Shown here: in pieces, positions 1 through 64,000 of the stretch
Position numbering within the stretch: position 1 is the stretch's first letter
How the letters are laid out: the number at the start of each line of letters is the position of its first letter
Origin: Gemmatimonadota bacterium
GTDB lineage: Bacteria; Gemmatimonadota; Gemmatimonadetes; Gemmatimonadales; GWC2-71-9
DNA: 64,000 bases
NCBI GenBank assembly: GCA_039587315.1
Contig: JBDHIS010000001.1
Coordinates: forward strand, 39 to 64,038
Direction of reading: 5' to 3'
Made by a program: the position numbers and the translations under genes
Notes under the pieces: generated by a model
The model's input: only the letters and a program-made list of their open reading frames with translations
What the model was told of the DNA's origin: nothing
Database searches by the model: none

Positions 1-2
1 CT

Positions 3-314
3 GTCGTCTATATCAACGGGGACGCCTCGCTGAATACCGGCGCGGGCCAGGGGCTGCTCCTGGTGGACGGCGACCTCTCGGTTCAAGGCGGCTTCGAATT
101 CTACGGCATCGTAGTCGTGCGCGGCTCGCTAAAGGCTGCCGGAAACGGGAACAAGTTCAACGGCGGCGTGTTGGCGGCCAATGTGCAGCTCAACGACAAC
201 AGCCTGATCGGGACCGTGGACCTCGCGTTCTCGAGCTGTGCCGTTGCGAGGGCGCAGCAAGCAGGCGCGGCGGGGAGCCCACTGCGCTCGAGGGGGTGGA
301 CGCAGCTCTTCTAG
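3..314 (+). CDS. C-terminal fragment of a hypothetical protein (5' end outside window), possibly pilus/PilX-like
   Basis: Frame is open from base 3 (VVYINGDASLNTGAGQGLLLVDGDLSVQGGFEFYGIVVVRGSL...) to TAG 312-314. The Gly/Asn-rich strand-like sequence suggests a pilus protein, but I cannot name a diagnostic motif. Confidence 0.45.
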   Translation, partial: VVYINGDASLNTGAGQGLLLVDGDLSVQGGFEFYGIVVVRGSLKAAGNGNKFNGGVLAANVQLNDNSLIGTVDLAFSSCAVARAQQAGAAGSPLRSRGWTQLF

Positions 315-452
315 CACCCGTGATTGGGTATGCGGACCGCCGGGTGGCTCAGCGCTACCCGGCGGTCTCTTCTTACCCCGAACATTCCCCGTAAATCGTT
401 GACGCTGCCCGCGAAAGTCCCAAGAATTGTGAGATCCTCCCAGGGGGTACAC

Positions 453-836
453 ATGGCCACCATCCTGGTCATCGACGACGATGAGGTCAGCCGGCTCGCA
501 GTGGGATCCGCGCTCGAGGTGAACGGGCACGAGGTCCATTACGCACCCAACGGAGAGGTCGGGCTCGAGGTCTACGAAAAGTCGCCCACCGACGTGGTGA
601 TCATCGATCTGGCGATGCCCGTAATGAACGGGCTGCGCGCCATCCAGGAATTGCGCGAACGCCACAGGGACGTGCGCATCATCGCTATGTCGGGCGTGAG
701 CCCCGAGCAGCTCCCCCTCGCCGAGGAGTACGGAGCGCTCAGTTCCTTGACGAAGCCCGTGAACCCCACCGAGATGCAACAAGCGATCGACGACGTGCTG
801 CGGCGCTCGATGGGTTGGGAAGGCCCGATGGACTGA
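453..836 (+). CDS. single-domain response regulator (CheY-like receiver)
   Basis: ATG at 453 gives MATILVIDDDEVSRL... with acidic pocket DDD, phospho-acceptor context VVIIDLAMPVMNG, IIAMSG and LTKP. The listed ORF start at 324 adds a non-conserved Arg/Pro-rich leader. Confidence 0.85.
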   Translation: MATILVIDDDEVSRLAVGSALEVNGHEVHYAPNGEVGLEVYEKSPTDVVIIDLAMPVMNGLRAIQELRERHRDVRIIAMSGVSPEQLPLAEEYGALSSLTKPVNPTEMQQAIDDVLRRSMGWEGPMD

Positions 837-901
837 GGCCCTCGCCATCGTTTCCCTCCCCTGTTAGCATGCGAGTGCCGCGTCGGCACTCGAGAGCACG
901 G

Positions 902-972
902 TGGCCCCTCGTCCAATGGCAGGACGCCGGTCTTTGGATCCGGAAATGATGGTTCGAATCCATCGGGGCCAA
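902..972 (+). tRNA. tRNA-Gln (anticodon TTG)
   Basis: Hand-folded cloverleaf. Acceptor TGGCCCC/GGGGCCA with the U1-A72 pair typical of bacterial tRNA-Gln. D arm GTCC-AATGGCA-GGAC. Anticodon arm CCGGT-CTTTGGA-TCCGG (one U.U at 31-39). T arm GATGG-TTCGAAT-CCATC. Discriminator A; CCA not encoded. Confidence 0.8.
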
Positions 973-983
973 TTGGATCAGAA

Positions 984-1013
984 CCCTCGAGTGTAATGAT
1001 CTCGGGGGTTTTT
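984..1013 (+). terminator. rho-independent terminator after tRNA-Gln
   Basis: Stem CCCTCGAG (984-991) pairs with CTCGGGGG (1001-1008), including one G.U pair. The loop is 9 nt and a TTTTT tract follows at 1009-1013. Confidence 0.6.
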
Positions 1014-1065
1014 CGTCGGGCTTCCCTGCCCCAGAATGGAGCTTGACGCCCGCCCCCGCGGAACG

Positions 1066-1098
1066 AAGAAAGGGCCCGGCCGAAGCCGGGCCCTTCTT
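1066..1098 (-). terminator. terminator hairpin downstream of the minus-strand lipoprotein gene
   Basis: GGGCCCGGC-CGAA-GCCGGGCCC perfect 9-bp GC stem extended by AAGAA/TTCTT. On the minus strand it is followed by TTTCTTCGTT, 36 nt past the stop at 1134. Confidence 0.6.
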
Positions 1099-1133
1099 GT
1101 GCCGGGAGATCCCCTACGTCGGCCGATGTGCGG

Positions 1134-3134
1134 CTACTGGCAGAGGTTCCCGTTGTTGTACTGGTCCAGCGTGTAGGCCAGCTGGAGCGCCGTCTGGTAC
1201 TCGGCATCCTTCGGGCGCAGGTAGCTGCCGGTGCCGTCGAAGCCGATCGACATCAGCAGGTTCTCGGCATCGAGCGCGGCCTGCGCCGCGGCCGGGCAGG
1301 TCCCCGCACCCGCAGCGAAGTTCAGCTGCGCTGCCAGCAGGTGCATGGCAAGAGTGTACGCCGCGTCACTGGCCTTCTTCCTGCCGGTGTTGATGTCCCG
1401 CTGGTCGAGGATCGAGACGCCTTGCGCGCAGCCCAGAATCTGGAAGTCACCCCAGATGATCCCCGGCGAGGTCAGGATGTCGTCGAGCAGGTACCAGCCC
1501 TCGGCCGGGCCGCCGTTCTTGGTCGCGGTCTGGACCTGATTGCCGCTCGTACAGCGGTTCCAGTTCTTCCAGTAGCCGGGCGTGCGCGTATCGCCGCCGG
1601 GGAAGGTGTTGTTCACCTCGAACACCAGGGTCTGTCCGACCACGACCGAATACGCAGTGCCGGCACCGAACTCGAAGCAGAGGTTGCCCTCGTTCGCGGG
1701 CGGATTGTCGTCGGCGTTGGGGTTGTAAGGGATGATGTTCTGGTCGGCGACACCGTCGTTGTCAGTGTCCACCTTCCATTCGCTCGACCAGCCGGCCGGA
1801 ACGCCCAGCTCGCACACCGTGTAGCTCAAGTCGCCGCGCAGCGCCGGGTTCCCGAACTCCAGGACGCCGTCGAGGTCCCCGGACGTCGAGCTGGTTACGC
1901 CCACCTGGGTGCCGCCGAAACCGTCCGGACCTTCGTACAGGGCGAAGCTCCACTCCTTGCTTGCATCGACCACTCCCTCGGTCAGCTTGAGCAGGCTCAT
2001 GAAACCGGCTTCGCACGTGTAGGTGGTCGAGGCCGAAGACTGGTCTTCCTGGCCGTCATTGCCGGTCACGACGGCCGTGTTGTTCAGCGTGGCCGAGTAC
2101 GTACCGTCGGCGCCGTAATCGGCGGCGTCGACCGAGCAGGTGTGGCTCTGCGTCTCGGTCCAGGTCCACGGACCCTGGCCCGCAGTGAGCGTGAGCGGGA
2201 AATCGGGCTCCTGGTCGTCGTTTATGTCGGCGGTGCCGTTGAAGACGTTTTTGGTCCAGTCTATGTTGGCCTCCGCCGTGGCGCCGTCCACGTCGGGGTT
2301 CAGGCTGGTAACCGTGGCAGTGTTCTTCGTGGCCGTGGCATCACCGGGTGCGGCGGAGTACGTGCACTCTACCGAGCCGCCCGCCCCGAGCTCGTAGCTG
2401 GGGCAGCTGACCGTGGCCTCCGTACCGTCGCCGAGCACATCGGTTACCTCGAACGTGACGTCGAACGGCGTCGGGTTGCCAACCGTGATGGTCCCGCTCA
2501 CCGAGAAGTTCTCCTCGACGGAGCTCTCCGACAGGTCCACGGTCCAGGTCCAGGACAGCTCGTCGCCCGCGTAGCCCATCTGGGACTCGGGGTCCACCGA
2601 CTTCTCCACGTCCCACGTGTGGGTCTCGTCGTACTCGCCGGCGGCCTCCTTCTCAGCAGTGAGCTCGTAGTCGTAGCAGAACTCGATGTGGCTGATTGCG
2701 GACGGCTGGCCGGTGTTCGAGTTGATGGGTGAGTGCAGGGCGTCGTCGGTGGTCGCCTCGGGGGCGTAGGCGTACACGTTGGCGTTCGGGCCACCCTTCA
2801 CGATCACCGCGTCAAGGCTGAGCGTCGAAGTCCACTCGAAGTACGTCCCGTCGGAGGTGATGGTGACCGTCTCGCTGGTGCTCGGGAACGTGTAGCTCCC
2901 ACTGGGTGGCGGCTCCGGTTGCGGCTTGAAGCCGACGTCGTAACCGAGATCCGTGCAGGACGGGTTGCCCAGTACGACCTGTGGGACTACGTGCCGTAAC
3001 TGCGGCGTCGTGGGCGACCCTCCGTCATCCCGCGCTGGATTGGTCAGCTCCTGGGCTCCGTCGCCGCAGGCCCAGGCAAACACCAAGGCCAGGAGCGCGC
3101 CCGGCAACCACTGCCGTTTCTTCGAACGCCTCAT
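1134..3134 (-). CDS. large secreted lipoprotein of unknown function with repeated beta-sandwich-like modules
   Basis: ATG at 3134 is preceded by GGAGGA. The N-terminus MRRSKKRQWLPGALLALVFAWAC has a signal peptide and lipobox-like Cys. Repeated Thr/Gly/Asp-rich segments follow (e.g. TVGNPTPFDVTFEVTDVLGDGTEATVSCPSYELGAGGSVECTY). The C-terminal domain is Cys-containing and helical. Confidence 0.7.
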   Translation of the reverse strand: MRRSKKRQWLPGALLALVFAWACGDGAQELTNPARDDGGSPTTPQLRHVVPQVVLGNPSCTDLGYDVGFKPQPEPPPSGSYTFPSTSETVTITSDGTYFEWTSTLSLDAVIVKGGPNANVYAYAPEATTDDALHSPINSNTGQPSAISHIEFCYDYELTAEKEAAGEYDETHTWDVEKSVDPESQMGYAGDELSWTWTVDLSESSVEENFSVSGTITVGNPTPFDVTFEVTDVLGDGTEATVSCPSYELGAGGSVECTYSAAPGDATATKNTATVTSLNPDVDGATAEANIDWTKNVFNGTADINDDQEPDFPLTLTAGQGPWTWTETQSHTCSVDAADYGADGTYSATLNNTAVVTGNDGQEDQSSASTTYTCEAGFMSLLKLTEGVVDASKEWSFALYEGPDGFGGTQVGVTSSTSGDLDGVLEFGNPALRGDLSYTVCELGVPAGWSSEWKVDTDNDGVADQNIIPYNPNADDNPPANEGNLCFEFGAGTAYSVVVGQTLVFEVNNTFPGGDTRTPGYWKNWNRCTSGNQVQTATKNGGPAEGWYLLDDILTSPGIIWGDFQILGCAQGVSILDQRDINTGRKKASDAAYTLAMHLLAAQLNFAAGAGTCPAAAQAALDAENLLMSIGFDGTGSYLRPKDAEYQTALQLAYTLDQYNNGNLCQ

Positions 3135-3355
3135 AGTTCCTCCGTTAATGGGTGATAGATTCTGTCGGGTTTCGGGCGCGCAACAGGCTAACAGCAGGCC
3201 CCCACCTGCGCAAGGCCATCTGCTCCGGGGCACAGAGCGGCCTTCACGCCGACGCCCCTGGGGCGCCGACTGAGGCCGGGCGAATCCCTTAACCGCGTCA
3301 ATCATCATCCCCAGCTATTGTGGCGGGGCGATCCCCGATACAATTTGTTTAGATT

Positions 3356-6259
3356 GTGCGCTCCTCCCATCCCCGGCCCGATGAGGGCCTGGCCCGGCGG
3401 CTATCGGCCCTCCTGAGGCTCAGCGCCGAGATCGCCGCGGCCCTAGACGAACAGGAAATCTGTGACCGCGTCGTGCACGGCCTGCGCGACGAGTCGCTGG
3501 GGTACCACTTCGTGGGCCTGTTTCTGGTCGACGCAGCCACCGGCGACCGTGTCATGCGCGCCGCCGTGGGGTGGAAGGACACCTCGGCGGGATGGCGCGT
3601 GCCCAAGGGCGAGGGCCTGAGCGCGCGCGCCCTGAAGGACGGGCAGGTCCACTACACCCCGGACGTCACCAAGGAACCGCTCTACATACCGGGCCTCTCC
3701 ACCGGCTCGGAGGTGGACGTCCCCCTCATCATCGAGGGTGAGCCGGCCGGCGTCCTCGTCGTGGAGAGCGAACAGCCCGAGGCATTCGCCAAGGAGGACT
3801 TCGACATCCTCACTGCGGCGGCCACGCAGGCCAGCATCGCCATCGCGCGCGCCCGCCTCGTGGAGAGCCAGCGGCAGCTGCTTACCGCCGAGCGGCGGCG
3901 CGCCGACGAGCAGGAGGCACTGCTCGAGACCATGGCCGACCTCTCGGCGGAGCTCGAGCTGTCGAAGCTGCTCGAAGCGGTGCTGCGGCGCGCGGTCACC
4001 CTGCTGGGTGTGAGCGGCGGAGAGCTCGCCATCTACGATGAAGCGGCGCACGAGCTCGAGATCGTGGCCAATCACAACACCGAGCAGGTCTCGGTCGGCA
4101 CCCGTCTCGCGGTGGGAGAAGGCGCGATGGGGCACGTGGCCGAGACTCGCGAGCCGCTCATCATCTCGGACTACGCCCAGTGGTCGGGGCGGTCCGATCG
4201 TTACTCCACGGTCGAGGCGCACGCCGCCGTGGTGCTCCCGCTGGTGGTGGGCGGACGGCTGGTCGGCGCCATCGACTTCTGGCACGCCGATCGGGATCGC
4301 CAGTTCGGCCCCGAGGATGACCGCCTGCTCAACCTGTTCGCTACCCAGGCCGCGGTCGCCATCGAGAACGCACGGCTCTACACCACGGCACGACAGCAGC
4401 AGCAGTACTTCGCCGAACTCGTGCGCAACAGCCCCGTCGCCATCGTGGCCCTCGACCCCGCGCACAATGTCGTCTCGATCAACCCGGCGTTCGAGAAGCT
4501 GTACGGCTACACCGAGCGGGAGGTGATCGGCCAGAACCTGGACGACCTGATCACCACCGAACAGACCAGGGCGCAGGCGGTAGCGTACACCGAGGAAGCT
4601 TCGGATCACGCGGTCCACGGCATCGGGCAGCGCCGCCGCAAGGACGGCAGTATGGTGGACGTCGAAGTGCTGGCCGTTCCGGTAGACGTGGACGGCGAGC
4701 GCGTGGGGTTGATGGGCCTGTACCACGACGTCACCGAGCTGCTGCGCGCGCAGCAGGATGCCGAGGACGCCAACAGCGCCAAGAGCCAGTTCCTCGCGAA
4801 CATGAGCCACGAGCTGAGGACACCGCTCAACGCCATCATCGGCTACAGCGAGATGCTCCAGGAGGACGCCGAGGATGCCGGCCAACAGGGGTTCGTTCCC
4901 GATCTCGAGAAGATCCACTCGGCCGGCAAGCACCTGCTGGCGCTGATCAACGACATCCTCGACCTGTCGAAGATCGAGGCCGGCAAGATGGAGCTGTACT
5001 GCGAGGATTTCGAGGTCGAGCAGGTGGTGCGCGACGTTGCGACGACGGTGCGGCCGCTCGTCGAGAAGAACTCAAACCGCCTGGAGCTCGCATTCGGCGA
5101 CGGCCTGGGCACGATGAACTCCGACCTGACCCGCATCCGCCAGGTGCTGCTCAACCTCCTGTCCAACGCCTGCAAGTTCACGGAGGGCGGCACCATCACC
5201 CTGGAGGTGAGCCGCGGCGACATGATGCATTTCCGCGTCGCGGACACGGGAATCGGCATGACCGCAGAGCAGTTGGAGCGGCTGTTCGAGGCGTTCTCCC
5301 AGGCCGACATCACCACCGCCAGCAAGTACGGCGGCACTGGGCTGGGGCTGGCCATCAGCCGGCGCTTCTGTCAGATGATGGGCGGCGACGTTCAGGTCGA
5401 GAGCGATCCCGGCAAGGGATCGACGTTCACCGTGCGGCTCCCCGTGAGCGCGCCCAAGCCGGGAGAGCCCGAGCAGCTGGAGCTGGTGGGCGAGGGCGGC
5501 GACGGCCACGCCGGCACGGTGCTCGTCATCGACGACGACCCCGCGGTGCGCAACCTCATGGTGCGGTTCCTGGGCAAGGAGGGCTATCGCGTGCTGCCCG
5601 CCGCCGATGGCGAGACAGGGTTGCAGCTCGCCCGTGACGCGCGGCCCGACGTGATAACCCTCGACGTCATGATGCCGGGGATGGACGGGTGGGGAGTCCT
5701 CACGGCGCTCAAGGCAGACCCGGCGCTCGCGGACATTCCAGTCGTGATGCTCTCGATAGTCGAAGACAAGAACATGGGCTTCTCGCTGGGCGCTTCGGAG
5801 TACCTCACCAAGCCGATCGACCGCAGCAGGCTGACGGCGATTCTGGCCAAGTACGCGCGCGACGGACGCCAGGGATCGGTTCTCGTGGTCGAGGACGACG
5901 GCGCCACCAGGTCCATGCTCAAGCGATCGCTCGAAGGGAGCGGCTGGCACGTGACCGAGGCATCCAACGGACGCATCGCGCTGGAGCGTGTCGCGGAGGG
6001 GTGTCCCGACCTGGTGCTGCTCGATCTGATGATGCCCGAGATGGACGGCTTCGAGTTCCTGGAAGAGTTCCGCGACGGCGCCGGGTGTCAGGCCGTGCCC
6101 GTGGTCGTTCTCACCGCAATGGAGCTCACGGAGCAGGACCGGCGCCGTCTCAACGGCGGCGTGGAGCGGATCGTCCAGAAGAGTACGTACGGCCGTGAGC
6201 AGCTGTTGGCGGAGGTGCGCGAGCTCGTGTCCACGCGCACACCGGCGGTGAAGCCGTGA
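3356..6259 (+). CDS. cytoplasmic hybrid sensor histidine kinase (GAF-GAF-PAS-HisKA-HATPase-REC-REC)
   Basis: Motifs read: two GAF-like modules ending in AIAIARARL / [10 protein letters not shown]; PAS-like [11 protein letters not shown]...[14 protein letters not shown]; H-box [18 protein letters not shown]; N box [12 protein letters not shown]; DTGIGM; [12 protein letters not shown]. Two receivers follow (VLVIDDD...[10 protein letters not shown]...LTKP and VLVVEDD...[10 protein letters not shown]). No hydrophobic TM-length segment. Confidence 0.9.
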
Positions 6260-8775
6260 GCGGTCCGCATGGGGCGAGAAAGCACATGACCGGCGCCGAC
6301 GCGTCGCCGGCCAAGATGCGCTCCGCACTGCTCGGCCTCAGCACTCGCATCGCCGAGTCGCAGAACGAGACCGACGTATGTCGCGCAGTTGTCGAAGGGC
6401 TGTGCCGCGTCGAGTTCGGCTTCGATGGAGTGGGGCTCTTTCTGGCGGGTAGCGAGTCGTTCTCGCCCGCGCTCAGGGCCAGTGCCGGGAAGTTCGGCGC
6501 CGGAGACGGCCAGGTCTCCGAGCTGAAGCTGCCGCTCCAGGTGGGACAAAGCGCGATCGGCGAGCTCGTTGTGCAGCGCGAACGCTCGAGGGCGTTCGAC
6601 AAGGGCGATCTGGAGATCCTGGGAGCGGCCGCCAACCAGGCCAGCATAGCTATCGGGCGAGCCCGGTTGCTCGAGTCCGAGCGGGCGCGGATCACCGAAC
6701 AGCGGGCACTTCTCGACACGCTCGCTGACCTGTCCGGCGAACTGGAGCTGGACAAGCTCCTCCAGGCCGTGTTGGAGCGTGCGGTGTCTCTCCTCGGGGT
6801 CACTGGCGGCGAGCTCGCCGTGTTCGACGAGACGGCCGAGCAGCTCGTGATCGTTGCCAGCCACAATCTGGGAGAGGACTCCACCGGCGCGCACATGAAC
6901 CTCGGCGAGGGAGCGATGGGCCACGTCGCCCTCACTCACGAGCCGTTGATCATCCCCAACTACCAGGAGTGGGAGGGACGCTCTCCGCAGTACACGGACC
7001 ACACGGTGCAGACAGTGATGGTCGTGCCGCTCCTGATCGGCGCGAGGCTCGTGGGAGCCATTGCGAGCGTCCACTCGGACCCCTCTCGCAAGTTCGGCGA
7101 GGCTGACCTGCGCCTGCTGAACCTGTTCGCCGCCCAGGCCGCGATCGCGATCGAGAACGCCCGGTTGTTCGACGCCGAGCGGCGGCGCGCCGAAGAGCAG
7201 CGCGCGCTGCTCGACACGATGCAGGACCTCTCGGGTGAGCTGGAGCTCGCCAAGGTGCTTCAGCGAGTGCTGGAGCGCGCTGCCACGCTTCTCAACGTTA
7301 CCGGAGCTGAGGTGGCCACGTACGACGAGGCCGCGGAAGACCTCGTTATTTCCGCCAGCCACAGCATGGGCTGGGACGCCGTCGGAAATCGCATGGCCCT
7401 GGGGGAGGGCGCGATGGGTCAGGTGGCGCAGACCCACGAGCCCCTGATCATCCCCCGTTACCAGGAGTGGATCGGTCGCTCGTCCCAGTACACGCAGAGC
7501 ACCGTGCAGACCGTAATGGTGGCACCGCTACTGATCGGGACCAGGCTGGTGGGCGCCATCGCCGCCGTGCACTCCGATCCCGACCGGGAATTCGGCCCCG
7601 AGGATCTCGCACTGCTCCAGCTGTTCGCTCCCCAGGCCGCGATCGCGATCGAGAATGCTCGCCTCTTCTCCACCGCACAGCGGTACGTCGAAGACATAGT
7701 GCTCAACAACCCGGTCGCCATCGTGAAGCTGGACCTGGACGTGAACATCACCTCCTGCAACCCCGCGTTCGAGAGGTTGTTCGGGTATAGCGCGGACGAG
7801 GTGATCGGGCGGAACCTCGACGAGCTCGTCACGACCGAGGAGTCCCGGGCCGAGGCTGAAGCCTACTCGGAGCAAATGCTGGCCGGACGCCGGACCACCG
7901 GCGTCGGGCAGCGGCGCCGCAAGGACGGCTCGCTGATGGACGTTGAAGTGTTCTCGATCCCGGTCATCGTGGGCGGCGCGCGTGTAGGGATGATGGCCAT
8001 GTACCATGACATCACCGAGCTGCTCGACGCTCGTCGCGCCGCCGAAGAAGCCAGCCACTCCAAGAGCCGATTCCTCGCCAACACGAGCCACGAGCTCAGG
8101 ACCCCGCTCAACGCCATCATCGGCTACAGCGAGATGATGCTCGAGGACGCCGAGGATACCGGCGACGAGGAGTCCGCATCGGACCTCCAGAAGATCCGAG
8201 CCGCCGGACGACACCTGCTCTCGCTGATCAACGACATCCTCGACCTCTCCAAGATCGAGGCGGGGAGGATGGAGCTGGACCTGGAGACCTTTGGAGTGTG
8301 CGAGGCGATCAACGACGTTGCAACCACGGTGCACCCTCTGGTCGAGAAGAACGCCAACCGGCTCGAGATCGATTGCTCCAAGGACCTCGGTTCGATTCAT
8401 GCCGACGCGAAGCGCGTCAGGCAAGTGCTGCTGAACCTGGTGTCCAACGCGAGCAAGTTCACCGAGAAGGGCGCCATCAAGATCGACGCGGCCCGCGAGG
8501 GAAACGGTGCCCCGGACGGAGAGTGGCTGGTCCTGCGGGTGAGCGACTCGGGCATCGGGATGACGGCGGATCAGGTGGCGCGACTGTTTGAGCCGTTCTC
8601 ACAGGCCGACGCGGCGACGAGCACCAAGTACGGCGGCACCGGTCTGGGGCTGGCCATATCCCGACGACTGTGTCAGATGATGGGGGGAGACGTCACGGTA
8701 GAGAGCGAGAAGGGACAGGGCTCCACGTTCACCGTGCGCCTCCCCGCGGTCGTTTCCGAAAGGGGACTCCACTAG
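6256..8775 (+). CDS. cytoplasmic sensor histidine kinase (three GAF modules-PAS-HisKA-HATPase), paralog of the preceding gene
   Basis: GTG 6256 overlaps the upstream TGA (GTGA). H-box [18 protein letters not shown]; [12 protein letters not shown]; DSGIGM; [12 protein letters not shown]. No receiver and no TM segment. An ATG at 6286 is an alternative start. Confidence 0.88.
6679..7674 (+). repeat. in-frame tandem duplication of a 498-nt (166-codon) GAF module inside the second kinase
   Basis: Copy A is 6679-7176 and copy B is 7177-7674. Both run ER..(E)[16 protein letters not shown]..(L)..VLERA...[50 protein letters not shown]...[21 protein letters not shown]. The string gcgatcgcgatcgagaa recurs at 7141 and 7639, exactly 498 nt apart. 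Confidence 0.8.
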
Positions 8776-8777
8776 CA

Positions 8778-10907
8778 GTGCCTCGTTCCTCCACCGCACG
8801 CAAGAGCGCCGAGCCCGACAGGAGCGCCGCCGCCCACAGGCAGGCGGCGCTGCTGCGCCTCAGCACGGAGATCGCAGCCGCCCACGACGAGGAGGGGATC
8901 TACCGCTCCGTCGTGCACGGCCTCCACGACGAGGCCCTCGGATACAACTTCCTCGGCGTGTTCCTACTGGATCCCGAGTCGGGCGACCGCGTGCTCCAAG
9001 CGAGCATGGGTTGGCCCGATGTGCCGGACGCCTGGCGGGTGCACCGCGGGGAAGGTCTCAGCGAGCAGGCATTGCTGGACGGCGAGCTGCACTACACCGC
9101 CGACGTGACCCGTGAATCCCGCTACCTCCCCAGCCTGGCCAGTGGCTCCGAGGTGGACGTCCCCTTGAGGGTGGACGGCACGACGATCGGCGTCCTGGTC
9201 GTCGAAAGCGCCGAACCGAATGCGTTCGGCGGCGAGGACTTCGAGATCCTCAATGCAGCCGCCAACCAGGCGAGCATCGCGGTGGGCCGGGCCAGGCTCC
9301 TGGCGTCCGAGCGGCGTCGCGCCGACGAGCACAAGGCTCTGCTCGACACGATGGCCGATCTCTCGGCCGAGCTGGAGCTGTCGCGCGTGCTGCAGGCCGT
9401 GCTGGTGCGGGCGGTGAGCCTGCTTGGGGTGACGGGCGGAGAGGTCGCGATATGGGAGGAGGAGGCGCAGGAGCTCGTCGTGCTAGCGAGCCAGAACATC
9501 GGCAAGGACTCCACGGGCACGCGACTCAAGCCGGGCGAGGGAGCAATGGGAACCGTAGCCCGGACCCAGGAGCCGATCATCATCCCGTCGTACGCAGAGT
9601 GGCTGGGCCGCTCGACCAAGTACTCGGATCTGACGATTCACTCCGTGATGGCGGCGCCGCTCCTGATCGGGCGACGGCTGGTGGGTGCCATCGCCACGAT
9701 TCACGCGGATCCGGAACGCGAGTTCGGCCCCGAGGACATGCGGCTGCTCAACCTGTTCGCGCCGCAGGCGGCGATCGCGATCGAGAACGCACGCCTCTAC
9801 ACGGAGGCGCAGCGCCAGAAGCAGTACTTCGAGGAGCTGCTCCAGAACAGTCCGGTAGCCATCGTCACGCTGGACCGCGATTACAGCATCGTCAGCTGCA
9901 ATCCCAACTTCGAGAGCCTGTTCGGCTACTCGAGCGACGAGGCGGTGGGTCGGAATCTGGACGAGCTGATCACCACCGAGGCCACTCGCACCGAGGCCGA
10001 GCAGTACACTCGCGAGGCACTGGATCGCGCGGTCCACGGAATCGGCCGGCGGCAACGCAAGGACGGGACGTTGGTGGACGTGGAGGTGCTGGGAGTTCCG
10101 GTGATCGTTGACGGCGAGCGCGTGGGACTCATGGGCCTGTACCACGACATAACCGAGTTGCTCCGGGCGCGTCAGGAGGCGGAAGCAGCCAACAGCGCCA
10201 AGAGCCAGTTCCTGGCCAGCATGAGCCACGAGCTCCGGACACCGCTCAACGCAATCATCGGCTACAGCGAGATGCTGCAGGAGGAGGCGGAGGATCTGGG
10301 GCACGCTGAGTTCGGCGGGGATTTGCAGAAGATCCACACCGCCGGCCGGCACCTGCTGTCACTGATCAACAACGTGCTGGATCTGTCCAAGATCGAGGCG
10401 GGCCGGATGGAGCTCTATCTCGAGGACTTCGACGCGAGCACGATGATCGATGACGTGGTGACGACCGTGCGCCCGCTGGTGGACAAGAACTCCAACAGTC
10501 TCGAAGTCGAGCAGGCCGACGATCTGGGAAGCATGCACGCCGACTTGACCAAGGTGCGGCAGATGCTGCTCAATCTGTTGTCCAACGCCTGCAAGTTCAC
10601 CGAGGGCGGAGCGATTACGCTCGCGGCAGAGCGCGGGAAGGACAACGGGAGGGAGATCATCACGTTCTCCGTCAGAGACACCGGCATCGGGATGACCCCG
10701 GAGCAGATGGAGCGGCTGTTCGAGGCGTTCTCCCAGGCCGAGGCTTCCACGACCAGCAAATACGGTGGGACGGGGCTCGGGCTCGCGATCACGCGCAGGT
10801 TCACGAACATGATGGGTGGAGATGTGCAGGTAGTCAGTGCGCCCGGTGAGGGCTCGACATTCACAATTCGTTTGCCGGCGGCGGTCGAGGCCGCGCCGGC
10901 TACGTAG
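8778..10907 (+). CDS. cytoplasmic sensor histidine kinase (GAF-GAF-PAS-HisKA-HATPase), third paralog
   Basis: GTG 8778 lies 2 nt after the upstream TAG (8773-8775). The ORF-track start at 8670 would overlap the upstream gene by 106 nt and adds an Arg/Gly-rich non-homologous leader. H-box [18 protein letters not shown]; [12 protein letters not shown]; DTGIGM; [12 protein letters not shown]. Confidence 0.85.
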
Positions 10908-10919
10908 AGGGGGAGCGCG

Positions 10920-11291
10920 ATGGCCAGGATCCTCTTGGTCGAGGACAACGAAATGAACCGCGACATGTTGTCGCGGCGACTCGAGCGCAAGGGATTCGAG
11001 ATCACCATGGCCGTGGATGGGCGGGAAGGGGTCGAGATGGCCAAGGCGGGCGACTACGACCTCATTCTCATGGACATGAGCCTGCCTGAGATCGACGGCT
11101 GGGAGGCAACGCGGCAGCTGCGCGCAGCGCCCGACACCGAGCGCACGCCGATCATCGCTCTCACGGCGCACGCCATGGCAGGTGATCGGGAAAGGGCGCT
11201 CGAGGCCGGTTGCGACGACTACGACACGAAGCCGATCGAGCTGGATCGTCTGCTGTCCAAGATCAACGCCCTGCTGGAGAAGAACACGTGA
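10920..11291 (+). CDS. stand-alone response regulator receiver (CheY-like)
   Basis: GGGGGAG precedes the ATG. MARILLVEDNEMNR...LILMDMSLPEIDGWE...IIALTAHAM...YDTKPI gives a complete receiver motif set with no output domain. Confidence 0.9.
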   Translation: MARILLVEDNEMNRDMLSRRLERKGFEITMAVDGREGVEMAKAGDYDLILMDMSLPEIDGWEATRQLRAAPDTERTPIIALTAHAMAGDRERALEAGCDDYDTKPIELDRLLSKINALLEKNT

Positions 11292-13210
11292 GCGCTGGTT
11301 CCGATCCCGGTGCACAGCTCTCCCGTGACGCGGTCAGCGAGCTGCGACACGAGCTGCGCACACCGGTCAATCACATAATGGGCTACGCCGAGATGTTGCT
11401 CGAGGATCTCGGCCCCGACCCGACCGAGCGCCGAACCGCACTCGAGGAGGCAGTCGGCGCCGCGCGAGACGTGCTCTCGCTGGTCAGCGTCTCGCTCCCA
11501 TCCGGCCGAACTGAGGTCGCGGAGGGTGAGGTCGCAGCACTGTACGAGTCACTGCGCGAGCCGCAGCAACGCATCTTCCAGGCGCTCACACCCCTGGTAG
11601 GGGACGGCACCGACGCGGGAGACGAGTTCGTCGCGGATCTCAAGAGGATCCTGAACGCCGCCGAGCGGTTGGTGAGCGCACCGGCGCCGACACCGGCCAA
11701 GAAGAATGAAGCGGTGGCAGCGCCGAGCGACGCCGAGGACGCCCAGGCGCGGATTCTCGTCGTGGACGACGTCGAGGACAACCGCGAAGTGCTGCGCCGG
11801 CGGCTCCAACGCGAGGGTTACACCGCCGATTGCGCAGAAGACGGTCACGCCGCACTCGAGATGATTGGCGAGAAGCCCTACGACCTGGTTCTACTCGACA
11901 TGCTGATGCCGGGCATCGACGGATACGAGGTCCTGGGACGCCTCAAGGACTCTCCGGCCACGCGGGACATTCCCGTGATCATGATCTCCGCACTCGACGA
12001 GCTCGACAAGATCGCGAGCTGCATCGAGCGGGGCGCGGAGGACTATCTCCCCAAACCCTTCGATCCAGTGTTGCTGCGGGCCCGCATCACCGCGTGTCTC
12101 GACAAGAAGCGGCTGCGCGACAAGGAGGTCGAGTACCTGAGGCAGGTGGGACGGGTGATCGAGGCCGCCACGGCTGTCGAGACCGGCGGTTACGAGTCGG
12201 AGACGCTGGCCGAGGTGGCGGGCCGGAGCGACGAGCTGGGGCGGCTCGCGCGTGTGTTCGACGGCATGGCGGCCGAGGTGCGCTCGCGCGAGGAGAGACT
12301 GCGCCGCCAGATCGAGGACCTCAAGACGGAGGTTTCGGCGGCGCGTGGCGCCAAGCGCCCCAGTGGCGCGGAGCTCGACTTCGCCAGCCTCGGCACCGGA
12401 AAGCGGTTCGCCGGCCGCTACGAGGTTCAGGAGACCGTGGGTGCCGGCGCGATGGGGATGGTCTATCGCACCAAGGATCTCGAGCTGGACGAGGAGGTCG
12501 CCATCAAGACAGTGAAGCCCGAGCTCGTGGTGGACGATACCGCGGTCGAGCGGTTCAAGGACGAGATCCGGCTGGCCCGCAAGATCTCGCATCGGAACGT
12601 CGTCCGCACGCACGACTTCGGCGAGTGGCAGGGCGTCTACTACCTCACGATGGAGTACGTCGAGGGCGTCACGGTGCGGGACCTGCTCGACACCCGCGAG
12701 CAGCTCGGCGTGTCGCCCACGATGGCCATCGCGACGCAGCTGGCCGCGGCCCTGGCCGTGGCGCACGAACAGGGAGTCATCCACCGCGACATCAAGCCAC
12801 AGAACCTCCTGCTGGACTCCGACGGCGTGCTCAAGGTGATGGACTTCGGCGTCGCGCGGCTGGCAGAGCGAACCAGCAGCATCACTGAGACCGGACTGGT
12901 CGTCGGGACGCCCGCGTACATGTCTCCGGAACAGCTGCTGACCGACGCCGATCTCGACCCGCGCAGCGACCTGTGGGCGGTCGGCGTGGTGCTCTACGAG
13001 TGTCTCACCGGCAAGCTGCCGTTCACGGCCGCCACACCGGTCGCGCTGATCGCCAAGGTGCTGAACGAGGAGCCTCCCACACCCGCCGAACTCAACCCGG
13101 AGGTGCCCGAGACGCTCTCGGCCCTGGTGCTCGAGCTCCTGGCCAAGCGCCGCGAGGACCGTCCAGGATCGGCGCGGGAACTCGAGGAGCGGCTCGGCCG
13201 GCTCGCGTAG
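11288..13210 (+). CDS. multidomain signalling protein: ATPase-less H-box (HisKA-like) domain, receiver, HAMP-like/coiled-coil linker, Hanks-type Ser/Thr protein kinase
   Basis: GTG 11288 overlaps the receiver's TGA (GTGA). H-box SELRHELRTPVNHIMGYAEML has its His codon at 11348-11350, and no N/G1/G2 ATP-lid boxes follow. Receiver: RILVVDDVEDN...LVLLDMLMPGIDG (Asp codon 11897-11899)...IMISA...YLPKP. Linker: DELGRLARVFDGMAAEV. Kinase: GAGAMGMVY, VAIKTV, HRDIKPQN (12782-), DFG (12842-), GTPAYMSPE. Confidence 0.85.
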   Translation: MSAGSDPGAQLSRDAVSELRHELRTPVNHIMGYAEMLLEDLGPDPTERRTALEEAVGAARDVLSLVSVSLPSGRTEVAEGEVAALYESLREPQQRIFQALTPLVGDGTDAGDEFVADLKRILNAAERLVSAPAPTPAKKNEAVAAPSDAEDAQARILVVDDVEDNREVLRRRLQREGYTADCAEDGHAALEMIGEKPYDLVLLDMLMPGIDGYEVLGRLKDSPATRDIPVIMISALDELDKIASCIERGAEDYLPKPFDPVLLRARITACLDKKRLRDKEVEYLRQVGRVIEAATAVETGGYESETLAEVAGRSDELGRLARVFDGMAAEVRSREERLRRQIEDLKTEVSAARGAKRPSGAELDFASLGTGKRFAGRYEVQETVGAGAMGMVYRTKDLELDEEVAIKTVKPELVVDDTAVERFKDEIRLARKISHRNVVRTHDFGEWQGVYYLTMEYVEGVTVRDLLDTREQLGVSPTMAIATQLAAALAVAHEQGVIHRDIKPQNLLLDSDGVLKVMDFGVARLAERTSSITETGLVVGTPAYMSPEQLLTDADLDPRSDLWAVGVVLYECLTGKLPFTAATPVALIAKVLNEEPPTPAELNPEVPETLSALVLELLAKRREDRPGSARELEERLGRLA

Positions 13211-13234
13211 ACGGCGCCGATTCCGAATCGAAAA

Positions 13235-13265
13235 GGCCCCGGCCACCACTTGGGTGGCCGGGGCC
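13235..13265. terminator. bidirectional terminator hairpin between convergent genes
   Basis: GGCCCCGGCCACC-ACTTG-GGTGGCCGGGGCC is a perfect 13-bp stem. AAAA lies on its 5' side, which reads as a T-tract for the minus-strand gene. Confidence 0.6.
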
Positions 13266-13286
13266 GATGCGATCGCGGGTGTCTTC

Positions 13287-13949
13287 CTACTGCAGGATCG
13301 CTACCGGATACGTGAAGCCGGCCGAGAACATCCAGCTGCGGCCCTTGACGGTTTCCCCCGGAGAGTCCACCGCCACGTTGGTTAGACCCAGGTCGTACAG
13401 AACGTCCAGGAAGACGGTCGCGGGCCCCGCGTTGATCCCGAGCCCGCCACCGAACATCAGACTCCACAGGGTCTTCTTGCGATCGGCGTCTATTAGCGGG
13501 TCGTCGCAGTCGAACGAAGCCTCGACTCCACCCTGGGTCCCTGAAACGGTGCACCCGGCCTCGAAGGCGACAGCGGGACCTCCCATGATCCGGATCGCCA
13601 CCGAGGAGCCCACCGGTAACTTGCCCTTGGCCATGAGCGGCACCTGTATGTACGCCGCGTTGAAATTGGCATCGACGCCCGGCTCGATGGAATTGAACCC
13701 CTGCTGCGTGTACAGACCGTCGATCTCGATCCCGAAGAACTCGTGCAGATCCAGAGCCACCACCAAGCCGGCGTGGAACCCTGTCTTCGAGTTGATCTCC
13801 TCGGGCGGCGGCGGGTTCCAGCTCACCGTGGACAGGTTGAGGCCGCCCCTCAGCCCGAGGCCGATCGACTTCGACTGCGCCTCGGCGGAGTTGGCGAAAA
13901 GCGCCCCCACAGCCACCATGGCGAGCGCGGCGAGTACTTGCTTCCTCAT
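13287..13949 (-). CDS. outer-membrane beta-barrel protein (OmpA-like barrel/porin family)
   Basis: ATG 13949 gives signal peptide MRKQVLAALAMVAVGALFANSAEAQ. Alternating hydrophobic strands follow, and the C-terminus is aromatic (FSAGFTYPVAILQ). Confidence 0.7.
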   Translation of the reverse strand: MRKQVLAALAMVAVGALFANSAEAQSKSIGLGLRGGLNLSTVSWNPPPPEEINSKTGFHAGLVVALDLHEFFGIEIDGLYTQQGFNSIEPGVDANFNAAYIQVPLMAKGKLPVGSSVAIRIMGGPAVAFEAGCTVSGTQGGVEASFDCDDPLIDADRKKTLWSLMFGGGLGINAGPATVFLDVLYDLGLTNVAVDSPGETVKGRSWMFSAGFTYPVAILQ

Positions 13950-13987
13950 GGTCCCCCCCTTCCCTGCGTAATGCTGCTCTTTCGTGC

Positions 13988-14437
13988 CTATTGCCGCGCC
14001 TCGGGGCGCACCTGCCACAGCACGTTGACGATCTTCCACTCGCCGTTCCATAGCGCGAGGTGCATGTAGTCGATCCAGTCGCTCGCGTCCACACGCGCTG
14101 AGGCGGTCCCCTCGTAGATGTCGAGGATCGTCACATCGGTGCGCACCTGGTCCCGCGGAGTGCGCGTTCCATACCCCGCAGCCGTTGCCTGAACCAGCTG
14201 CTCCGCGGTCATGTCTCGCATCCCCGTGTCGCCGGTCTCCGGATTGACGCCCACGATGCGCTTGGCCAGCTCAGGATGAAGCGCCCGCTCCATGCGCGCG
14301 GCGTCGCCGGCATACCACCCCTCGATGTAGTCCAGGGCCGCCTGCCGGACGCCGGCCGAATCGGCAGCCGTTTGGGCTTCGCCGGCCGCGGAAAGCCCAA
14401 TCGCTGCCGCCGCGACCAGAATCATTATCCTCTTCAC
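13988..14437 (-). CDS. secreted NTF2-like (SnoaL/lumazine-binding-like) protein
   Basis: Signal peptide MKRIMILVAAAAIGLSAAGEAQ. AALDYIEGWYAGDAARMERALHPEL...WKIVNVLW is the pattern of NTF2-fold putative lumazine-binding family proteins. Confidence 0.6.
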   Translation of the reverse strand: MKRIMILVAAAAIGLSAAGEAQTAADSAGVRQAALDYIEGWYAGDAARMERALHPELAKRIVGVNPETGDTGMRDMTAEQLVQATAAGYGTRTPRDQVRTDVTILDIYEGTASARVDASDWIDYMHLALWNGEWKIVNVLWQVRPEARQ

Positions 14438-14584
14438 AGCTCACCCCCAGTCGGTCGGTTCCCAAATCCAGCTCCCGCACGCCGGGCGGGCGGGATCGGA
14501 GTCCACTAGCTATACAATCGAGACCAGATAGGCGTTGCACCCGGGTTGTCGCCCGCGCCGACCCCGCTCCGGCGGACCCCTTTC

Positions 14585-14845
14585 CTACCCGGCGAGGACC
14601 TTGAAGACCTGGTCGTGTGGGCGGGCGCGGTCCACCACCTGGATCGCAATCTCGTCCCCGACGCCGGCCCGCTCGACCTTCTTGTGGTCCACCTCCATCG
14701 AGGTCACGCGCTCGGTGAAGTCTGTGGTGTGGCCGACGAAGTGGATCTCGTCGCCCACCGCGACTTCTCCTTCGGTCACCTTGACCACCGCTACGCTGGG
14801 CCCCTTGAAGAAGTGCGTCACCGACCCAATGAGATCTTCAGCCAT
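14585..14845 (-). CDS. small translation-elongation-factor-like (EF-Tu domain 2-like beta-barrel) protein
   Basis: 86 aa: VAVVKVTEGEVAVGDEIHFVGHTTDFTERVTSMEVDHKKVERAGVGDEIAIQV resembles the EF-Tu domain II barrel. Confidence 0.55.
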   Translation of the reverse strand: MAEDLIGSVTHFFKGPSVAVVKVTEGEVAVGDEIHFVGHTTDFTERVTSMEVDHKKVERAGVGDEIAIQVVDRARPHDQVFKVLAG

Positions 14846-15027
14846 AATCGCCCCCCCTTTGGCACCGTGGCGCGCCGGTAACAGCTGCGCCCGCGTCCGG
14901 GAATATCACAGCCGCAGCACGCGACCCGCCAGGGTACCGGCGAGCAGCGGGGTGCAATTGCCCAGCCGATGGGGCATCTTTGTGCCATGACCCACTCCAG
15001 CGGAGCCAGACCGGGACGGGTGACGTA

Positions 15028-15411
15028 ATGACGACCGTGTTCTACCACCGCACTATGATCGCCGAGGCGCGCTCCATAGTGACCAAGGGATTCGAGGACG
15101 AGAACTGGGACTTCGGTCTCCGGGACGCTCAAACCGGAGAGGATGCCCTGGTCACCGGGGTGTGGCTCGCCGACAAGCCGCTCGGGCCCGACGAGAACAT
15201 CCCCGGCGACGCCGTGGTGGAGGTGACGACAGACCTCACCGAGGAGGAGCTCGCGCCGTTCGAGCTCGCCGGGATGCTCTGGGAAACCCGTCTCTGGGTG
15301 GCCCCGGCCGGGCTAATCAACCCTCGCTCCGAAAGGCGCATTCTCGAGGTAGACCCCCGCACGTCGTGGTTCCACGAAGCGATCGACGAAGAGGAAGAAC
15401 CGGGAGGCTGA
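15028..15411 (+). CDS. hypothetical protein
   Basis: ATG 15028 (MTTVFYHRTMIAEARSIVTKGF...). G/C is strongly enriched at third codon positions, the C-terminus is acidic, and I recognise no family. Confidence 0.5.
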   Translation: MTTVFYHRTMIAEARSIVTKGFEDENWDFGLRDAQTGEDALVTGVWLADKPLGPDENIPGDAVVEVTTDLTEEELAPFELAGMLWETRLWVAPAGLINPRSERRILEVDPRTSWFHEAIDEEEEPGG

Positions 15412-15415
15412 GGAG

Positions 15416-15697
15416 GTGACCATCGACATCCGGCACGACGAGGCGGGCAGTCGGTTCGTGGCCACCGTGGACGGCCATGAGGCCTACGTGGCGTACCGCG
15501 CCGTTGACGACAAGACCCTCGAGTACCGCCGCACCTTCGTACCCACCGAACTGCGCGGCCAGGGGTTGGCCGGGAAGCTGGTGGCCCACGCCCTGGGCTA
15601 TGCGCGCGAGCACGGATACGGCGTGATTCCCACTTGCTCGTACGTCCGGTCATATGTGGACCGAAACCCCGAATTCCAGGATCTCACGGCCGTCTGA
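15416..15697 (+). CDS. small GNAT-family N-acetyltransferase (YjdJ-like)
   Basis: 93 aa. The pattern ...FVATVDGHEAYVAYR...TFVPTELRGQGLAGKLVAHALGYAREHGYGVIPTCSYV matches short GNAT-like acetyltransferases. Confidence 0.65.
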   Translation: MTIDIRHDEAGSRFVATVDGHEAYVAYRAVDDKTLEYRRTFVPTELRGQGLAGKLVAHALGYAREHGYGVIPTCSYVRSYVDRNPEFQDLTAV

Positions 15698-15753
15698 GGC
15701 TGCCCCACCCATCTTGGCTTGCGGCGCACAACTAGCTAGTTTGCGGGGCTCTT

Positions 15754-16707
15754 ATGGCTGATATCTCGCTTTCGAGCAGCAAGATCCTCCTCATCTCAGG
15801 GACTGCGAACCAGCCCCTGTCCGAGGAGCTGGCGCAGGAGCTGGGACAGCCTCTGTGCGGGGTCACCATCCGCCGGTTCGCGGATGGTGAGATTTTCGTC
15901 AAGATCGACGAGAATGTGCGCGGGCAGGATGTGTTCATCATCCAGCCCACGAACCCGCCGGCAGAGAACCTGCTGGAGCTGTTGATCCTGATCGACGCTG
16001 CGAAGCGGGCGAGCGCGGCGCGGGTCACTGCCGTGATTCCGTACTTCGGGTACGGACGGCAGGACCGCAAGGACCAGCCGCGGGTGGCGATCAGCGCCAA
16101 GCTGATGGCCAACCTCATCGCGACGGCCGGGGCAGACCGGGTGCTCGGATTGGACTTCCACCAGCACCAGTTGCAGGGGTTCTTCGACATCCCGGTCGAC
16201 CACCTGTATGCGGCACCGGTGTTGGTGCAGCACTACAGGCAGAAGCGGCTCCACGACCCGGTGATCGTGGCCCCGGACGTCGGGGCGGCCAAGATGGCCC
16301 GCGGGTTCGCCAAGCGGTTGGACGCTTCGCTGGCGATCATCGACAAGCGGCGGCCGTCGGCGAACATCGCGGAGGTCGTCAACGTGGTCGGCGAGGTCGA
16401 GGGGAGCGACTGTCTCCTGGTGGACGACATGATCGACACCGCCGGGACGATGTCCGAGGGGGTCGGGGCCCTGAAGCGCCTGGGCGCGCGCGAGGTGTAC
16501 TGCTGCGCGTCGCACGCCCTGCTGTCGGGGCCGGCGGTGGACCGGCTGGCCGCGTCTGAAGTGACAGAGGTAGCAGTGACCAATACGATTGCGATACCGG
16601 ACGACCGGAAGTTCGATCGGTTGAAGATTCTGTCGACCGCCCCGCTATTCGCGAAGGCGATTCGATTCACGCACAGCGACCAATCGGTCAGCTCGCTGTT
16701 CAGCTGA
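15754..16707 (+). CDS. prs: ribose-phosphate pyrophosphokinase
   Basis: RFADGEIFVKIDENVRGQDVFIIQPT, PYFGYGRQDRK and the PRPP-binding loop CLLVDDMIDTAGT. Confidence 0.95.
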   Translation: MADISLSSSKILLISGTANQPLSEELAQELGQPLCGVTIRRFADGEIFVKIDENVRGQDVFIIQPTNPPAENLLELLILIDAAKRASAARVTAVIPYFGYGRQDRKDQPRVAISAKLMANLIATAGADRVLGLDFHQHQLQGFFDIPVDHLYAAPVLVQHYRQKRLHDPVIVAPDVGAAKMARGFAKRLDASLAIIDKRRPSANIAEVVNVVGEVEGSDCLLVDDMIDTAGTMSEGVGALKRLGAREVYCCASHALLSGPAVDRLAASEVTEVAVTNTIAIPDDRKFDRLKILSTAPLFAKAIRFTHSDQSVSSLFS

Positions 16708-16738
16708 CCGCGCTGCTGGAGAGGGAACAGAGGACACG

Positions 16739-17422
16739 ATGGCTGAGACGGCTACACTGACCGCCGAGCGCCGCCAGGAGACCGGCAAGGGCGCCGCGCG
16801 CAAAATGCGACAGGCCGGCAAGATCCCGGCGGTCATCTACGGACGCGGGCGCGATCCCGAGGCCCTGATGGTCCCGTCGGTCGAGGCGGAGAAGCTCATT
16901 CAACAGGCCGGCGGAGGCTCAACCCTCGTCGAGCTCTCGGTGGACGGGAAGCCGATCCGCACACTGATTCGCGAGGTTCAGCGGCACCCGACCCGGAAGA
17001 ACGTGACCCACCTGGACTTCATGGAGGTCCACGCCGGCGAGAAGCTCAAGCTCGCCGTGCCGCTCCTGCTGGTCGGCTCGCCCGACGGCGTGCGCAACGC
17101 CGGCGGCGTGCTGGAGCAGTTCCTCCGCGAGATCGACATCGAGGTGCTGCCGCGGAACATCCCCGAGCGGATCGAATTGGACGTCACCGATCTCAAGGTC
17201 GGCCACTCGCTCCACGTCTCCGACCTCTCGGTCGAGAACGCGGAGCTGCTGGTGGAAGCGGACACTACGGTGTGCGCAGTCGTGCCGCCGCGCGTCGAGG
17301 AGGAGCCGGTGGTGGAGGTTGCGGAGGAGGAGGGGGTCGAGGAGCCCGAGCTCATCCGGAAGGCGAAGGACGAGGAGGGCGAGGCCGAAGCCGAGTCCGA
17401 GGGCGAGAAGCCCGAGGAGTAG
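16739..17422 (+). CDS. rplY: 50S ribosomal protein L25/general stress protein Ctc
   Basis: GKGAARKMRQAGKIPAVIYG...IREVQRHPTRKNVTHLDF, with the long acidic C-terminal tail typical of the Ctc form. Confidence 0.9.
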   Translation: MAETATLTAERRQETGKGAARKMRQAGKIPAVIYGRGRDPEALMVPSVEAEKLIQQAGGGSTLVELSVDGKPIRTLIREVQRHPTRKNVTHLDFMEVHAGEKLKLAVPLLLVGSPDGVRNAGGVLEQFLREIDIEVLPRNIPERIELDVTDLKVGHSLHVSDLSVENAELLVEADTTVCAVVPPRVEEEPVVEVAEEEGVEEPELIRKAKDEEGEAEAESEGEKPEE

Positions 17423-17425
17423 CTT

Positions 17426-18007
17426 CTGCGCGCCATCGTCGCGCTCGGCAACCCCGGGCCGCGGTACGCGGTCACGCGGCACAATGCAGGTTTCCTGTTG
17501 GCCGACGTGCTGACCGAGCAGTGGGAGCTCCCCAGGTTCCGCCGCTCGGGCAACGCCCTCGTCACCGAGGGCAGCGTCAGCGGCGAGCGGTTCGTACTGC
17601 TGAAGCCGCAGACCTACATGAACCTGAGCGGCGATGCGGTGGCCCCTTTGCTGGCATCGTCCGATCTCGATCCCACCCGCGATCTGTTGGTGCTGGTCGA
17701 CGACATCGCCCTGCCGCTGGACACGTTTCGGCTGAGGGCGCAGGGATCGTCCGGCGGCCACAACGGCCTCGAGAGCGTGGAGGCAGCCCTGGGTTCGACC
17801 GAGTACGCGCGGCTCAGGATCGGCGTAGGGCCGCTACCCGACGACGAGGAGGACCAGGCCGAGTTCGTGACTTCGAACTTCGAGCCCGATGAGTTGACGA
17901 CACTGGCGGATCTGTTGCCCGACCTGGTTGCCGCAGTGGAGTGCTGGCTGACCGAGGACATCAAGACCGCGATGAACCGATTCAACCGACGAGGAACTCA
18001 AGAGTGA
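17426..18007 (+). CDS. pth: peptidyl-tRNA hydrolase (start codon non-canonical or unresolved)
   Basis: The conserved N-terminus [25 protein letters not shown], which includes the catalytic-His motif TRHNAG, is encoded at 17426-17497. That is upstream of the first ATG/GTG/TTG (TTG 17498). CTG 17426 and ATC 17435 are the only candidate starts after the in-frame TAG at 17420-17422. Confidence 0.8.
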
Positions 18008-20061
18008 ACGACTTCGCGTATTTGCCCACTTCCGCCATCGCGGCCGGCGCCGTGGGGCTCGTCATTGCCTGGCTCATCTTCCTCTATGTCCGGCGGCAGC
18101 CAGTGGGCAGCGACCGGATGCGGGAGATCCAGGAGATGATCCAGGCCGGATCGATGGCCTTCCTGAAGCGGGAATACTCCTACCTGTTACCGTTTCTGGT
18201 CGTCGTCGCGGTCCTCCTGGGTGTCGTCATCGGATGGCCGACGGCGATCGCGTATCTGTTCGGCGGAGTCTGCTCCATCCTCGCCGGCTTCTTCGGAATG
18301 CAGTCCGCCACCCGCGCCAACGCGCGCACGAGCGAGGCCGCCCGCGCCAAGGGGCAGGAGATGGCGCTGCGCGTGGCCTTCAACGGTGGCGCTGTCATGG
18401 GCCTCGCGGTGGCGAGCCTTGGACTGCTGGGCATCGGGATCGTGATCCGAGCCTTCCTCGGTTCCCCGGAAGCGGACGAGGGCTGGAAGGCGTTCAGCGA
18501 GATCATCACCGGGTTCGCGATGGGCGCATCCTCCATCGCGCTGTTCGCCCGCGTGGGCGGCGGCATCTATACCAAGGCGGCCGACGTCGGCGCCGACCTG
18601 GTCGGCAAGGTGGAGGCAGGCATCCCCGAGGACGACCCGCGCAACCCGGCGACCATCGCCGACAACGTTGGTGACAACGTGGGCGACGTGGCAGGAATGG
18701 GCGCCGACATCTTCGAGAGCTATGTGGGGGCGATCATCGCCACCATCGCGATCGCGGCAACCAGCCCGGCCATCGCAGACCGGATGGCGGCCGCGGCCCT
18801 CCCACTCCTCTACACGCTCGCCGGCCTGGGAGCCAGCCTGATCGCGATCGCGCTGTTTCGCGTGCTGGAGCGCTTCAGCCCGGCCGGAGCACTGCGCTGG
18901 GCCACGTTCATCGCCGCCGGCCTGTTCCTGGGCGCCGCGTACCTCATCACGCAGCGGGTGGACATCGGCGTGACCGTGGCAAACGGCAACCCGAGCCCAA
19001 TGGGACCGTTCTGGGCAGTCGTGGTCGGCACGCTGGCCGGCATCATCATTGGACTCGCCACGGAGTGGTACACGGCGGCCAAGCCCATTCGCACTATCGC
19101 CGAGGCCTCGCTCACCGGCCCGGCCACCAACATCATCGCCGGCCTGGCAGTGGGAATGCGCTCCGTTGCGATCCCGCTGCTCGTGATCTGCGGTGCGATC
19201 TACATCGCGTACACGATGTCCGACCTTTACGGCATCGGCATCGCCGCAGTCGGGATGCTCGCAACGGTGGGCGTAACGATGTCGGTGGACGCGTACGGCC
19301 CCATCGCCGACAACGCGGGCGGCATCAGCGAGATGAGCGGACTGGGACCAGACGTCCGCAAGATCACCGATGGGCTGGACGCCCTCGGCAACACCACGGC
19401 AGCCATCGGCAAGGGCTTCGCCATCGGTTCGGCGGCACTCACCGCATTGGCGCTGTTCACGGCCTATGCCAACGCAGTGACGCCAGCCGGCGAGCCGCCG
19501 ATCATGCTCAACATCTCCAACCCCGAAGTCGTGATCGGCATCTTCCTGGGCGGCATCCTGCCGTTCCTGGTGGCCGCGATGACGATGACCGCCGTAGGAC
19601 GAGCTGCGGAGGGGATGGTGCAGGAGGTGCGGCGCCAGTTCCGCGAGATCACCGGCCTCATGGAGGGCACAGCCAAGCCCGACAGCGCGCGCTGCGTTGA
19701 CATCTCGACCCGGGCGGCACTCAGGGAGATGATCGTGCCGGGTCTCACCGCCGTGATTGCCCCGGTGCTGGTCGGAAAGCTGCTCGGCATCGAGACGCTG
19801 GGAGGGATGTTGGCGGGCGCCACAGTGACCGGCGTGATGCTCGCGCTGTTCATGGCCAACGCGGGCGGCGCGTGGGACAACGCCAAGAAGTACATCGAGA
19901 GCGGCGCGCACGGAGGCAAGGGCTCCGACCCGCACAAGGCCGCCGTCGTTGGCGACACTGTGGGCGATCCGTTCAAGGACACGAGCGGCCCCAGCATGAA
20001 CATCCTCATCAAGCTGATGAGTGTGGTGAGCCTGGTGCTGGCACCCTGGTTCATCGCCTAG
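18004..20061 (+). CDS. hppA: membrane-bound proton/sodium-translocating pyrophosphatase
   Basis: GTG 18004 overlaps the pth TGA. Motifs [40 protein letters not shown] and [11 protein letters not shown], with many TM helices. Confidence 0.95.
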
Positions 20062-20084
20062 ATAGCTGACGGGATTGGCGGTTG

Positions 20085-20118
20085 GACGGGCAGGGGCGCT
20101 GCGGCGCTCCTGCCCGTC
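20085..20118 (+). terminator. GC-rich hairpin downstream of hppA (possible terminator)
   Basis: GACGGGCAGGGGCGC-TGCG-GCGCTCCTGCCCGTC is a 15-bp stem with one G.U pair. No clear U-tract follows. Confidence 0.45.
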
Positions 20119-20133
20119 TGCTAACATTGAGGC

Positions 20134-21237
20134 ATGCTGCGCCTCGGAATAGTCGGCCTCCCCAACGTCGGTAAATCGACTCTCTTCAACGCCCTCACCC
20201 AGGGCGGCGCAGCAGCCTCGAACTACCCCTTCTGCACGGTCGACCCCAACGTCGGCGTAGTACCGGTGCCCGATGACCGTCTCGAGCGGCTTGCCGCAAC
20301 GGTGGGTCAGGACAACGTCGTCCATGCCACGGTGGAGTTCTTCGACATCGCGGGGCTGGTCGAGGGCGCCAGCAAGGGTGAGGGATTGGGAAACCAGTTC
20401 CTGGGTCACATCCGCGGTGTGGACGCAGTCGTGCACGTTGTGCGCTGCTTCGACGACGCCGACGTCACGCACGTCACCGGCGCGGTAGACCCCGTGCGGG
20501 ACCACGACATAGTGACGACCGAGCTGGCGCTCGCCGACCTGGCCGTGGTCGAACGCCGTCTAGAGCGGGTGGCGAAGCTCGCACGGTCCGGGGACAAGGA
20601 GGCCCAGGGCGAGGAGGTGTTGCTCGAGCGGGTGATCGCGGCGCTCGATACCGGCCGCGGCGCCCGTGAAGCGGCGAGCGACGGACACGACGCTGCGGTG
20701 CTTGCCGGGCTCGGGCTCCTCACGCTCAAACCGGTGCTCTACGCCGCAAACGTCAGCGAGGACGACCTCTCCGCCGAGCGGCTCGAAGCCGTCGATGCAC
20801 TGCGCGGCGCGGCGCGAGAGCACTCCGAGACCGCGGATGTGGTGGTCGTGTCGGCCCGGTTCGAGGCGGAGCTGGCAGAGCTCGATCCGGTCGAGCGCAG
20901 CGAGTTCCTCGAGGCGGCGGGCGTCGAGGACGCCGGATTCCGGCGCCTCATCGCCGCGAGCTACGAGTTGCTCGACCTGATCACGTTCTTCACCGTGGTG
21001 GGGGACAAGGAGGTGCACGCCTGGACCGTGCGGCGCGGCGCCACCGCATACGAGGCCGCCGGAGTGATCCACAGCGATTTTCAGCAGGGGTTCATTCGGG
21101 CGGAAGCGATCGACGTGGATCGGTTCGTCGAGGCTGGTTCGTACAAGGACGCCAGGGAGCAGGCGCTGCTCCGGAGCGAGGGCAAGGATTACGTGGTCCA
21201 GGACGGCGAGGTGCTGCTGTTCCGGCACCACACGTGA
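20134..21237 (+). CDS. ychF: redox-regulated ATPase YchF
   Basis: GIVGLPNVGKSTLFNALT, FCTVDPNVGVV, FFDIAGLVEGAS and the C-terminal TGS-like HSDFQQGFIRAE. Confidence 0.95.
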   Translation: MLRLGIVGLPNVGKSTLFNALTQGGAAASNYPFCTVDPNVGVVPVPDDRLERLAATVGQDNVVHATVEFFDIAGLVEGASKGEGLGNQFLGHIRGVDAVVHVVRCFDDADVTHVTGAVDPVRDHDIVTTELALADLAVVERRLERVAKLARSGDKEAQGEEVLLERVIAALDTGRGAREAASDGHDAAVLAGLGLLTLKPVLYAANVSEDDLSAERLEAVDALRGAAREHSETADVVVVSARFEAELAELDPVERSEFLEAAGVEDAGFRRLIAASYELLDLITFFTVVGDKEVHAWTVRRGATAYEAAGVIHSDFQQGFIRAEAIDVDRFVEAGSYKDAREQALLRSEGKDYVVQDGEVLLFRHHT

Positions 21238-21339
21238 CCGCCCCTTCCCTTCCACCCCCGCCGTAACTAGCTTCCCCGCTCACAAATCACCTACTCCGTC
21301 CGGCACTGGGCGGGGTCAACTAGTCCAAAGGATGGTGCC

Positions 21340-21801
21340 ATGACCCGCCAGTACGAGCTGGTCTACATCTTCGACAGCGCGCTGGAAGAGACGCAGATCA
21401 ACGAGCGTCTCGATCGCTTCCACTCCCTGCTCATAAGTCCCGAGGCGCCTGAGCCCGTCACCTCGACGAACCACTGGGGCAAGCGCTCGCTCGCCTACTC
21501 CATTCAGGGCAAGGCAATCGGCTACTACGTCGTCGTGCAGTTCAAGACGCAGCCGGACGTGCTGGGTGAGCTGGAGCGCCAGCTGAAGCTGGACGAGTCG
21601 GTGCTGCGCTACCTCATAGTGCTGAACGAGGGGCCGGCGCCAATGCCCCCGAGGGTCGACGAGGGCCCGGCCGCCAAGAAGGCCGCAGAGGGCCAGGGCG
21701 CGACCGACCAGAAAGCAGCCGACGAGAAACCAGCCGATGCCGCGAGCGTGAGTGCGCCCGCCGCTGAGGTCGAGGCTGAGAAGGCCGAGGAGGGCAAATG
21801 A
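21340..21801 (+). CDS. rpsF: 30S ribosomal protein S6 (with Ala/Glu/Lys-rich C-terminal extension)
   Basis: MTRQYELVYIFDS...NHWGKRSLAYSIQGKAIGYYVVVQF. Confidence 0.9.
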   Translation: MTRQYELVYIFDSALEETQINERLDRFHSLLISPEAPEPVTSTNHWGKRSLAYSIQGKAIGYYVVVQFKTQPDVLGELERQLKLDESVLRYLIVLNEGPAPMPPRVDEGPAAKKAAEGQGATDQKAADEKPADAASVSAPAAEVEAEKAEEGK

Positions 21802-22019
21802 GGCGCCCCCGCAAGACTTGCCCGGTGTGTGAATCCGGTGTCCGCGTAGTGGACTACAAGGACGAGCGAACTCTCTCCCGCTTCCTCACCGACCGCGGGA
21901 AGATCATCCCGGCGCGGCTTTCCGGAATGTGCGCCCGGCACCAGCGTCAGCTTGCCCGCGCCATGAAGCGTGCCCGGCATCTGGCCCTGATTCCGTTCCT
22001 CCGCGGCCAGTCGCGCTGA
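21798..22019 (+). CDS. rpsR: 30S ribosomal protein S18
   Basis: ATGA overlap with rpsF. VDYKDERTLSRFLTDRGKIIPARLSGMCARHQRQLARAMKRARHLALIPF. Confidence 0.9.
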   Translation: MRRPRKTCPVCESGVRVVDYKDERTLSRFLTDRGKIIPARLSGMCARHQRQLARAMKRARHLALIPFLRGQSR

Positions 22020-22022
22020 CGC

Positions 22023-22985
22023 ATGTCGCCGTCCGGGCAAGCGCCGCAGGGCGGGCTCGGGCGACTGGTTGCGGGTACCGTCGCGCTGGCCCTGGTAGCC
22101 CCGGCGGGCGTGGTCGCCCTGCCCCTGGCGGTCCTGCTGACCACTACCCCGTCGCGCACCCGAGCCGAGCTCATAACGGCTGGTATCGCGAGCGGTCTCG
22201 CCGCCTGGTGGCTGCTGGGACCCGGCCAGCTGCCGGACCAGATGTTGCGCGCAGCAGCGGTTCTGGCGACGGCCGGGTTCGTCGTGTTCACTCTGCGCAC
22301 GGGGCTCTCGTTCACGTATCGGGCCCTGGCGTCCCTCGCCGTCTCCATGGTCGGAGTCTCGGCTCTGCTGCTGATGGTCGGCGCGTCGTGGGGCGAGCTC
22401 CGCTGGTGGGTGGCGAATCGGTCCGGCCTGGCGACGCGGTCCCTCATGGGGATGCTGTGGTCGAGAGTGTCAATAACCGAAGCCACGGACACCGCCTCAC
22501 CAGCTCTTACGCAGCTCGAGGAGTCGTTGGGAACCATGGTCGAGCTGACGGCCGATTTCCTGCCGGCCATCACCGCGCTGGAGCTGCTGGCGGGGCTGGC
22601 GCTCGCGACCGCTATCTACCACCGCGTGGCGCGGCAGCCGCGCGGCCGGCCGCTGGGACGGTTCCGGGATTTCCGGTTCTCGGAGCATCTTGGATGGGCG
22701 CTGGTGCTGCCGCTGATCGCGATCCTGGTGCCCAAGCTGGTTGCGGCCAAGGCGGCGGCGGCGAACCTGCTGCTGCTGGGCGCCGCGCTGTACGCTCTGC
22801 GGGGAGCGGCCGTAGCGGTCTTCGCGCTGCACGCGTTCGGGGCCGGCGGGTTCTTCCTGTGGCTGTTCCTTACGGTGATACTTGTGTTGATGTTGCCCTT
22901 CGTCCTCGGCGGTGCCATTCTGTTGGGCGTGCTGGACGGAGGGCTGGACCTCAGACGACGGTGGAGGAACGCCGCCGCCAGGTGA
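22023..22985 (+). CDS. polytopic membrane protein (DUF2232/YybS-like), in the rpsR-rplI context
   Basis: Multiple hydrophobic helices. Its position between rpsR and rplI matches YybS-type proteins in other phyla. Assigned mainly by context. Confidence 0.55.
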   Translation: MSPSGQAPQGGLGRLVAGTVALALVAPAGVVALPLAVLLTTTPSRTRAELITAGIASGLAAWWLLGPGQLPDQMLRAAAVLATAGFVVFTLRTGLSFTYRALASLAVSMVGVSALLLMVGASWGELRWWVANRSGLATRSLMGMLWSRVSITEATDTASPALTQLEESLGTMVELTADFLPAITALELLAGLALATAIYHRVARQPRGRPLGRFRDFRFSEHLGWALVLPLIAILVPKLVAAKAAAANLLLLGAALYALRGAAVAVFALHAFGAGGFFLWLFLTVILVLMLPFVLGGAILLGVLDGGLDLRRRWRNAAAR

Positions 22986-22992
22986 GTAGACG

Positions 22993-23439
22993 ATGGAAGT
23001 GATCCTCAGAAAGACGATAGATAACGTCGGCGAGGCCGGCGAGATCGTGAAGGTGAAGGACGGCTACGCGCGGAATTTCCTGATCCCGCGCGGGCTCGCT
23101 TATCAGGCTACCGAAGACAACCGGCGGCGCGCCGAGGCCGAGGCAGCCCGCCGCGCCGGCAAAGTGGCCTCCGACCGGGCTGACGCCGAGGCACTGGCGA
23201 CGCGGCTGGAAAGTCTAGAACTTCATTTCAATGCCAAGGCGGGCGAGGGCGACAAGCTGTTCGGCTCCATCACCTCCGGTGACATCGCCGAGCAGGTGGG
23301 CGCCCAGGGGTTCACGCTCGACAAGCGGGTGATCGAGCTCGAAGAGCCGATCAAGATGATCGGTATCTACAAGGTGCCGGTCCGTCTGCATCCCGAGGTC
23401 CGGACCGAGCTCAGGGTCTGGGTCGTGAAAGAAGAGTGA
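22993..23439 (+). CDS. rplI: 50S ribosomal protein L9
   Basis: MEVILRKTIDNVGEAGEIVKVKDGYARNFLIPRGLA. Confidence 0.92.
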   Translation: MEVILRKTIDNVGEAGEIVKVKDGYARNFLIPRGLAYQATEDNRRRAEAEAARRAGKVASDRADAEALATRLESLELHFNAKAGEGDKLFGSITSGDIAEQVGAQGFTLDKRVIELEEPIKMIGIYKVPVRLHPEVRTELRVWVVKEE

Positions 23440-25250
23440 CAGCGACAGCAACCGGCATTACCTACCTCGACGGCCCGCGCCTTAGGCGGGTCCTCCTCGC
23501 GGCAGCCGATTGGGTGGACGCGGGGCGGGAAGAGTTGAATCGCATCAACGTCTTCCCAGTGCCCGACGGCGACACCGGCACGAACTTCACGATGACGTTC
23601 CGCGCGGCGGCCGAGGGCGTGCGGGCCCTGAATGGCGATGCCAACCTGCCCGACGTCACCCACGCGATGGCCGAGGCCTGCGTGTTCGGTGCGCGCGGCA
23701 ACTCCGGCATGCTCCTCTCCCAATTCCTGCTCGGCTTCCGCGAGTCCCTGGGGAATCTCAAGACGGCCGGAGCGAGGGACGTCGCCCTCGCGATGCGGTG
23801 CGGCGCCGATCATCTGTACCGCTCCCTGGACGATCCGGTGGAGGGGACGATCCTCACCGTCTCACGCGAAGTGGCCGACGCCGCCGAGTGGTCCGCCGGG
23901 CGCACACACAACCTCCAGGAGATGATGCGGCACGTGATGCGGCGCGCCGAGGTCTCCCTCAGGCGCACGCCCGAGCTTCTGGCGGTGCTCAGGGAGGCCG
24001 GCGTCGTGGACGCCGGCGCCAAGGCGTTCGTGCGCGTGCTCGAGGGGTGCGTCCGGGTCATCGAGGGCGACCCGATCCTCGCGGCCACTGAACCGGTTCA
24101 GTTCACGGTGCCCGACGCAGCGGCCATGGCCGCAGTAGCCGCCGACCAGGATTACGGCTACTGCACCGAGGCCCTGGTCAGAGGAGCGGGGTTCCCGCCG
24201 AGCACCGAGATCCGCGCCGCGCTTAGGAAGCTGGGTGGCTCGATCGTGGTGCTGGCCACCGAGGATCTCCTCAAGGTTCACATACACACGGACACGCCGC
24301 AGGCGGTGTTCGACCTCGCCGAGTCGTGGGGCACGATCCAGACCACCAAGGCCGACGACATGCGCGAGCAGCACCGCGAGCTGCACGAGGCGCACCGGCG
24401 CATCAGCGTGGTGGTCGATTCTTCCTGTGACCTGCCGGACGACCTTGTGGACGCCCACGGAATGGTGGTCGTGCCGCTGCAGGTGATAGCCGGGAACGAG
24501 ACGTTCCAGGACCGGCTGGAGATCCGGGGCGAGGAGCTGTACGACCGCATGCGCGAGAACGGTGAGATCTTCACGACCTCGCAGCCCCCTCCCGGTGCGT
24601 TCGTGCGTGCGTTCGAGGACGCCCTGTCCAGCTCGGACGAGGTGATCGCTCTGTTCGTGGCGAGCGCGCTTTCCGGTACTCTGGCTTCGGCCGAGGCAGC
24701 CGCCCGAGCACGCGACCAGAGCGACTCGGTGACGATCGTGGATTCGCGATCCGCTTCGTACGGCCTGGGCATGCTGGCGCTGAAGGCGGCGGAACTGGTC
24801 GAGGCAGGGTGGGAGCTCCCCGCCATCCACAAGGAGCTGGAGCGGGTACGCAACCAATCCGGCGCGCTGTTCACGGTGGACATCTTCGACAACCTGCTGC
24901 GCTCCGGCCGCGTGAGCCGCGGCCGCGCCTGGCTCGGAGGCCTGCTCGACATCAAGCCCATCCTGGAGGTGAACCAGGAAGGCCGCGTAGTGCCGCTGGA
25001 CCGCGTTCGCGGCCGTGAGGCCCTGGTGCCGCGCGTGATGTCGCACCTGGAGCGGAGGCTCACGCCGAGGCCCGAGTCGCTCAGGATCGCCGTAGCGCAC
25101 GCCGGAGTGCCCGAGCTGGCCGCGAGCATCCGCGACGAGGTGGTGCAGCGCTTCAACCCGCGCGAGTGCTTTGTGAGCCCGGTGACCGCCGCCCTCGGCG
25201 TCCACACCGGCCCCGGCGCCTGGGGCATCTTCTACCAGGTCGAGGATTGA
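23436..25250 (+). CDS. Dak2 (FakA-like) domain fused to a DegV/FakB-like fatty-acid-binding domain
   Basis: N-terminal part: FPVPDGDTGTNF, GARGNSGMLLSQF, GVVDAGAKAF, YGYCTEALV...KVHIHTDTP (FakA/YloV-like). C-terminal part: ISVVVDSSCDLPDD...TTSQPPPGAFVRAFE...SGTLASAE...LLDIKPIL (DegV-like). GTGA overlap with rplI. Confidence 0.82.
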   Translation: MTATATGITYLDGPRLRRVLLAAADWVDAGREELNRINVFPVPDGDTGTNFTMTFRAAAEGVRALNGDANLPDVTHAMAEACVFGARGNSGMLLSQFLLGFRESLGNLKTAGARDVALAMRCGADHLYRSLDDPVEGTILTVSREVADAAEWSAGRTHNLQEMMRHVMRRAEVSLRRTPELLAVLREAGVVDAGAKAFVRVLEGCVRVIEGDPILAATEPVQFTVPDAAAMAAVAADQDYGYCTEALVRGAGFPPSTEIRAALRKLGGSIVVLATEDLLKVHIHTDTPQAVFDLAESWGTIQTTKADDMREQHRELHEAHRRISVVVDSSCDLPDDLVDAHGMVVVPLQVIAGNETFQDRLEIRGEELYDRMRENGEIFTTSQPPPGAFVRAFEDALSSSDEVIALFVASALSGTLASAEAAARARDQSDSVTIVDSRSASYGLGMLALKAAELVEAGWELPAIHKELERVRNQSGALFTVDIFDNLLRSGRVSRGRAWLGGLLDIKPILEVNQEGRVVPLDRVRGREALVPRVMSHLERRLTPRPESLRIAVAHAGVPELAASIRDEVVQRFNPRECFVSPVTAALGVHTGPGAWGIFYQVED

Positions 25251-25633
25251 CGACCGCCAAGTCCCCCGGTACGAGAATTGCCAAGGAGGCGCGCCGCGAC
25301 CTCGAGCTCGCCGTGTCCGCTCTGGAAGAGCACAAGGCGCTCGACGTGGTCGTCCTCGATCTGCGCAAGATCAGCGACGTGGCCGACTTCTTCGTCATCG
25401 CGACTGGATCGTCGGACGTTCATGTGCGGACCCTCGCCGAGAGCGTGCTGGAGGCAGTGGAGGGCGCGGGACGCACGGCGCACCACGTGGAGGGAGTCTC
25501 CGCCGGGCGCTGGGCGCTGCTCGACTTCGTGGACGTCGTAATCCACCTGTTTCATCCCACACTCAGGGAGTACTACCAGCTGGAGCGCCTCTGGGCTGAC
25601 GCGCCCCTCGTGGCAGCCGGTTCCGCAGGGTGA
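25247..25633 (+). CDS. rsfS: ribosome silencing factor RsfS (iojap-like)
   Basis: TTG 25247 overlaps the upstream TGA (TTGA). LEEHKALDVVVLDLRKISDVADFFVIATGSSDVHVRTLAESV...WALLDFVDVVIHLFHPTLREYYQLERLW. Confidence 0.8.
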   Translation: MTTAKSPGTRIAKEARRDLELAVSALEEHKALDVVVLDLRKISDVADFFVIATGSSDVHVRTLAESVLEAVEGAGRTAHHVEGVSAGRWALLDFVDVVIHLFHPTLREYYQLERLWADAPLVAAGSAG

Positions 25634-25688
25634 CGGCGGCGGCCCACCGCGTCTTGCGAGCCCCTCCAACCTCCCCTAGCTTGCCCCA

Positions 25689-27080
25689 GTGCTGCGCCGC
25701 CCCACCCTCCTGATCGTCCTCGCGGGCCTGGTCGCCTGCGACTCCGGACAACGCTCCAACCCCGTGCAAGAGGCGTTTGCCCAGGCGCGCCCCGTGGTGG
25801 ACAGCGGTGCGTCGGTCACGTTCCGGTTCCCGGCGACGCCGAACCGCGACGCCAGCCTATACCGACTGCCCGAGCTCGAAGAGGTGGCTTGGCGCTTCGA
25901 GGCCGGCAGCGAGCCGGTGGCGGCGTCGGTCGGCTTCGCCGGCGACGACGACCTCATCTACGTGCTGAACGTGCTGGACGAGCTCGTGGCGCTGGATCTC
26001 GCCAGTGGCCGCGCTCGGGTCGTCGACACCGGGGTGGTGGCGTCCGTGCTGGGACCCACGGGAACACCGTTTACGGTGCGTCATGACGGCTCCGTGGCCC
26101 GGATCAGCCAGCGTTCGGCGGTGGCCTGGTCGGGCGGCTTCGACACCGTGCCCACGGCGCTGTGGGGCGCGGCCAGGGACCGTCTGGTGGCGCTGACTCC
26201 GGGCGAAGAGGCCCGCATGCTGACGCTCCTGGCCGACGGCCAGCCCCCCGTTTCGCAGCAGCTTCCGGTCGGGGACGTAGCCGTCTCGCGTTGGGGCGAC
26301 GTCGCGGGGGTGGCCGTGGACAGCGGGCTCGTCCTGGTGGACCCGGCGGGGTCTGCGCCGCGCCGCTTCGTGGAGCTGCGCAACATACCGCAGCGCGTCG
26401 CGTTCTCTCCCTCGGGTCACAAGGCATACGTGGTCGGAGCCTGGGGCGTTCTGGTTTCCGTGGACCGCTTCGGTCTCATCGTGCAGGACTCGCTCGCGCT
26501 GCCGGGCGCCGCACACAGCCTCCGGGTGGACCCGTTCGGACGGGTTCTGCTCGTGGAAGCGGAGCTGGGAGACGTGATCTGGGCAGTGGACGTCGTGGAT
26601 TGGCGGTTGGTGGCGACGCTCGAAGGCGAATGGGACGCGGAGCTGCCGGCCATCGCACCGGACGGCACTGTCTTGCTGCGCCACGGAGGTCAGGTGGTCG
26701 CACTCTCCGACGGAGTGCTCACGCCGGTGGGGCGAACCGCGGACGAGGAGGGCGACCGCTGGCTTCTCATGGCCTGGGATCCACGGCGCCCTGGGTTGGA
26801 GTTCGCCACCACTCCCGGCGCACCGCAGGCGGACGAGGAGAGCCAGCTCATCTACGTGCAGGTGAGCAGTACCAGCAACCGTGACTGGGCCGTCGATCTC
26901 GCCACAAACCTGGGCCGCGCCGGCATGCAGGCAACAGTGCTCAACCCACGCACCATCGACGAGCCATACCGCGTGGTGTTGGGCCCCTACCCCACCCGTG
27001 ACGAGGCCGAATCGACGGGGCGGTCGCTGGGACTGCCGTTCTGGATCTTCACGCTGGACACGGCGACGACTATCCCATGA
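25689..27080 (+). CDS. lipoprotein with repeat-rich (beta-propeller-like) body and C-terminal SPOR domain
   Basis: MLRRPTLLIVLAGLVAC is a lipobox. The C-terminal IYVQVSSTSNRDWAVDLATNLGRAGMQATVL...YRVVLGPYPTRDEAESTGRSLG is a SPOR-type peptidoglycan-binding motif. Confidence 0.7.
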   Translation: MLRRPTLLIVLAGLVACDSGQRSNPVQEAFAQARPVVDSGASVTFRFPATPNRDASLYRLPELEEVAWRFEAGSEPVAASVGFAGDDDLIYVLNVLDELVALDLASGRARVVDTGVVASVLGPTGTPFTVRHDGSVARISQRSAVAWSGGFDTVPTALWGAARDRLVALTPGEEARMLTLLADGQPPVSQQLPVGDVAVSRWGDVAGVAVDSGLVLVDPAGSAPRRFVELRNIPQRVAFSPSGHKAYVVGAWGVLVSVDRFGLIVQDSLALPGAAHSLRVDPFGRVLLVEAELGDVIWAVDVVDWRLVATLEGEWDAELPAIAPDGTVLLRHGGQVVALSDGVLTPVGRTADEEGDRWLLMAWDPRRPGLEFATTPGAPQADEESQLIYVQVSSTSNRDWAVDLATNLGRAGMQATVLNPRTIDEPYRVVLGPYPTRDEAESTGRSLGLPFWIFTLDTATTIP

Positions 27081-28348
27081 CGCCGCGGGACCTCCCCAGG
27101 TCTCAGTTCCTCGCGACCGTCACCGAGCTAGTCGCACCGGCCAGCGTCGTTGCGCTGGTCCAGTTCGGTTCCGACGAGCCCAACTCCGATTTGCCGTGGG
27201 CAGTGGCGCGCCGCGTGGCACACGCAGGCCGGCGCGTGGCCCTCATTGACCTCGGCCTGGAGCGGCCCCTGCTGGCCACTCCCGAGGCCGACCCCGACGA
27301 GGGGATCGCGGACGCCTTCCTGTACGGCGCCTCACTGCAGCGCGTGGCTACGGAGCAGGACGTGGAGGGACTGTTCTACGTCGGAGTGGGTACCGAGCCC
27401 GCGACCCCCGCGGACGTGTGGAGCCACGAGCGGTGGGGACGCCTGGCGCGCGGATTCGCGAACGAGGGAGCGCTCCTCGTGCTGGCCGTTCCACCCGAGG
27501 GACTCGAGCACCTCGGGATCGAGCCGGACTGGGTCGTCGGGCTGGCCACAGGAAAGCGCGGCGAGGAACCTGAGAGCCACCCCGCACTCGATGCGCTCCG
27601 CACCGCGGGCAAGTCCGTGACTCTGGTGCTGGCCGACGCTGCGCCGGGGGCGGCGAGCCGACCCACGCCCCCGAGGCCCCGGAGACCCGTGGCGACCAGG
27701 CGCGTGAGGCCTCGGCGGCGGCGCTGGGTTCTCGCCGGCATCGGGGCGGCGGGGATCGCAGCTGCGGGCGCCCTGCTGCTCCTGCCGGGAGAAGGAAGCG
27801 GCTCGGCCCCGGCGCCCGCCAGCGCGCCGTTCACGCCGGCGATGCCTGCCGGTGGCGCGATCCGGGAGGCAGACTCGCTCTACTACGCCGTTCAGGTGGC
27901 CGCCTTCGCAAGCATGGAGAACGCGCTCGAGCGGGGGCGAGACTTCGAGCGCGCCGGCTGGACCGTCACGGTGACCCCGGTTCGCCTCGGCGGAAGCGGC
28001 ACGTGGCACCGGCTCGTCGTCGGGGCGCTACCCGACCCGGCCGAGGCCGGGCGGGCGCTCACGCGACTGTGGCGCTCCGGGCTGGTGGACCAGCCCAACG
28101 GCACCATCCTCAGGACACCGCACACGATCAGGGTTCCTGGGGGCCCAGATTCGGCAGCCGCAGCCCAGACCCTCGAGGGGCTACGTGCGCGCGGCCTGCC
28201 AGCGTACATTGTGGAGGCGCCAGACGGGTCCCCGAGGCTCTACGTGGGCGCGTTCGAAACCCCTCAGCAGGCGCGCCTGGCAGACTCCATTCTCGCGGCC
28301 GCGAACGTCGAGGGCACACTCGTACTACGGGCAGGGAAGGCCAGATGA
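27077..28348 (+). CDS. bitopic protein: degenerate MinD/BY-kinase-like N-domain, Pro/Arg linker, TM helix, two SPOR domains
   Basis: ATGA overlap upstream. VALVQFGSDEPNSD sits where a Walker A loop would be. RRVALIDLGLERPLL and ALLVLAVPP resemble the MinD/ParA fold. TM helix WVLAGIGAAGIAAAGALLLL. SPOR repeats YYAVQVAAFASMENALERG... and PAYIVEAPDGSPRLYVGAFETPQQA. Confidence 0.65.
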   Translation: MTPRDLPRSQFLATVTELVAPASVVALVQFGSDEPNSDLPWAVARRVAHAGRRVALIDLGLERPLLATPEADPDEGIADAFLYGASLQRVATEQDVEGLFYVGVGTEPATPADVWSHERWGRLARGFANEGALLVLAVPPEGLEHLGIEPDWVVGLATGKRGEEPESHPALDALRTAGKSVTLVLADAAPGAASRPTPPRPRRPVATRRVRPRRRRWVLAGIGAAGIAAAGALLLLPGEGSGSAPAPASAPFTPAMPAGGAIREADSLYYAVQVAAFASMENALERGRDFERAGWTVTVTPVRLGGSGTWHRLVVGALPDPAEAGRALTRLWRSGLVDQPNGTILRTPHTIRVPGGPDSAAAAQTLEGLRARGLPAYIVEAPDGSPRLYVGAFETPQQARLADSILAAANVEGTLVLRAGKAR

Positions 28349-31300
28349 AACTCACCCGGCTCGAGTTGTCGGGATTCAAGTCGTTTGCCGACGGTGTGGA
28401 CCTCGAGTTTGGGGACGGCATCACCGCCGTCGTCGGCCCCAACGGGTGCGGCAAGTCGAACATCTCCGACGCCGTTCGCTGGGTGCTGGGCGAGCAGCGG
28501 GCCCGTCTGCTGCGCAGCGCGCGCATGGACGAGGTCATCTTTCAGGGCTCCGCCAAGCGGCGCCCCATCAACGTCGCCGACGTTTCGCTAGTCTTCGACA
28601 ACTCCGACGGAATACTCCCGGTCTCGTATCACGAGGTCGTGGTCACGCGCCGAATCTCGCGCAACGGCCAGAGTGACTACCTGCTGAACCAGTCGCCCGT
28701 GCGGCTGCGCGACGTGCAGGACGTGCTGCGTGGAACCGGCCTGGGCAGCGACGCGGGGGTCGTCATCGAAGCGCAGATGATCGACCGCCTCCTGTCCGAC
28801 CGCACCGAGGAGCGGCGTTCACTGTTCGAGGAGGCCGCCGGCATCGGCCTCTACCGCGACCGTAAGGCGAGCACCGAGCGACGGCTAGAGCGCACGGCCG
28901 CCGACCTCCAGCGCCTCGACGACCTGATCAACGAGGTGCAGACCCAGGTGCGCAGCCTGGCACGGCAGCGCGGCAAGGCCGAACGGCATCAGAAATTCAC
29001 GGCCGACCGGTTCGCCATCGTGCTCACGCTCACGCGAAAGGACCTCGCTGACTTCGAGCGGCGCAACGGAGATCTCGAGCTGCGGCGCGAGGAGCTCGGC
29101 GTCCGCATCCCCACCGCGAAGGAGACGATCGAGCGCGGCGAGCGGCAGCGGGAATACCGGGTGCAGGAGCGGGCCGCCTCCGAGGCTCGCCGCACCGAGT
29201 TGGAGCGGCGCCTCGCGACCACGCGCGTCGAGTTGGAGCGCCTGGAGGGCGACCTCAAGATCGCCGGTCAGCGCCTCGAGCACGCCAGCGAGCGCCGCGG
29301 GCGTGCGCAGGAGGAGCGGGCCGACGCCGATACGCGAGCGATCCAGGCAGAGCGAGAGTTGGAAGCCGCGGCCGCCGAGCGACAGTCCGCAGTAGCGGCG
29401 CGCAACTCCGTGCAGACCGAGCTCGACCTCAGGTCGGCCAGCGAAGACGAAGCCCGCGAGCGCCTCGGCCAGCAGCGCCAGCGCGTGCGGGACATCGAGA
29501 GCTCGCTGCAGCGCGAGGCAGAGTCCCTGCGCGCATTGGCGGGCGAGCGCACCGCGCTGGAGCAGGACTTGGAAGAGCTGCGGCGCCAGGAGACCGATTC
29601 GCGGACGCTGCTCCAGGAGGCGCGGGGCGAGCACGAGTCGGCGCTGCGGGAGCAGGAGACGGCCCGCTCGGCGTACGCCGAACGCGAGCGCGAGGAGAGG
29701 GAGGCGGCCGCCGGCTTGGAGCGGTCGCGGCACACCCTGGCCGCGGCGCGCGAGCACGAAGCGGCACTGAGGGCAGAGCGCCGCGAGCTGGACGAGGCGA
29801 TCGCACAGCTCGGGGCTCGCAAGGAGGCCCTGGCCGAGCTCGAGCGTCGGCGCGAGGGGTTGGCCCCCGCCGCCCAGGCGCTGTTGTCAGCTCGCGAGCA
29901 GTTCGGAGAGGGCGCGATCCTGGGCCCGCTGAGCGATTTCCTCAGCGTCCCGGCCGAGCGGGCAACGCTGGCCGAGCATCTGCTCGCCGACTGGCTCCAC
30001 GCCGTGCTCGTGCGCGACGACCAGGCCGTGGAACAAGTCCGGGAATGGCACCAGACAGCGCAGCCCGGACCGATCGTGCTGCTCCCGGTGGCGTCGGGTC
30101 CGCAGCGCACGGGCGGTGGCGCCCAAGCGGTGCCCGAGCTCCAGGCGGTCGAGCCCGCGGCGAGTTGGGTCACGGCTCTGCTCGAGGGCAGCGAGGCCCT
30201 GGACGAGGCAGGCAACCTGATCCGTCGGGCCAGCGGAGCGGTTTACCTGCCCGGCAGCGACGGTTCCGGACCGCTCAGCAGGCGCGCCGAGTTGGACCAG
30301 CTCGCACGCCAGCTCGACGACGCAGACCACCAGCTGTCCCAGCTCACCCAACGCACCCAGGTGGCGGCAGCCGACCATCAGCGCGCGGAGGAGGAGCTGG
30401 AGACGGCCACGGAACGCAGCACTAAGGCACGCGCCGCGCTCAGGGATGCTCAGGGGACGAGCGACGAGGCGAGCCGGCATCTGCACCGCGCGGAGCGCGA
30501 GCGTACGGACGCCGAACAGAGCGTGAGCCGGTTGGGAGACCGGGTAGCCGAGCGAGAGACCCGGCTTCAGACCGTGACCGAGGAGCTCACTGCGGGCCAG
30601 GACGCGCGCTCCCGGCTGGCGCAGGACCTCGAGCGCCAGCAGGCCGCCCTGGGTGATCTCGAGTCGGCTCAGGAAGCCGCGCGCGAACGCCGAGTTCACT
30701 GGCAGGTCGAAGAGGCACAGGTATCGGCGCGGGAGCAGGCCGCGCTCGAGCGCGAGGCGCGAGCGAAGACCGACCTCGAGGACGCGCGCTCGACGAGCGC
30801 CAGGCTCGAGCAGGAGCTGGTCGAGATCCAGACGAGCACCGAGGAGTTGACCCGGCAGCGCGGCGAGTGGGGCGACACGCTGGCCGAGCAGCGCAACGCC
30901 GTTCAGGAGATGCAGGACGCAGCGCAGGCCGCGGAGACCGCGGTGCAGTCGGCCGGCGAGGCCCTGGCCGCCGAGGAGCAATCACTCGAGGAGGCGCGGC
31001 GGGAGGCGGAGCGGCTGGGCGAGGAGCTGCACCGCCTGGAGCTCGAGCTCACCGAGTCCGGCGGGCGCCGCCAGGCGCTCATCGAGCGTGTCGAGGCGGA
31101 GTGGCACAAGCCGATCGAGACGCTGCTCGCCGACGCTCCCGAGGTGGAAGGCGAAGCGGCCGAGCTCAGAGCGCAGGCCGAGCGGCTCGAGCATCAGCTC
31201 GAGAGCATCGGTCCGGTCAACGCGCTGGCCGTGCAGGAACACGCCGAAGAGAGGGACCGGCTGCAGTTCCTGGAGAGCCAGCGCGACGACCTGGTGCAGG

Positions 31301-31821
31301 CGCGCAACTCCCTGATCCAGGCGCTGCGCGAGATCGACCAGACGGCCCGAGAGATGTTCCTGGAGACGTTCACGGCCGTGCGCGAGAACTTCCAGTCGGT
31401 ATTCCAGACGCTGTTCGACGGCGGCGAGTGCGACGTGCGGCTCGCGGACGAGGGCGACCCGCTCGAGAGCGAGATCGTGATCCAGGCGGCGCCGCGAGGC
31501 AAACGGATCCAGCGCATCCACCTGCTCTCCTCGGGCGAGCGGGCCCTGGTGGCGATTTCACTCCTGTTCTCAATCTACCTCACCAAGCCCGCACCGTTCT
31601 GCCTGCTGGACGAGGTAGACGCGCCGTTGGACGACTCCAACGTCATGCGGTTCGTGCGCTTGCTCGAAGAGTTCAAGTCCGACACCCAGTTCATCGTGAT
31701 AACACACAACCCGCGCACGATGCAGGTTGCCGACGCGGTATACGGAGTCACGATGCAGGAGCCCGGCGTATCCACGATCGTCGGAGTACGCCTGGGGGCG
31801 CACGAACTCAGCGGCGCTTGA
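28345..31821 (+). CDS. smc: chromosome segregation protein SMC
   Basis: ATG 28345 overlaps the upstream TGA. MKLTRLELSGFKSFAD...VVGPNGCGKSNISDA. Long coiled coils with a hinge around 29.9-30.3 kb. C-terminal LSSGERALVAISLLFSIY and FCLLDEVDAPLD. The ORF-track start at 28003 is a spurious extension. Confidence 0.95.
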   Translation: MKLTRLELSGFKSFADGVDLEFGDGITAVVGPNGCGKSNISDAVRWVLGEQRARLLRSARMDEVIFQGSAKRRPINVADVSLVFDNSDGILPVSYHEVVVTRRISRNGQSDYLLNQSPVRLRDVQDVLRGTGLGSDAGVVIEAQMIDRLLSDRTEERRSLFEEAAGIGLYRDRKASTERRLERTAADLQRLDDLINEVQTQVRSLARQRGKAERHQKFTADRFAIVLTLTRKDLADFERRNGDLELRREELGVRIPTAKETIERGERQREYRVQERAASEARRTELERRLATTRVELERLEGDLKIAGQRLEHASERRGRAQEERADADTRAIQAERELEAAAAERQSAVAARNSVQTELDLRSASEDEARERLGQQRQRVRDIESSLQREAESLRALAGERTALEQDLEELRRQETDSRTLLQEARGEHESALREQETARSAYAEREREEREAAAGLERSRHTLAAAREHEAALRAERRELDEAIAQLGARKEALAELERRREGLAPAAQALLSAREQFGEGAILGPLSDFLSVPAERATLAEHLLADWLHAVLVRDDQAVEQVREWHQTAQPGPIVLLPVASGPQRTGGGAQAVPELQAVEPAASWVTALLEGSEALDEAGNLIRRASGAVYLPGSDGSGPLSRRAELDQLARQLDDADHQLSQLTQRTQVAAADHQRAEEELETATERSTKARAALRDAQGTSDEASRHLHRAERERTDAEQSVSRLGDRVAERETRLQTVTEELTAGQDARSRLAQDLERQQAALGDLESAQEAARERRVHWQVEEAQVSAREQAALEREARAKTDLEDARSTSARLEQELVEIQTSTEELTRQRGEWGDTLAEQRNAVQEMQDAAQAAETAVQSAGEALAAEEQSLEEARREAERLGEELHRLELELTESGGRRQALIERVEAEWHKPIETLLADAPEVEGEAAELRAQAERLEHQLESIGPVNALAVQEHAEERDRLQFLESQRDDLVQARNSLIQALREIDQTAREMFLETFTAVRENFQSVFQTLFDGGECDVRLADEGDPLESEIVIQAAPRGKRIQRIHLLSSGERALVAISLLFSIYLTKPAPFCLLDEVDAPLDDSNVMRFVRLLEEFKSDTQFIVITHNPRTMQVADAVYGVTMQEPGVSTIVGVRLGAHELSGA

Positions 31822-34088
31822 GGCAGCTCACTCTCGCAATCGCTGCGCTCGGCGTCCTTTCCGCGGGAGTCGAGGCCCAGCAGCCTACAGTGTCGCCCGC
31901 GCTGCAGCCGCTGTTCGAGCGGGATACCGTAGTCACTACCTGGTTCTTCGGTGCCCGCGATCGCTCGCTCGGCGAGATCAGGGCGGCCGTCTCTGCACTG
32001 GGCGGCGTGGTTCGCCGCTCGAGCCGCTGGCTTCACGCTGTCTCGGCGGTCGTTTCCACCGCCGACCTTCAGCGCGCGAGCACCAGTAGCGACTTCCGCC
32101 ATCTCCAGCCGGTGGCGCGCTTCAGCGGCAGGCCGGAGAAGCCGAGGGCGGTTCCCTACTCCGCACTTCCGGCGCTAGCGGCCGCCAACTTCGACTCGCT
32201 TTATGGCCCCTCCGCTGCGCCGCTGCGCCAGCTCGACCTGTTCCCGCTGGCAGACCAGGGGGTACGGGGCAGTGGCGTGACGATCGGCGTGCTGGATACC
32301 GGATTCGAAACCGGAAACGCGGCGTTCGATTCGGCCACCGTCATCGCGCAGTGGGACTTCGTGTTCGACGACTCCACGGTGGCAAACGAGCCGGCCGACA
32401 CCTTCACCGCCTCGCGGCACGGCACGGCTACCTGGTCGCTGCTCGGGGCCAATCTGCCCACGCAGATCATCGGCGTCGCCCCCGAAGCCGACTACATACT
32501 CCTCAAGACCGAGGACGTCCGCTCCGAGACCCGCGTCGAGGAGGACAACTGGGTGGCAGCGCTCGAGTGGGCCGACTCGATCGGGGTGGATGTGATCTCC
32601 TCGAGCGTGGGCTACCTCGATTTCGACGGCGGGTTCAGCTACGCGCCCGAGGACCTGAACGGCGACGTGGCGGTCACGACCGTGGCGGCCGACTCCGCCG
32701 CCGCGCGGGGCATCCTCGTCGTTGCGGCCATGGGCAACAACGGCCCGGGCTTCCGCACCATGATCACACCGGCGGACGGCGATTCCGTTCTCTCGGCGGG
32801 AGCGGTGGACACGCTCGGCGTCGTCGCAGGGTTCAGCTCACGCGGCCCGACCGCCGACGGGCGCTTCAAGCCCGACCTCATGGCAGCCGGCGTCGACGTG
32901 TTCGTGGTCGATCCGCTCTCGGGCTCGGGGTTCTCGCGGTTGGACGGGACATCGTTCTCGACCCCGCTCCTGGCCGGAGCCGCCGCCCTGGTGCGGCAGC
33001 TACAGCCCACACTCGCGCCGATTGACGTGATTGACGCGCTGCGGCGCACGGGGGACAATCGCGCCGCGCCGGACTCCACGCGCGGGTGGGGCATACCCGA
33101 TGGTGCTGCGGCAGCGTACTTCCCGCGCGGCATCGTCGTTACCAACCCCGAGGACACTCTGCTCAAGGCGGTAACCCCTACGTTCGTCTGGAACGTACCG
33201 GGGGTCCCACCGCTGGCGCGGCCGCTCAGCTACAGGCTGAGGATCGCAACCGACACTACGTTCTCGTTCGTAGCGCTCGACACCGTCATTCCCGACACGG
33301 TGTTCACCTGGGCCGAGACCCTGCGCCCCGACGAACGGTTCGTCTTTGCAATCTCGGTGATGTCCGTCGACTCGGTCTCATTCACGACGCTGCCGAGCGA
33401 CGAGTTCATCGTGCCGGATTGGGCGACCCTGCTCACGCTCAACGATCCCGAGGGTACAACGACCAGGGAGCTGCGACCCCTGTTCGAGTGGTCGTCACCC
33501 ATGGTCGTCGCACCGCCGGGCCCGTTCGTGTACGACGTCGCGATCTACCGCGAAGACAACGGCCAACTGGAGCTGGAGCAGAGCGGGCTCACCGAGACCG
33601 AGTACCGGCCACCGCGCGATCTCGAGTTCAACACGCCGTACCACTGGGAGGTCGTCTCTCACCTCGAGGGTGACAGCACCATCACCCGGAGCGAAGGCAC
33701 GTTCATCATCATAGACGATTCCGTGCCATCGGTGACGCTGCTGTTCCAGAACTTCCCGAACCCGTTTCCGAGCCCGACGACCGGGGGCCGCACCACCTGC
33801 ATCTGGTTCGACCTGGCGACGGAAGGGGCGACCACCGTCGACATCCTCGACATCAGGGGCCACGTGGTACGCAACCTGGTGCCGGGAGAGTCGTTTCCCG
33901 CGATCCTCGTGCCGGGTCGCTACGGGCGACCCGCAAACGGGGTGTCCGGAAGCTGCGACCCGGATCTCGAGTGGGATGGAACGGCAGCGGACGGCTCGCA
34001 GGTGCCCCAGGGAGTCTACGTCGTGCGGCTCAATGCCCCTGACGGGAATCAGTTCAAGCGGATCGTCTTCATGGGCTCGGACTTCTGA
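31818..34088 (+). CDS. secreted subtilisin-family (S8) serine peptidase with C-terminal beta-sandwich/sorting-like domain
   Basis: TTG 31818 overlaps the smc TGA and gives signal peptide (M)RQLTLAIAALGVLSAGVEAQ. Catalytic triad contexts GVLDTGF, SRHGTATWS and DGTSFSTPLLAG. The tail FQNFPNPFPS...GVYVVRLNAPDGNQFKRIVFMG resembles FlgD-Ig/T9SS-type C-terminal domains. Confidence 0.82.
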   Translation: MRQLTLAIAALGVLSAGVEAQQPTVSPALQPLFERDTVVTTWFFGARDRSLGEIRAAVSALGGVVRRSSRWLHAVSAVVSTADLQRASTSSDFRHLQPVARFSGRPEKPRAVPYSALPALAAANFDSLYGPSAAPLRQLDLFPLADQGVRGSGVTIGVLDTGFETGNAAFDSATVIAQWDFVFDDSTVANEPADTFTASRHGTATWSLLGANLPTQIIGVAPEADYILLKTEDVRSETRVEEDNWVAALEWADSIGVDVISSSVGYLDFDGGFSYAPEDLNGDVAVTTVAADSAAARGILVVAAMGNNGPGFRTMITPADGDSVLSAGAVDTLGVVAGFSSRGPTADGRFKPDLMAAGVDVFVVDPLSGSGFSRLDGTSFSTPLLAGAAALVRQLQPTLAPIDVIDALRRTGDNRAAPDSTRGWGIPDGAAAAYFPRGIVVTNPEDTLLKAVTPTFVWNVPGVPPLARPLSYRLRIATDTTFSFVALDTVIPDTVFTWAETLRPDERFVFAISVMSVDSVSFTTLPSDEFIVPDWATLLTLNDPEGTTTRELRPLFEWSSPMVVAPPGPFVYDVAIYREDNGQLELEQSGLTETEYRPPRDLEFNTPYHWEVVSHLEGDSTITRSEGTFIIIDDSVPSVTLLFQNFPNPFPSPTTGGRTTCIWFDLATEGATTVDILDIRGHVVRNLVPGESFPAILVPGRYGRPANGVSGSCDPDLEWDGTAADGSQVPQGVYVVRLNAPDGNQFKRIVFMGSDF

Positions 34089-34089
34089 G

Positions 34090-34854
34090 ATGGAGCTCAC
34101 GGTGCTGGGAAGCGGTACCGTTGCGCCCACCTCGGAGCGCACGGCCGCCGCTCACTGGGTGGACGCGCCGCCCGTCAAGCTGCTGCTCGACTGCGGAGCC
34201 GGAGCGCTGCACCGCGCGGCCACGTTTGGCGTACCATGGGCTGAGGCGACGCACGTCGCGATCACGCACTTCCACCAGGACCATTGGGGGGAGCTGGGCA
34301 TGTTCCTGTTCGCCTGCAAGTGGGGGATAGAGCCGCCCCGTTCGGAACCGCTCGTGCTGATCGGCCCCGCCGGCTTTCGAACGCGCCTAACGCTGCTGGC
34401 GGGCGCCTACGGGGACTGGGTGCTGGAGCCGGGATTCCCGCTCGAGATCCGGGAGATATCTCCCGGCGAGTCGGTGGCGTTGGCAGCAGGCGTCGAGCTC
34501 GAAGCCTGCAAGACGCCGCATACGCCCGAGAGCGTGGCCTATGGCGTCAGGACCGGCGGCCTCCGGCTGGTGTACACCGGAGATACGGGGCCCAGCGAGG
34601 AGCTGGCAAAGTGGGCGGACGGATGCGACCTGCTGCTGGCGGAGTGCTCGCTACCCGATGAACGCGCCTTGGAGGTACATTTAACGCCTTCGCAGGCGGG
34701 GGCGTTGGCGCGCGGCGCCAATGCCCGCCGCCTTGTTTTGACCCACTTCTATCCGGTGTTCGGGCAGACGGATCCGGCCACCGTGGCCCGCAGTGAGTTC
34801 GACGGAGAGATCGTGGCTGCCACGGACGGAGACCGCTTTACCGTAGGGGAATAG
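34090..34854 (+). CDS. MBL-fold metallo-hydrolase (RNase Z/BN-like)
   Basis: MELTVLGSGT...LLLDCGAG...ITHFHQDHWGEL (HxHxDH). Confidence 0.8.
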   Translation: MELTVLGSGTVAPTSERTAAAHWVDAPPVKLLLDCGAGALHRAATFGVPWAEATHVAITHFHQDHWGELGMFLFACKWGIEPPRSEPLVLIGPAGFRTRLTLLAGAYGDWVLEPGFPLEIREISPGESVALAAGVELEACKTPHTPESVAYGVRTGGLRLVYTGDTGPSEELAKWADGCDLLLAECSLPDERALEVHLTPSQAGALARGANARRLVLTHFYPVFGQTDPATVARSEFDGEIVAATDGDRFTVGE

Positions 34855-34860
34855 CTGGTC

Positions 34861-35904
34861 ATGCTGGTTGTGATGAAGCACGGCGCAAGCACCGAAGAGG
34901 TGCAGCGCGTAGTCGAGAAGATCGAGGAGCTCGGATACGATGCCCGTCCCATCCCGGGGCAGCAGCGTACCGCAATAGGCCTGGTCGGCAACGACGGCCG
35001 GGTGGACGCCTCGCGCCTCGCGGCGCTCTCGGGCGTCAAAGAGATCATCCACGTCACACAGCCCTACAAACAGGTCTCCCGCGAGTGGAAGGAAGAGCAG
35101 ACGGTCGTCCGGCTCCCGGGCGGCCTCGCCATCGGGGACGACGACGTCGTGGTCATCGCGGGCCCCTGCTCAGTCGAGTCGGAGAAGCAGATCGTCGCCG
35201 CCGCAGAGGCGGTCCGGGCCGCCGGCGCCTCCATGCTGCGCGGCGGCGCATTCAAGCCGCGCACGTCTCCCTACTCGTTCCAGGGCCTCGGCGAAGCGGG
35301 ACTGAAGTTGCTGGCCAAGGCGCGTGACGAGACCGGGCTGCTGGTGGTGACCGAAGCGCTGGACCCCGACGGCGTGGATCTAGTCGCTGAGTACGCCGAC
35401 GTGATTCAGATCGGCGCGCGCAACATGCAGAACTTCTCGCTGCTCAAGCGCGCCGGACGCTCCGGCAAGCCGGTGCTGCTCAAGCGCGGCATCGCAGCCA
35501 CAGTCACGGAGCTGCTGCTCTCGGCTGAGTACCTGCTGGCGGAGGGCAACCACGAAGTGATCCTGTGCGAGCGCGGCGTGCGAGGATTCGACAGCGCAAC
35601 ACGCAACGTGTTCGACATAACGGCGATTCCGCTCGTGCGCACCCTGTCGCACCTCCCGATCGTGGCCGACCCGAGCCACGCGACGGGACGCCGCGAGTTG
35701 GTGACGCCAATGGCGCGCGCGGCGGTGGCCGCCGGCGCCGACGGCGTCATGATCGAGGTGCACCCCAAGCCGGAAGAGGCTCTCTCGGACGGGATGCAGA
35801 GCCTCGACGCCGAGCAGTTCGAGCAGCTGATGCGCGAGATAAGGGTGATCACCGACGCCATCGGTCGCGGAGTGGCCGAGCCGCTGCCCGCAGTGAGTGC
35901 GTGA
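34861..35904 (+). CDS. aroF: 3-deoxy-7-phosphoheptulonate (DAHP) synthase, type I-beta with N-terminal regulatory domain
   Basis: N-terminal ferredoxin-like [26 protein letters not shown]. Catalytic [40 protein letters not shown] and DPSH. Confidence 0.9.
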
Positions 35905-36551
35905 GAGCGCTAACACTTTCCCTACTCTTCCTGTCGGTCGCCGCACCCCGGCTGCAGGCGCAGGACGCGGCGACGACGCTGGCCCGCGCCGAGCAGGCCT
36001 ACCGCAACCTCACCACATTCACGGCCGACTTCGAGCAGACTCTGGTCAACCCGATGCTGGGCGGGCCGGAAACGACGAGCGGCGCACTGTTCCTCGAGCC
36101 TCCGGGGCGCTTCGCCATGCGCTGGACCGACCCCGACGGGGAGCGCGTGGTGGCGGACGGCGAGTGGCTCTGGGCCTTCGCACCGAGCAGCGTGCCCGAC
36201 CAGGTCATCCGGCAACCGATCCCCCAGTCGGGCCCCTCCTCACCGCAGCTCATGGCCCAGTTCGTGGACCGACCCGAGGAGCGCTACGTGGCCACCTACG
36301 TAGGGGAGGTTCTCGTAAAGGGCGAGCTAACCGACGTCCTGCACCTCGCTCCGAGGCGCGAGGGCCTTCCGTTCAGCGAGGCGGAGATCGCGGTGGGACG
36401 GCGCGACGGGTTGCTGCGCCGCATCACCGTCACGGAGGTGTCGGGGCAGAAGCGCACACTCGTGCTGTCGGGCATAGGCGTGAACGTGAGCATTCCGGAG
36501 TCCGAGTTGGAGTTCGAGGTGCCGAGCGGAGTCAGGATCGTCACGCCCTAG
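35901..36551 (+). CDS. outer-membrane lipoprotein carrier protein LolA-like
   Basis: GTG 35901 overlaps the aroF TGA. Signal peptide (M)[42 protein letters not shown]...[15 protein letters not shown] is LolA-like. Confidence 0.7.
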
Positions 36552-36627
36552 CGCTTCCTACGGACAACAGGCGACAATTATCTCGGCTGCGGCATAACCC
36601 GGATACCGAAACCGTGAGGCACGCTCG

Positions 36628-37470
36628 ATGAGTCTGACTCGTCCAACTCTTACATTGACCGTTCTGGCGCTCTCGCTTGTCGCGCTGCCGCTCGCCGCCC
36701 AGGAGCAGACCCGCGAGTCCATGGCACTGGACAACACCGCGGCGCAGTGGTCGTTCCAGTTGGCCTACCAGGCAATGCCCGAGTACCGGCAGGACACGCT
36801 GGCGATCGGCGAGCCGCGCCCCGAGGGCAACAAGGGCTTCTTCCAGTTCCGCATGGTGGCGCCAATTTCACTCGGAAAGGTCACTATCCTGCCGCGCCTC
36901 ACCATGCGCGTGGCCGAGAACAGCGCCGGCGAGTGGGGTTTCTCTCCGACCGACCTGTTCGCGCTCATAGTGCCGTTCCAGTGGTCCACCGGCCGCGCGG
37001 GCATCGGCCCCGACGTGGTCTTCCCCGGCAGCGAGAAGGTAGGGAGCAACGAGTGGGCGTACGGCCTGGCGGGCGCGGTGATACAGCGGTTCTTCAACGA
37101 GAAGATGATGGTAGGGCTGCTGCTGCAGCAGACCTGGGGCCGGCGCGACGTGATTGATCTGGGCCAGCCCATTCCGACCGACAGCACCGAAACCGGAGCC
37201 AACCCGCTCATCATCAACCCCTTCATCAACGTCCAGCTCGGGAAGGGCTGGTACGCCGGCACCAACGACCTCCAGGCGCAGTACAGCTGGGAGTTCGGCG
37301 GCTGGAAGGTCCCGGTGGGTGCCCGTCTCGGTTACGTGCTGGTGCGCCCCAGTAACTCCTGGAACTTCTACGTAGAGTACGCGACGGAATTCGCCACCGA
37401 CGACTGGCCGGGAGCGGTGGCAAAGCACAAGATCCGGCTCAACGTGTCGTTCACGATTCCGGTCGGGTAG
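36628..37470 (+). CDS. putative outer-membrane beta-barrel/transport protein
   Basis: Signal peptide MSLTRPTLTLTVLALSLVALPLAAQ. Alternating amphipathic strands and a C-terminal ...IRLNVSFTIPVG. The family is not identified. Confidence 0.5.
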   Translation: MSLTRPTLTLTVLALSLVALPLAAQEQTRESMALDNTAAQWSFQLAYQAMPEYRQDTLAIGEPRPEGNKGFFQFRMVAPISLGKVTILPRLTMRVAENSAGEWGFSPTDLFALIVPFQWSTGRAGIGPDVVFPGSEKVGSNEWAYGLAGAVIQRFFNEKMMVGLLLQQTWGRRDVIDLGQPIPTDSTETGANPLIINPFINVQLGKGWYAGTNDLQAQYSWEFGGWKVPVGARLGYVLVRPSNSWNFYVEYATEFATDDWPGAVAKHKIRLNVSFTIPVG

Positions 37471-37546
37471 CGATCGCCGACCGCAGCCTCTACATACGCA
37501 GATCTGCCGACGCGCAACGAATCGGCTCAACAGTCACCGGAGCAAC

Positions 37547-39475
37547 TTGATGAGACCCTCCAAGCTCGCAACGACCCTCAGCCTGCTCACGATACTCGGG
37601 ACCGGCGTTTCCTTCGCCCAGGATCCGGTGCCTCCCCCGGAGGCTCTCGAGGGAGCCTTCCCGGCGCAGAAGCACTTCTCCCCCTACGCCGGGCGCAACT
37701 TCCCGACCCAGGTGTACTGGGGCGACACGCACCTGCACACGGGCATGTCCATGGACGCGGGCGCCTTCGGCGCGCGGCTCAGCCCGGAGGACGCGTACCG
37801 CTTCGCGCGCGGCGAGGAGCTCACTTCCTCCACCGGCCTGCAAGTGAGGCTGGGCCGGCCGCTCGACTTCCTCGTCGTGGCCGACCACTCCGACAACATG
37901 GGCTTCTTCCCGCGTCTCTACGCGGGCGAGCCTGACATGCTCGCCGATCCCACTGGCCGCCGCTGGTACGACATGATTCAGGAGGGTGGTCAGGCCGGAG
38001 TGCAGGTAGCCATAGAGGTCATTCAGGCGTTTTCGGACAACGAGTTCCCTGAGGCCCTGGCATCCCTTCCCGGAACCCCCGCCTATCGCTCGGCATGGGA
38101 AGAAGCGATCGACGCAGCCGAGAAGTACAATGATCCGGGGGAGTTCACCGCGTTCATCGGCTACGAGTGGACCTCCAACACGCGCGGCGCCAACCTGCAC
38201 CGTGTAGTGATCTTCCGTGACGACGGCCACCGGGCCGGCATGGTGGAGCCGTACACGACCCTCAGGCCGCTTGGCAGTGACAACCCGCGCGACTTGTGGC
38301 GCCAGCTGCAGGCGTACGAAGACAAGACCGGCGGCCAGATCCTCGCGCTGGCGCACAACGGCAATCTGAGCAACGGCATCATGTTCCCGATGCTGGACAC
38401 GTTCACCGGCATGGCGTTCGACCGCGAGTACGCGGAGACCCGTGCCAAGTGGGAGCCCCTCTACGAGGCCACCCAGATCAAGGGCGACGGCGAGGCACAC
38501 CCCTACCTGTCGCCGACCGACGAGTTCGCCGACTACGAAACGTGGGACCAGGGCAATCTCGACTTGAGCGAAGCCAAAGAGAACGAGATGCTGCAGTACG
38601 AGTACGCCCGGACGGGACTCCAGATCGGGCTCCAGCTCGAGCGGCAGCTCGGAGTCAACCCGTACAAGTTCGGCATGATCGGCTCGACCGACAGTCACAC
38701 TGGCCTCGCCACCGCTGAGGAGGAGAACTTCTTCGGCAAACACTCCGGCACCGAGCCGAGCCCCGAGCGCTACAAGCACCCAATGGCCCAGCTGGGTGAC
38801 AAGAAGTACGAGAGCTGGGACATGGTCGGCTCGGGCTACGCGGCAGTGTGGGCCACCGAAAACACGCGCGAAGCGATCTTCGACGCCATGATGCGCCGGG
38901 AGACCTACGCCACCACAGGGCCGCGCATGCTGGTGCGCTTCTTCGGGGGCTGGGAGTTCACGGCAGAGCACGCGCAGAGCAGGCTTCCGGCCAACGTCGG
39001 CTACACCAAGGGCGTGCCGATGGGCGGGGACCTGCCCGCGAGATCGGGCAATGGGGCGCCGACGTTCCTAGTGGCCGCGCTCAAGGATCCGTTCTCGGGC
39101 AACCTGGACCGGATCCAGATCGTGAAGGGCTGGCTGGACTCGCGGGGCGAGCGCCACGAGAAGGTTTATGACGTGGCGTGGTCTGGCGATCGGCAGATCG
39201 GACGCGACGGCAAGCTGCCGCCTGTAGGCAACACTGTGGACGTCGCCAACGCGACCTGGGCCAACACGATCGGTGCGCCGGAGCTGATCACGGTGTGGAC
39301 CGACCCCGACTTCGACGCGTCGCAGTCCGCCGTGTACTACGCGCGCGTGATCGAGATCCCCACTCCGCGCTGGACGGCGTACGAGGCAGCACGGTTCAAC
39401 ATCACGCTGCCATCGGAAGTTCCGATGATCACTCAGGAGCGGGCCTACACCTCGCCGATCTGGTATACTCCGTAG
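37547..39475 (+). CDS. secreted DUF3604-like (PHP-like metal-dependent) protein
   Basis: Signal peptide MMRPSKLATTLSLLTILGTGVSFAQ. YWGDTHLHTGMSMDAG, VVADHSDN, FIGYEWTS and GSTDSHTG match the DUF3604 pattern as I remember it. Confidence 0.75.
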   Translation: MMRPSKLATTLSLLTILGTGVSFAQDPVPPPEALEGAFPAQKHFSPYAGRNFPTQVYWGDTHLHTGMSMDAGAFGARLSPEDAYRFARGEELTSSTGLQVRLGRPLDFLVVADHSDNMGFFPRLYAGEPDMLADPTGRRWYDMIQEGGQAGVQVAIEVIQAFSDNEFPEALASLPGTPAYRSAWEEAIDAAEKYNDPGEFTAFIGYEWTSNTRGANLHRVVIFRDDGHRAGMVEPYTTLRPLGSDNPRDLWRQLQAYEDKTGGQILALAHNGNLSNGIMFPMLDTFTGMAFDREYAETRAKWEPLYEATQIKGDGEAHPYLSPTDEFADYETWDQGNLDLSEAKENEMLQYEYARTGLQIGLQLERQLGVNPYKFGMIGSTDSHTGLATAEEENFFGKHSGTEPSPERYKHPMAQLGDKKYESWDMVGSGYAAVWATENTREAIFDAMMRRETYATTGPRMLVRFFGGWEFTAEHAQSRLPANVGYTKGVPMGGDLPARSGNGAPTFLVAALKDPFSGNLDRIQIVKGWLDSRGERHEKVYDVAWSGDRQIGRDGKLPPVGNTVDVANATWANTIGAPELITVWTDPDFDASQSAVYYARVIEIPTPRWTAYEAARFNITLPSEVPMITQERAYTSPIWYTP

Positions 39476-39496
39476 GCCGGAGACGGCACCGAGACC

Positions 39497-39532
39497 ACCA
39501 CGCCACCGGCCTTCACGGGTCGGTGGCGTGGT
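39497..39532 (+). other. 12-bp perfect hairpin between the DUF3604-like and PPIase-like genes
   Basis: ACCACGCCACCG (39497-39508) pairs with CGGTGGCGTGGT (39521-39532) across a 12-nt loop. No U-tract follows. It could be an attenuator, an RNA processing site or an mRNA stability element. Confidence 0.35.
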
Positions 39533-39555
39533 CCACATCCGAGACTGTGAGACAG

Positions 39556-40452
39556 ATGCGCACCACCATCGCAACCTCGCTTCGCGAGCCCTTGGTGCAG
39601 TTCGTCGCTCTAGGGGTCGCCCTGTTCGCCCTCTATGGAATGCTGGGAGGCGGGGACTCTGACGCGACCGACGAAAAGCGCGTCGACGTGACTCAGGCCG
39701 AGATCGGCTGGCTGAGCGAGCGTTGGAGCCGTCAGTGGCAGCGTCCCCCGACCGAAGCCGAGCTGCGTGGTCTGGTGGACGACTACGTGCGCGAGGAGGT
39801 GCTGTACCGCGAGGCCCTTGGCATGGGCCTCGACCGCGACGATGCGGTCGTTAGACGTCGTATGGTGCAAAAGCTGGAGCTCCTCACCGAGGCCGTGCAG
39901 GCGCCGGCCACCGAACAGCAGCTGCAGGCCCACTTCCAGGAGAACCTGGACCGGTACATCATCCCCGAGGCGCGCAGCTTCTCGCACATCTACTTCAACG
40001 TTGATCAGCGCGGCGATGCGGTGTTCTCGGACGCGGAGCGAGTGCTGGATCGGTTGCGCGCCCTTTCCCAGCAGCCGTCCCGTGCGCCCGAGCGCGGCGA
40101 CCGCTTCCTGCTGCAGTACGATTACCGGCTGCACACCGAGGCCGAGGTGGCGCGCCTCTTCGGGAGCCGCTTTGCAGAGGCCCTGTTCGAGGTCGAGCCA
40201 GATTCGTGGCAGGGTCCGATCCAGTCGGGTTACGGCTTGCACCTGGTGTACGTGTCGGACGTGGGCGCAGAGGCAGTGCCGGAATTCCAGCAGGTGCGAA
40301 ACCGCGTTCTGGTGGATTACGAGGTCAAACAGCGCAACGATGCCAAGGAAGCGCTGTATCGAGGCCTCTCCGAGAGCTATGAGGTGACGATCGACGAAGA
40401 GGCCGTGCGCGCGGCTTCGATTCAAACCGAGTCCGGCGGGGCGAGCCGCTGA
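39556..40452 (+). CDS. membrane-anchored PpiC-type peptidyl-prolyl isomerase-like protein
   Basis: ATG 39556. N-terminal TM helix LVQFVALGVALFALYGML. LRGLVDDYVREEVLYREALGMGLDRDD and WQGPIQSGYGLHLVYV are typical of Rotamase_2-type proteins. Confidence 0.65.
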   Translation: MRTTIATSLREPLVQFVALGVALFALYGMLGGGDSDATDEKRVDVTQAEIGWLSERWSRQWQRPPTEAELRGLVDDYVREEVLYREALGMGLDRDDAVVRRRMVQKLELLTEAVQAPATEQQLQAHFQENLDRYIIPEARSFSHIYFNVDQRGDAVFSDAERVLDRLRALSQQPSRAPERGDRFLLQYDYRLHTEAEVARLFGSRFAEALFEVEPDSWQGPIQSGYGLHLVYVSDVGAEAVPEFQQVRNRVLVDYEVKQRNDAKEALYRGLSESYEVTIDEEAVRAASIQTESGGASR

Positions 40453-40466
40453 GCACGCGCCTCTGT

Positions 40467-42668
40467 TTGTGGACGCTCGCCCTCGGTGTGGCTCTCGCCG
40501 CAACGCCCGCGCGAGCCGACGACGTGCGACCCGTTCAGGTGCATATCGTCGAGCGAGAGCCGGGCAACTTCCTGGTTCAGTGGCTCGTGCCACAGCTGCT
40601 GCCGATCCGTGCAATGCCGAGTCCGGTGCTGCCGGCCCATTGCCGCCCGGAGGGCGAGCGGGTCGTGCTCGAGCGGCCGGGTGCGTGGCTCAACCGGCAG
40701 GCATATCGCTGCTCGGGAGGCCTGTACGGACAAGAGCTCGGCATCAGCTACCCCATCTCAAACCCCGGGCTCACCACCGTCATCCGCCTCGACCTGCTTT
40801 CGGGCGAGCGGTTCGCCCACGCGCTCAATCCCACGGATGATTCATGGCAGGTGCCGGAAGAGAACCTGGGTGCGGTGGAGTCCTGGCTGCGGGACGCCCG
40901 CGGCGCAGTCATGGAGGGAGCGCAGCACATAGCGGGCCACTGGGTGCACGTGGCATTCCTGCTGGCCCTGGTACTGCTGGGGGCATCGGTCGGAACCGTC
41001 CGACTCGTAACCGCTTTCGCGGTGGGACAGGTCGCGGCAGTCGCTGTGACCACGATGCTGGGCCGTCAATTCGATCCCATGGCGGCGGAGGTTTGCGTCG
41101 CCATCGCCGTGGCGCTGCTAGCGAGGGAGTCGCTGCGCCCAACACCCGACTCGAGGCGAGTCACCGGACTTGCCGCCGGCGCCGGCCTGTTCCACGGGCT
41201 CGCCTTAGCCTGGCTGCTTCCGGGAGGTGCCGTTGCGGCGGGCGATTCCGCTTCGTTGTGGGCCGTCCTCGTCCTCGTTCTGGGGATGGACGCCGCACTC
41301 CTGGTGTTGGCAGCAGTTGCCCTTTGGCTGGGTCGGATCATCGAGCGGCAGTGGCCGTCGGGAAAGCCGCGGCGTGTGATCACCTACGTCGTGGGCGCGA
41401 CGGCCGTGACCGCAGCGTTGGCTCTCGCGTTCGGCGAGCGGGCAGCCGACTCGCAGGTCGCGGCGCCGAGCACGAGACTGCCCGGCATGGCGGGCGCCGC
41501 CCCGGTCGGGGCGCAGGCGTCGCGGCGACTCGCGCCGCGGGCCCCGAGCTCTCCGGTCCAGAGCTATCTGGCTGTGGAGCCGTTCGAGGTGCGGCACGAG
41601 GTGCTGGTTCGCGTGCAGGACGTGGCACGCGAGATCGGCATCAGCGCCGCAGCGAGCGGCTATGTAGAGATCAGCGTGCAGGACGTCGTCGTTCGCCGCA
41701 TCGCCGACTACGTCGGCTCGCACTCGATGGTCGAGATAGATGGAGAGCCAGCGAACGGCATCGTGGATCGCGTGAGCTTCATGGCCGTGGATGCCCAGGG
41801 CGTGTTGCCGCGGCAGAGCCCGGTGCGTGAGTCTCTCGACGAGGCATTCGTTGGAGTGACCGTGGTCTACCTGACTCCCGGCATGCCCGGCGAAGTCGTG
41901 CTTGCCTGGGACGTGCTGGCTGAAGGCGCGCCACCGATTCCCGCTACCGTGATAGATCCGGAGTCGTCTCGTACCATGGCGCTCACCGTCGAGGCGCCCG
42001 CGCTACGCTGGACGAACGAGCTACTCGAGGATCCCATCCCAACGATTACAGCGGTTGCCGTCGAGCCGCCGACGCTGCCTTTACCAATGCTCTCGCTGGC
42101 GCTGTTTGCGCTGGCCATCGCTCTAGCGGTAACCACCGTGCGTGGTGGCAGGAATGCGACCGCATTCGCTGCGGTGCGCGTGACCCTCGCTCTTGCACTC
42201 GCCGCCGCTACGGTCGCGCAGGTCGCGATCGCGCTGCCAGCTTCTATCGCCCGGACTACCTCCTCCGATCAGGCAAGGCGTGTACTGGCAAGCGTGCTCC
42301 CGAACGTGTACCGGGCGCTCGACTTCCGCGACGAGGGCACGGCGTACGATCGCCTCGCGCTGACCGTCACTGGTGAAACGCTGAGCGACATCTACCTTGA
42401 GCACCGCCGCTCGCTCGAGCTGGAGGAGAGAGGCGGTGCGCGCGCGCGGGTGGACGCCGTCGAAGTGCAGGACGTGCGGGACGTGCGACCCACCGAGGAC
42501 GGCGGCTTCGAGGCCACTGCCTCGTGGACCGTCGGCGGCAGCGTGACGCACTTCGGGCACCGGCACTTTCGGCAGAACCGTTACGACACGCGCGCCGTAG
42601 TCGTACCGGTGGACGGCAACTGGAAGATTCGCTCGATCGAGATTCTCGAGCAGGAGCGTGTGCGGTAA
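40467..42668 (+). CDS. HupE/UreJ-like polytopic membrane protein with a long additional C-terminal region
   Basis: Signal-like N-terminus. GAQHIAGHWVHVAFLLALVLL matches the GxxHIxxGxxHxxFLLxL motif of HupE/UreJ_2-type proteins. About 5-6 TM helices, then a soluble segment, two more TM helices and a roughly 150-aa C-terminal domain. Confidence 0.6.
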   Translation: MWTLALGVALAATPARADDVRPVQVHIVEREPGNFLVQWLVPQLLPIRAMPSPVLPAHCRPEGERVVLERPGAWLNRQAYRCSGGLYGQELGISYPISNPGLTTVIRLDLLSGERFAHALNPTDDSWQVPEENLGAVESWLRDARGAVMEGAQHIAGHWVHVAFLLALVLLGASVGTVRLVTAFAVGQVAAVAVTTMLGRQFDPMAAEVCVAIAVALLARESLRPTPDSRRVTGLAAGAGLFHGLALAWLLPGGAVAAGDSASLWAVLVLVLGMDAALLVLAAVALWLGRIIERQWPSGKPRRVITYVVGATAVTAALALAFGERAADSQVAAPSTRLPGMAGAAPVGAQASRRLAPRAPSSPVQSYLAVEPFEVRHEVLVRVQDVAREIGISAAASGYVEISVQDVVVRRIADYVGSHSMVEIDGEPANGIVDRVSFMAVDAQGVLPRQSPVRESLDEAFVGVTVVYLTPGMPGEVVLAWDVLAEGAPPIPATVIDPESSRTMALTVEAPALRWTNELLEDPIPTITAVAVEPPTLPLPMLSLALFALAIALAVTTVRGGRNATAFAAVRVTLALALAAATVAQVAIALPASIARTTSSDQARRVLASVLPNVYRALDFRDEGTAYDRLALTVTGETLSDIYLEHRRSLELEERGGARARVDAVEVQDVRDVRPTEDGGFEATASWTVGGSVTHFGHRHFRQNRYDTRAVVVPVDGNWKIRSIEILEQERVR

Positions 42669-42693
42669 CGGACGCACGCAGCGAGGACGGACC

Positions 42694-43227
42694 ATGACCG
42701 AACCCGGTACCCAGACTCAGACTGCCGTTCCCAAGGGCCGCCTCGTGGTAGGCGGCACGATCTTCGTGGCGGGGTTCCTGGCCCCGGCACTGATCCCTCT
42801 CGTCGCGGCATCCTCCCTGCCAACCGGCTGGAAGGCGACACTCTCCGGTCTGCTGGCCCTCGGCATCCCCGAACTGGGAATGCTGGTGGCAGTGGCCGTG
42901 ATGGGAAAGCCTGGCTTCGCGTTCCTGAAGGCGAGGCTGGGCCGCTTCCTGAAGCAGTACGGTCCGCCGGCCACGGTGAGCCCCGTCCGGTACCGCATCG
43001 GTCTCGTAATGTTCACTCTCCCGCTGTTTGTCGCCTGGGCGACGCCGTATGCGCCCTACCTGCTGCACGGGCTCGATCTCAACCAGCTTCCCGTTGCCAT
43101 AGGTGGAGACGTGATGATGCTGGCCAGCCTCATCGTGCTGGGCGGCGACTTCTGGGACAAGCTGCGGTCACTGTTCGTACGTGAATCGAGAGCGCGCTTT
43201 CCTGGCGGTGCCCAGTCGAGCCTCTGA
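42694..43227 (+). CDS. small membrane protein (transporter-suffix-domain-like)
   Basis: ATG 42694 follows GAGGACGG. Four predicted TM helices. The N-terminal KGRLVVGGTIFVAGFLAPALIPLV...GIPELGMLVAVAVMGKPGFAFLKARL pattern fits this family. Confidence 0.5.
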   Translation: MTEPGTQTQTAVPKGRLVVGGTIFVAGFLAPALIPLVAASSLPTGWKATLSGLLALGIPELGMLVAVAVMGKPGFAFLKARLGRFLKQYGPPATVSPVRYRIGLVMFTLPLFVAWATPYAPYLLHGLDLNQLPVAIGGDVMMLASLIVLGGDFWDKLRSLFVRESRARFPGGAQSSL

Positions 43228-43242
43228 AGTGGAGAGAACGCA

Positions 43243-43893
43243 ATGACGACACCACAGCACGACCCCTCGCGACCCCACAAGGAGGAGCGCGCGACGCTGC
43301 AGCTCAGCCGCCTGGAGCGCCTGAGCGACGTCGTGTACGCACTTGTGCTGCTGCGCATCTTCCTGCTCATCCCGCGGCCGGGCGAGGGCGACTGGCATTG
43401 GGACGCCATCGGCCCCTTCGTGCTGGACAACCGGATGACGTTCGTGGCGGTCGCGGTCGCGCTCGCCGTCACGATCATCTACTGGCTGCAGAACAACGTC
43501 CTGCTGAGCCACCTCGAGCGGACCGATGCGCGCCACACATCGCTGATGATCGTACAGCTCTTCTGTCTCTTGATCTTCCTCTACGCCATCGGCCTCGGGA
43601 TCGCGCTGGGAGCGTCGCCCGGCGCGAGGGCATTCGAGAGCATCACGGCTGCCCTGCTCGGAATCTCGGGCGGCTGGGCGTGGCAGTACGCCATCAAGAA
43701 CCGCCGGTTGCTGAGGCCCGACGTAACGGACGATGAGGCTCGCGCGCTGGCACACCGCATCACCGCCGAGCCCATGACCGCGCTGGTCACCATTCCATTG
43801 GCCTACGTGGGTCCCATCGTGTGGGAGCTCTCCTGGCTGAGCTATCCGTTGTGGGTCGCGCTGCTTAGGCGGCGCGGGCGGCGCACTGCGTGA
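43243..43893 (+). CDS. TMEM175/DUF1211-like potassium-channel family membrane protein
   Basis: RLERLSDVVYALVLLRIF resembles the RxxxFSDGVFAIAITLL signature helix. Six TM-like segments. Confidence 0.6.
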   Translation: MTTPQHDPSRPHKEERATLQLSRLERLSDVVYALVLLRIFLLIPRPGEGDWHWDAIGPFVLDNRMTFVAVAVALAVTIIYWLQNNVLLSHLERTDARHTSLMIVQLFCLLIFLYAIGLGIALGASPGARAFESITAALLGISGGWAWQYAIKNRRLLRPDVTDDEARALAHRITAEPMTALVTIPLAYVGPIVWELSWLSYPLWVALLRRRGRRTA

Positions 43894-43896
43894 GAG

Positions 43897-43933
43897 CCCG
43901 TCCCGCCTCCACCTTCCGCTTCGGCGCGACGGG
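43897..43933 (+). terminator. possible terminator hairpin after the TMEM175-like gene
   Basis: CCCGTCCCGCC...GGCGCGACGGG forms 10 bp with one mismatch and a 15-nt loop. No U-tract follows. Confidence 0.3.
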
Positions 43934-44056
43934 AGCCTGGCGAGTTGCCGCCCGGCACACATTGAGACTGATCCTGGCCTCTGGCGCACGGGTCCAGCGG
44001 GGGCCGGATTTTGACGCCGTTTCGCTGTTGTACCAGTATCGCTGGTGAGGGTCGTG

Positions 44057-44884
44057 ATGATCGTGAGGAGAATGCGATACGCCGCTTGCGTTGCATTGGC
44101 CGCTGCTGCCCTTGGCTGCGCGCCGCCTGCCGACCAAACGGAGCACGCTACTCTCCAGCGCACCGCGCACTGGAGCTACGAGGGTGAAGATGGGCCTGCG
44201 CATTGGGCCGAGCTCACCCCCGACTATGCCGCTTGTGCGGAGGGTCGGCGCCAGTCTCCCATCGACCTCGCCGACGCGGAATTCATCGCCGGCCCCGCGG
44301 CCCAGATGGAGTACCAGCCCGCAAGCCTGCGCGCCGCACGCAACGAGCATGCCGTGGACCTGGTGGACAACGGTCATACCATCCAGTTCACGTACGACGA
44401 GGGTAGCACGCTGCAACTGGACGGCACGGACTACGAGCTGCTGCAGTTCCACATCCACGTCCCCAGCGAGCACACGGTCGAGGGGCGCCGCTTCCCAATG
44501 GAGGTGCACCTCGTACACCAGAGCGCCTCGGGTGAGTTTGCGGTGGTAGGTGTCGTGATCGAAGAGGGGGAGAGCGATCCAGGTGTATACCCGCTCGTCG
44601 AGAACCTGCCGGTCACCCCCGGCGCCAGCGTGCGCCTCGAGAACGTCAGGGTGGACATCGACGAACTGCTCCCCCTCGACCCCCGGTACTACCGCTACGA
44701 AGGCTCGCTCACGACGCCCCCCTGCAATGAGGGAGTGCACTGGCTCGTGATGTTCGAGCCGGCCGAGCTCACGCCGGAGCACATCGAGCGGTTCCGGGCG
44801 CTTCTTGACGGTACGAACCGGCCGCTGCAGCCGCGACACGACCGCAGGGTCGCAATTCAGATCGGAGCCGACGCCGACTCATGA
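44057..44884 (+). CDS. alpha-class carbonic anhydrase, probable lipoprotein
   Basis: HWSYEGEDGPAHW, QSPIDL, LQFHIHVPSEHTVEGRRFPMEVHLVH (alpha-CA signature) and GSLTTPPCNEGVHW. LAAAALGC is a lipobox. The start is uncertain among 44045, 44057 and 44072. Confidence 0.88.
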   Translation: MIVRRMRYAACVALAAAALGCAPPADQTEHATLQRTAHWSYEGEDGPAHWAELTPDYAACAEGRRQSPIDLADAEFIAGPAAQMEYQPASLRAARNEHAVDLVDNGHTIQFTYDEGSTLQLDGTDYELLQFHIHVPSEHTVEGRRFPMEVHLVHQSASGEFAVVGVVIEEGESDPGVYPLVENLPVTPGASVRLENVRVDIDELLPLDPRYYRYEGSLTTPPCNEGVHWLVMFEPAELTPEHIERFRALLDGTNRPLQPRHDRRVAIQIGADADS

Positions 44885-46500
44885 CGCGCACCGGCGCGAT
44901 CGTCCTCGCACTTGCCGCAGCCGCCTCCACCCCGCTGCGGGCGCAAGAGTCCGTACCGGTCATTGACACCATCATCATCCACACGGCGGACGTGTTCACG
45001 CCGCAAGAAATGGAAGGAAAGGGCTTTTTCCGCTTCCTTAACTCGATACACATCATAACGCGGGAGAACGTGATCCGGGACGAGCTGCTGTTCCGGGAGG
45101 GCGACCCGTTCGACGAGACGGTGTTCCGCGAGACGGCGCGCAACCTGCGCAAGCGGGAGATCTTCAAACGGGTGGACATAGACACGACCCGCATCGACGG
45201 CAAGTTCGCAGTCATCGTGGACACGCAGGACGGCCAAAGCCTCAAGCCGAACTTCAGCTTCTCGGTGGCGACCGACGGCAGCTGGACGGGTCGCCTCGGA
45301 GTCACCGAGAGCAACCTGCTGGGAACGGGAGCTCTCGCCAGCATCGTCTACGTGAAGGAGATCGAGCGGCACGGTCCGCAGCTGGCCGCCAACTTCCGGC
45401 GCCTGTTCGGATCACAGATCCGCGCCAAGGGCATCGTGAGCCTCTGGAACGACGGCACCGACGGCTGGTGGCGCCTGGGAGACCCGTTCTATTCGAACGA
45501 AGACAGGTACAGCGTGGAATACGACGGCGAGGCCTCGGGCCGCCGTGTGCTCGAATACCGCATAGACAGTACAGGATTCAGGGACACGACCTTCTATCGG
45601 CGTGATGCCCTTATCAACCGGTTCATGGGTGTCACGGCTCCAATCGCGGAGTCCAAACGCTACCTGCGCCTGGGCCTCGACGCCTGGCTGAGGCAGGAGA
45701 AATTCATCTTGCTGCAGGACTCCGGGCAGTCAGTGCCCGACAGCCTCTACGCGGCCTTCGGTCTGTGGGCCGAGCTGAAGTCCGCGCGGTTCCAGACGGT
45801 GCGCTACTTCAACGGGTTCATCAACGAGGACATTGATCAGAGCCCCCGGGTGAAGCTGTTCGTCAACCTGGCGCCCGCCAACCTGGGCTACGAGCGCACA
45901 GGCATCGTCCCCGGACTCGACGCATCCTACGGGACCGGGGGGGCCAGGAGCTTCTTCGTTGTGAATCTGAAGGCCCACGGCCTGTTCACCGATGCGGGGC
46001 TGGACTCCGGACGTGTGGAAGCGAACCTGACGCTGGGCACTCTGATCGCGAGGCGGCACTCGACGGCCATCTACATCCTGGCCGGAGTGCAGGAAAACCC
46101 GCCGCCCGGGCAGCAGTTCTCACTCGGCTTCAACACGCCGCCGCGCAGTTGGGAGGCCAACTCGTTCGTCGGGACCCGCGCCCTGTGGGGTACTCTGGAA
46201 CATCGCTGGTTCGCGGTGGACGACTTTCTGAAGCTGTTCGCGGTGGGGCTCGCGGCGTTCGTAGACTACGGGGGCGCCTGGTACCCGGACCAGAAGCCGC
46301 GCTTCGGGGGAGACTTCGGGATCGGGTTGCGGATGGGAAGCGCGCTCGGCACGGTTGCGCGCACGGGCCGCATAGACCTCGGCTACCGTTTCGGTCAGGG
46401 GTCGGACGTTGGCAGCCGCCTGGTGCTCTCGATCGGCGGATCGTTTGTGTTCCCGTGGAATCCGAAGGCGACGGACCTAGTACAGCGGGAGGGGGCCTGA
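44881..46500 (+). CDS. Omp85/BamA-TamA family outer-membrane protein (POTRA + barrel)
   Basis: ATGA overlap with the carbonic anhydrase gene. Signal peptide MTRTGAIVLALAAAASTPLRAQ. POTRA-like ITRENVIRDELLFREGDPFDETVFRETARNLRKREIFKRVDIDT. C-terminal barrel ending ...LSIGGSFVFPW. Confidence 0.72.
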   Translation: MTRTGAIVLALAAAASTPLRAQESVPVIDTIIIHTADVFTPQEMEGKGFFRFLNSIHIITRENVIRDELLFREGDPFDETVFRETARNLRKREIFKRVDIDTTRIDGKFAVIVDTQDGQSLKPNFSFSVATDGSWTGRLGVTESNLLGTGALASIVYVKEIERHGPQLAANFRRLFGSQIRAKGIVSLWNDGTDGWWRLGDPFYSNEDRYSVEYDGEASGRRVLEYRIDSTGFRDTTFYRRDALINRFMGVTAPIAESKRYLRLGLDAWLRQEKFILLQDSGQSVPDSLYAAFGLWAELKSARFQTVRYFNGFINEDIDQSPRVKLFVNLAPANLGYERTGIVPGLDASYGTGGARSFFVVNLKAHGLFTDAGLDSGRVEANLTLGTLIARRHSTAIYILAGVQENPPPGQQFSLGFNTPPRSWEANSFVGTRALWGTLEHRWFAVDDFLKLFAVGLAAFVDYGGAWYPDQKPRFGGDFGIGLRMGSALGTVARTGRIDLGYRFGQGSDVGSRLVLSIGGSFVFPWNPKATDLVQREGA

Positions 46501-46505
46501 GCCGC

Positions 46506-47078
46506 CTAGTAGTCCTCCCGTGACGCGAGGTACTGGGTGGCGAACGCTACGGCCTCCTCCGGCTTGAGCGCGATCGCCTCGGCCTCAGCGCGAGCGTCGT
46601 CGATCTCCCAGCCGTCCTCGAGCACACGTTGGATCATCCATAAGGCGGCCACGCGGGTCGCCGAACCGCAGTGGATGTAAACCGGCTGGTTTCCCTCGTC
46701 CCCCACCGCAGCCAGAAAGTCTCCGACTACCTGAGGGTCCGCGTCCCTGGAACTGAAGGGCATGTGGATGTAGTCCAGCCCGGCTGCCTGCGCCGCGGCG
46801 CGAGCGGAATCCACGTTGACACCCTCTTCGGTCGCGAAGCGAAGGTTGATCACCGAAACGAACCCCTCGCTCTTCAGCCAGGCCATCGCGGACGGATCGG
46901 TCGCGCCTCCGAACCCGACCGTCGGGCCGCCGAACCCCGCGTTGGAGTCGAGTCGTGAGAAGTTCCGGATGCCCGGTGCGTCGACCTTCTGTACCTGCGG
47001 AGTGGCCGGCGCCCCGCTGCACGCGGTGACGGCCGCGGCCGCCACGGCTGTGACGACTCCGACGATTCGACGCCTCAT
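46506..47078 (-). CDS. lipoprotein with Cys-X5-Arg phosphatase-like domain (DUF442/dual-specificity phosphatase-like)
   Basis: AAAVTAC is a lipobox. The active-site-like motif is YIHCGSATRV (HCX5R). Confidence 0.6.
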   Translation of the reverse strand: MRRRIVGVVTAVAAAAVTACSGAPATPQVQKVDAPGIRNFSRLDSNAGFGGPTVGFGGATDPSAMAWLKSEGFVSVINLRFATEEGVNVDSARAAAQAAGLDYIHMPFSSRDADPQVVGDFLAAVGDEGNQPVYIHCGSATRVAALWMIQRVLEDGWEIDDARAEAEAIALKPEEAVAFATQYLASREDY

Positions 47079-47115
47079 CGCTACACCTCCTGGTTCAGCA
47101 AAGACACGACCATCA

Positions 47116-47943
47116 TCACTCCAGCGCGGCCTCGAGCGCCTCGCGCTGCTCGCGTGTCAGGTTCGCCAGCCGCAGCGCGGCACGCGCGAGTTCCCTGTAC
47201 AGCTCTGCGGCTTCCGCGGGGAGCGACTCCAGGTGTCGTTTGATCGTGTCCAGGTCGGCGCGCACAATGGGCCCGGTGAGTGCGCGCTCGGGTCCGGCGC
47301 TCAGAGCGTTCTCCAGTGAGACCCTCATCAGCGGCCCAAGCGCCTCACGCGCCTCGGTGGCGCTGAGGCCGGCCTTCTCCAGCAGGCCTTCAGCTACTCC
47401 TTCGAGCGTTACGAGGTAGTTGGATGCGAACACCGCCGCCGCGTGGTAGAGCGCCTTCTTGTCCGCGGCTATCGGCACGGGCGTGAGCCCGATCGAGCGC
47501 GCGAGCTCGGCGGCCGCAGTCACCGCCTCTTGGCCTCCGCTTACACCGGCGACTGCTCCGCGCAGGCGCTCCGCTGCGTCGGTCGGAGCCGCAAGCGTCT
47601 GGAATGGGTGCAGCGACCCGAGCGCCGCCCCGCTTTCCTTCAAGGGCTCGAGCGCGTCGTCGCCCAGAACGCCGGAGAGATGAAGCACCGTATGCGCGGA
47701 CCCGATCTCCCCGGCAGCGGCCAACACTGCGGCCACGGACGTTACGGCATCGTCAGGGACAGCGAGCAGGATGACTTCCACCGTGGCGAGCCACGGCGGC
47801 GTATCACCCCAGGTGTAGGAGAAAGGGAGCGACAGCTCGTGCTGTCGTCGGCCGTGCAGAGAGACGGCGTGACCGGCATGGGAGAGCGCGAGGCCGAGCG
47901 CGACCCCGGCGCGGCCCGACCCCACGATCCCGACGGAGGTCAC
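47116..47943 (-). CDS. Rossmann-fold NAD(P)-binding protein with DUF2520-like C-terminal domain
   Basis: GTG 47943 overlaps the upstream TGA (GTGA). VGIVGSGRAGVALGLAL is a dinucleotide fold. KALYHAAAVFASNYLVTL and LTGPIVRADLDTIKRHL are DUF2520-like. The ORF-track extension to 48660 overlaps the peptidase gene and is rejected. Confidence 0.7.
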   Translation of the reverse strand: MTSVGIVGSGRAGVALGLALSHAGHAVSLHGRRQHELSLPFSYTWGDTPPWLATVEVILLAVPDDAVTSVAAVLAAAGEIGSAHTVLHLSGVLGDDALEPLKESGAALGSLHPFQTLAAPTDAAERLRGAVAGVSGGQEAVTAAAELARSIGLTPVPIAADKKALYHAAAVFASNYLVTLEGVAEGLLEKAGLSATEAREALGPLMRVSLENALSAGPERALTGPIVRADLDTIKRHLESLPAEAAELYRELARAALRLANLTREQREALEAALE

Positions 47944-49574
47944 GGAGTGCGGCTCACCTCCGTCTGGCTCTCGGCCAGCGCCAGGAGCTCGGGCACGCTG
48001 CGCGCCTCGCGCAGGAGCTCGAGCGCCCTCTGGACCTGTGAGTCGTCCTCGATGCGGCGGCGCGACTCCGACTCGCGTCCGAACACATAGCGCTGCACCT
48101 CGTAACCGAACTGCTGATCCACCAACAGCTGTGCGCCGCGGAACAACTCTTCGGGAATCTCCACCTCTCGCTCGCGCAGCCGACGGCGGAACTCCGCACG
48201 CATCGCATCGGTCACGCCGAACCTGGGGTCGGTGATCCCCCCTTCGGCCTTGAGCTCGAGCGCGTACGTCGTCATTACGTCGCGATACGCCGGCAACTGC
48301 GCGCCGAGTGCCCGCAGGAACTCCTGCTCCACCGTGGTCAGCGTATCGGGCGACACCACAAGGTCCGGCCTGATGCCGCCGCCGCCGATCAGCACGCGGC
48401 CGCCGTCGGAGAAGTACATCTGGCTGGAATCGACCGTTGCCACTTCGACCGCATCCGTGGAGTCCGCCACTTCTCCGGCCATGAGTGCGGCGGCCGCGGT
48501 GCGGTCGCGTACGCGTTGGATGGTCCGCCCACTCGGTGTGAACCACCGCGCCGTCGTGAGGCGCAACGCCTGCAACTCGCCCAGCCGGAAAACGGTCTGC
48601 ACCAAACCCTTGCCGTAGGTCGGCGTGCCTATGATCAGAGCCCGGTCGTGATCCTGCCACGCGCCCGCAATGATCTCGGAAGCGCTTGCCGTGCCTCCGT
48701 CCACCAGCACCACGACGGGCAAGTCGGGCCAGCGCTGGCCGCGGCGGGCCTCGTAGAGGTCCGACATGCCGCGCGCCCTGCCGCGAGTGGAGACCACGTC
48801 CTGGCCCGGATCGAGGAACAGGTCGGATACGTCCACGCCCGCGTCGAGCAGGCCGCCCGGGTTGCGCCTGAGGTCCACGACCAACGCCGTGGCTCCCTCT
48901 TCCGTGAGGCGCTCGACCTCCGCCTCGAGCTCTCCGGCCAGGCTCTCGCCGATGCTAGACTGCACCAGCGAGATGTACCCGACGTTCCCGTCGAGTACGG
49001 TCGCGAGCTGGATCGCGTTGATGTGGATGGTCGCACGCTCGACGGTGAACTCGATCGCCTCGGTGAAGCCCGGACGGGCCACGTTGAGACGCACCTCCGT
49101 TCCCGGAGGTCCCCTCAACTCATCCACCGCCTGGTCCGACTTCCAGCCGAACGTCGACTCGCCGTCTACGGCTATGATGCGATCTCCGGTCTCGAGCCCC
49201 GCTTCCTCCGCGGGCGTCCCGACGATCGGCGCGATCACCGTTATCCAGCCGTCGCGCACGTCGATGCGGATGCCCAGCCCACCGTAGTTGCCGGTCGTGC
49301 TCTCGGTAAGCTGCTCGAAGTCCTCGCGCCTCAGGAACCGGGCGTACGGATCGTCCAGCTGCTCCAGGAGGCCGTCGATGGCCAGGTCGTAGAGCTCACT
49401 CGCCCCGAGCGAGTCCACGTAGTAGTCGGCAACGTAGCCGAGCACGTCGTCGAACAGGCGGGCCTGTTGGTAGACGTTCCCCGCCCGCGAGGTGCCTCGC
49501 TGGAGGAGCCAGCCGCCGGACAGGAACGAGACGAACCCGACCAGCGCGAGCAACAGGACGCGTTGACCCTTCAT
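47940..49574 (-). CDS. carboxy-terminal processing peptidase (S41 family) with PDZ domain
   Basis: N-terminal anchor LLLALVGFVSFLSGGW. PDZ GLETGDRIIAVDG. Catalytic context LVDGGTASASEIIAGAWQDH...TYGKGLVQ. Confidence 0.9.
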   Translation of the reverse strand: MKGQRVLLLALVGFVSFLSGGWLLQRGTSRAGNVYQQARLFDDVLGYVADYYVDSLGASELYDLAIDGLLEQLDDPYARFLRREDFEQLTESTTGNYGGLGIRIDVRDGWITVIAPIVGTPAEEAGLETGDRIIAVDGESTFGWKSDQAVDELRGPPGTEVRLNVARPGFTEAIEFTVERATIHINAIQLATVLDGNVGYISLVQSSIGESLAGELEAEVERLTEEGATALVVDLRRNPGGLLDAGVDVSDLFLDPGQDVVSTRGRARGMSDLYEARRGQRWPDLPVVVLVDGGTASASEIIAGAWQDHDRALIIGTPTYGKGLVQTVFRLGELQALRLTTARWFTPSGRTIQRVRDRTAAAALMAGEVADSTDAVEVATVDSSQMYFSDGGRVLIGGGGIRPDLVVSPDTLTTVEQEFLRALGAQLPAYRDVMTTYALELKAEGGITDPRFGVTDAMRAEFRRRLREREVEIPEELFRGAQLLVDQQFGYEVQRYVFGRESESRRRIEDDSQVQRALELLREARSVPELLALAESQTEVSRTP

Positions 49575-49630
49575 TCATGACCTCCGAATGATCGCACTCT
49601 ATACCCCGTCCACTTCAACCCGCTTCCCAC

Positions 49631-50254
49631 CTACTGTGTTCCGTCCAGCCGGCCGCTGAGAACCTCCCAGGCATCGGCCTCCAGACGTTGCGCCGACACC
49701 GTGGCATCCAGGTGCACCACGCCGGGGCCGCGCGCCTCCATGAAGGCCCGCGCGACGCGGTCGTGGAGCGCCTCGTCCTCCCGCTCCATGCGGTCGGGGC
49801 TCTTGCCCTGAGCGGCCTGCCGCTCGCGGCCGACCTCCCGGGGGATGTCCAGGACTAGCGTCAGATCGGGCGCGAGCCCGCCGGTGGCCAGCCTGTTCGC
49901 CGCGAGGACCTCCTCGCGGGGGAGACCCCGTCCCGCAATCTGGTACGCCTCAGTGGACAGGTCGAACCGGTCGCTCAGCACGACCCAGCCCCCCTCGTCC
50001 AGGTGAGGCCTGATCACCTGGTCCACCAACTCCGCCCGGGCCGTCAGGATCAGGAACAGCTCCGCGGCGGAGCTCCACTGCTTGTCCGGATCCAGCACCA
50101 GCTCGCGGGCCGCCTCGGCAGTCTCCGTGCCGCCGGGCTCCCTGACCTCGAGCACCTGATGTCCGGCGTCCCGAAGCCGCTCGGCCAGGCCCTTCACCAG
50201 GGTGCTCTTCCCCGCCCCCTCGGGGCCTTCCACGACTACGAACAGGCCCGGCAC
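49631..50254 (-). CDS. tmk: dTMP (thymidylate) kinase
   Basis: FVVVEGPEGAGKSTL, REPGGT and DRF motifs. Confidence 0.9.
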   Translation of the reverse strand: MPGLFVVVEGPEGAGKSTLVKGLAERLRDAGHQVLEVREPGGTETAEAARELVLDPDKQWSSAAELFLILTARAELVDQVIRPHLDEGGWVVLSDRFDLSTEAYQIAGRGLPREEVLAANRLATGGLAPDLTLVLDIPREVGRERQAAQGKSPDRMEREDEALHDRVARAFMEARGPGVVHLDATVSAQRLEADAWEVLSGRLDGTQ

Positions 50255-50266
50255 GGTTGGCTCTCG

Positions 50267-50620
50267 TCAGCTCAGCGTGATGATCGGGCTCTCGGCGCCC
50301 TTGCGCATCCCCTCCAGAATCTGGTCCTGGACGCGCAGCATCAGCTTGTCGAAGTTCGATTGGGCCGCGACCATGCTCTGGTACGCGCCGTCGCCCTGGA
50401 CCTCACCGAGGAGCTTGTTGTACTCATCGGCCTCGGCCTGCTCCGGCTCCTGGCCCTGCGCCACCTTCTGCTCCAGGCCCTCCGCGATCTTCTGCAGCTG
50501 CTCCAGCTTGCCGTTCAGCTCCTTCTCACCCGCTATGGCTTCCCGGGCCCGGGCCAGCGCCTTGTACTCGTCGCTCTGTCCGATCAGCCGCCCCAGGTCC
50601 ACTGCCTTTTCCTGAATCAC
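50267..50620 (-). CDS. YlbF/YmcA-family regulatory protein-like
   Basis: GTG 50620 overlaps the prmC TGA. AVDLGRLIGQSDEYKALARAREAI...YNKLLGEVQGDGAYQSMVAAQSNFDKLMLRV matches the YlbF-like helical pattern. Confidence 0.55.
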   Translation of the reverse strand: MIQEKAVDLGRLIGQSDEYKALARAREAIAGEKELNGKLEQLQKIAEGLEQKVAQGQEPEQAEADEYNKLLGEVQGDGAYQSMVAAQSNFDKLMLRVQDQILEGMRKGAESPIITLS

Positions 50621-51537
50621 CGCTCCAGCTCCTTCGTTGTGAGTAGGTACCGCAGCCGCCCGAAGACGTCGGGCTCCAGCCGTACGTCGCGCCATCCGGC
50701 CCTACGTGCCAGCGTCGCCGCCGCCTCCGCCCTGGTGCAATCTACCTCCAGCGCCAACAGGCCGTGCGTGGCCAAATGGGGCCCTGCCCCCTCCAGCAGC
50801 CTCCGGATATGCTCCAGCCCTTCCTCGCCGCTCACCAGCGCCCCGCGCGGCTCGTGGCAGCGCACCCCGACCTCCAGCTTCTCGAACTCGCCGGCGGTCA
50901 CGTAGGGGGGGTTGGAGACAATCACGTCGAACACCTCTCCCGCGACTGGCTCCAGCAGCGATCCGTGGCGCAGCTCGACCGGTCGCGGCGGGGCGACCCG
51001 CTCGGCGTTCCCGCGGGCCAGCGCCAACGCATCTTCCGAGGCGTCGGCGGCCACCACGCGGCCGAATCGGCCCTCCACGGCCAGCGACAAGGCGATGCAG
51101 CCCGTCCCCGTGCCCACATCGAGGGCCGCCCCCCAGGCCTCCGGATCCCGGCGGCGGCCCCACTCCAGGACGTGTTCCACCAGGCCTTCGGTCTCCGGGC
51201 GCGGGATCAGGGCCCTCGGATCTATCTCCAGCTCCAGGGTCCGGAATCCCGCCCGGCCCGTGACGTAGGCGGCCGGCTCGCCACCGGCCCAGCGCACCAC
51301 GGCGTCCAGGAAGCGCTCCCGCAGCTCAGGATCGGCACCATCGTCCCGCCCGAGCCACACCTCTCCCAGGGTCCGGCCGGTGAGCCGCGCCCAGAGCCTG
51401 GCCGACTCGTCAGCCGCGTCGGGCACCCCCTGCGCCTCGAGCCGCAGTGCTCCCTCGCGCAGCACTTCGGACACCGCCGTCACGGGCACGGGATCAGCCC
51501 TCAAAGCGCTCACCCCGCTGCGCCACCGCCAGGGCAT
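50617..51537 (-). CDS. prmC: release factor glutamine N5-methyltransferase
   Basis: [15 protein letters not shown] is the SAM motif, and VSNPPYV is the NPPY motif. The start is ambiguous: ATG 51537 overlaps prfA by 44 nt, and GTG 51513, TTG 51504 and GTG 51489 are in frame. Confidence 0.85.
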
Positions 51538-52552
51538 CCACGAACTCGTCGAGCTCCCCTTCGAGTGTCTCGTCCAGCCTGTGCACGGTGAGGTTGATCC
51601 GGTGGTCGGTCACACGGTTCTGGGGGAAGTTGTAAGTGCGGATCTTGGCGGAGCGGTCTCCCGTCCCCACCATGGCGCGCCTTTCCCTGGAGCGCTCCGA
51701 CTCCTGCTCGGCGACCATCCGGTCCAGCAGCCGCGCCCGGAGCACCTCCATCGCCTTCACCTTGTTCTGGAGTTGGGATTTCTGGTCCTGGCACTGCACC
51801 ACAAGGCCGGTCGGTAGGTGGGTTATCCGGACCGCGCTGTCGGTAGTGTTGACGCTCTGCCCGCCCGGACCCGAGGAGCGGAAGACGTCGATCTTGAGGT
51901 CCTTCTCCTCGATGGCGACGTCCACGTCCTCCGCCTCCGGCAGCACGGCCACCGTGGCAGCCGAGGTGTGGATCCGCCCCTGCGCCTCGGTGCTGGGGAC
52001 GCGCTGCACCCGGTGGACGCCGGACTCGTAGCGGAGCCGGCCGTAGGCGTTGCCGCCCCGGACGTTGAAGATCGCTTCCTTCACGCCGCCCACGTTCCCC
52101 TCCGAGAAGCTCACCATCTCGATGGTCCAGCCGCGGCGCTCCGCGTAGCGCGTGTACATGCGCAGCAGGTCGGCGGCGAACAGGGCCGCCTCGTCGCCAC
52201 CCGTACCGGCACGGATCTCAACGATGGTGTCCCGGTCATCTAGCGGATCGGGGGGAACGAGCAGCTCCTGGAGCTCGGCCTCGACGGCCTCGAACCGGGG
52301 CGTGAGCTCATCCACGTCGGCCTGAGCGAGCTCCGCCAGCGCGGGATCGGAGTCCCGCGCCAGCTCATGAGCCTGCTCCAACTCACTCCGCAGCTTGTCG
52401 AATTGAGCGGCGACCTTACGGATGCGCTCCAGCCGGGAGTACTCCCGGCCGAGGGCCTTCAGTCTGGCGGGGTCCTTGGCGGTGGCCGGTTCGGCCAGCT
52501 CGCGCTCGACTTCGGCCGCGCGAGCAAGCGCGGCCTCGAGCCGCGCTTCCAT
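51494..52552 (-). CDS. prfA: peptide chain release factor 1
   Basis: PST-type region [13 protein letters not shown] (RF1 PxT) and the GGQ motif [23 protein letters not shown]. Confidence 0.95.
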
Positions 52553-52558
52553 GATGGC

Positions 52559-52777
52559 TTACTCCGCGCTCGTCTTTGCGCTACTGGAGTAGCGCTGCCG
52601 GAATCTCTCCACGCGGCCCGCCGTGTCCACCAGCTTCTGCTTGCCGGTGAAGAACGGATGGCAACGTGCACAGATTTCCACGTGGATCGAGGGCAGGGTG
52701 GAGCGCGTCTCGAACGTGTTGCCGCAGGCGCACTGCACCACCGCGCGCTGATACGTGGGATGAATGTCCGCTTTCAC
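52559..52777 (-). CDS. rpmE: 50S ribosomal protein L31 (Cys-containing, zinc-ribbon form)
   Basis: GTG 52777 is preceded by GGAG. (M)[21 protein letters not shown]...[13 protein letters not shown]. Confidence 0.9.
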
Positions 52778-52827
52778 TACATACACTCCGTTACAGCTAC
52801 TGGAAACGTCTGGGCCAAAGAGGCGGA

Positions 52828-52857
52828 AATATAACGGCGGCACGGACTTGGGGGCAA
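52828..52857 (-). promoter_or_regulatory. candidate sigma70-type promoter for the rpmE-prfA operon
   Basis: The minus strand reads TTGCCC-N17-TTATAT. The -35 is the complement of 52852-57 and the -10 is the complement of 52829-34, about 50 nt upstream of the rpmE start. Confidence 0.4.
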
Positions 52858-52877
52858 GCGACCGGTTTCTGGGCGAA

Positions 52878-52906
52878 TTGACAGGGGGCCGGCCGGCGCA
52901 TAATCT
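52878..52906 (+). promoter_or_regulatory. candidate sigma70-type promoter for the crp-family gene
   Basis: A perfect TTGACA lies at 52878-83. It is followed by N15-CATAAT or N17-TAATCT, ending about 11 nt before ATG 52917. Confidence 0.45.
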
Positions 52907-52916
52907 AGGCCTGTCT

Positions 52917-53612
52917 ATGGCCGACCAAACCCCCGCGGGTCCTTCGCCCGCCGTTCAGCGCCTGCGCAGCATCCCCCTCTTCACACAGTTGACCGATGAA
53001 GAGGTGGCGCATGTGAGCGAGGCGGCACGGGAGCGCCTCTATCCCAAGGGCAGCGTCATCCTCTTCGAAGACGACCCGGGAGACGCGCTTTACGTCGTGC
53101 TCACGGGCGAGGTCAAGGTGGTCCTGATCGGCGAAGACGGGCGAGAGGTGATCCTCTCGATTCTACGCACCGGAGATTTCTTCGGCGAGATGTCGCTGAT
53201 CGACGATCAGCCGCGCTCGGCGCACGTGATCGCCACCGAGGACTCCAACCTTTTCGTGCTCCGCCGCGACGAGTTCCGTGACTGCCTCGAGCAGACGCCG
53301 CGCATCGCCGTGGGCCTGTTGCAGGCCCTTTCCCGCAGGCTGCGCAGGGCGGACGACAAGATCGGTGGACTCGTCCTGTTGGACGTGACCGGCCGCGTGT
53401 CACGCGTGCTGCTCGAGCTGGCCGACGAGCACGACGGGGAGCACGTACCGCGGAAGATCACTCACCACATGATCGCGCAGATGATCGGCTCCAGCAGGGA
53501 GACGGTCTCCCGGACCATCAGGGAGCTCGGCGACCAGGGCCTCATCAAGGTGTCCCGCAAGGACATAGAGATCCTCGACCGTCCCCGCCTGGAGGACCTG
53601 GCGGGGCTCTAG
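52917..53612 (+). CDS. Crp/Fnr-family cyclic-nucleotide-binding transcriptional regulator
   Basis: The cNMP-binding motif is [19 protein letters not shown]. The [29 protein letters not shown] has RE...R recognition residues as in E. coli CRP. Confidence 0.85.
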
Positions 53613-53625
53613 TGAGCCATGTCAC
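53612..53625. promoter_or_regulatory. CRP-type palindrome GTGA-N6-TCAC
   Basis: GTGAGCCATGTCAC lies immediately after the crp-family stop and about 80 nt upstream of the MBL hydrolase start. The half-sites match the core of TGTGA-N6-TCACA. Confidence 0.4.
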
Positions 53626-53704
53626 CCAGACCGCGTGACCCCCCGCCTTGCATGGGTTTGAGCGGCGCCCGTACGTTGCCGGGCATGGCGGCTAAGTCGG
53701 GCGG

Positions 53705-54580
53705 GTGACGTACTCTGTAACCATTTGGGGGGCACGGGGATCGATCCCCACGCCCGGCGCGCTGACCACACGGTACGGCGGCAACACCTCGTGCGTGTCC
53801 GTCGAGCATCTGGGTGCCGGCGGCGGCCGCCTGGTCGTGCTGGATGCCGGCACCGGCATACGGCTGCTCGGACGGGAGCTCGTGGAGAGAGGCAACGGGA
53901 CGCTGGAAGTGGACCTGTTGCTGACCCACACGCACTGGGACCACATTCAGGGAATCCCTTTCTTCGCGCCGTTTGCCAGCGAGGGGACCGAAGTACGGGT
54001 GTGGGGGTCCAAGCAGGGGGACGTGGACCTGGACGCCATTCTGCGGCAGCAGATGCACCCCGTGGTGTTCCCGGTCCCGCTCGACCAGCTACCGGCTGAG
54101 TTGAGCGTGGAGCACGTGGGCCCCGGGGAATTCGATATCGACGGTTTCATCGTCGAGGCGATGCGTCTCAGGCACCCGGGCAACACATTGGGCTACCGGC
54201 TGACCCCGACCGACGGGGGAGCCAGTATGGCATACGTCACGGACAACGAGTTGGGCCCGGGAGGGGACTACGGAGTGGGACCGGAGTGGCGGTCCGAGCT
54301 CGTCGATTTCCTGGACGGGGTGGACGTCCTGATTCACGACGCGATGTACACCCCCGACGAACTGGAGCGGCACAGGGGATGGGGACACTCCTCCTCCTCG
54401 GAGGCGCTCGAGCTCGCCAGGGAGGCGGGTGCCGGACAGCTCGTGCTGCACCACCACCGTCCCGAGCACGACGACGCAGCCATGGATAGCCTGGTCGAGG
54501 CGGTCCGTGCCGAGGCGGAAGAAGCAGGCGGGGCGGTCGAGGTGATGGCGGCAACCGAAGGAATGCAACTGATCCTCTGA
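53705..54580 (+). CDS. MBL-fold metallo-hydrolase
   Basis: VTIWGARGSIPTPG...GGNTSCV...LLLTHTHWDHIQGIPFF (HxHxDH)...HPGNTLGYR...GWGHSS. Confidence 0.8.
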   Translation: MTYSVTIWGARGSIPTPGALTTRYGGNTSCVSVEHLGAGGGRLVVLDAGTGIRLLGRELVERGNGTLEVDLLLTHTHWDHIQGIPFFAPFASEGTEVRVWGSKQGDVDLDAILRQQMHPVVFPVPLDQLPAELSVEHVGPGEFDIDGFIVEAMRLRHPGNTLGYRLTPTDGGASMAYVTDNELGPGGDYGVGPEWRSELVDFLDGVDVLIHDAMYTPDELERHRGWGHSSSSEALELAREAGAGQLVLHHHRPEHDDAAMDSLVEAVRAEAEEAGGAVEVMAATEGMQLIL

Positions 54581-54596
54581 GGTGGAGGAGATTACT

Positions 54597-55298
54597 ATGC
54601 GCTGGCATCCAGCATTCGCCCTGGCTCTAGCCGCCGGGCTCGTCGTACCCCAGGTCGCGTCCGCTCAGGACACCCGGCCTGGAGTCGCTGTCATGCCCTT
54701 CTCAGACGGCGGCTCCTACGGTCAGGACAAGGAAGACTTCGAGGCCCTGTCCATCGGCCTCCAGGACATGATGCTCACCGAACTCGCGTTCAACGACCAA
54801 CTTCGCGTGGTGGAGCGCGCCCGCATTCGCAGCCTGCTCGAAGAGCTGGACTTGGGCGAGTCGGGCAAGGTGGATGCGAACTCCGCCGCCGAAGTGGGCA
54901 AGCTGGTGGGCGCTCGCTACATGATCTTCGGCAGCTTCATCGACTGGTACGGCGACTTTCGCCTCAACGTGCGCGTGGTGAACGTCGAGACCGGCGAGAT
55001 AGTCAAAGTCGACCGGGCACGCGACGAGCGCGAGAACCTGTTCCCGATGGTGGTTGATCTGGCCAACAGCCTGACGACCGATCTCGACCTGCCTGCCCTG
55101 TCACGGCAGGCGTACGAGCAGCGCCGGGAGCGCTCGGAGGAGATCCCGCAGGAGGCACTGCGGCTGTACAGCAAGGCCCTGCTCTATGCCGATCGTGGCG
55201 ACACGGATCGGGCCATCGAGCTGTTCAATCAAGTCACCACGGAGTTCCCGCAGTACACCGAGGCACAAGAGGCCTTGAGACAACTGCAGCAGGGGTAG
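54597..55298 (+). CDS. periplasmic CsgG/LpoB-like fold protein with C-terminal TPR-like helix pair
   Basis: GGAGGAG lies 6 nt before ATG 54597. Signal peptide MRWHPAFALALAAGLVVPQVASAQ. GVAVMPFSD...LTELAFNDQLRVVERARIRSLLEELDLG...ARYMIFGSF is CsgG-family-like. The C-terminus is ALRLYSKALLYADRGDTDRAIELFNQV. Confidence 0.55.
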   Translation: MRWHPAFALALAAGLVVPQVASAQDTRPGVAVMPFSDGGSYGQDKEDFEALSIGLQDMMLTELAFNDQLRVVERARIRSLLEELDLGESGKVDANSAAEVGKLVGARYMIFGSFIDWYGDFRLNVRVVNVETGEIVKVDRARDERENLFPMVVDLANSLTTDLDLPALSRQAYEQRRERSEEIPQEALRLYSKALLYADRGDTDRAIELFNQVTTEFPQYTEAQEALRQLQQG

Positions 55299-55310
55299 TA
55301 ACATAGGCGC

Positions 55311-56093
55311 GTGATTGCGCCAGTAGCGAAACTCGGACAGGGAGTAGCGCGCTCGATCGCCTGGCTTGGGGCTCTTGCGCGCTTCTTCTTTGAGACGCTG
55401 GTGGCGGCCCGTTGGCTCCCGCGGGCCGGCCGCCGAGTGGCGTTTCGCGTGCTGCTGAAGCAGGTGTGGTTCACCGCGCTCCAGGCGCTCCCCATCATCA
55501 TCGTGCTGTCGTCCATTTTGAGCTTCCTGGTCATATCCCAGGCAACGCGGGAATTGGGGCGCCTCGGCGCCACCGAGCTGTTGGGGCGCCTGATGGTGGT
55601 GGCGATAGTACGGGAGCTGGGACCGCTCATCACCGCACTGGCGGTGGCGGGGCGTTCGGGCACGGCCATAGCGGCGGAGCTCGCCACGAACAAGGTGATG
55701 GGCGAAGTAAACGCGCTGGAGGGCATGGGCATCGATCCGCTGCACTACCACGTGCTACCGCGCTTCGGTGCCGTGATCCTGTCGGTGCTCGGCCTCATCA
55801 TCGTGTTCGACATGACGGCCATCTTCTCGGGGATGGTCGCGGCCGGAGCCAACGGCATGACGGGTGAGCGCTACTTCGAGATCGTGCTGGCTTCCCTGAC
55901 CTTCCACGACGTCTGGCTCACGGTGGCGAAGGCGCTCGTGTTCGGTGTGATAGTGGGGACGATCCCCAGCTTCCACGGCCTCGCGGTGCACGGCTCGCCC
56001 ACCGAAATCCCCGTCGCTGCGAGTCAGGCCGCGGTCGGGAGTATCCTCGCGATCTTTCTCTGTTCGGGACTCTTCGTCCTGCTGCTGGTATGA
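55311..56093 (+). CDS. mlaE: MlaE-family ABC transporter permease
   Basis: VWFTALQALPIIIV..., RELGPLITALAVAGRSGTAIAAELATNKVMGEVNALEGMGIDP is the MlaE signature region. Confidence 0.85.
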   Translation: MIAPVAKLGQGVARSIAWLGALARFFFETLVAARWLPRAGRRVAFRVLLKQVWFTALQALPIIIVLSSILSFLVISQATRELGRLGATELLGRLMVVAIVRELGPLITALAVAGRSGTAIAAELATNKVMGEVNALEGMGIDPLHYHVLPRFGAVILSVLGLIIVFDMTAIFSGMVAAGANGMTGERYFEIVLASLTFHDVWLTVAKALVFGVIVGTIPSFHGLAVHGSPTEIPVAASQAAVGSILAIFLCSGLFVLLLV

Positions 56094-56758
56094 CCGAGCC
56101 ACTCCGCTTCGAGGGAATCGCCCTTCCGGGACACCGCTCTCCCGTCACTCTGGAAGTGCCGGAGCACAGGGCGATGCTCGTTCTGGGACCCGAAGCCAGC
56201 GGCGTGGACGCGCTGCCGGCGTACGCCCTGGCGCTCGATCGGCCGGTCACGGGACGCGTGCTGGTTTTCGGGGAGGACATCGCCCGTCTGCCGCGCCACA
56301 GCGCGCTCGCCTTCCGCCGAAAGGTGGGCTACCTTCCCGCCGGCGATGGCCTGATCCACAATCTCTCGCTGCAGGACAACGTTGCCCTGCCGCTGCGCTA
56401 CGGCAGCGACTTGTCGGAGCGGGAGATCACCGGGCGCGTCAGGATAATGCTGACGCTGCTGCGGATAGCCGACGCGGCCGCGCGGCGCCCGGCAGACGCC
56501 ACCGAGGAACAGCGCCGCCGCGCCGCACTGGCTCGAGCCCTGGCGTTCGACCCGGCGCTCGTGATCCTGGCAGACCCATTCGACGGGCTCACTCACCGCG
56601 CCGCGGCCGAAATGCTGGAGCTTGCGCGGGGCGGCGAAACCGGCGCAGGTTCGAGGCGCACGGTGTTCATGACGGGCCAGTCGGCCCCGCAGGCGCTGGA
56701 GCCCCGCATAGAGGTGCGCTACCGGCTCGTGAAGGGCGAGCTCCAGCGCTTGAGCTGA
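56090..56758 (+). CDS. MlaF-like ABC ATPase homolog with degenerate catalytic motifs
   Basis: ATGA overlap with mlaE. It aligns by eye to an ABC ATPase. Walker A is GPEASGVD (no Lys-Ser/Thr). The signature position reads ATEEQ, not LSGGQ. Walker B is VILADPFDG (no catalytic Glu). The H-loop position is MTGQ. Confidence 0.7.
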   Translation: MTEPLRFEGIALPGHRSPVTLEVPEHRAMLVLGPEASGVDALPAYALALDRPVTGRVLVFGEDIARLPRHSALAFRRKVGYLPAGDGLIHNLSLQDNVALPLRYGSDLSEREITGRVRIMLTLLRIADAAARRPADATEEQRRRAALARALAFDPALVILADPFDGLTHRAAAEMLELARGGETGAGSRRTVFMTGQSAPQALEPRIEVRYRLVKGELQRLS

Positions 56759-56810
56759 CACGGAGGCGCGTACGGGACGCACTGACTTCCTGGTTGGGCT
56801 GTTCATCCTC

Positions 56811-57692
56811 GTGAGCGTAGGCATCGTCGTCGGAGCCGCCGTGCTGACGAGCGATATGCTCGAGGGCCGCTACGACGTCCACATGCGTGCCGCGGGGGCC
56901 GAGGGGCTCAATCAGGACACGCGGGTCGAGCTGCAGGGCCTGGACATCGGCCGCGTGACGGCCGTTAGTCCGCACCTCGACACCACCACGAACACGCTCA
57001 CGTTCTTCGCCACGCTGTCGATCCGCGAGCGCTTCCCGGACGGCACCCGGCTGCGGCTCCCTGTGGGCACGCGCGCGGTGATCCAGCCACCACCGACGGT
57101 GGTCGGCGCGGCAGTGATCGACCTGACGATGCCGCCCGCATCGCCCGCGACCACGTTCCTGGAACCCGGCGACACCGTGGAGTCGGAGCGGCGGGCCGGC
57201 GTGATGGACGTCCTGACGGAGATCGCGAGCGGCATGCATGAGGACGTGCTTGCGGCGTTGGCGGAAACGAGGCAGCTGGTCGTTCAGACCACTCGCGCGG
57301 TGGACCAGACGAACCTGCTGCTCGCAAGCGCGCGGCCCCAGGTCGAGGAAGTCCTGTCGCGCCTGAACGGGAGCCTCGAACGGACCGACCGAATAATGGC
57401 GCAGGTGGAGCCGTGGGTCGGCCCCGTGGCGGACAGCATCATGGCAACGCTGGTTCATACTCGGAACGTGCTCGTGGGTCTCGACTCGTTGACCTCGACC
57501 GCCCACGACATGGCCAGCGGCAGCCGGGCGGCGATCAACGAGACTATCGAGAGCCTGTCACGCTCGGCGGAGATTCTGGAGCACTTCTCCGAGCAAATCA
57601 GCCGGCGGCCGATGCGTATGCTGTGGGGCGTCACACCGCCCCCGCCGGAGGAGGAAGGAACGGAACAGGACAGCACGGACCAGAAACGATGA
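56811..57692 (+). CDS. mlaD: MCE/MlaD-family substrate-binding protein (true start probably upstream)
   Basis: The MCE core is VELQGLDIGRVTAVSP. The first canonical start, GTG 56811, cuts through a predicted TM helix (DFLVGLFILVSVGIVVGAAVL). The frame is open from 56754. Confidence 0.72.
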   Translation: MSVGIVVGAAVLTSDMLEGRYDVHMRAAGAEGLNQDTRVELQGLDIGRVTAVSPHLDTTTNTLTFFATLSIRERFPDGTRLRLPVGTRAVIQPPPTVVGAAVIDLTMPPASPATTFLEPGDTVESERRAGVMDVLTEIASGMHEDVLAALAETRQLVVQTTRAVDQTNLLLASARPQVEEVLSRLNGSLERTDRIMAQVEPWVGPVADSIMATLVHTRNVLVGLDSLTSTAHDMASGSRAAINETIESLSRSAEILEHFSEQISRRPMRMLWGVTPPPPEEEGTEQDSTDQKR

Positions 57693-59626
57693 AGTACACA
57701 CTGCTGCACTCCAGCACGTTCACGCCCCAGGACATATCGGGTGCCCTCGCAGCCGAGGGCGTAGACGTGCAGCCGCTTGCATCGCCCGGCGACCTGGCCG
57801 TGGCGGGAGTGCCTACGGCGCTCATCCTGGATCCGTCCAGCCGCACACTGTACACGCCCGAGAGGCTGCGCACTTTCGTCAGCAGTGGTGGCGCCGTTGT
57901 TGCCATCGGGATGCCCGACGAGCAGGACGTTCCCGAGGCATTCGCGGACGACCTCGTCGCCGCGTTCGTGCCGCATGGCCACGGACCGCGGCAAGTGCTC
58001 GTGGCGCTGCGTGCGGCGTACCGCGAAGCGGCCTCCAGGGCAGAAACGACACGCGCGCGCCAGGAGGCGGCGTTCCGCACGCGCGAGATCAAGGAGCTCA
58101 CTCGGATCGGCATGGCGCTGTCCACCGAGCGGGATCTCGACACGCTGCTCGAGCTGATTCTCACGCAGGCGCAGCAGATCACCGGCTCCGACGCGGGCAG
58201 CCTGTACCTGGTCGAGACACCGGATGGGGAGGAGCGGCAGCTTCGGTTCAAGCTGTCGCAGAACATGTCCCGAGCGGACATCCCGTTCGTCGAGTACACG
58301 ATCCCCATCGACACAGCCAGCATCGCCGGGTATGCGGCAGCTACCGGCGAGCCCCTCGTGATCGACGACGTGTATTTCCTGCCCCCCGACGTGGACTACA
58401 CGTTCAACCGCTCGTTCGACGAGAGATACGGCTACCGAGCCAAGTCGATGCTGACCATCCCGATGAAGGACCACAAGGACGAGGTGATCGGCGTCGTGCA
58501 GTTGATCAACCGCAAGCGGCATGGGGAGGCGAAGCTGGAATCGCCCGAGGACTTCGACGCGGAGGTCATACCCTACACGCACCGCCTCGTAGAACTGGTC
58601 TCCGCGATGGCGGGACAGGCCGCGGTCTCGATCGAGAACTCACAGCTGTACCAGGACATCGAACGCCTGTTCGAGGGCTTCGTGAAAGCCTCCGTCACCG
58701 CCATCGAGCAACGCGACCCGACGACCTTCGGTCACTCCGGCCGCGTCGCTTCGATGACGGTCGCCCTGGCCGAGACCGTGGACCGGGCGAACGACGGGGC
58801 CTACGCCCACATGAGGTTCTCGCGCCAGGAGTTGCGTGAGATCCAGTACGCCGGACTGCTGCACGACTTCGGCAAGGTGGGTGTGCGCGAGCAGGTCCTG
58901 GTCAAGGCAAAGAAACTCTACCCACCCGACCTGGCGTTGATTCGGCAGCGCTTTGCGTTCATTCGCCGCACGGCCGAGAGCGAGTACCACCGGGCGCGCG
59001 CAGAGTACCTGTTGAAGAACGGGTCCGCCGGCTACGACGAGTTCATCGCCGGGCTCGACGCGGACCACACGCGAGAGATCGGCGAGTTGGATGAGTTCCT
59101 GCACCTGGTGCTCGACTCCAACGAACCCACGCTGCTGCACGAGGGGAGCTTCGAGAACCTGCGCAAGTATGCGGAGCGGTTCTACGATGACCTCGAGGGC
59201 CGGGAGCAACCCTATCTGTCAGACGACGAGGTGCGGTTCCTCAGCATCCGGAAGGGGAGCCTGGACGAGGCGGAGCGGCTCGAGATCGAGAGCCACGTCA
59301 CGCATACCTACCGCTTCCTCCTGCAGATCCCGTGGACCAAGGAGCTGCAGTCCATCCCGGCCATAGCCTACGGCCACCACGAGAAGCTCAACGGAAGCGG
59401 CTACCCGCGCAAAGTCGGGGGCGACCTGATCCCCATCCAGACCCGAATGATGACGATTGCCGACATTTTCGACGCGCTGACAGCCGCGGACAGGCCTTAC
59501 AAGCGCGCCGTTCCCCTCGACAGGGCGCTGGACATTCTCACCGACGAGACCGGGTCGGGCCAACTCGATCCCGAACTGTTCCAGCTGTTCGTGGACGGTC
59601 GAGTCTTCGAGCACTCCTCAGATTGA
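57689..59626 (+). CDS. HD-GYP domain cyclic-di-GMP phosphodiesterase-like protein with GAF domain and degenerate receiver-like N-terminus
   Basis: ATGA overlap with the MCE gene. GAF: LELILTQAQQITGSDAGSLYLVE...AVSIENSQLY. HD-GYP: HSGRVA...LLHDFGKVGV...AYGHHEKLNGSGYP...IADIFDALT. Confidence 0.85.
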   Translation: MKYTLLHSSTFTPQDISGALAAEGVDVQPLASPGDLAVAGVPTALILDPSSRTLYTPERLRTFVSSGGAVVAIGMPDEQDVPEAFADDLVAAFVPHGHGPRQVLVALRAAYREAASRAETTRARQEAAFRTREIKELTRIGMALSTERDLDTLLELILTQAQQITGSDAGSLYLVETPDGEERQLRFKLSQNMSRADIPFVEYTIPIDTASIAGYAAATGEPLVIDDVYFLPPDVDYTFNRSFDERYGYRAKSMLTIPMKDHKDEVIGVVQLINRKRHGEAKLESPEDFDAEVIPYTHRLVELVSAMAGQAAVSIENSQLYQDIERLFEGFVKASVTAIEQRDPTTFGHSGRVASMTVALAETVDRANDGAYAHMRFSRQELREIQYAGLLHDFGKVGVREQVLVKAKKLYPPDLALIRQRFAFIRRTAESEYHRARAEYLLKNGSAGYDEFIAGLDADHTREIGELDEFLHLVLDSNEPTLLHEGSFENLRKYAERFYDDLEGREQPYLSDDEVRFLSIRKGSLDEAERLEIESHVTHTYRFLLQIPWTKELQSIPAIAYGHHEKLNGSGYPRKVGGDLIPIQTRMMTIADIFDALTAADRPYKRAVPLDRALDILTDETGSGQLDPELFQLFVDGRVFEHSSD

Positions 59627-61150
59627 GCGGCGCCTGAGCGCGGCGCCGCAGAGCCCGACCGCCAGCACGATCACCAGCGTTCCCACCCAATCGCCGAAGC
59701 GCGTGTAGAGCGTCCCGGCGTTCGATGTCACGAGCTCGTGCGCCGCGAACGTCTTCACGTCCAGCTCGGTGCGACGGTGCCGTCGCCCCAACGGATCCAC
59801 GAACTCCGAGACGCCGCTATTGGCGGCGCGCGCAATTCCCACCCGATTCTCGATGGCACGCATCACGAGATGTGCCGCGTGCTGGTACACCGCGCTGGTA
59901 CGACCGTACCAGGCGTCGTTGGTGATGTTCACCAGGAAATCGGCGCCGCGCTTCCGATAGTCGCGGGAGAGATCCTCGAACGTGGACTCGTAACAGATCA
60001 GGACGCCGAAGTCTCCCGTTGCGACTTCGAACACGTGGCCTGGAGCGCCCCAGCCGAACCCACCGAAGAAGTCCATCCCGAACCAGCCGGGATTCACAAA
60101 CGGCACGCGCTCGACAATCGGGACGAGGTACTGCTTGTGATACGCAGGCTGGCCATCCATCCGGCCCAGGGAGTCGAACAGGAATGCGGCGTTGTAGTAG
60201 TCGTGAGTTCCGTCCTCGTACAGCTCGAAGTCGTGGCCACCCACCAGCTGCGGGACGCGTGTGGCCCGCGCCAGTTCCGTGATGCGCTCGCGCCACCGAG
60301 GGTGGTTGCGGAAGTACCCCGGTACTGCCGTCTCGGGCCAGACCACGAGTCGTGGCTCGCTCTCGTAGATGGCGCGCGCCGCCAGGTTGAGCAGCGCCTC
60401 CACCGTGGAGTCCTGCGCAGCGGTCTCCCACTTCTCGCGCCACCCCACGTTGGGCTGCAGTACGGCGATGCGACCGACCGAACGCAACGTCACGGAGCGC
60501 TCGCGAACAACCCCGTAAACCAGCGCCAGCATCAGTCCGACGGCGACTCCGCCGGCGATCCACGCAGCGCGCGCCCGCTCCCGCCGTCTCTGCCAGGCGA
60601 AGGCGATGGCCGTGTTCGCCAGAGCCAGGAGATAGGTGACGCCGCGCGCTCCCACCACATCAGCTATCTGCACCACGGTCGGGAAGCCGGTGAGCGAGGT
60701 GCCCAAACCCAGCCACGGGAAGCCCACCTGCGGCAGGTTGCCTATGAGCCACTCGGTAGCGGTCCACAGGATGGGAAACGCAGCGATCACACCGAGTCCC
60801 GTTCGCCGCATTATCCAGCCGGTGAGCGCGAAGGTGCAGGCGGTGAACATCCCCAGGATCAGGACGGTGACCGCGAATGCCAGCGCAGAGAGGGGCGAGA
60901 AGCGCCACAGCGCGACGACTATCCAGTACAGTACCAGACCGTTGGCCAGCAAACCGAACCAGAAGCCCTGTGCCAGCTGGCGGCGCACCGGCCGCTCATC
61001 TTCCTGCCCCGCCAGGACCAGCAGGACGGCGGGAACGAGACAGACGAACGACGGAAGGAAGAGGTGGAACGGGGGATACGCGGCGCACAGCAGCACGGCA
61101 CCGCCGATGACGAGCTGCCAGTCACCGCGGGGCAGCGCGAGATCTCTCAA
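59618..61150 (-). CDS. lnt: apolipoprotein N-acyltransferase
   Basis: TTG 61150 overlaps the upstream TGA (TTGA). N-terminal polytopic region. The CN-hydrolase part has LVVWPETAV, GVLICYES and NITNDAWYG. Its 3' end overlaps the convergent HD-GYP gene by 9 nt. Confidence 0.85.
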   Translation of the reverse strand: MRDLALPRGDWQLVIGGAVLLCAAYPPFHLFLPSFVCLVPAVLLVLAGQEDERPVRRQLAQGFWFGLLANGLVLYWIVVALWRFSPLSALAFAVTVLILGMFTACTFALTGWIMRRTGLGVIAAFPILWTATEWLIGNLPQVGFPWLGLGTSLTGFPTVVQIADVVGARGVTYLLALANTAIAFAWQRRRERARAAWIAGGVAVGLMLALVYGVVRERSVTLRSVGRIAVLQPNVGWREKWETAAQDSTVEALLNLAARAIYESEPRLVVWPETAVPGYFRNHPRWRERITELARATRVPQLVGGHDFELYEDGTHDYYNAAFLFDSLGRMDGQPAYHKQYLVPIVERVPFVNPGWFGMDFFGGFGWGAPGHVFEVATGDFGVLICYESTFEDLSRDYRKRGADFLVNITNDAWYGRTSAVYQHAAHLVMRAIENRVGIARAANSGVSEFVDPLGRRHRRTELDVKTFAAHELVTSNAGTLYTRFGDWVGTLVIVLAVGLCGAALRRRSI

Positions 61151-62148
61151 AGCGATACTTCGCTGCCTTCCGCCGCAGAGCGCTCGGCGGCCTCCATGAC
61201 GCGGTGCAGCAGGAGCTGGTCGCGCAGGTCGGGCGTGGGTGCCCTGCCCCGGGCGATGTTGAGGAAGTGGGTCCACTCCTCGCGATAGGACACGCTGAAA
61301 GCGCTCTCGTGCGAAGCATCGGGGGTCACGTCGACGGGAGCACCGTGCATCTCCTTGAAGACCATCAGCGGCGGGATGCTCGCGGACCCCTCATCGCCCA
61401 TCACGTCGAGTGAGAATCGCTCCTCGTGACCGATGTAGCGCCACGCCACGTCGATGAAGATCGAGTGCTCACGCGCGCACCGTATTAGGGCGCATGCGGA
61501 ATCCTCCACTTCGCCGTCGCCGCGCGCACTGTACACCGCGGTCACACGCTTGGTTGCCGGGCAGCCCGAGAGCCACAGTCCCAGATCCACGAGCGGCAGC
61601 CCGAGGTCGAACATGGCGCCGCCACCCGACTGGGCCCGGTGCTCGCGCCATCCCGCTATCTGACCTGGCGGCCGGTTGATGTGCCAGCGCCCTCTGATCG
61701 CGTTCAGCCGTCCCAGCTCTCCGCCGGCCAGGAACCGCCTGATAGCCTCCACGTCGCTGCGGTAGCGGTGGTTCATCCCCACCAGCACCGCCCTGTCGGC
61801 CGCCTCGCAAATGGCCGTCACCCGCTCCACTCCCGCCGCTGACAGCGCGAGCGGGCGCTCGCACAGCACGTGCGCGCCCCGCTTCAGGGCGATCTCGACG
61901 TGAACCTCGTGCAGGTGGTTGGGAGTACACACGACGATCGCATCGGGCTCGGTGTAGCGCAGCAGGTCCTCGATGTCGTCGAACACGTTGGGGATGCCGA
62001 ACCTGCCGGCCAGCGCCTGCGCCTTGGGAAGATCCGTGTCGCAGATGCCCACGACCTCCGCGTCATCGCGGCGAGAGAGAGTGACCAGGTGCGCCACCTG
62101 CGCGATAGACCCAGCGCCGACTACTCCGACTCGAACGACGGGGTTCAT
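61147..62148 (-). CDS. Gfo/Idh/MocA-family NAD(P)-dependent oxidoreductase
   Basis: VGVVGAGSIAQVAH and AIVVCTPNHLHEVHVEIALKRGAHVLCERPLA. Confidence 0.85.
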   Translation of the reverse strand: MNPVVRVGVVGAGSIAQVAHLVTLSRRDDAEVVGICDTDLPKAQALAGRFGIPNVFDDIEDLLRYTEPDAIVVCTPNHLHEVHVEIALKRGAHVLCERPLALSAAGVERVTAICEAADRAVLVGMNHRYRSDVEAIRRFLAGGELGRLNAIRGRWHINRPPGQIAGWREHRAQSGGGAMFDLGLPLVDLGLWLSGCPATKRVTAVYSARGDGEVEDSACALIRCAREHSIFIDVAWRYIGHEERFSLDVMGDEGSASIPPLMVFKEMHGAPVDVTPDASHESAFSVSYREEWTHFLNIARGRAPTPDLRDQLLLHRVMEAAERSAAEGSEVSL

Positions 62149-62792
62149 CCGCCGCCTCCGTATGGAATGCGATAGGTCAGCCCCATCCGGGCCGTGAGGG
62201 TCATGAGCTCGGTGGTCAGCTCGCCGCGAACGGCCGCAGTGAACATCACCGTGCGCGCGAGAAGCAGCTCGAATCCGGTGGAGGCTATGAGCCCCGCGTC
62301 CACCATGTCCAACGCGGACTCCACGAACGTGCCGTCGATGACGGGGCCGTCTCCGTCACGGAAGTGCACGGCGACGCCGAGGCCCGCATAAGGACGGATG
62401 CGGCCGTCCGGGTGAGGCACGTACTGCAGATCGAGCGAGAAGCCGAGGTCGGCCCAGGTCATCGTGCCGAGATCGACCGTAACATCGAGCGTGTCGGGCA
62501 GCACGCTCTCGATCTGCCGCTCGAACTCGGCGATCTCATCGTCATTGAAGCCGGCCTTGAAGTACGATGCTCCGAGCAGCACGCGTATCTTCGGCGCGAC
62601 CAGCCCCACGTCCACCGACAGCGCACCGGTCACGCTGGTGGTCAGCCGGTTGGATGCCACGACGCCGAATTCGATACCAACGCCGCTGAGCCGCAGGCCC
62701 TCGTAGCTGAACTGCTCCAGGAAGCTCTGCGCGGCCAGCGGCGCCGGCGCCGCCACCAAGAGTGCGAGAGAGATCCTAATAGAGGCGTTCAA
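62145..62792 (-). CDS. putative outer-membrane beta-barrel protein
   Basis: Signal peptide MNASIRISLALLVAAPAPLAAQ. Alternating strands and a terminal ...GLTYRIPYGGGG. ATGA overlap with the downstream oxidoreductase gene. Confidence 0.5.
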   Translation of the reverse strand: MNASIRISLALLVAAPAPLAAQSFLEQFSYEGLRLSGVGIEFGVVASNRLTTSVTGALSVDVGLVAPKIRVLLGASYFKAGFNDDEIAEFERQIESVLPDTLDVTVDLGTMTWADLGFSLDLQYVPHPDGRIRPYAGLGVAVHFRDGDGPVIDGTFVESALDMVDAGLIASTGFELLLARTVMFTAAVRGELTTELMTLTARMGLTYRIPYGGGG

Positions 62793-64000
62793 GGCGCGTC
62801 CCCGGGAAGTAGTTGGAAACTATCGTGCGGGCGTCCTGGCCCGCGCGAGCCCGGCCGACCGCTCCCCACTGGCAGAGGCCGACTCCATGACCCCATCCGG
62901 CGCCGGTGGCCCGCACCCGCACCACCCGACCACCGCTCTTGTCCACAGCGAGCTGGAATCCCGTGGCGCCCAATGCGCGCCCGTCCGGCTGCCTGAAAAC
63001 CGAACGAAGGTCGGGTCCGAACACCGGTATCTCGCCGCGGCCGACTCCGATCCGCACCTCAGCTACCCGTCCCGAGGGTCCCGTGCGCTGCACGCGCACG
63101 TCGCTGAGCTGATCGATCGCGGCGCGCTCCACGCCGAGCACGGAAGGAACGCTCTCGCGCAGTATGCGTGTCAGCTCCTCACCATCCCACTCTACGGTCC
63201 AGCGATAGTGCGGCGAGATGTCGCAGTAGTGGCCTCCGGCGTGGGCGTCGGACACCGGCCTGAGGTACGGGAGCCGCTGACCGAAACGGAACACCTCCTC
63301 CGGAGAGGCCGTAGAGAATCCACAGGTGGAGCTGAAGAAGGCGGTGATGAGCTCGCCGTCGTACGTGACCACCAATCCGGTGGTAGACCGCAATGCCTGC
63401 CAGCCCTGCTCGCTCTCCGACGACACCCCCGCGTACGCCTGGTCCGAAACTGTGGCCCGCAAGTCGTAGCCGTTGGACGCGTACTTGCCGCGGCTCTTCA
63501 GAGCGTACGTACGGGAGACGATCGCCTGGGCCTCAAGGGCGGCTTCCTCGCCGCGGGCCCTGCGTCCCATCTCCGCATTGATCACTCCAGCCAGGTACGC
63601 TTCGGTGGAGACTTCGTTCACGGCGGTCACGCCGCCGCCAGACACGTACACCTCCACAACTCCGCGGTAGGGCTTCCCGCCGACCGTCACGAATCGTGAG
63701 CGGTCCAGGCTCACGAACGTCACCCGCTCGTAGCGCCCGCTCGCCGCCCCGCTCACCCGAATCGCGCGCCCGTCCGCGGTGAGGCGCACCTCCTCGCCGC
63801 GCGAGAGACGAAACTGCACGCTGCCACTTACCGTGGCGCCGACCGTGCCGGTGCCGCCGATCCGCGCTTCGCTGCCTCCCGCCACCAGCGCCACGCGCAG
63901 GGAGGGCTCGTCTCCCGAAGTCGTGACTCCCGAGGGCTTGGCGCACGTCGCCACCGCCGCTGCGAGAACGACGCTTCCGGCGAGCAGCGCAGCCCGCGAT
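62776..64000 (-). CDS. SpoIID/LytB-domain protein (5' end beyond window)
   Basis: The frame stays open to the window edge, reading ...SRAALLAGSVVLAAAVATC, which is signal/lipobox-like. SpoIID-like motifs are YLAGVINAEMG, AQAIVSRTYAL, CDISPHYRW and GHGVGLCQWGA. Confidence 0.8.
   Translation of the reverse strand, partial: SRAALLAGSVVLAAAVATCAKPSGVTTSGDEPSLRVALVAGGSEARIGGTGTVGATVSGSVQFRLSRGEEVRLTADGRAIRVSGAASGRYERVTFVSLDRSRFVTVGGKPYRGVVEVYVSGGGVTAVNEVSTEAYLAGVINAEMGRRARGEEAALEAQAIVSRTYALKSRGKYASNGYDLRATVSDQAYAGVSSESEQGWQALRSTTGLVVTYDGELITAFFSSTCGFSTASPEEVFRFGQRLPYLRPVSDAHAGGHYCDISPHYRWTVEWDGEELTRILRESVPSVLGVERAAIDQLSDVRVQRTGPSGRVAEVRIGVGRGEIPVFGPDLRSVFRQPDGRALGATGFQLAVDKSGGRVVRVRATGAGWGHGVGLCQWGAVGRARAGQDARTIVSNYFPGTRLERLY

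Follow-up and report, generated by a model that had tools for sequence, protein, structure and literature searches.

Five same-strand genes at 3356–13210 (+) of the 64,000-nucleotide stretch analyzed here (the window) are one case of a conserved cassette, in which one to at least four GAF/PAS histidine kinases are followed by a single-domain receiver and a fusion protein of HisKA-only, receiver, HAMP and Pkinase domains. Judging by sequence and gene order, the encoded proteins probably form a cytoplasmic, multi-step His-Asp-His-Asp relay of the Spo0F/Spo0B kind that ends in a HAMP-switched, PknB-like Ser/Thr kinase. We propose the cassette as a conserved way to convert two-component signals into Ser/Thr phosphorylation.

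Layout of the five-gene block

The reading frames, all on the + strand, occupy 3356–6259 (HK1), 6256–8775 (HK2), 8670/8778–10907 (HK3), 10920–11291 (REC4) and 11210/11288–13210 (STK5). They are spaced by 4-nt overlaps or by at most 12 nt, and GC3 is 0.85–0.90 across all five. HK1 and HK2 meet in a GTGA overlap at 6256, HK2 and HK3 in TAG-ca-GTG at 8775/8778, and REC4 and STK5 in another GTGA overlap at 11288. The HK3 start at 8778 lies 2 nt past the HK2 stop, and homologues align from residue 1–2 of that start. The gap before the REC4 ATG at 10920 contains a Shine–Dalgarno-like motif (GAGGGGGAG) and measures 12 nt, not the 13 nt given in the initial annotation, whose other overlaps and short gaps are borne out. 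Judged solely from the overlaps, we infer that the five genes are co-transcribed.

A probable divergent promoter region (3135–3355) separates HK1 from an upstream minus-strand lipoprotein-like gene, in whose ORF a lipoprotein-type signal sequence follows an internal Met near 3134; no match to the sigma-70 consensus was found in 3135–3355. At the other end, a G+C-rich, 13-bp hairpin (13235–13265) was located by a terminator scan and from the sequence, with AAAA before it and GATGCGATC after it on the + strand. The hairpin had been read as closing the block. It was confirmed, but the T-run lies on the minus strand, which makes the hairpin first and foremost a terminator for the convergent OMP β-barrel gene at 13287–14051 (OMP_b-brl_2 match, 2e-16); as a stop for the operon it may be weak or bidirectional at best. 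No conserved substrate, FHA protein or PP2C partner was found adjoining the cassette.

Histidine kinases and stand-alone receiver

Pfam annotation of the five proteins supports the kinase and receiver assignments made initially, including every GAF, PAS, HisKA, HATPase and REC domain named for HK1–3, the receiver-only fourth gene and the H-box, receiver, HAMP-like and Ser/Thr kinase parts of the fifth. HK1 (3356–6259, +) is a cytoplasmic hybrid histidine kinase with the order GAF-GAF-PAS-HisKA(H485)-HATPase_c-REC(D770)-REC(D890). Its H-box, N, G1 and G2 motifs are present, both receivers retain the acidic pocket, Asp, Thr/Ser and Lys, and its transmitter is nearest to the TorS/BarA/ArcB/LuxQ type. 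HK2 (6256–8775, +; GAF×3-PAS-HisKA(H612)-HATPase_c), which is 55–58% identical to HK1 and HK3, and HK3 (8778–10907, +; GAF×2-PAS-HisKA(H484)-HATPase_c) are cytoplasmic histidine kinases defined by Pfam and motifs. No TM-like segment was found, the most hydrophobic 19-mers falling inside GAF domains, and Pfam detected no DNA-binding, cyclase or GGDEF/EAL domain in the five proteins; the initial annotation had likewise described kinases lacking a TM-length segment and a block devoid of DNA-binding, cyclase or c-di-GMP outputs.

REC4 (10920–11291, +) gives a Pfam Response_reg match alone (6e-29). Alignment to CheY and Spo0F identifies E8 D9, D52, T82 and K104; all the features listed above for the HK1 receivers are present. 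At 67–86% identity, REC4 is more conserved than any other cassette protein, as might be expected for a hub, and its top NCBIfam match is the receiver domain of BarA. This likeness to hybrid-kinase receivers, together with that of HK1–3 to TorS/BarA/ArcB-type relay kinases, points to a relay, and REC4 is proposed to be the intermediate phospho-acceptor (D1). At some related loci (L086, L097) a stand-alone receiver is kept although the kinases upstream are all hybrids that carry receivers themselves; REC4 is therefore not simply a detached receiver serving non-hybrid kinases.

Domain architecture of STK5

STK5 (11288–13210, +; 640 aa) combines a tandem-DHp domain, a receiver, HAMP-like helices and a Hanks-type Ser/Thr kinase (Pfam HisKA 1e-10 without HATPase, Response_reg 4e-29, HAMP 8e-5 and Pkinase 1e-54). 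More than 120 full-length homologue clusters were found at ≥59% identity, from Gemmatimonadota where named. Neither H21 nor D160/D161/D204/S234/K256 nor any catalytic residue of the kinase varies among 20 homologues of 60–76% identity.

The putative N-terminal phosphotransfer domain (residues 10–130; 11315–11677, +; HisKA 1e-10) consists of two hairpins. The first carries H21 (codon 11348–11350) within LRHELRTPVNHI, and the second is a degenerate DHp repeat (YESLREPQQRI) that hhalign matched to repeat 1 (P 1e-4) and to the HisKA of HK1–3 (P 6e-6). Pfam found neither an ATPase domain alongside this HisKA nor an Hpt domain in STK5. The AlphaFold2 monomer prediction gave four helices in a compact arrangement (pLDDT 83, pTM 0.74), a predicted four-helix bundle built from one chain; the domain could alternatively form a domain-swapped dimer. 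The top Foldseek matches were monomeric four-helix bundles, none of them significant (E ≥0.08). Distant relatives have two HisKA repeats, often with His in both, and some proteins contain two or three such DHp pairs, ~150–195 aa apart. Helix α1 of the STK5 DHp is nearly identical to that of HK1–3. This fits the docking of one receiver on both, and it would equally permit direct phosphorylation of the STK5 receiver by the kinases. The STK5 H-box also retains the E/D-x-x-T phosphatase motif (HELRT).

The terminal receiver (11750–12103, +; Pfam 4e-29) was aligned to CheY and has D160 D161, D204 (codon 11897–11899), S234 and K256. A HAMP-like helix-connector-helix follows (12104–12343, +; Pfam HAMP and AF2 secondary structure), in which receiver helix α5 is predicted to run on into helix 260–298, then a connector and helix 316–352 with the motif DELGRLARVFDGM. 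The STK5 HAMP scores 23.3 bits, just below the Pfam cut-off of 25 bits, which relatives exceed, and the HAMP and kinase half is also found after TM2 in membrane-sensor relatives. The PknB-like Ser/Thr kinase domain (12419–13195, +; Pkinase 1e-54, PknB structures E 7e-54) has the G-loop GAGAMG, K407, E426, HRD 499–501, N506, DFG 519–521 and TPAYMSPE.

Conservation across loci and the wider family

In 25 of the 26 informative loci, the gene immediately upstream of the DHp-REC-HAMP-Pkinase gene encodes a single-domain receiver, and at these 25 the kinase(s)-receiver-fusion order is held at 54–61% protein identity. The layout of the block, originally described as five genes with three kinases, is conserved in relatives, but the kinase count is not fixed and varies between them from one to at least four. 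The cassette is part of a wider family with several outputs, of which the Ser/Thr kinase is one: the receiver and DHp-REC module is joined to Pkinase, SpoIIE (PP2C phosphatase), Guanylate_cyc (adenylate cyclase), HisKA-HATPase (a second histidine kinase), HD, a ParA-like ATPase or no output at all. Such an interchangeable output domain is what would be expected of a receiver-controlled effector. DHp-REC-X genes with other outputs have a single-domain receiver gene upstream in 26/31 loci; at two further loci of the 31, the receiver of a hybrid kinase takes that position.

At least one His-bearing H-box is kept in 66/67 DHp-REC-X proteins, and where one HisKA repeat degenerates in relatives, its partner always retains the His. 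Two loci encode no H-box His (L119 and L014) and another no DHp domain (L108), and all three lack the upstream receiver gene. REC-DHp-DHp-REC fusions within one protein also exist.

Proposed mechanism and alternatives

In the relay that we favor, each of HK1–3 would sense an intracellular ligand or state and autophosphorylate its H-box His, as their intact motifs suggest. The phosphoryl group would pass to Asp52 of REC4, acting as a hybrid-kinase-type intermediate receiver, although HK1 may use its own two receivers as well. REC4~P would then phosphorylate His21 of STK5, the ATPase-less tandem DHp pair taking the place of an HPt domain or Spo0B, and His21~P would donate to Asp204 in the same chain or in a dimer partner. 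Phosphorylation of this receiver may act through helix α5 and the HAMP-like helix-connector-helix on the PknB-like kinase domain, probably altering its dimerization and activation-loop autophosphorylation, by analogy with PknB and PknD. The kinase would phosphorylate substrates encoded elsewhere. Synteny, the invariant His and Asp residues and the joint loss of the receiver gene and the H-box support the His-Asp-His-Asp reading of the initial annotation as far as sequence evidence can.

An unlikely but credible alternative is a two-step system in which D204 receives its phosphoryl group straight from the histidine kinases, REC4 competes for phosphate as a sink (like CheY-type sinks and LovR) or acts as an allosteric modulator, and the N-terminal DHp is a dimerization module and/or a phosphatase for REC4 or its own receiver. 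The shared α1 helix would let the kinases dock on either receiver, the HELRT motif and the proposal that HisKA-only proteins are phosphatases (PMC5847659) agree with this, and so does the retention of a stand-alone receiver where all kinases are hybrid. Both a relay and a sink would account for the loss of the receiver gene together with the H-box. The near-invariance of the His argues for the relay, since no ATPase domain there needs it, as does its constant retention in one repeat when the other degenerates; the REC-DHp-DHp-REC fusions and the hybrid-kinase type of REC4 also suit a conduit better than a sink. Alternatively, the Ser/Thr kinase might stand upstream, with Ser/Thr residues of the histidine kinases or receivers as its targets and its own receiver merely tuning it. 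eSTKs are known to phosphorylate both response regulators and histidine kinases (PMC12189002), and since no substrate gene is conserved nearby, the cassette proteins are candidate substrates. Such reverse or feedback flow is compatible with the relay, but we give it little credence: the REC-HAMP-kinase order and the swapping of effectors at the kinase position mark the kinase as an output, and in relatives the HAMP and kinase half follows membrane sensors.

The ATPase domains of HK1–3 might instead phosphorylate His21 in trans, by a CheA P4/P1-like mechanism or heteromeric DHp packing, with onward transfer to D204, REC4 being a side branch; the close mimicry of the kinases' H-box helix by STK5, and the prediction of a four-helix bundle that stands apart on its flexible linker of 20 residues, would allow this. 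We know of no HisKA-type kinase that phosphorylates a foreign DHp, and the near-universal adjoining receiver gene and its co-loss with the His would be left without a role, making this route very doubtful. That the genes are merely co-located and functionally independent, their arrangement reflecting duplication of paralogous kinases, is hardly plausible. Kinase number and type do differ between genomes; however, the order is maintained at 25 of 26 loci at 54–61% protein identity, start and stop codons overlap, and components are lost together.

Comparison with known systems

The initial annotation knew of no characterized pathway with this wiring, and we likewise found none in the literature; close functional analogues are the Spo0 phosphorelay, HptB-HsbR and Sln1-Ypd1-Ssk1-Ssk2. 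The sporulation phosphorelay of B. subtilis comprises KinA–E, Spo0F, Spo0B and Spo0A, and KinA is cytoplasmic with PAS domains. Spo0F serves as its intermediate receiver (PMC9981736). As in that relay, several kinases here would feed a single-domain receiver, then a His on a kinase-inactive, DHp-type four-helix bundle and finally a terminal output receiver. Spo0B, however, forms a homodimer of its own that includes a degenerate ATPase-like domain, whereas the STK5 His domain is predicted to be a tandem-hairpin single chain, lacks such a domain and shares a polypeptide with the terminal receiver; a Hanks kinase takes the place of a DNA-binding domain as the output. The yeast HOG pathway is a His-Asp-His-Asp relay from Sln1 through Ypd1 and Ssk1 to Ssk2/Ssk22, in which control of a Hanks-type Ser/Thr kinase lies with the last receiver, as proposed for STK5. 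It differs in being eukaryotic, in that the receiver protein binds the MAPKKK in trans, in having an HPt protein as H2 and in its single membrane-kinase input.

In the P. aeruginosa HptB pathway, PA1611, ErcS' and SagS signal through HptB to HsbR/PA3346 and HsbA, and the receiver's effector sets the Ser-phosphorylation state of the target (PMC12189002). Here too several kinases (hybrid in the HptB pathway) would act through a His-phosphotransfer step on a receiver, leading a His-Asp relay into Ser/Thr phospho-signaling (PMC12189002). The HptB relay His is on a classical HPt protein, the components are unfused, unlike STK5, and the effector pairs a PP2C phosphatase with an anti-sigma-type (GHKL) Ser kinase where STK5 has a Hanks-type kinase. 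Caulobacter ChpT (CckA-ChpT-CtrA/CpdR) is a DHp-based phosphotransferase (PMC3433190), and MrrA (with PhyT/LovK) is a single-domain receiver that gathers phosphate from several kinases and returns it to a DHp His (PMC5964349), the two roles proposed here for the STK5 N-terminal domain and REC4. ChpT and PhyT differ in keeping the ATPase-like domain and being dimers, and the Caulobacter systems have transcription or partner-switching outputs, with nothing fused to a Ser/Thr kinase.

No PDB chain combining REC and Pkinase was found. The cyanobacterial HstK dual kinases (Pkinase-GAF-HisKA-HATPase; PMC2176072) likewise bring a Hanks kinase domain together with GAF and other two-component domains in one signaling unit, but in reversed order: a complete histidine kinase follows the N-terminal Ser/Thr kinase, with no receiver between and no ATPase-less DHp. 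The STK5 kinase domain itself is a clear homologue of the PknB family (E 7e-54) with all catalytic motifs; while kinases of the PknB type sit in the membrane as receptors whose extracellular sensors are PASTA or other domains, the proposed input to STK5 is a phospho-receiver acting via a HAMP-like linker.

Layout and borders of the operon

Five genes were listed on the plus strand, three encoding GAF/PAS histidine kinases (HK1, 3356-6259; HK2, 6256-8775; HK3, 8778-10907), one a single-domain receiver (REC4, 10920-11291) and one a 640-aa fusion (STK5, 11288-13210), at the positions and on the single strand read in the initial annotation. Inspection of the junctions showed that HK1/HK2 and REC4/STK5 overlap by GTGA, that HK2 and HK3 are 2 nt apart and that 12 nt containing a GAGGGGGAG motif separate HK3 from REC4. 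GC3 ranges from 0.85 to 0.90 across the five frames, as expected for real genes at 66% G+C, and no internal terminator of note appeared in a scan of the operon. All of the domains previously named for the five proteins were matched by Pfam, and the reported lack of transmembrane segments in the kinases agreed with a hydrophobicity scan, in which the top 19-mers fall within GAF domains. A membrane-bound system was discarded, as the hydrophobic peaks are GAF interiors.

The hairpin at 13235-13265, which the initial annotation took to close the block, exists and spans 13 bp in the terminator scan and the sequence, but it does not stand as the closing terminator of the operon. Its T-run lies on the minus strand, so that this strong hairpin is the intrinsic terminator of the convergent outer-membrane beta-barrel gene (13287-14051) and would give the operon no more than a weak, bidirectional stop. 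Upstream, a minus-strand ORF of 724 codons (1134-3308) is gene-like (GC3 0.86) and found no match in Pfam or NCBIfam. Within the ORF, a Met near 3134 precedes a lipoprotein-type signal, MRRSKKRQWLPGALLALVFAWAC; the gene probably starts at this Met, and its product is probably a secreted lipoprotein encoded divergently from the operon. With this start, ~220 bp remain for divergent promoters; a promoter scan of the upstream region found no sigma-70 consensus site.

A further stand-alone receiver gene (324-836, plus strand; Response_reg 1.7e-22), with ~45 extra N-terminal residues, is located 2.5 kb upstream of the operon with a minus-strand gene between. The ORF overlapping it on the minus strand (129-848) has an atypical GC3 of 0.64 and is probably spurious. 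The remaining genes of the window are housekeeping genes (Prs, L25, H+-PPase, YchF and SMC). One plus-strand ORF (23436-25250) carries Dak2, FakA middle and DegV domains in a single frame and appears to fuse both subunits of fatty-acid kinase.

Histidine kinases and stand-alone receiver

Pfam resolved HK1 as GAFx2-PAS-HisKA-HATPase_c-RECx2, HK2 as GAFx3-PAS-HisKA-HATPase_c and HK3 as GAFx2-PAS-HisKA-HATPase_c. The HATPase_c match is near full length in each kinase (E ~1e-30) alongside HisKA, and the SHELRTP H-box and the N, G1 and G2 motifs were found in all three. HK1-HK3 each combine an H-box His with a complete ATPase domain, the composition of an H1 component of a phosphorelay. Only HK1 is a hybrid histidine kinase, having two Response_reg domains behind HATPase_c, each with its Asp; HK2 and HK3 are not hybrids. 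REC4 is a 123-aa protein consisting of Response_reg alone, with residues E8, D9, D52, T82 and K104; an acceptor Asp without an output domain corresponds to a D1 component. In NCBIfam, the transmitters of HK1-HK3 are nearest to TorS, BarA, ArcB, LuxQ and RcsC, kinases that feed phosphorelays, and REC4 finds its top curated match in the receiver of BarA, a hybrid kinase. None of the five operon proteins reached the cut-off of any NCBIfam family.

A receiver joined to a Hanks-type kinase in STK5

Pfam divided STK5 into a HisKA domain without an ATPase, a receiver, a weak HAMP match and a Pkinase domain (1e-54). Across 20 homologues with 60-76% identity, the catalytic residues H21 and D160, D161, D204, S234 and K256 are constant; kinase residues K407, E426, HRD 499-501, K503, N506 and DFG 519-521 are invariant, and the TPAYMSPE segment is mostly so. 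With a GAGAMG G-loop, the full motif set and a PknB match of E 7e-54, STK5 is a Hanks-type (PknB-like) Ser/Thr kinase. Its receiver, with HAMP-like helices and Pkinase behind, has the position of a D2 component, the terminal receiver on an effector. The HAMP score of STK5 is 23.3 bits against a Pfam cut-off of 25 bits; relatives exceed the cut-off with 28.7 and 25.1 bits, and PF00672 is listed for the cluster representatives P0004, P0044 and P0050. The AlphaFold2 (AF2) model of the linker contains a 39-residue helix (260-298), into which receiver helix alpha5 continues straight, a connector and a 37-residue helix (316-352) carrying a DELGRLARVFDGM motif, as is typical for helix 2 of HAMP domains. 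No PDB chain combining REC and Pkinase was retrieved in PDB sequence searches.

The public gene call of STK5 (P0001, 610 aa) begins at Met31, inside the H-box and 30 codons late, which is why its precomputed domain list lacks HisKA; the truncated call hides the STK5 architecture. The true start is the GTG at 11288, because the 20-sequence alignment shows conservation over the 30 residues that precede Met31; R20, H21, L23, R24, T25, P26, N28 and H29 are invariant there.

Tandem DHp hairpins at the N terminus of STK5

Residues 10-130 of STK5 match HisKA, with H21 invariant and no HATPase, making this domain a candidate H2 component, that is, a His domain without kinase activity. Helix alpha1 (RHELRTPVNHIMGYAEMLLED) is nearly identical to alpha1 of HK1-HK3. 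Pairing of receivers with DHp domains from specificity residues was dropped, as the alpha1 helices are too alike to discriminate. An hhalign comparison placed residues 76-131 in register both with residues 10-72 of STK5 itself (P 1e-4) and with HisKA of HK1-HK3 (P 6e-6), with Glu taking the His position; this second half of the N-terminal domain is the only degenerate-looking part of the block. AF2 with a 34-sequence alignment returned four helices (13-40, 46-69, 79-104 and 112-126; pLDDT 83, pTM 0.74), and the full-length model contains the same four helices followed by a disordered 20-residue linker. The best Foldseek matches against the PDB are monomeric up-down four-helix bundles, all non-significant (E at least 0.08), and no structural family could be assigned to the model from this search.

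STK5 has no match to the Hpt profile (PF01627) and is not a member of the HPt family. Neither is it of the Spo0B/ChpT type, a homodimer with a DHp hairpin and a degenerate CA domain: hairpin 1 is followed only by the second DHp-like hairpin and the 20-residue linker before REC, leaving no room for a CA-like domain. We infer that pairing of both DHp hairpins within a single polypeptide takes the place of the homodimeric bundle and gives a single-chain His-phosphotransfer domain, which may function like HPt or Spo0B although it belongs to neither family.

Distant relatives carry two full HisKA repeats ahead of the receiver, often with the H-box His in both and sometimes in the first only or the second only, and some have two or three HisKA pairs in tandem at a spacing of ~150-195 aa. 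Before a single receiver, the representatives P0162 (906 aa), P0199 and P0175 contain six, four and three HisKA-like stretches, respectively, with three His-bearing H-boxes ~175 aa apart, two ~150 aa apart and two ~195 aa apart, an arrangement that suggests repeated units of His-bearing and His-less hairpins. Full-text literature searches found no account of tandem HisKA domains.

Conservation of the cassette

Loci around relatives were collected from a species-level genome collection and metagenomes and annotated with profiles of the window's own domains; loci from a kinase-motif scan (L033-L080), mostly unrelated Ser/Thr kinases, were excluded. The best 120 clusters of full-length STK5 homologues are all at least 59% identical and contain HisKA, Response_reg and Pkinase, and the named members among them are all Gemmatimonadota, which makes this phylum the most likely origin of the window. 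The arrangement of the genes proved to be conserved as well. Among the DHp-REC-HAMP-Pkinase loci with usable upstream sequence, the gene immediately before the fusion gene encodes a single-domain receiver in 25 of 26. Ahead of the receiver gene stand paralogous GAF/PAS histidine kinases, numbering from one to four or more, in combinations of hybrid (REC-REC) and non-hybrid types that differ between loci. As the number of kinases varies and the receiver and fusion genes are constant, the five-gene block is one instance of a cassette, which is conserved over many Gemmatimonadota genomes and metagenome contigs. REC4 is its most conserved protein (67-86% identity versus 54-61% for the fusion protein), which fits a hub that would serve several partners. 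Downstream of the fusion gene nothing is conserved in 24 loci, in which a substrate, an FHA protein and a PP2C phosphatase were sought.

At least one His-bearing H-box is retained in 66 of the 67 proteins of the fetched loci that have an ATPase-less DHp domain, a receiver and a variable output (DHp-REC-X). In loci L119 and L014 the N-terminal domain is degenerate and without the H-box His, and in L108 the DHp domain is absent; the upstream receiver gene is missing from all three. In another locus (L010, 7766-12253), the REC4 homologue and the kinase before it share one stop-to-stop ORF, and the kinase-fusion gene is spread over two frames; indel errors in a long-read MAG are the probable cause, not a true fusion.

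Outputs and fusions of the DHp-REC module

In metagenomic loci, the receiver is followed by other outputs, including adenylate/guanylate cyclase, SpoIIE-type PP2C phosphatase, ParA/MinD-like ATPase, PAS-HATPase and HAMP alone, and a stand-alone receiver gene is directly upstream in 26 of 31 loci with outputs other than a Ser/Thr kinase. In an exhaustive search of 1.84 billion representatives, 7,232 reached E 1e-30 or better. The matches were filtered by architecture, since the ranking was ruled by multi-receiver proteins, and yielded 57 DHp-REC-X clusters in the best 150. A Pfam scan of these and four receiver-fused relatives (61 proteins) identified HATPase_c in 20, SpoIIE in six, Guanylate_cyc in four, Pkinase in three and HD, HATPase_c_2 and Hpt in one each, with no recognized output in the remainder. 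Such swapping is the pattern expected if the receiver governs the following effector through HAMP-like helices. The fusion architecture is already present in hundreds of poorly annotated database sequences.

Single proteins with a receiver fused ahead of the tandem DHp-REC unit also occur. P0125, P0153, P0157, P0168 and a protein of locus L115 (12553-14376) consist of REC, one or two DHp repeats and REC, in some with a histidine kinase behind, and in these the stand-alone receiver appears to be fused to the relay module. In Gemmatimonadales and Acidobacteriota, the HAMP and kinase half of STK5 also follows a periplasmic sensor with two TM segments. The proteins concerned (loci L012-L024; for example, L013 8756-11065 and L021 8819-11053) comprise TM, a ~300-aa periplasmic domain, TM, HAMP and Pkinase, with 42-50% identity to the STK5 half, and look like a family of membrane-receptor Ser/Thr kinases that employ HAMP.

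Proposed relay and alternative explanations

The initial annotation proposed a His-Asp-His-Asp relay ending in Ser/Thr phosphorylation, and this remains the best-supported reading. Phosphate would pass from the H-box His of the kinases (H1) to Asp52 of REC4 (D1), from there to His21 of STK5 (H2) and on to Asp204 of the STK5 receiver (D2), whereupon the HAMP-like helices would switch the PknB-like kinase. We consider this route probable from the sequence comparisons, in which support for the order H1-D1-H2-D2 is indirect and comes from the adjacency of receiver and fusion genes in 25 of 26 loci, the co-loss of the receiver gene with the H-box His or the DHp domain, and the receiver fusions. The co-loss is equally compatible with the main alternative, in which Asp204 receives phosphate straight from the kinases, REC4 serves as a sink and the DHp domain has a phosphatase or dimerizing role; the similar alpha1 helices of the kinases and STK5 and the presence of a HELRT phosphatase motif would suit it. 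This alternative explains less well why a His is constant in an ATPase-less domain and why receiver-DHp fusions exist, and we regard it as unlikely. Less likely still are three further readings: that the kinases phosphorylate His21 directly, bypassing REC4; that the Ser/Thr kinase phosphorylates cassette proteins in feedback; and that the genes are neighbors without a shared pathway.

More tentatively, and with somewhat less than even confidence, we propose that the STK5-type N-terminal domain represents an unrecognized histidine-phosphotransfer class: a single-chain four-helix bundle with its two DHp hairpins in tandem and His in either or both, derived from the dimerization domain of a hybrid-type kinase and standing in for HPt or Spo0B. 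This domain and its dedicated receiver would form a portable adaptor linking cytoplasmic kinase arrays to any receiver-controlled effector, in Gemmatimonadota a Hanks-type kinase. If true, control of a Hanks-type Ser/Thr kinase in cis by a His-Asp relay would be seen here for the first time in a bacterial pathway.

His/Asp and Hanks-type Ser/Thr phosphorylation are usually viewed as separate bacterial systems with cross-talk only. Here the two are wired together, in a single conserved operon and a single polypeptide, with all catalytic residues intact, which provides a directly testable system for the switching of a PknB-like kinase by receiver phosphorylation via a HAMP-like helix. Gemmatimonadota are widespread in soil and sparsely represented in culture, and the operon would offer a way into their signaling. 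The tandem-DHp domain suggests a second evolutionary path to a His-phosphotransfer module, and the receiver plus DHp-REC-X cassette, with kinase, phosphatase, cyclase, HD, ATPase and second-kinase outputs, supplies an annotation rule for many proteins now labeled just 'response regulator' or 'protein kinase'.

Comparison with known systems

Full-text literature searches found no characterized receiver-Hanks kinase fusion, although response-regulator censuses may already list the bare REC-kinase architecture. In the cyanobacterial HstK, Pkinase is N-terminal, and GAF and a complete HisKA-HATPase come after it (PMC2176072). STK5 shares these domain types in the opposite order and is not an HstK-type dual kinase, as its kinase is C-terminal, its HisKA lacks HATPase and a REC lies between. 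The proposed wiring of the cassette is like that of the Bacillus Spo0 phosphorelay, with several kinases, Spo0F, the DHp-type Spo0B and a terminal receiver. Relays are also turned into Ser/Thr phospho-signaling in the Pseudomonas HptB-HsbR pathway (PMC12189002) and in the yeast Sln1-Ypd1-Ssk1-Ssk2 branch. The system has these functional precedents. As proposed, it belongs with the multi-step phosphorelays in which a receiver controls an enzyme and opens no new category. Unlike the Spo0, HptB-HsbR and Sln1 systems, however, the STK5 cassette has H2 and D2 fused, an H2 made of tandem DHp hairpins and a Hanks-type kinase as its effector in cis.

What the first reader, a model, noticed from the sequence alone, without database searches (positions are those of the whole stretch)
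11288..13210. Unusual single-polypeptide architecture: ATPase-less H-box domain + receiver + HAMP-like linker + eukaryotic-type protein kinase
The N-terminal ~150 aa carry a canonical H-box (SELRHELRTPVNHIMGYAEML, His codon 11348-11350). I can find no N, G1, F or G2 ATP-binding boxes after it. It therefore looks like a Spo0B/ChpT-style histidine phosphotransferase, or a dimerisation module, rather than a kinase.
A complete receiver follows (DD pocket; Asp in LVLLDMLMPG at 11897-11899; S in IMISA; K in YLPKP). Then comes a DELGRLARVFDGMAAEV segment of the kind seen between receivers and cyclase outputs.
The last domain is a Hanks kinase with all catalytic motifs intact (GxGxxG, VAIK, HRD, DFG, SPE).
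A receiver placed to gate a Ser/Thr kinase, with its own phosphotransfer domain in cis, is rare and to my knowledge functionally uncharacterised.
Basis: partly seen in the sequence, partly recalled or inferred. Interest (0 to 1): 0.8.

Follow-up and report, generated by a model that had tools for sequence, protein, structure and literature searches.

The report
Phosphorelay-fed receiver-gated Ser/Thr kinase
This gene encodes a protein kinase of the eukaryotic type. It appears to be switched by a bacterial His-Asp phosphorelay through a duplicated, ATPase-less histidine-kinase helix bundle that has not been described, and the same input module feeds cyclases, phosphatases and kinases in many phyla.

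Summary
The ORF 11288-13210 (+) encodes 640 aa. Its domains are HisKA with an H-box (His21), no HATPase_c, a complete receiver (Asp204), a HAMP domain and a PknB-like Ser/Thr kinase with all catalytic motifs. All of these residues are invariant in 34 Gemmatimonadota orthologues.

Three things are new.
1. The N-terminus is not a lone DHp hairpin. It is a tandem duplication, DHp(His) followed by a degenerate DHp'. AlphaFold models it as one compact helical unit (pLDDT 92.6, pTM 0.86) that matches only up-down four-helix bundles. Relatives in other phyla show an obvious HisKA-HisKA repeat, often with His in both copies.
2. The gene ends a five-gene operon: three GAF-GAF-PAS histidine kinases, a 123-aa stand-alone receiver that overlaps the target gene by 4 nt, then the target. 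A stand-alone receiver sits directly upstream in all 15 loci examined, across several phyla.
3. The tandem-DHp plus receiver module is a widespread, unstudied input cassette, with about 290 clusters at 50% identity. Its outputs are mostly class III cyclases, then HK cores and PP2C phosphatases. A Ser/Thr kinase output is uncommon.

Best reading: a His-Asp-His-Asp relay (kinases, free receiver, His21, Asp204) that gates the kinase through HAMP. The biochemistry is inferred and was not tested. This is a new variant of a known kind.

The parts
3356..6259 (+). HK1: hybrid histidine kinase, GAF-GAF-PAS-HisKA-HATPase_c-REC-REC. It is the first gene of the operon. The start is that of the longest ORF and is uncertain.
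   Evidence: ORF. Pfam: HATPase_c 6e-32, HisKA 4e-22, Response_reg with 2 stretches. A terminator-like hairpin on the + strand at 3102-3116 lies just upstream.
6256..8775 (+). HK2: soluble histidine kinase, GAF-GAF-PAS-HisKA-HATPase_c. It overlaps HK1 by 4 nt.
8778..10907 (+). HK3: soluble histidine kinase, GAF-GAF-PAS-HisKA-HATPase_c. The likely start is GTG 8778, 3 nt after the HK2 stop. The longest ORF begins at 8670.
   Evidence: Orthologous genes are 714-716 aa.
10920..11291 (+). Stand-alone receiver (123 aa), the proposed phosphoryl shuttle. Its stop overlaps the start of the target gene (GTGA).
   Evidence: Pfam Response_reg 6e-29. Its best NCBIfam matches are the receiver segments of the hybrid kinases BarA, HrmK, RcsC, ArcB and TorS. 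An equivalent gene lies directly upstream in all 14 related loci examined.
11288..13210 (+). Target gene: 640 aa, tandem DHp - REC - HAMP - Ser/Thr kinase.
11324..11494 (+). DHp repeat 1 (residues 13-69): helices alpha1 and alpha2 with a canonical H-box. His21 is encoded at 11348-11350.
   Evidence: Pfam HisKA. The H-box is invariant. Helices span 13-40 and 46-69. Helix alpha1 is nearly identical to that of HK1-3.
11522..11668 (+). DHp repeat 2 (residues 79-127): a degenerate copy in which Glu87 replaces the His. Helices alpha3 and alpha4 are modelled together with repeat 1 as one compact helical unit.
   Evidence: hhalign of repeat 1 against repeat 2 gives P 6e-5 over 51 columns in register. 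It aligns with the second H-box of relatives from other phyla. AlphaFold gives pLDDT 92.6 and pTM 0.86. Foldseek hits are only up-down four-helix bundles.
11678..11740 (+). Ala/Pro-rich flexible linker (residues 131-151) between the helix bundle and the receiver.
   Evidence: pLDDT is below 50. Length and sequence vary among orthologues.
11750..12088 (+). Receiver domain (residues 155-267). The phospho-acceptor Asp204 is encoded at 11897-11899.
   Evidence: Pfam 3e-29. D160, D161, D204, S234 and K256 are invariant. Best NCBIfam matches are the terminal regulators PleD and PhoB.
12089..12349 (+). The receiver's last helix continues without a break into HAMP helix AS1 (residues 260-299). A connector follows, then AS2 (DELGRLARVFDGMAAEV) and a signalling helix up to residue 354.
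   Evidence: AlphaFold helices span 260-299 and 316-354. Pfam HAMP scores 23.4 bits. The region from residue ~285 to the C-terminus (HAMP plus kinase) is about 50% identical to paralogues in which this HAMP follows a transmembrane helix.
12419..13207 (+). PknB-like Hanks Ser/Thr kinase domain. It has the G-loop, K407, E426, HRD 499-501, DFG 519-521 and SPE 546-548. The activation-loop residue Thr533 corresponds to PknB Thr171.
   Evidence: Pfam 1e-54. PDB PknB 5u94 matches at E 1e-54, with the aligned activation loop shown. The motifs are invariant.
13235..13265 (.). A 13-bp GC-rich hairpin lies between the target gene and the convergent outer-membrane-protein gene. It is the likely end of the operon.

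Best explanation
The gene encodes the last component of a four-step His-Asp-His-Asp phosphorelay. The output of the relay is Ser/Thr phosphorylation.

Proposed steps:
1. The three upstream cytoplasmic GAF/PAS histidine kinases autophosphorylate and pass the phosphoryl group to the 123-aa free receiver.
2. The free receiver docks on the N-terminal module of the target and phosphorylates His21. That module is a single-chain tandem DHp that plays the role of an HPt, Spo0B or PhyT.
3. His21 passes the group, across the flexible 20-residue linker, to Asp204 of the protein's own receiver.
4. Phosphorylation of the receiver is transmitted along its C-terminal helix into the HAMP domain and signalling helix. 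This changes the dimer geometry, and so the activity, of the PknB-like kinase. The kinase would then autophosphorylate its activation loop (Thr533) and phosphorylate unknown substrates.

Shown here: the domains, the conserved catalytic residues, the internal duplication, the absence of an ATPase, the operon and its conservation.

Inferred: every phosphotransfer step, its direction, and whether receiver phosphorylation activates or inhibits the kinase.
For: - His21 and the whole H-box are invariant although no ATPase domain exists.
- Of 120 tandem-DHp pairs scored among 138 family representatives, 118 keep at least one His and 55 keep both.
- A receiver of about 110-125 aa lies immediately upstream, preceded by one to three complete kinases. 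This holds in the window and in 14 of 14 other loci: 8 from Gemmatimonadota, plus Verrucomicrobiia, Dehalococcoidales, Deltaproteobacteria and loci not assigned to a phylum. In most of these loci the receiver gene overlaps the target gene by 4 nt.
- In Verrucomicrobiia the tandem DHp is called as a separate 116-aa gene, encoded between the free receiver and a REC-cyclase. This is the layout of a dedicated phosphotransferase.
- Helix alpha1 of the target DHp is almost the same as in HK1-3. Helix alpha1 of the free receiver resembles that of the internal receiver. One docking code would therefore serve all the transfers, as with Spo0F, Spo0B and Spo0A.
- The free receiver resembles the intermediary receivers of hybrid kinases. 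The internal receiver resembles terminal regulators.
- The HAMP-kinase half recurs behind transmembrane sensors in paralogues, so it is a module that accepts upstream conformational input.
- There is an experimental precedent for 'several kinases, then a single-domain receiver, then a kinase-like phosphotransferase, then a terminal regulator': Pak-SdrG-PhyT-PhyR (PMC5898713).
Against: - There is no biochemical evidence.
- The H-box also keeps the H-E/D-x-x-T motif that HisKA domains use for phosphatase activity. A phosphatase role therefore fits equally well as a second or alternative function.
- The two receivers have similar alpha1 helices, so the kinases could phosphorylate Asp204 directly and bypass the relay.
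- HK1 carries two receivers of its own, more than a minimal relay needs.
- The four-helix bundle is an AlphaFold monomer model. A domain-swapped dimer is not excluded.
- Foldseek found no HPt or DHp structure among its hits.
Confidence: 0.55

Rival explanations
1. The tandem DHp is mainly a built-in phosphatase or docking site. The kinases phosphorylate Asp204 directly. The DHp module accelerates dephosphorylation of the internal or the free receiver. The free receiver is a phosphate sink or a competitor.
For: - The H-E/D-x-x-T motif is invariant (H21, E/D22, T25).
- Galperin et al. raise exactly this possibility for 'HisKA, no HATPase' proteins (PMC5847659).
- PhyT was first taken for a phosphatase, and its reported dual role is sequestering PhyR plus phosphotransfer.
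- The receiver alpha1 helices are similar.
Against: - A sink does not explain why a free receiver gene is always directly upstream, usually with a 4-nt overlap (15 of 15 loci).
- It does not explain why many members keep His in both repeats.
- The HisKA phosphatase reaction does not strictly need the His, yet the His is almost never lost.
Confidence: 0.2
2. This is a split hybrid kinase. His21 is phosphorylated directly in trans by the ATPase domains of HK1-3, because its alpha1 helix mimics theirs, and then passes the group to Asp204. The free receiver modulates the kinases instead of shuttling phosphate.
For: The alpha1 helix around the His is nearly identical to that of the three kinases: RHELRTPVNHIMGYAEMLLED against [21 protein letters not shown].
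Against: - ATPase domains normally act within their own dimer.
- In a single-chain bundle the second hairpin occupies the face a partner kinase would need for heterodimerisation.
- This reading gives no role to the universally linked free receiver.
Confidence: 0.12
3. The N-terminal module is only a structural or dimerisation element left over from a degraded kinase, with no phosphochemistry. The receiver alone controls the kinase.
For: The second repeat has decayed in Gemmatimonadota, where Glu87 replaces His. The ATPase domain was lost.
Against: - The H-box is invariant over orthologues down to 59% identity.
- His is retained in 118 of 120 tandem pairs.
- A scaffold would not need RHxLRTPxNH to be conserved.
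Confidence: 0.06

Closest known systems
Pak-SdrG-PhyT-PhyR phosphorelay of Sphingomonas melonis, and MrrA-PhyK/LovK in Caulobacter (PMC5898713, PMC5964349)
   Same: Several sensor kinases feed one single-domain receiver. A kinase-derived protein with a conserved His but no kinase activity passes the phosphoryl group on to a terminal receiver.
   Different: PhyT is a membrane-bound kinase homologue and a separate polypeptide. Here the transfer module is a soluble single-chain tandem DHp fused in cis to the terminal receiver. The output here is a Ser/Thr kinase, not an anti-anti-sigma factor.
Spo0F-Spo0B-Spo0A (Bacillus) and CckA-ChpT-CtrA (Caulobacter; PMC3433190, PMC9981736)
   Same: DHp-derived histidine phosphotransferases shuttle phosphate between two receivers in a four-step relay.
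   Different: Spo0B and ChpT are homodimers of one helical hairpin plus an alpha/beta pseudo-ATPase domain. The present module has two hairpins in one chain and no alpha/beta domain. It shows no detectable sequence similarity to either protein; the PDB search hit only the DHp domains of true kinases.
HPt domains (Pfam PF01627; for example ArcB-HPt, Ypd1, LuxU)
   Same: A monomeric four-helix bundle presents a phosphorylatable His and takes phosphate from hybrid-kinase-type receivers.
   Different: There is no Hpt profile match and no HPt structure among the Foldseek hits. This module is a clear HisKA derivative with the full H-box. The resemblance is by convergence, not by membership.
PknB-type bacterial receptor Ser/Thr kinases, and the Gemmatimonadales TM-sensor-HAMP-kinase paralogues
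   Same: The catalytic domain aligns with PknB at E 1e-54 and has an RD-type activation loop with the conserved Thr. The HAMP-kinase half is about 50% identical to the paralogues.
   Different: The input is a cytoplasmic receiver fed by a relay. It is not an extracellular PASTA or Cache-like sensor.
'HisKA, no HATPase' proteins / 'possible incomplete histidine kinases' in the P2CS database and in the archaeal census (PMC5847659)
   Same: They have a phospho-acceptor domain without an ATPase. They are recognised in censuses but have never been studied.
   Different: Those are single HisKA domains attached to PAS, GAF or REC domains. The tandem duplication, the obligate adjacent free receiver and the D-D-REC-output cassette are not described there.

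Membership tests
Sensor histidine kinase (HisKA class) | DHp domain with an H-box and a phosphorylatable His | tested here: met
   Pfam HisKA scores 42 bits against a cutoff of 26.9. The H-box is invariant.
Sensor histidine kinase (HisKA class) | HATPase_c catalytic domain with N, G1, F and G2 boxes | tested here: not met
   There is no Pfam hit at E<=1 and no NCBIfam hit beyond the DHp. Residues 70-131 are two helices homologous to a DHp repeat. The protein is therefore not a histidine kinase.
Spo0B/ChpT-type histidine phosphotransferase | Helical hairpin carrying the His that dimerises into a four-helix bundle | tested here: inconclusive
   The hairpin with His is present. The helical unit is predicted to form within one chain from two repeats. 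The oligomeric state cannot be tested with these tools.
Spo0B/ChpT-type histidine phosphotransferase | C-terminal alpha/beta domain related to the kinase ATPase fold | tested here: not met
   The module is all-helical and is followed by a disordered linker and then the receiver.
Spo0B/ChpT-type histidine phosphotransferase | Transfers phosphate from one receiver to another | not testable with these tools
   This is supported only by gene context: a free receiver lies upstream in 15 of 15 loci.
HPt domain (PF01627) | Match to the Hpt profile or fold | tested here: not met
   There is no Hpt hit at E<=1. Foldseek returned only generic four-helix bundles, with E>0.08 and TM about 0.5.
Response regulator receiver | Acidic pocket, phospho-acceptor Asp, Ser/Thr, aromatic residue on strand beta5, and Lys | tested here: met
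   D160, D161, D204, S234 and K256 are invariant. Y253 (three residues before K256) is Y or F in 33 of the 34 sequences and V in one.
HAMP domain | Two amphipathic helices joined by a connector, with a profile match | tested here: inconclusive
   Pfam gives 23.4 bits, just under the cutoff of 25. Several orthologues carry a precomputed PF00672 hit. The residue 285-639 half is about 50% identical to paralogues in which a canonical HAMP follows TM2. AlphaFold shows helix-connector-helix. It is probably a true HAMP.
Hanks-type (PknB-like) Ser/Thr kinase | G-loop, VAIK Lys, alphaC Glu, HRD, DFG, APE/SPE, and an activation-loop Thr | tested here: met
   All are present and invariant. The domain aligns to PknB at E 1e-54. 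Catalytic activity is not testable here.
Multistep His-Asp-His-Asp phosphorelay | A co-encoded kinase, intermediary receiver, His-transfer module and terminal receiver | tested here: met
   The window operon runs 3356-13210. The layout is conserved in 14 other loci.
Multistep His-Asp-His-Asp phosphorelay | Demonstrated sequential phosphotransfer | not testable with these tools
   This needs in vitro phosphotransfer assays.

The most novel reading that the evidence does not exclude
The tandem DHp (HisKA-HisKA without an ATPase) would be a previously undescribed class of single-chain, pseudo-dimeric histidine phosphotransfer domain. Together with its dedicated free receiver it would form a portable relay input cassette. 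Bacteria of many phyla have plugged this cassette onto class III cyclases, histidine-kinase cores, PP2C phosphatases, HD-GYP and sigma-54 activator domains. In Gemmatimonadota it is plugged onto a HAMP-coupled Hanks kinase, which gives a direct wire from His-Asp signalling to Ser/Thr phosphorylation.
Probability: 0.4. Interest if true: 0.8.

Novelty: new variant of a known kind. Interest (0 to 1): 0.68.

Why it matters
Two-component systems and Hanks-type kinases are usually treated as separate bacterial signalling languages. Known links between them are mostly cross-phosphorylation of regulators.

In this locus a complete phosphorelay would directly gate a Ser/Thr kinase, with every component in one operon. 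The whole chain could therefore be reconstituted from five purified proteins.

More generally, the tandem DHp would be a third structural solution for histidine phosphotransfer, alongside monomeric HPt domains and dimeric Spo0B/ChpT. It arose by duplicating a kinase hairpin so that one chain replaces the dimer. It defines a large family that is annotated only generically ('response regulator', 'protein kinase', 'hypothetical'), with about 290 clusters at 50% identity. Such proteins would be missed as relay components by censuses that score kinases and HPt domains by their Pfam models.

It also exposes a systematic gene-call error. The public call for this gene starts at Met31 and deletes the phospho-acceptor His.

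Tried and rejected
- **Cryptic ATPase in residues 60-150.** Rejected. There is no profile hit, the region is all-helical, and it is homologous to a DHp repeat.
- **Start at Met31, as in the public gene call.** Rejected on conservation.
- **Pseudokinase.** Rejected.
- **HPt membership.** There is no profile or fold match.
- **PDB sequence search with residues 1-155.** It gave only weak matches to the DHp domains of true kinases (SrrB 5e-4, DivL). Neither Spo0B nor ChpT was hit.
- **Foldseek on the N-terminal model.** It gave only generic four-helix bundles at E>0.08. It cannot identify a specific relative.
- **N-terminal profile search in the word-indexed database.** It returned only short or partial proteins, and not even the full-length orthologues. 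It could not give architectures. The exhaustive representative search was needed instead.
- **Locus L084.** This is a frameshift-ridden long-read contig and was ignored.
- **Genome-collection scan with the full-length alignment.** Generic kinases swamped it, and only 6 true orthologous loci were recovered.
- **Literature searches.** Searches for receiver-kinase fusions and for 'tandem DHp', 'two HisKA domains', 'tandem HisKA', 'single-chain DHp', 'duplicated DHp', 'HisKA-only' and 'DHp-only' found no description of this module. The searchable library omits most subscription journals, so this absence is weak evidence.
- **Structure prediction of complexes.** Free receiver with DHp, and the homodimer, could not be run with these tools.
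Full report
**1. Observation**

The + strand is open from 11210 to 13210. GTG 11288 overlaps the TGA stop of the preceding gene (GTGA) and has a GGAG 8 nt upstream.

Pfam results for the 640-aa product:
- HisKA, residues 13-67: E 9e-11, 42 bits against a cutoff of 26.9.
- Response_reg, residues 156-267: E 3e-29.
- HAMP, residues 284-332: 23.4 bits, just under the cutoff of 25.
- Pkinase, residues 378-629: E 1e-54.
- No HATPase_c, even at E<=1.

NCBIfam adds nothing beyond DHp-only matches for residues 1-131.

**2. Gene model**

The public gene call for this very sequence (P0001, 610 aa) starts at Met31 and removes the H-box.

In an alignment of 34 orthologues at 59-93% identity, residue 31 is Val, Ile or Leu in most sequences. 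R20, H21, R24, T25, P26, N28, H29, G32 and Y33 are invariant. In orthologous loci the gene likewise starts 4 nt before the upstream stop. The start at 11288 is therefore correct and the H-box belongs to the protein.

**3. What the N-terminus is**

AlphaFold models four helices (13-40, 46-69, 79-104, 112-127), followed by a disordered Ala/Pro linker (131-151). There are no beta strands, so there is no cryptic ATPase.

Modelled alone, residues 10-131 form a confident compact unit (pLDDT 92.6, pTM 0.86). Its only Foldseek neighbours are generic up-down four-helix bundles, with E>0.08 and TM about 0.5.

The second hairpin is a decayed copy of the first.
- A profile-profile comparison of residues 11-72 with residues 77-131 aligns 51 columns in register with P 6e-5. 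It places His21 opposite Glu87, and LRTP opposite LREP.
- Relatives from other phyla make the duplication plain. One example reads [22 protein letters not shown]...LRHELLTPITAAIGYTEMLLED (P0154). P0156, P0159, P0161 and P0201 are similar. In P0209 and P0205 the second His is replaced.
- These second H-boxes align onto residues 84-104 of the window protein.
- Pfam itself counts two HisKA stretches in P0243.

Helix 2 ends where helix 3 must begin, so a short linker suffices to rebuild in one chain the four-helix bundle that a normal kinase makes by dimerising. This last point is my inference from topology.

**4. The rest of the protein**

*Receiver.* It has the full active-site set, and all residues are invariant. 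Its best family matches are terminal regulators such as PleD and PhoB.

*HAMP.* The receiver's last helix runs without a break to residue 299. A connector and a second long helix (316-354) follow. This helix-connector-helix is a real HAMP. Gemmatimonadales paralogues are about 50% identical over residues 285-639. In them the same segment follows a transmembrane sensor, in the order TM, periplasmic domain, TM, HAMP, kinase.

*Kinase.* It aligns with M. tuberculosis PknB at E 1e-54. The activation loop SSITETGLVVGTPAYMSPEQ aligns with NSVTQTAAVIGTAQYLSPEQ, which puts the invariant Thr533 on PknB Thr171. All catalytic residues are intact, so this is not a pseudokinase.

**5. Context**

The gene is the last of five tightly packed + strand genes.

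| Gene | Coordinates | Content |
|---|---|---|
| HK1 | 3356-6259 | GAF-GAF-PAS-HisKA-HATPase-REC-REC |
| HK2 | 6256-8775 | GAF-GAF-PAS-HisKA-HATPase |
| HK3 | 8778-10907 | GAF-GAF-PAS-HisKA-HATPase |
| Free receiver | 10920-11291 | 123-aa stand-alone REC |
| Target | 11288-13210 | Tandem DHp - REC - HAMP - kinase |

These assignments rest. No + strand terminator-like site lies inside the block. One lies just upstream (3102-3116), and a 13-bp GC hairpin lies just downstream (13235-13265).

The same layout appears in all eight other Gemmatimonadota loci examined: one to three GAF/PAS kinases, a receiver of about 120 aa, then the HisKA-REC-kinase gene. The genes further downstream are not conserved.

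**6. The wider family**

An exhaustive profile search with the tandem-DHp alignment found 290 representative clusters (50% identity) at E<=1e-30.

Domain orders among the 138 retrievable top representatives, scored with HMMs I built from window sequences:
- DHp-DHp-REC: 70.
- DHp-DHp only: 30. Most of these are fragments, and some are stand-alone genes.
- DHp-DHp-REC followed by a kinase core: about 16.

His status of the 120 tandem pairs scored:
- His in both repeats: 55.
- His in the first repeat only: 54.
- His in the second repeat only: 9.
- No His: 2.

Pfam outputs on 75 full-length members:

| Output domain | Members |
|---|---|
| Guanylate_cyc (class III cyclase) | 34 |
| HATPase_c | 20 |
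| SpoIIE (PP2C) | 7 |
| Pkinase | 1 |
| HD_5 | 1 |
| Sigma54_activat | 1 |

All 75 members also carry a receiver of one distinctive subtype, with the motif IPVIMISALDE...GAEDYLxKPFxPVLLxARIxAxLEKKRLRD. The window protein has this motif too.

In all six non-Gemmatimonadota loci examined, a free receiver lies directly upstream and a kinase lies before it. These are the two Verrucomicrobiia loci L085 and L086, Dehalococcoidales L087, L088, Deltaproteobacteria L089 and L090. In Verrucomicrobiia the tandem DHp is called as a separate 116-aa gene between the free receiver and a REC-cyclase, and the identical protein is found on 24 or more contigs.

Source annotations are generic: 'response regulator', 'hypothetical', 'RsbU', 'protein kinase'.

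**7. Mechanism**

The best-supported reading is a His-Asp-His-Asp relay. The kinases phosphorylate the free receiver. The free receiver phosphorylates His21. His21 phosphorylates Asp204. The phosphorylated receiver acts through HAMP on the kinase.

Arguments for it:
- A phospho-acceptor His is kept for no other obvious reason in the absence of an ATPase.
- The free receiver is invariably adjacent and, in most loci, overlaps the target gene by 4 nt.
- A stand-alone version of the module exists.
- DHp alpha1 is nearly identical between the target and HK1-3, and the two receivers have similar alpha1 helices. One docking code could serve every step, as with Spo0F, Spo0B and Spo0A (established knowledge).
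- The free receiver looks like a hybrid-kinase receiver.

The published Pak-SdrG-PhyT-PhyR relay shows that several kinases, one single-domain receiver and a kinase-like transferase can work this way (PMC5898713).

None of the transfers is shown here. The sign of regulation is unknown, and so are the substrates.

Rivals, in order of weight:
1. The module is mainly a phosphatase or docking site. The H-E/D-x-x-T motif is intact, and Galperin et al. suggest this for ATPase-less HisKA proteins (PMC5847659).
2. His21 is phosphorylated in trans by the neighbouring kinases' ATPase domains.
3. The module is a purely structural remnant. This fits poorly with the conservation of the His.

**8. Comparison and novelty**

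Functionally the system resembles the Spo0F/Spo0B/Spo0A, CckA/ChpT/CtrA and SdrG/PhyT/PhyR relays. It is not a member of any of those transferase families.
- It lacks the alpha/beta pseudo-ATPase domain of Spo0B and ChpT.
- It does not match the Hpt profile or fold.
- It has no ATPase, so it is not a kinase.

I found no description of a tandem or single-chain DHp in the searchable literature. That library is incomplete, and my own recollection offers no characterised example either. I therefore rate it a new variant of a known kind.

The relay logic and every individual domain are known. Three things appear undescribed:
- the duplicated DHp used as a one-chain transfer module;
- the fixed pairing of that module with a free receiver;
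- its coupling through HAMP to a Hanks kinase.

Noticed in passing
window 11288-11380: The public gene call for this sequence (P0001, 610 aa) starts at ATG 11378 (Met31). It therefore removes the phospho-acceptor His21 and the first half of the H-box. Consistently, its precomputed Pfam list has no HisKA entry. P0017, P0040 and P0102 also lack a HisKA entry: P0017 (558 aa) and P0102 (620 aa) are shorter than the ~640-aa orthologues, while P0040 is full length (641 aa).
   Followed up: yes
window 3356-10907: Three paralogous GAF-GAF-PAS histidine kinases lie in tandem, and their DHp helices are almost identical. The first carries two C-terminal receivers, and the second of these has an atypical beta5 region (ERIVQKS). 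It is unclear why a relay that already has a free receiver also needs these.
   Followed up: partly
L010 4966-7065; L007 4864-7068; L011 4981-7000: Gemmatimonadales carry paralogues with a transmembrane sensor, a canonical HAMP and the same kinase (TM, ~250-aa periplasmic domain, TM, HAMP, STK). HAMP-coupled Hanks receptor kinases may be worth separate study. The L011 copy is broken by a frameshift in a long-read assembly.
   Followed up: partly
P0241 (906 aa), P0244 (833 aa): Some family members carry four or five consecutive DHp repeats before the receiver, with three intact H-boxes in P0241. This goes beyond what a pseudo-dimer model explains.
   Followed up: no
L090 4001-5875 (P0266, 624 aa): This is an independent fusion of a tandem DHp and receiver to a protein-kinase domain in another lineage, with no HAMP. 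Three free receivers lie upstream. The kinase N-lobe looks truncated: after the glycine loop (GQGG) the sequence runs straight into FRNEAKII, with no obvious VAIK lysine. It may be a pseudokinase.
   Followed up: no
L015 5995-7671: An Obscuribacterales protein joins a receiver to a Hanks kinase through a segment of about 130 residues that looks like an OmpR-type winged helix. This is a different way of putting a kinase under receiver control. It is 31% identical to the window protein over residues 155-639.
   Followed up: no
window 1134-3308 (-) and 1128-2732 (+): A 724-aa ORF on the minus strand has no Pfam hit at E<=0.001. It overlaps a 534-aa ORF on the plus strand. Which of the two is the real gene was not resolved.
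   Followed up: no
window 13235-13265: A perfect 13-bp GC-rich hairpin (12 GC pairs) lies between the convergent kinase gene and the outer-membrane beta-barrel gene (13287-14051, minus strand). Its T-run is on the minus strand. It is a likely bidirectional terminator.
   Followed up: partly

Follow-up and report, generated by a model that had tools for sequence, protein, structure and literature searches.

Which of the genes clustered around a DUF3604 protein in a Gemmatimonadota genome belong together, and what might their products do at the cell envelope? The window analyzed here, a 64,000-nucleotide stretch of contig JBDHIS010000001.1 (GCA_039587315.1), carries six neighboring open reading frames on the + strand, with successive spacers of 76, 80, 14, −11, and 15 nt (Table 1). 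The original prediction regarded all six as one envelope module that imports a metal and folds or metallates a periplasmic hydrolase. The genes, motifs, and hairpin that it described are all present in the window sequence, with the six frames where it placed them. Its three central assignments scored above Pfam's own cut-offs in profile searches: DUF3604 was matched over its full length (E 8.5e-248), Rotamase_2 at 46.4 bits (cut-off 27), and HupE_UreJ_2 at 44.9 bits (cut-off 24.5).

Table 1. Features of the DUF3604 locus and its flanks, in window coordinates
Feature	Position	Residues	Strand	Remarks
LolA-like periplasmic carrier, flank	35900-36551 (start approximate)		+	Pfam LolA
Secreted protein (earlier "OM barrel-like")	36628-37470	280 aa	+	unmatched in Pfam, NCBIfam, and PDB sequence searches
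DUF3604 protein, core member 1	37550-39475 (TTG 37547 one codon upstream)	641/642 aa	+	Pfam PF12228
Intercistronic stem-loop	39497-39532		+	between DUF3604 and parvulin-like genes
Membrane-anchored parvulin-like (PpiC/PrsA-like) protein, core member 2	39556-40452	298 aa	+	Pfam Rotamase_2
HupE/UreJ-2 permease, core member 3	40467-42668	733 aa	+	fused divergent form; Pfam HupE_UreJ_2
Permease signal peptide		1-17	+	domain layout
Permease periplasmic beta-sandwich	40521-40856	~19-130	+	domain layout
Permease six-TM HupE/UreJ-2 domain	40908-41432	~148-322	+	domain layout
Permease disordered linker		between six-TM and beta/alpha domains	+	domain layout
Permease beta/alpha domain	41547-42086	361-540	+	domain layout
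Permease TM hairpin		541-579	+	domain layout
Permease NTF2-like domain	42264-42665	600-733	+	invariant THFGHRHFRQNRY motif (HxxHxH)
Small membrane protein	42658-43227	189 aa from GTG	+	
TMEM175-like channel protein	43243-43893	216 aa	+	Pfam TMEM175, borderline
Alpha-carbonic anhydrase, flank	44045-44884		+	lipoprotein-type leader; Pfam Carb_anhydrase
Omp85/BamA-like protein, flank	44881-46500		+	sub-threshold POTRA, BamA/TamA matches

Only three of the six genes (DUF3604, parvulin-like, permease) make up the conserved unit, an operon. Forty-three DUF3604 loci were informative, having 3 kb or more on each side; 30 of them contain the parvulin-like gene and 29 contain both it and HupE_UreJ_2. 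The predicted adjacency is thus strongly conserved outside this genome. By record titles, the triad spans about nine phyla (Gemmatimonadota, Pseudomonadota, Planctomycetota, Bacteroidota, Nitrospirota, Acidobacteriota, Campylobacterota, Desulfobacterota, and Ca. Eisenbacteria), with operon structure and 8–100 nt spacers in many of them, and PGAP annotation displays it in Rhizobium, Pseudoalteromonas, and Ruegeria isolates. With the parvulin-like gene as the starting point, all 42 loci that extend far enough downstream have the permease next to it, and DUF3604 is found in 7 of 11 loci by a strict flank criterion or 30 of 43 by a loose one. The order parvulin-like to permease holds in 91 of 101 loci, and in 62 of 83 the parvulin-like stop codon and a permease start codon overlap. 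A plasmid search (n = 72,556) retrieved DUF3604 in 81 plasmids and the parvulin-like protein in 77, with equal genus counts; among the plasmid matches listed, 49 of 60 parvulin-like records also appear in the 69 DUF3604 records, always within about 3 kb. Adjacency of the three core genes across phyla is confirmed as more than chance. In about a third of loci the parvulin-like/permease pair has no DUF3604 gene within reach, and one such pair lies behind an Opp/Nik-type ABC importer; a general uptake device would account for this as well as a dedicated maturase would.

The DUF3604 protein opens with a Sec-type signal peptide (MMRPSKLATTLSLLTILGTGVSFA/QDP), and Sec-type or lipobox leaders were present on all homolog N-termini read, which agrees with its earlier description as secreted. 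The GDTHLHT, ADHSDN, and STDSHT motifs occur in the translation, and their His/Asp residues are invariant or nearly so across 51 representatives, each at most 52% identical to the window protein. The conserved positions in this alignment (A6) comprise H62, H64, D70, D113, H114, E207, H218, H270, E316, D382, and H384. Because such a His/Asp/Glu set suits a multinuclear metal site of the PHP type, the protein is probably an ester hydrolase, most likely acting on phosphoesters. Beyond the motifs, the PHP-like label given earlier is based on recurrent sub-threshold matches: CehA_McbA_metalo was matched weakly in 17 of 28 and 35 of 51 members (best E 2.6e-6), searches of PDB and Pfam gave no significant PHP match, and hhalign against E. 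coli YcdX aligned just PHP motifs I and IV, in the correct order. Structure prediction gave no usable model (pLDDT 38). The best reading from sequence is a periplasmic hydrolase, only remotely PHP-like, that we infer to be metal-dependent. Between the window and locus L012, the enzyme is 77% identical versus 39% for the parvulin-like protein and 29% for the permease, which argues that DUF3604 conservation reflects selection and not recent transfer.

The AlphaFold model of the permease (pLDDT 84, pTM 0.74) retrieved, as the best Foldseek match, the Ang-1 domain of a HupE/UreJ-2 protein (9gce, E 1e-4), followed by the Zn-binding ZrgA and PA4063 and by NTF2-like folds. Domain HMMs found the N-terminal and TM parts in about 38 loci and the C-terminal half only in L001, L003, L005, L041, and partly L059; the window permease has roughly 400 extra periplasmic residues that form two added domains, one of which bears the invariant HxxHxH. 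Alignment A2 displays H154, H161, H243, H695, H698, and H700 as invariant. The original prediction held that no core member has an established function, a statement that no longer applies to this permease type, as the N-terminal metal-binding Ang domains of HupE/UreJ-2 proteins were characterized in a 2025 "anglerase" study and bind Cu/Ni via His1 (PMC12537917). The mature N-terminus begins with His1 in 61 family members and with Asp1 in 32. The window beta-sandwich most resembles Ang-1 but opens with Asp1 in place of His1, and two other usual ligand positions are altered; the window permease may work differently or not transport at all. That the permease carries a periplasmic domain of the metal-capture type is supported. 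Characterized HupE/UreJ proteins import into the cytoplasm, which would not directly supply an enzyme in the periplasm. Metal import by itself leaves the metal supply of an enzyme folding in the periplasm unexplained.

The parvulin-like reading frame mechanically opens at 39178; the ATG at 39556 lies after the DUF3604 stop and yields a TM anchor. From its N-terminus, the protein has a TM helix, then a conserved helical segment, and finally a parvulin-like domain that weakly matches the SurA parvulin domain in the PDB; its body is periplasmic. Across the family (alignment A5), a REPLxHFLxxGxxLF anchor is conserved and G181, W218, and H229 are invariant, and the first parvulin catalytic His is unconserved (H or Q). 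The role proposed earlier, a folding helper for the hydrolase, needs revising in view of the tighter association of the gene with the permease than with DUF3604. Because the two are adjacent in every informative locus, usually with overlapping stop and start codons, the protein may be a permease partner and not simply the foldase of the enzyme.

Co-expression was observed in S. fredii NGR234, where NGR_b05020 to b04970, including b05010 (PPIase-like), b05000 (HupE2), and b04980 (DUF3604), rise 2.7–3.6-fold with 0.5 mM Ca. The divergent neighbor b05030 is unchanged (0.97-fold), and other neighbors (DUF2092, DUF1254/DUF1214) rise in parallel. The expression cues, calcium or apigenin, come from one organism only, and neither a metal-responsive riboswitch nor a recognizable Zur, Fur, NikR, or PhoB box was found. 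The predicted hairpin contains 12 perfect Watson–Crick pairs and is part of the minimum-free-energy fold, a 16-pair stem with a 4-nt loop; the 91-nt spacer containing it folds at −43.8 kcal/mol (z-score −3.45). No T-run follows, and a consensus scan did not class it as a terminator. Strong comparable hairpins lie 3′ of the DUF3604 stop in L001, L025, L059, and L063 and are absent from loci with an 8–30 nt spacer. The element possibly stabilizes the mRNA or acts as an attenuator, which would set enzyme-to-helper stoichiometry.

As the best explanation we tentatively favor a metallohydrolase of the periplasm that is served by a dedicated pair for metal handling and folding. DUF3604 would be the Sec-exported hydrolase. 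The parvulin/PrsA-like protein would be anchored in the inner membrane by its single N-terminal helix and otherwise lie in the periplasm, and the third member would be a six-helix metal permease headed by an anglerase-type beta-sandwich that starts with His1 (two thirds of the family; Asp1 here). The latter two proteins are produced jointly from genes that always lie side by side and that, in most genomes, overlap at their stop and start codons; they may be read as one inner-membrane device that would handle divalent metal at its periplasmic face. The most likely job of this device would be to provide the right metal to the unfolded enzyme as it emerges from the Sec channel, with the parvulin-like protein holding or folding its DUF3604 client and the permease N-terminal domain passing metal between channel and enzyme. 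A precedent for the triad exists in E. coli, where the PHP phosphatase YcdX shares an operon with its maturation chaperone YcdY and the membrane protein YcdZ (PMC4464133).

An unlikely alternative is that DUF3604 hydrolyzes a periplasmic metal- or nutrient-holding compound, such as a phosphorylated or esterified chelator, and that the freed metal is caught by the His1/Asp1 domain and imported through the HupE/UreJ-2 channel into the cytoplasm, with the parvulin-like protein as a structural partner of the permease. The generally known direction of HupE/UreJ transport agrees with such a flow. The published anglerase model likewise describes capture followed by import (PMC12537917). Genomic context is also consistent with uptake. 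In Ruegeria sp. THAF33, TonB-ExbB-ExbD genes immediately precede the cluster in the same orientation; the window and several Gemmatimonadota loci have a secreted, possibly outer-membrane protein upstream; many clusters contain or adjoin a second canonical HupE_UreJ gene; and sulfatases and other periplasmic hydrolases recur nearby. However, no TonB-dependent receptor or other uptake gene is recurrent across 160 loci, the pair lacks DUF3604 in about a third of loci, and the 63–86% identity of DUF3604 across phyla suggests that the substrate is small and universal or the active site demanding, not that diverse chelators are hydrolyzed.

Less probable again is that the products are co-regulated but mechanistically separate, the pair being a general cytoplasmic metal importer and DUF3604 an enzyme wanted under the same condition, much as paralogs and uptake systems share one metal-starvation regulon. 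The loci in which the pair occurs alone have no other recurrent partner, ZrgA and PA4063, which are structurally similar, come from zinc-starvation operons, and the parallel rise of the DUF2092 and DUF1254/DUF1214 neighbors in NGR234 would suit a shared regulon. Arguing against this explanation are the near-complete replicon-level co-occurrence with immediate adjacency on about 80 plasmids, the short-spaced operons of many phyla, and the lack of any known metalloregulator box.

The 280-aa secreted protein is unrelated to Phenol_MetA_deg-type neighbors of other loci, and its homologs adjoin DUF3604 only in Gemmatimonadota loci (L002, L004, L007, and L061). The small membrane protein, earlier called four-helix, has an alternative ATG start 12 codons downstream of the GTG; its sole profile match was NCBIfam suffix_2_RND at 38.1 bits, just under the cut-off of 40, and it gave no tblastn match in L001–L080. 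The TMEM175-like protein passed its Pfam cut-off narrowly (25.6 versus 25 bits) and is weakly similar over its full length to bacterial TMEM175 structures (5vre, 6hd8); homologs near DUF3604 are confined to Gemmatimonadota loci L004, L007, and L018. From these comparisons, all three genes are lineage-specific and outside the conserved core. Two of the predicted flanking assignments hold in Pfam, the alpha-carbonic anhydrase (E 4e-44) and LolA (E 2.9e-16; TIGR00547 at 90 bits, under its cut-off of 112), and Omp85 has sub-threshold matches only. In L005, L034, L061, and L067 a carbonic anhydrase homolog is encoded no more than 10 kb from DUF3604, in L034 within the operon itself; none was found in 80 metagenome loci. 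LolA-like homologs, 60–61% identical, lie upstream of DUF3604 in L001 and L002, making this gene a chromosomal flank common to the three loci, and the L001 Omp85/BamA-like homolog (64% identical) begins 36 nt after the permease gene. The six-gene module, despite its shared strand and short spacers, the recurrence of barrel-like and TMEM175-like genes in the few Gemmatimonadota loci above, and the "potassium channel family protein" encoded after the triad in R. leguminosarum 248, is highly improbable and looks largely refuted already by comparative data: the closest relative, L001, has LolA, DUF3604, the PPIase-like gene, the permease, and Omp85 but lacks all three extras, which are absent from nearly all other loci; L004 and L007 combine barrel-like and TMEM175-like genes with sulfatases and DUF3604 but without the pair; and no homolog of the small membrane protein turned up in the 80 genome loci searched.

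What stands of the module is its three-gene core. Because the triad occurs together in about nine phyla and is co-induced in Sinorhizobium, it represents a real but uncharacterized system.

The six plus-strand ORFs that the original prediction grouped into one envelope module lie at 36628–43893 of the window, in a genome of 65–68% G+C whose nearest relatives are Gemmatimonadota MAGs from marine sediment. The layout was recovered with spacers of 76, 80, 14, −11, and 15 nt, and the three core labels held in profile searches. DUF3604 (PF12228) spans the entire profile on the second product (positions 2–591 of 591; 824 bits vs 20.4; E 8.5e-248), the third carries a Rotamase_2 parvulin domain (46.4 bits, cut-off 27), and the 733-aa fourth matches HupE_UreJ_2 (PF13795) at aa 148–291 (44.9 bits, gathering cut-off 24.5), with unfused relatives scoring 140–164 bits. 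The start of the parvulin-like gene is the ATG at 39556, the mechanical ORF start falling inside DUF3604, and the hairpin noticed between these two genes (39497–39532) was reproduced: it has 12 perfect pairs, or 16 when folded for minimum free energy (z −3.45), and is not followed by a T-run. The gene called outer-membrane barrel-like is present on the plus strand, but its 280-aa product gave zero matches in Pfam, NCBIfam, and PDB, and so no match to a barrel family; kinship with Phenol_MetA_deg proteins in other loci was rejected (hhalign probability 1%). The small membrane protein (189 aa) has just a near-threshold match to NCBIfam suffix_2_RND. The TMEM175-like protein scores 25.6 bits against a cut-off of 25, reads RLERLSD against the TM1 signature RxxxFSD with L replacing F, and shows weak full-length matches to 5vre and 6hd8. 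The predicted LolA-like (Pfam LolA, E 2.9e-16) and alpha-carbonic anhydrase (Pfam, E 4e-44) flanks were likewise borne out, and the Omp85-like gene yielded sub-threshold profile matches only (Pfam, NCBIfam).

Eighty genome loci (L001–L080) were fetched around DUF3604 homologues 63–86% identical to the window protein, and all of their ORFs were clustered. Among the 43 loci extending at least 3 kb to both sides of DUF3604, 30 contain the parvulin-like gene and 29 contain HupE_UreJ_2 as well, so the proposed adjacency of DUF3604, PpiC-like, and HupE-like genes is kept outside this genome and across distant lineages. By record titles, the loci belong to Gemmatimonadota, Alpha-, Beta-, and Gammaproteobacteria, Desulfobacterota, Planctomycetota, Bacteroidota, Nitrospirota, Acidobacteriota, Campylobacterota, and Ca. 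Eisenbacteria. Within the 80 loci, recurrence of the barrel-like and TMEM175-like genes is limited to a few from Gemmatimonadota, and the small membrane protein has a homologue in none. Two of these Gemmatimonadota loci (L004 and L007) combine the barrel-like and TMEM175-like genes with sulfatases, which stand in place of the parvulin-like/permease pair as DUF3604 neighbours. The closest relative, L001, reads LolA, DUF3604, parvulin-like, permease, Omp85, with none of the three extra genes. Because the extras are sporadic or absent and L001 does without them, the conserved unit is the triad of DUF3604, parvulin-like, and permease genes, and LolA and Omp85 are chromosomal flanks; the linkage originally ascribed to six genes is confined to these three.

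A reciprocal test used 80 metagenome loci around parvulin-like homologues. The permease adjoins the parvulin-like gene in all 42 loci with at least 1.2 kb downstream, and DUF3604 is found in seven of the 11 whose flanks reach 3.5 kb or more in each direction, or in 30 of 43 when the requirement is relaxed, including DUF3604 branches just 40–45% identical to that of the window. A search for another recurrent partner in the parvulin-like loci without DUF3604 found none. The order parvulin-like then permease is kept in 91 of 101 loci, and in 62 of 83 a start codon of the permease overlaps the stop codon of its parvulin-like neighbour (−4 or −1), the usual sign of coupled translation. A survey of 72,556 plasmids placed DUF3604 on 81 and the parvulin-like protein on 77, with genus counts (DUF3604/parvulin-like) of 36/36 for Rhizobium, 25/25 for Sinorhizobium, 3/3 for Ensifer, and 2/2 for Pseudoalteromonas. 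Among the matches listed, 49 of 60 parvulin-like plasmid records fall within 69 DUF3604 records, and the two genes lie ~3 kb apart at most in every shared record listed. PGAP annotates the triad as DUF3604 domain-containing protein, peptidylprolyl isomerase, and HupE/UreJ family protein in Rhizobium leguminosarum WSM1325 and bv. viciae 248, two Pseudoalteromonas strains, and Ruegeria sp. THAF33.

Several other genes recur near DUF3604 (see table). Two, at times three, tandem or nearby DUF3604 paralogues are present in 11 of the 43 informative loci, typically 56–65% identical to the window protein and in some cases (L021, L049) with lipoprotein-type leaders. Sulfatase genes (PF00884) lie beside DUF3604 in 10 of 80 genome loci, a Ruegeria plasmid (L167) included. 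A second, canonical HupE_UreJ (PF04955) gene is often found in or beside the cluster, either as a ~340-aa form with its own N-terminal extension or as a ~200–230-aa form on the opposite strand. Recurring proteobacterial neighbours encode DUF2092 periplasmic (LolA-like), TPR/adenylate-cyclase-type, and DUF1254+DUF1214 proteins. In Ruegeria sp. THAF33, ExbB-ExbD-ExbD-TonB genes directly precede the triad, which is followed by an AraC regulator, a sulfatase-like gene, and a porin. A potassium channel family gene downstream of the triad in R. leguminosarum bv. viciae 248 (L165) echoes the TMEM175-like channel of the window and may be a coincidence. The alpha-carbonic anhydrase of the window has counterparts within 10 kb of DUF3604, giving five loci from three phyla in all; in L034 it sits within the operon, between DUF3604 and the parvulin-like gene, and none was found in the 80 metagenome loci around parvulin-like homologues. 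Alpha-carbonic anhydrase is a periplasmic zinc enzyme, and its recurrence could hint at CO2/bicarbonate in the chemistry or at a carbamylated lysine. Farther out in the window, the mechanical ORF of the S8 protease runs from 30867 with a spurious, Arg/Gly-rich N-terminus, and just beyond the Omp85-like gene a BLH/DSP-phosphatase-like protein carries the P-loop motif HCGSATR.

Coordinates of the triad, its surroundings in the window, and features of related loci
Feature	Location	Strand	Remarks
tRNA	window 902–972		sole Rfam match in window
Subtilisin-like S8 protease	window 31800–34088		C-terminal end …LFQNFPNPFP… looks like secretion-sorting tail
MBL-fold hydrolase	window 33976–34854		ordinary flank
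DAHP synthase with ferredoxin-like N-domain	window 34861–35904		ordinary flank
Barrel-like gene	window 36628–37470	+	
DUF3604 gene	window 37550–39475	+	triad
Parvulin-like gene	window 39556–40452	+	triad
HupE/UreJ-2 permease gene	window 40467–42668	+	triad
Small membrane protein gene	window 42658–43227	+	
TMEM175-like gene	window 43243–43893	+	
Alpha-carbonic anhydrase	window 44045–44884		
Secreted 190-aa protein, BLH/DSP-phosphatase-like domain	window 46506–47078	−	PF04273, E 1.8e-13
DUF2520/Rossmann protein	window 47116–~48000	−	ordinary flank
S41 C-terminal processing protease with PDZ domain	window 47940–49574	−	ordinary flank
Permease, N-terminal part	signal peptide; all-beta aa 23–128; six TM helices aa 159–322; disordered linker		model
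Permease, C-terminal part	beta/alpha aa 364–540; two-helix hairpin aa 541–579; NTF2-like aa 600–731		model
DUF3604 paralogues	L005, L017, L021, L023, L026, L034, L039, L049, L051, L053, L055, L064		
Sulfatase near DUF3604	L004 2577–4928, 7911–9845; L007, L013, L016, L049, L061, L064, L074; L167 12309–13973		
Canonical HupE_UreJ	L019 13981–15021; L055 15628–16812; L162 12078–12677; L166 5849–6544; L168 1105–1800		
DUF2092, TPR, DUF1254+DUF1214 neighbours	L164 (pNGR234b) 2959–12501; L165; L072; L062; L053; L045; L068		
Alpha-carbonic anhydrase near DUF3604	L005 ~18917–19723; L034 12157–12690; L061 7755–8561; L067 1249–1917		
ExbB-ExbD-ExbD-TonB	L167 4269–6819	same as triad	
Potassium channel family protein	L165 14718–15260	same as triad	
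Sandwich/NTF2-like 371-aa protein	L059 3000–4112		
ycdX-ycdY-ycdZ	L161 (E. coli K-12) 4880–6788		PHP zinc phosphatase, maturation chaperone, inner-membrane protein

Expression data for the triad come from Sinorhizobium fredii NGR234, in which the DUF3604 gene is NGR_b04980 (505,007–506,944) and the run comprises b05020, b05010 (parvulin-like), b05000 (permease, overlapping b05010 by 4 nt), b04990, b04980, and b04970 (DUF1254+DUF1214). In a published RNA-seq study (YEM, early stationary phase), these six genes are up 2.7–3.6-fold with 0.5 mM calcium and 1.8–2.6-fold in a second comparison, the divergent neighbour b05030 stays flat (0.97-fold), and the authors left the six unconnected (PMC10970691). 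In the same data, calcium raises b05040 (DUF2092) and b04970 (DUF1254/1214) in step with the triad. This is evidence of co-transcription in a cultured organism and provides one inducing cue, calcium; linkage by both adjacency across distant lineages and co-expression was found for the triad only. Rfam returned no riboswitch in the window or 18 related loci, and a low-power scan with consensus sequences found no Zur, Fur, PhoB, NikR, or Mur-like boxes upstream of the operons.

Hundreds of contigs from two sediment metatranscriptomes match the window DUF3604 gene (37505–39611) at 85% identity or more, and hardly any match its flanks; depth reaches 883 on DUF3604 and at most 8 on neighbouring genes. 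Operon polarity was rejected as the reading of this pile-up, because DUF3604 alone is conserved enough to attract reads from other species and cross-species mapping is limited to it; what the metatranscriptomes do show is limited to in situ transcription of the family.

The DUF3604 family profile retrieves 12,526 clusters at 50% identity (E ≤ 1e-3), and identity between phyla amounts to 63–86%. Compared with a Burkholderiales locus (L012), the window enzyme is 77% identical and its two helpers, from the same operon, only 39% and 29%, and the high identity is therefore attributed to selection, not recent transfer. All readable N-termini of the family carry a Sec-type signal peptide or a lipobox and none a clear twin-arginine leader; DUF3604 therefore folds, and takes any metal, in the periplasm. 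Across 51 representatives 32–52% identical to the window protein, conservation is complete or at least 90% at H62, H64, D70, D113-H114, E207, H218, H270, E303, E307, K312, E316, and D382-x-H384. The ordered metal-ligand motif HxH ... H/D ... E ... H ... H ... DxH is present, its ligand positions (H62-x-H64, D113-H114, E207, H270, H318/E316, and D382-x-H384) all being invariant or at least 90% conserved.

This HxH ... E ... H ... DxH pattern is shared with CehA/McbA proteins (NF038032) and the PHP superfamily. CehA_McbA_metalo gave sub-threshold matches to 17 of 28 and 35 of 51 DUF3604 members (best E 2.6e-6), all far under the 80-bit cut-off, and DUF3604 is about twice as long, with a conserved C-terminal beta-rich region. 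The PHP-domain model PRK07945 matched two of the 51 members, no recurrent family other than CehA/McbA or PHP emerged among them, and Pfam PHP gave no match to DUF3604 proteins. PDB sequence searches with the single sequence and two family profiles (A3 and A6) retrieved nothing, and an AlphaFold model built from a shallow alignment (12 sequences, ~80% identical) reached only pLDDT 38 and was set aside. Alignment to YcdX by hhalign (probability <5%) recovered only motif I (YFGDlHlHT/YPVDLHMHT) and motif IV (STDSHT/GSDSHT), placing them on YcdX H7/H9 and D192/H194. The sequence link to PHP-type hydrolases is thus remote but consistent, and DUF3604 is a likely, if unproven, PHP-like metal hydrolase. 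As PHP enzymes characterised so far are mostly phosphoesterases, and as sulfatases recur nearby, an ester hydrolase would be our guess.

The parvulin-like protein (~290 aa) has a family-wide architecture in which a membrane anchor (REPLxHFLxxGxxLF) is followed by a strongly conserved helical stretch (VREEVLYREAxAMGLDxDDxIIRRRLxQK) and then a parvulin-like domain; the NGR234 orthologue scores 73.9 bits with Rotamase_2 and also touches Rotamase and Rotamase_3. Within the domain, G181, W218, and H229 are invariant and D182 is nearly so, and the first parvulin His is present in the window (SHIYF) and Gln in many relatives; the assignment of the first and second His and G181-D182 to the canonical parvulin active site is one we presume. 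Anchored foldases and client-specific helpers (PrsA, PpiD, SurA, NifM for NifH, and Lif for lipase) form the comparison class, PrsA-type foldases being similar in size and layout. Like members of this class, the protein places a helical chaperone-like segment and a parvulin domain on the exported-protein side of a membrane anchor, and it is encoded beside a secreted enzyme; its matches to SurA and NifM are weak, SurA parvulin domains being the sole PDB similarity. Unlike in that class, its gene is coupled to a permease and not to the client, and its first catalytic His varies (H/Q).

The window permease was modelled by AlphaFold with pLDDT 84 and pTM 0.74. Its six TM helices bear conserved His/Asp/Glu in TM1, TM2, and TM4, and a confidently modelled beta-sandwich immediately precedes the HupE/UreJ-2 domain. 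Loop charges fit an N-out, C-out topology, and we read the three soluble domains as probably periplasmic because the TM1–2, TM3–4, and TM5–6 loops and the hairpin interior are Arg/Lys-rich. Foldseek ranked 9gce first (E 1e-4, TM-score 0.55 on target), followed by the zinc-binding ZrgA and PA4063 and then NTF2-like folds; its output carries no aligned query domain, and we infer that the 9gce match is to the N-terminal beta-sandwich.

Beta-sandwich domains that begin with His1 straight after the signal peptide and are fused to HupE/UreJ-2 permeases were recently described as 'anglerases', which bind Cu2+ or Ni2+ via a mono-histidine brace and were proposed to capture metal for uptake (Ang-1 and Ang-2; Nat Commun 2025; PDB 9GCE; PMC12537917). 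The window permease shares with them the order of signal peptide, periplasmic beta-sandwich, and PF13795 TM domain. DUF3604-linked permeases are typically ~330 aa and start, once mature, with HE(V/S)RP(A/G)YLEL; residue 1 is His in 61 of 93, as in Ang-1 and Ang-2, and, unlike in anglerases, Asp in 32 of 93 (ADEIRP, ADDVRP), including the window copy (DDVRP). A further difference is the ~400 additional periplasmic residues of the window permease. Anglerase neighbours are DUF4198, indigoidine-A-like, and PfkB proteins, DUF3604 and PPIase going unmentioned, and the obligate parvulin-like partner of the DUF3604-linked family is not described in that paper (PMC12537917). A family profile of the permease (A4) run against all PDB sequences did not retrieve 9GCE at E up to 10, and by sequence the N-terminal domain appears to be not Ang-1 but a third, analogous type. 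ZrgA (Vibrio cholerae) and PA4063 (Pseudomonas aeruginosa), periplasmic zinc-binding proteins of the beta-sandwich class ranked just below Ang-1, differ in being soluble, stand-alone members of ABC-type zinc systems with no permease fusion, and their alignments show 9–12% identity.

The window permease belongs to a fused minority clade with L001, L005, L041, and several metagenome loci. Its members have Asp in place of His1, Val in place of the TM1 GxDH Asp, and Gln in place of the TM2 AHS His; H154, H161, E208/E221, and H243 are kept, and THFGHRHFRQNRY is an invariant motif of the C-terminal domain that they gained. These changes look like a re-tooled ligand set, not decay. At L059, a 371-aa protein joins the N-terminal beta-sandwich of the permease family, in its Asp1 form, directly to the NTF2-like C-terminal domain known from the fused window permease, without a recognisable HupE/UreJ TM domain; the contig ends shortly beyond. 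A Tim44-domain gene near the Rhizobium operon was considered as a free-standing C-terminal half of the permease and discarded, showing no similarity.

The triad is a conserved operon, its helpers are an obligate, co-translated, periplasm-facing inner-membrane pair, DUF3604 is exported unfolded, and the permease bears a head of the metal-capture type. Together these features suggest that the pair would handle divalent metal at the periplasmic face, to DUF3604's benefit, and the most likely mechanism would be the loading of metal into DUF3604 during folding. Hydrogenase and urease clusters with HupE/UreJ offer a precedent in logic: as in the triad, the gene for a secondary metal permease neighbours that of the metalloenzyme which the permease presumably serves, and the His-containing TM1 signature and later HG motif of HupE/UreJ are kept in the window permease (H154, H161, and H243). 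Those enzymes, however, are cytoplasmic or assembled in the cytoplasm, whereas DUF3604 is Sec-exported, and their permeases belong to PF04955, whereas that of the window is a PF13795 protein with an extra periplasmic domain. A second precedent in logic is E. coli ycdX-ycdY-ycdZ, which likewise unites a PHP-type multinuclear metal hydrolase, a maturation helper, and a membrane protein in one operon (PMC4464133) and may be seen as a small-scale analogue of the triad architecture. YcdX is cytoplasmic and 245 aa long, whereas DUF3604 is periplasmic and 640 aa long; YcdY is a TorD/NarJ-type chaperone and not a parvulin, and YcdZ is not a HupE protein.

In its complete form, the proposal would have the pair act as a periplasmic metallation machine, which from its seat in the inner membrane would carry a selected metal to the outer face and load it into a folding, Sec-exported client, DUF3604, itself a very widespread PHP-type ester hydrolase. 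We consider this full statement unlikely. Two other explanations fit nearly as well as the loading of metal into DUF3604 during folding. DUF3604 may instead free a metal that the pair then imports, which agrees with import as the known direction of transport and with the TonB-ExbBD neighbour in Ruegeria. Alternatively, the triad genes may be merely co-regulated, in keeping with pairs that stand alone without DUF3604, as on an Alisedimentitalea plasmid, where the pair lies behind an Opp/Nik-type ABC importer and DUF3604 is not nearby.

Each component is of a known kind (PHP-like hydrolase, parvulin, HupE/UreJ-2 permease carrying a capture domain), and so is the overall design, in which an enzyme shares its operon with a metal permease and a helper. 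A literature search did not find the fixed triad, the obligate parvulin-like/permease pairing, the His1/Asp1 dichotomy, or the fused window form described, and one on DUF3604, PF12228, PF13795, and HupE plus PPIase gave one incidental mention and nothing on this linkage. DUF3604 is large and unusually conserved, close relatives supply abundant contigs in two sediment metatranscriptomes, and it travels with a fixed helper pair, one member of which is of a metal-capture permease type first described in 2025. The triad therefore offers a concrete, testable, and tractable way into the function of a very widespread orphan enzyme, with cultured hosts in S. fredii NGR234 (NGR_b04980–b05010), R. leguminosarum, Pseudoalteromonas, and Ruegeria and one inducing cue. 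Were the uptake reading true, the triad would be a new acquisition route for a metal or nutrient. Were metallation true, DUF3604 would be a periplasmic ester hydrolase of the PHP type, very widespread in sediments, soils, and rhizobia and not recognised until now, and the machine would amount to dedicated loading of the right metal into a periplasmic protein without cytoplasmic folding; a role in maturation would bear on the question of how the correct metal reaches exported enzymes in the periplasm.
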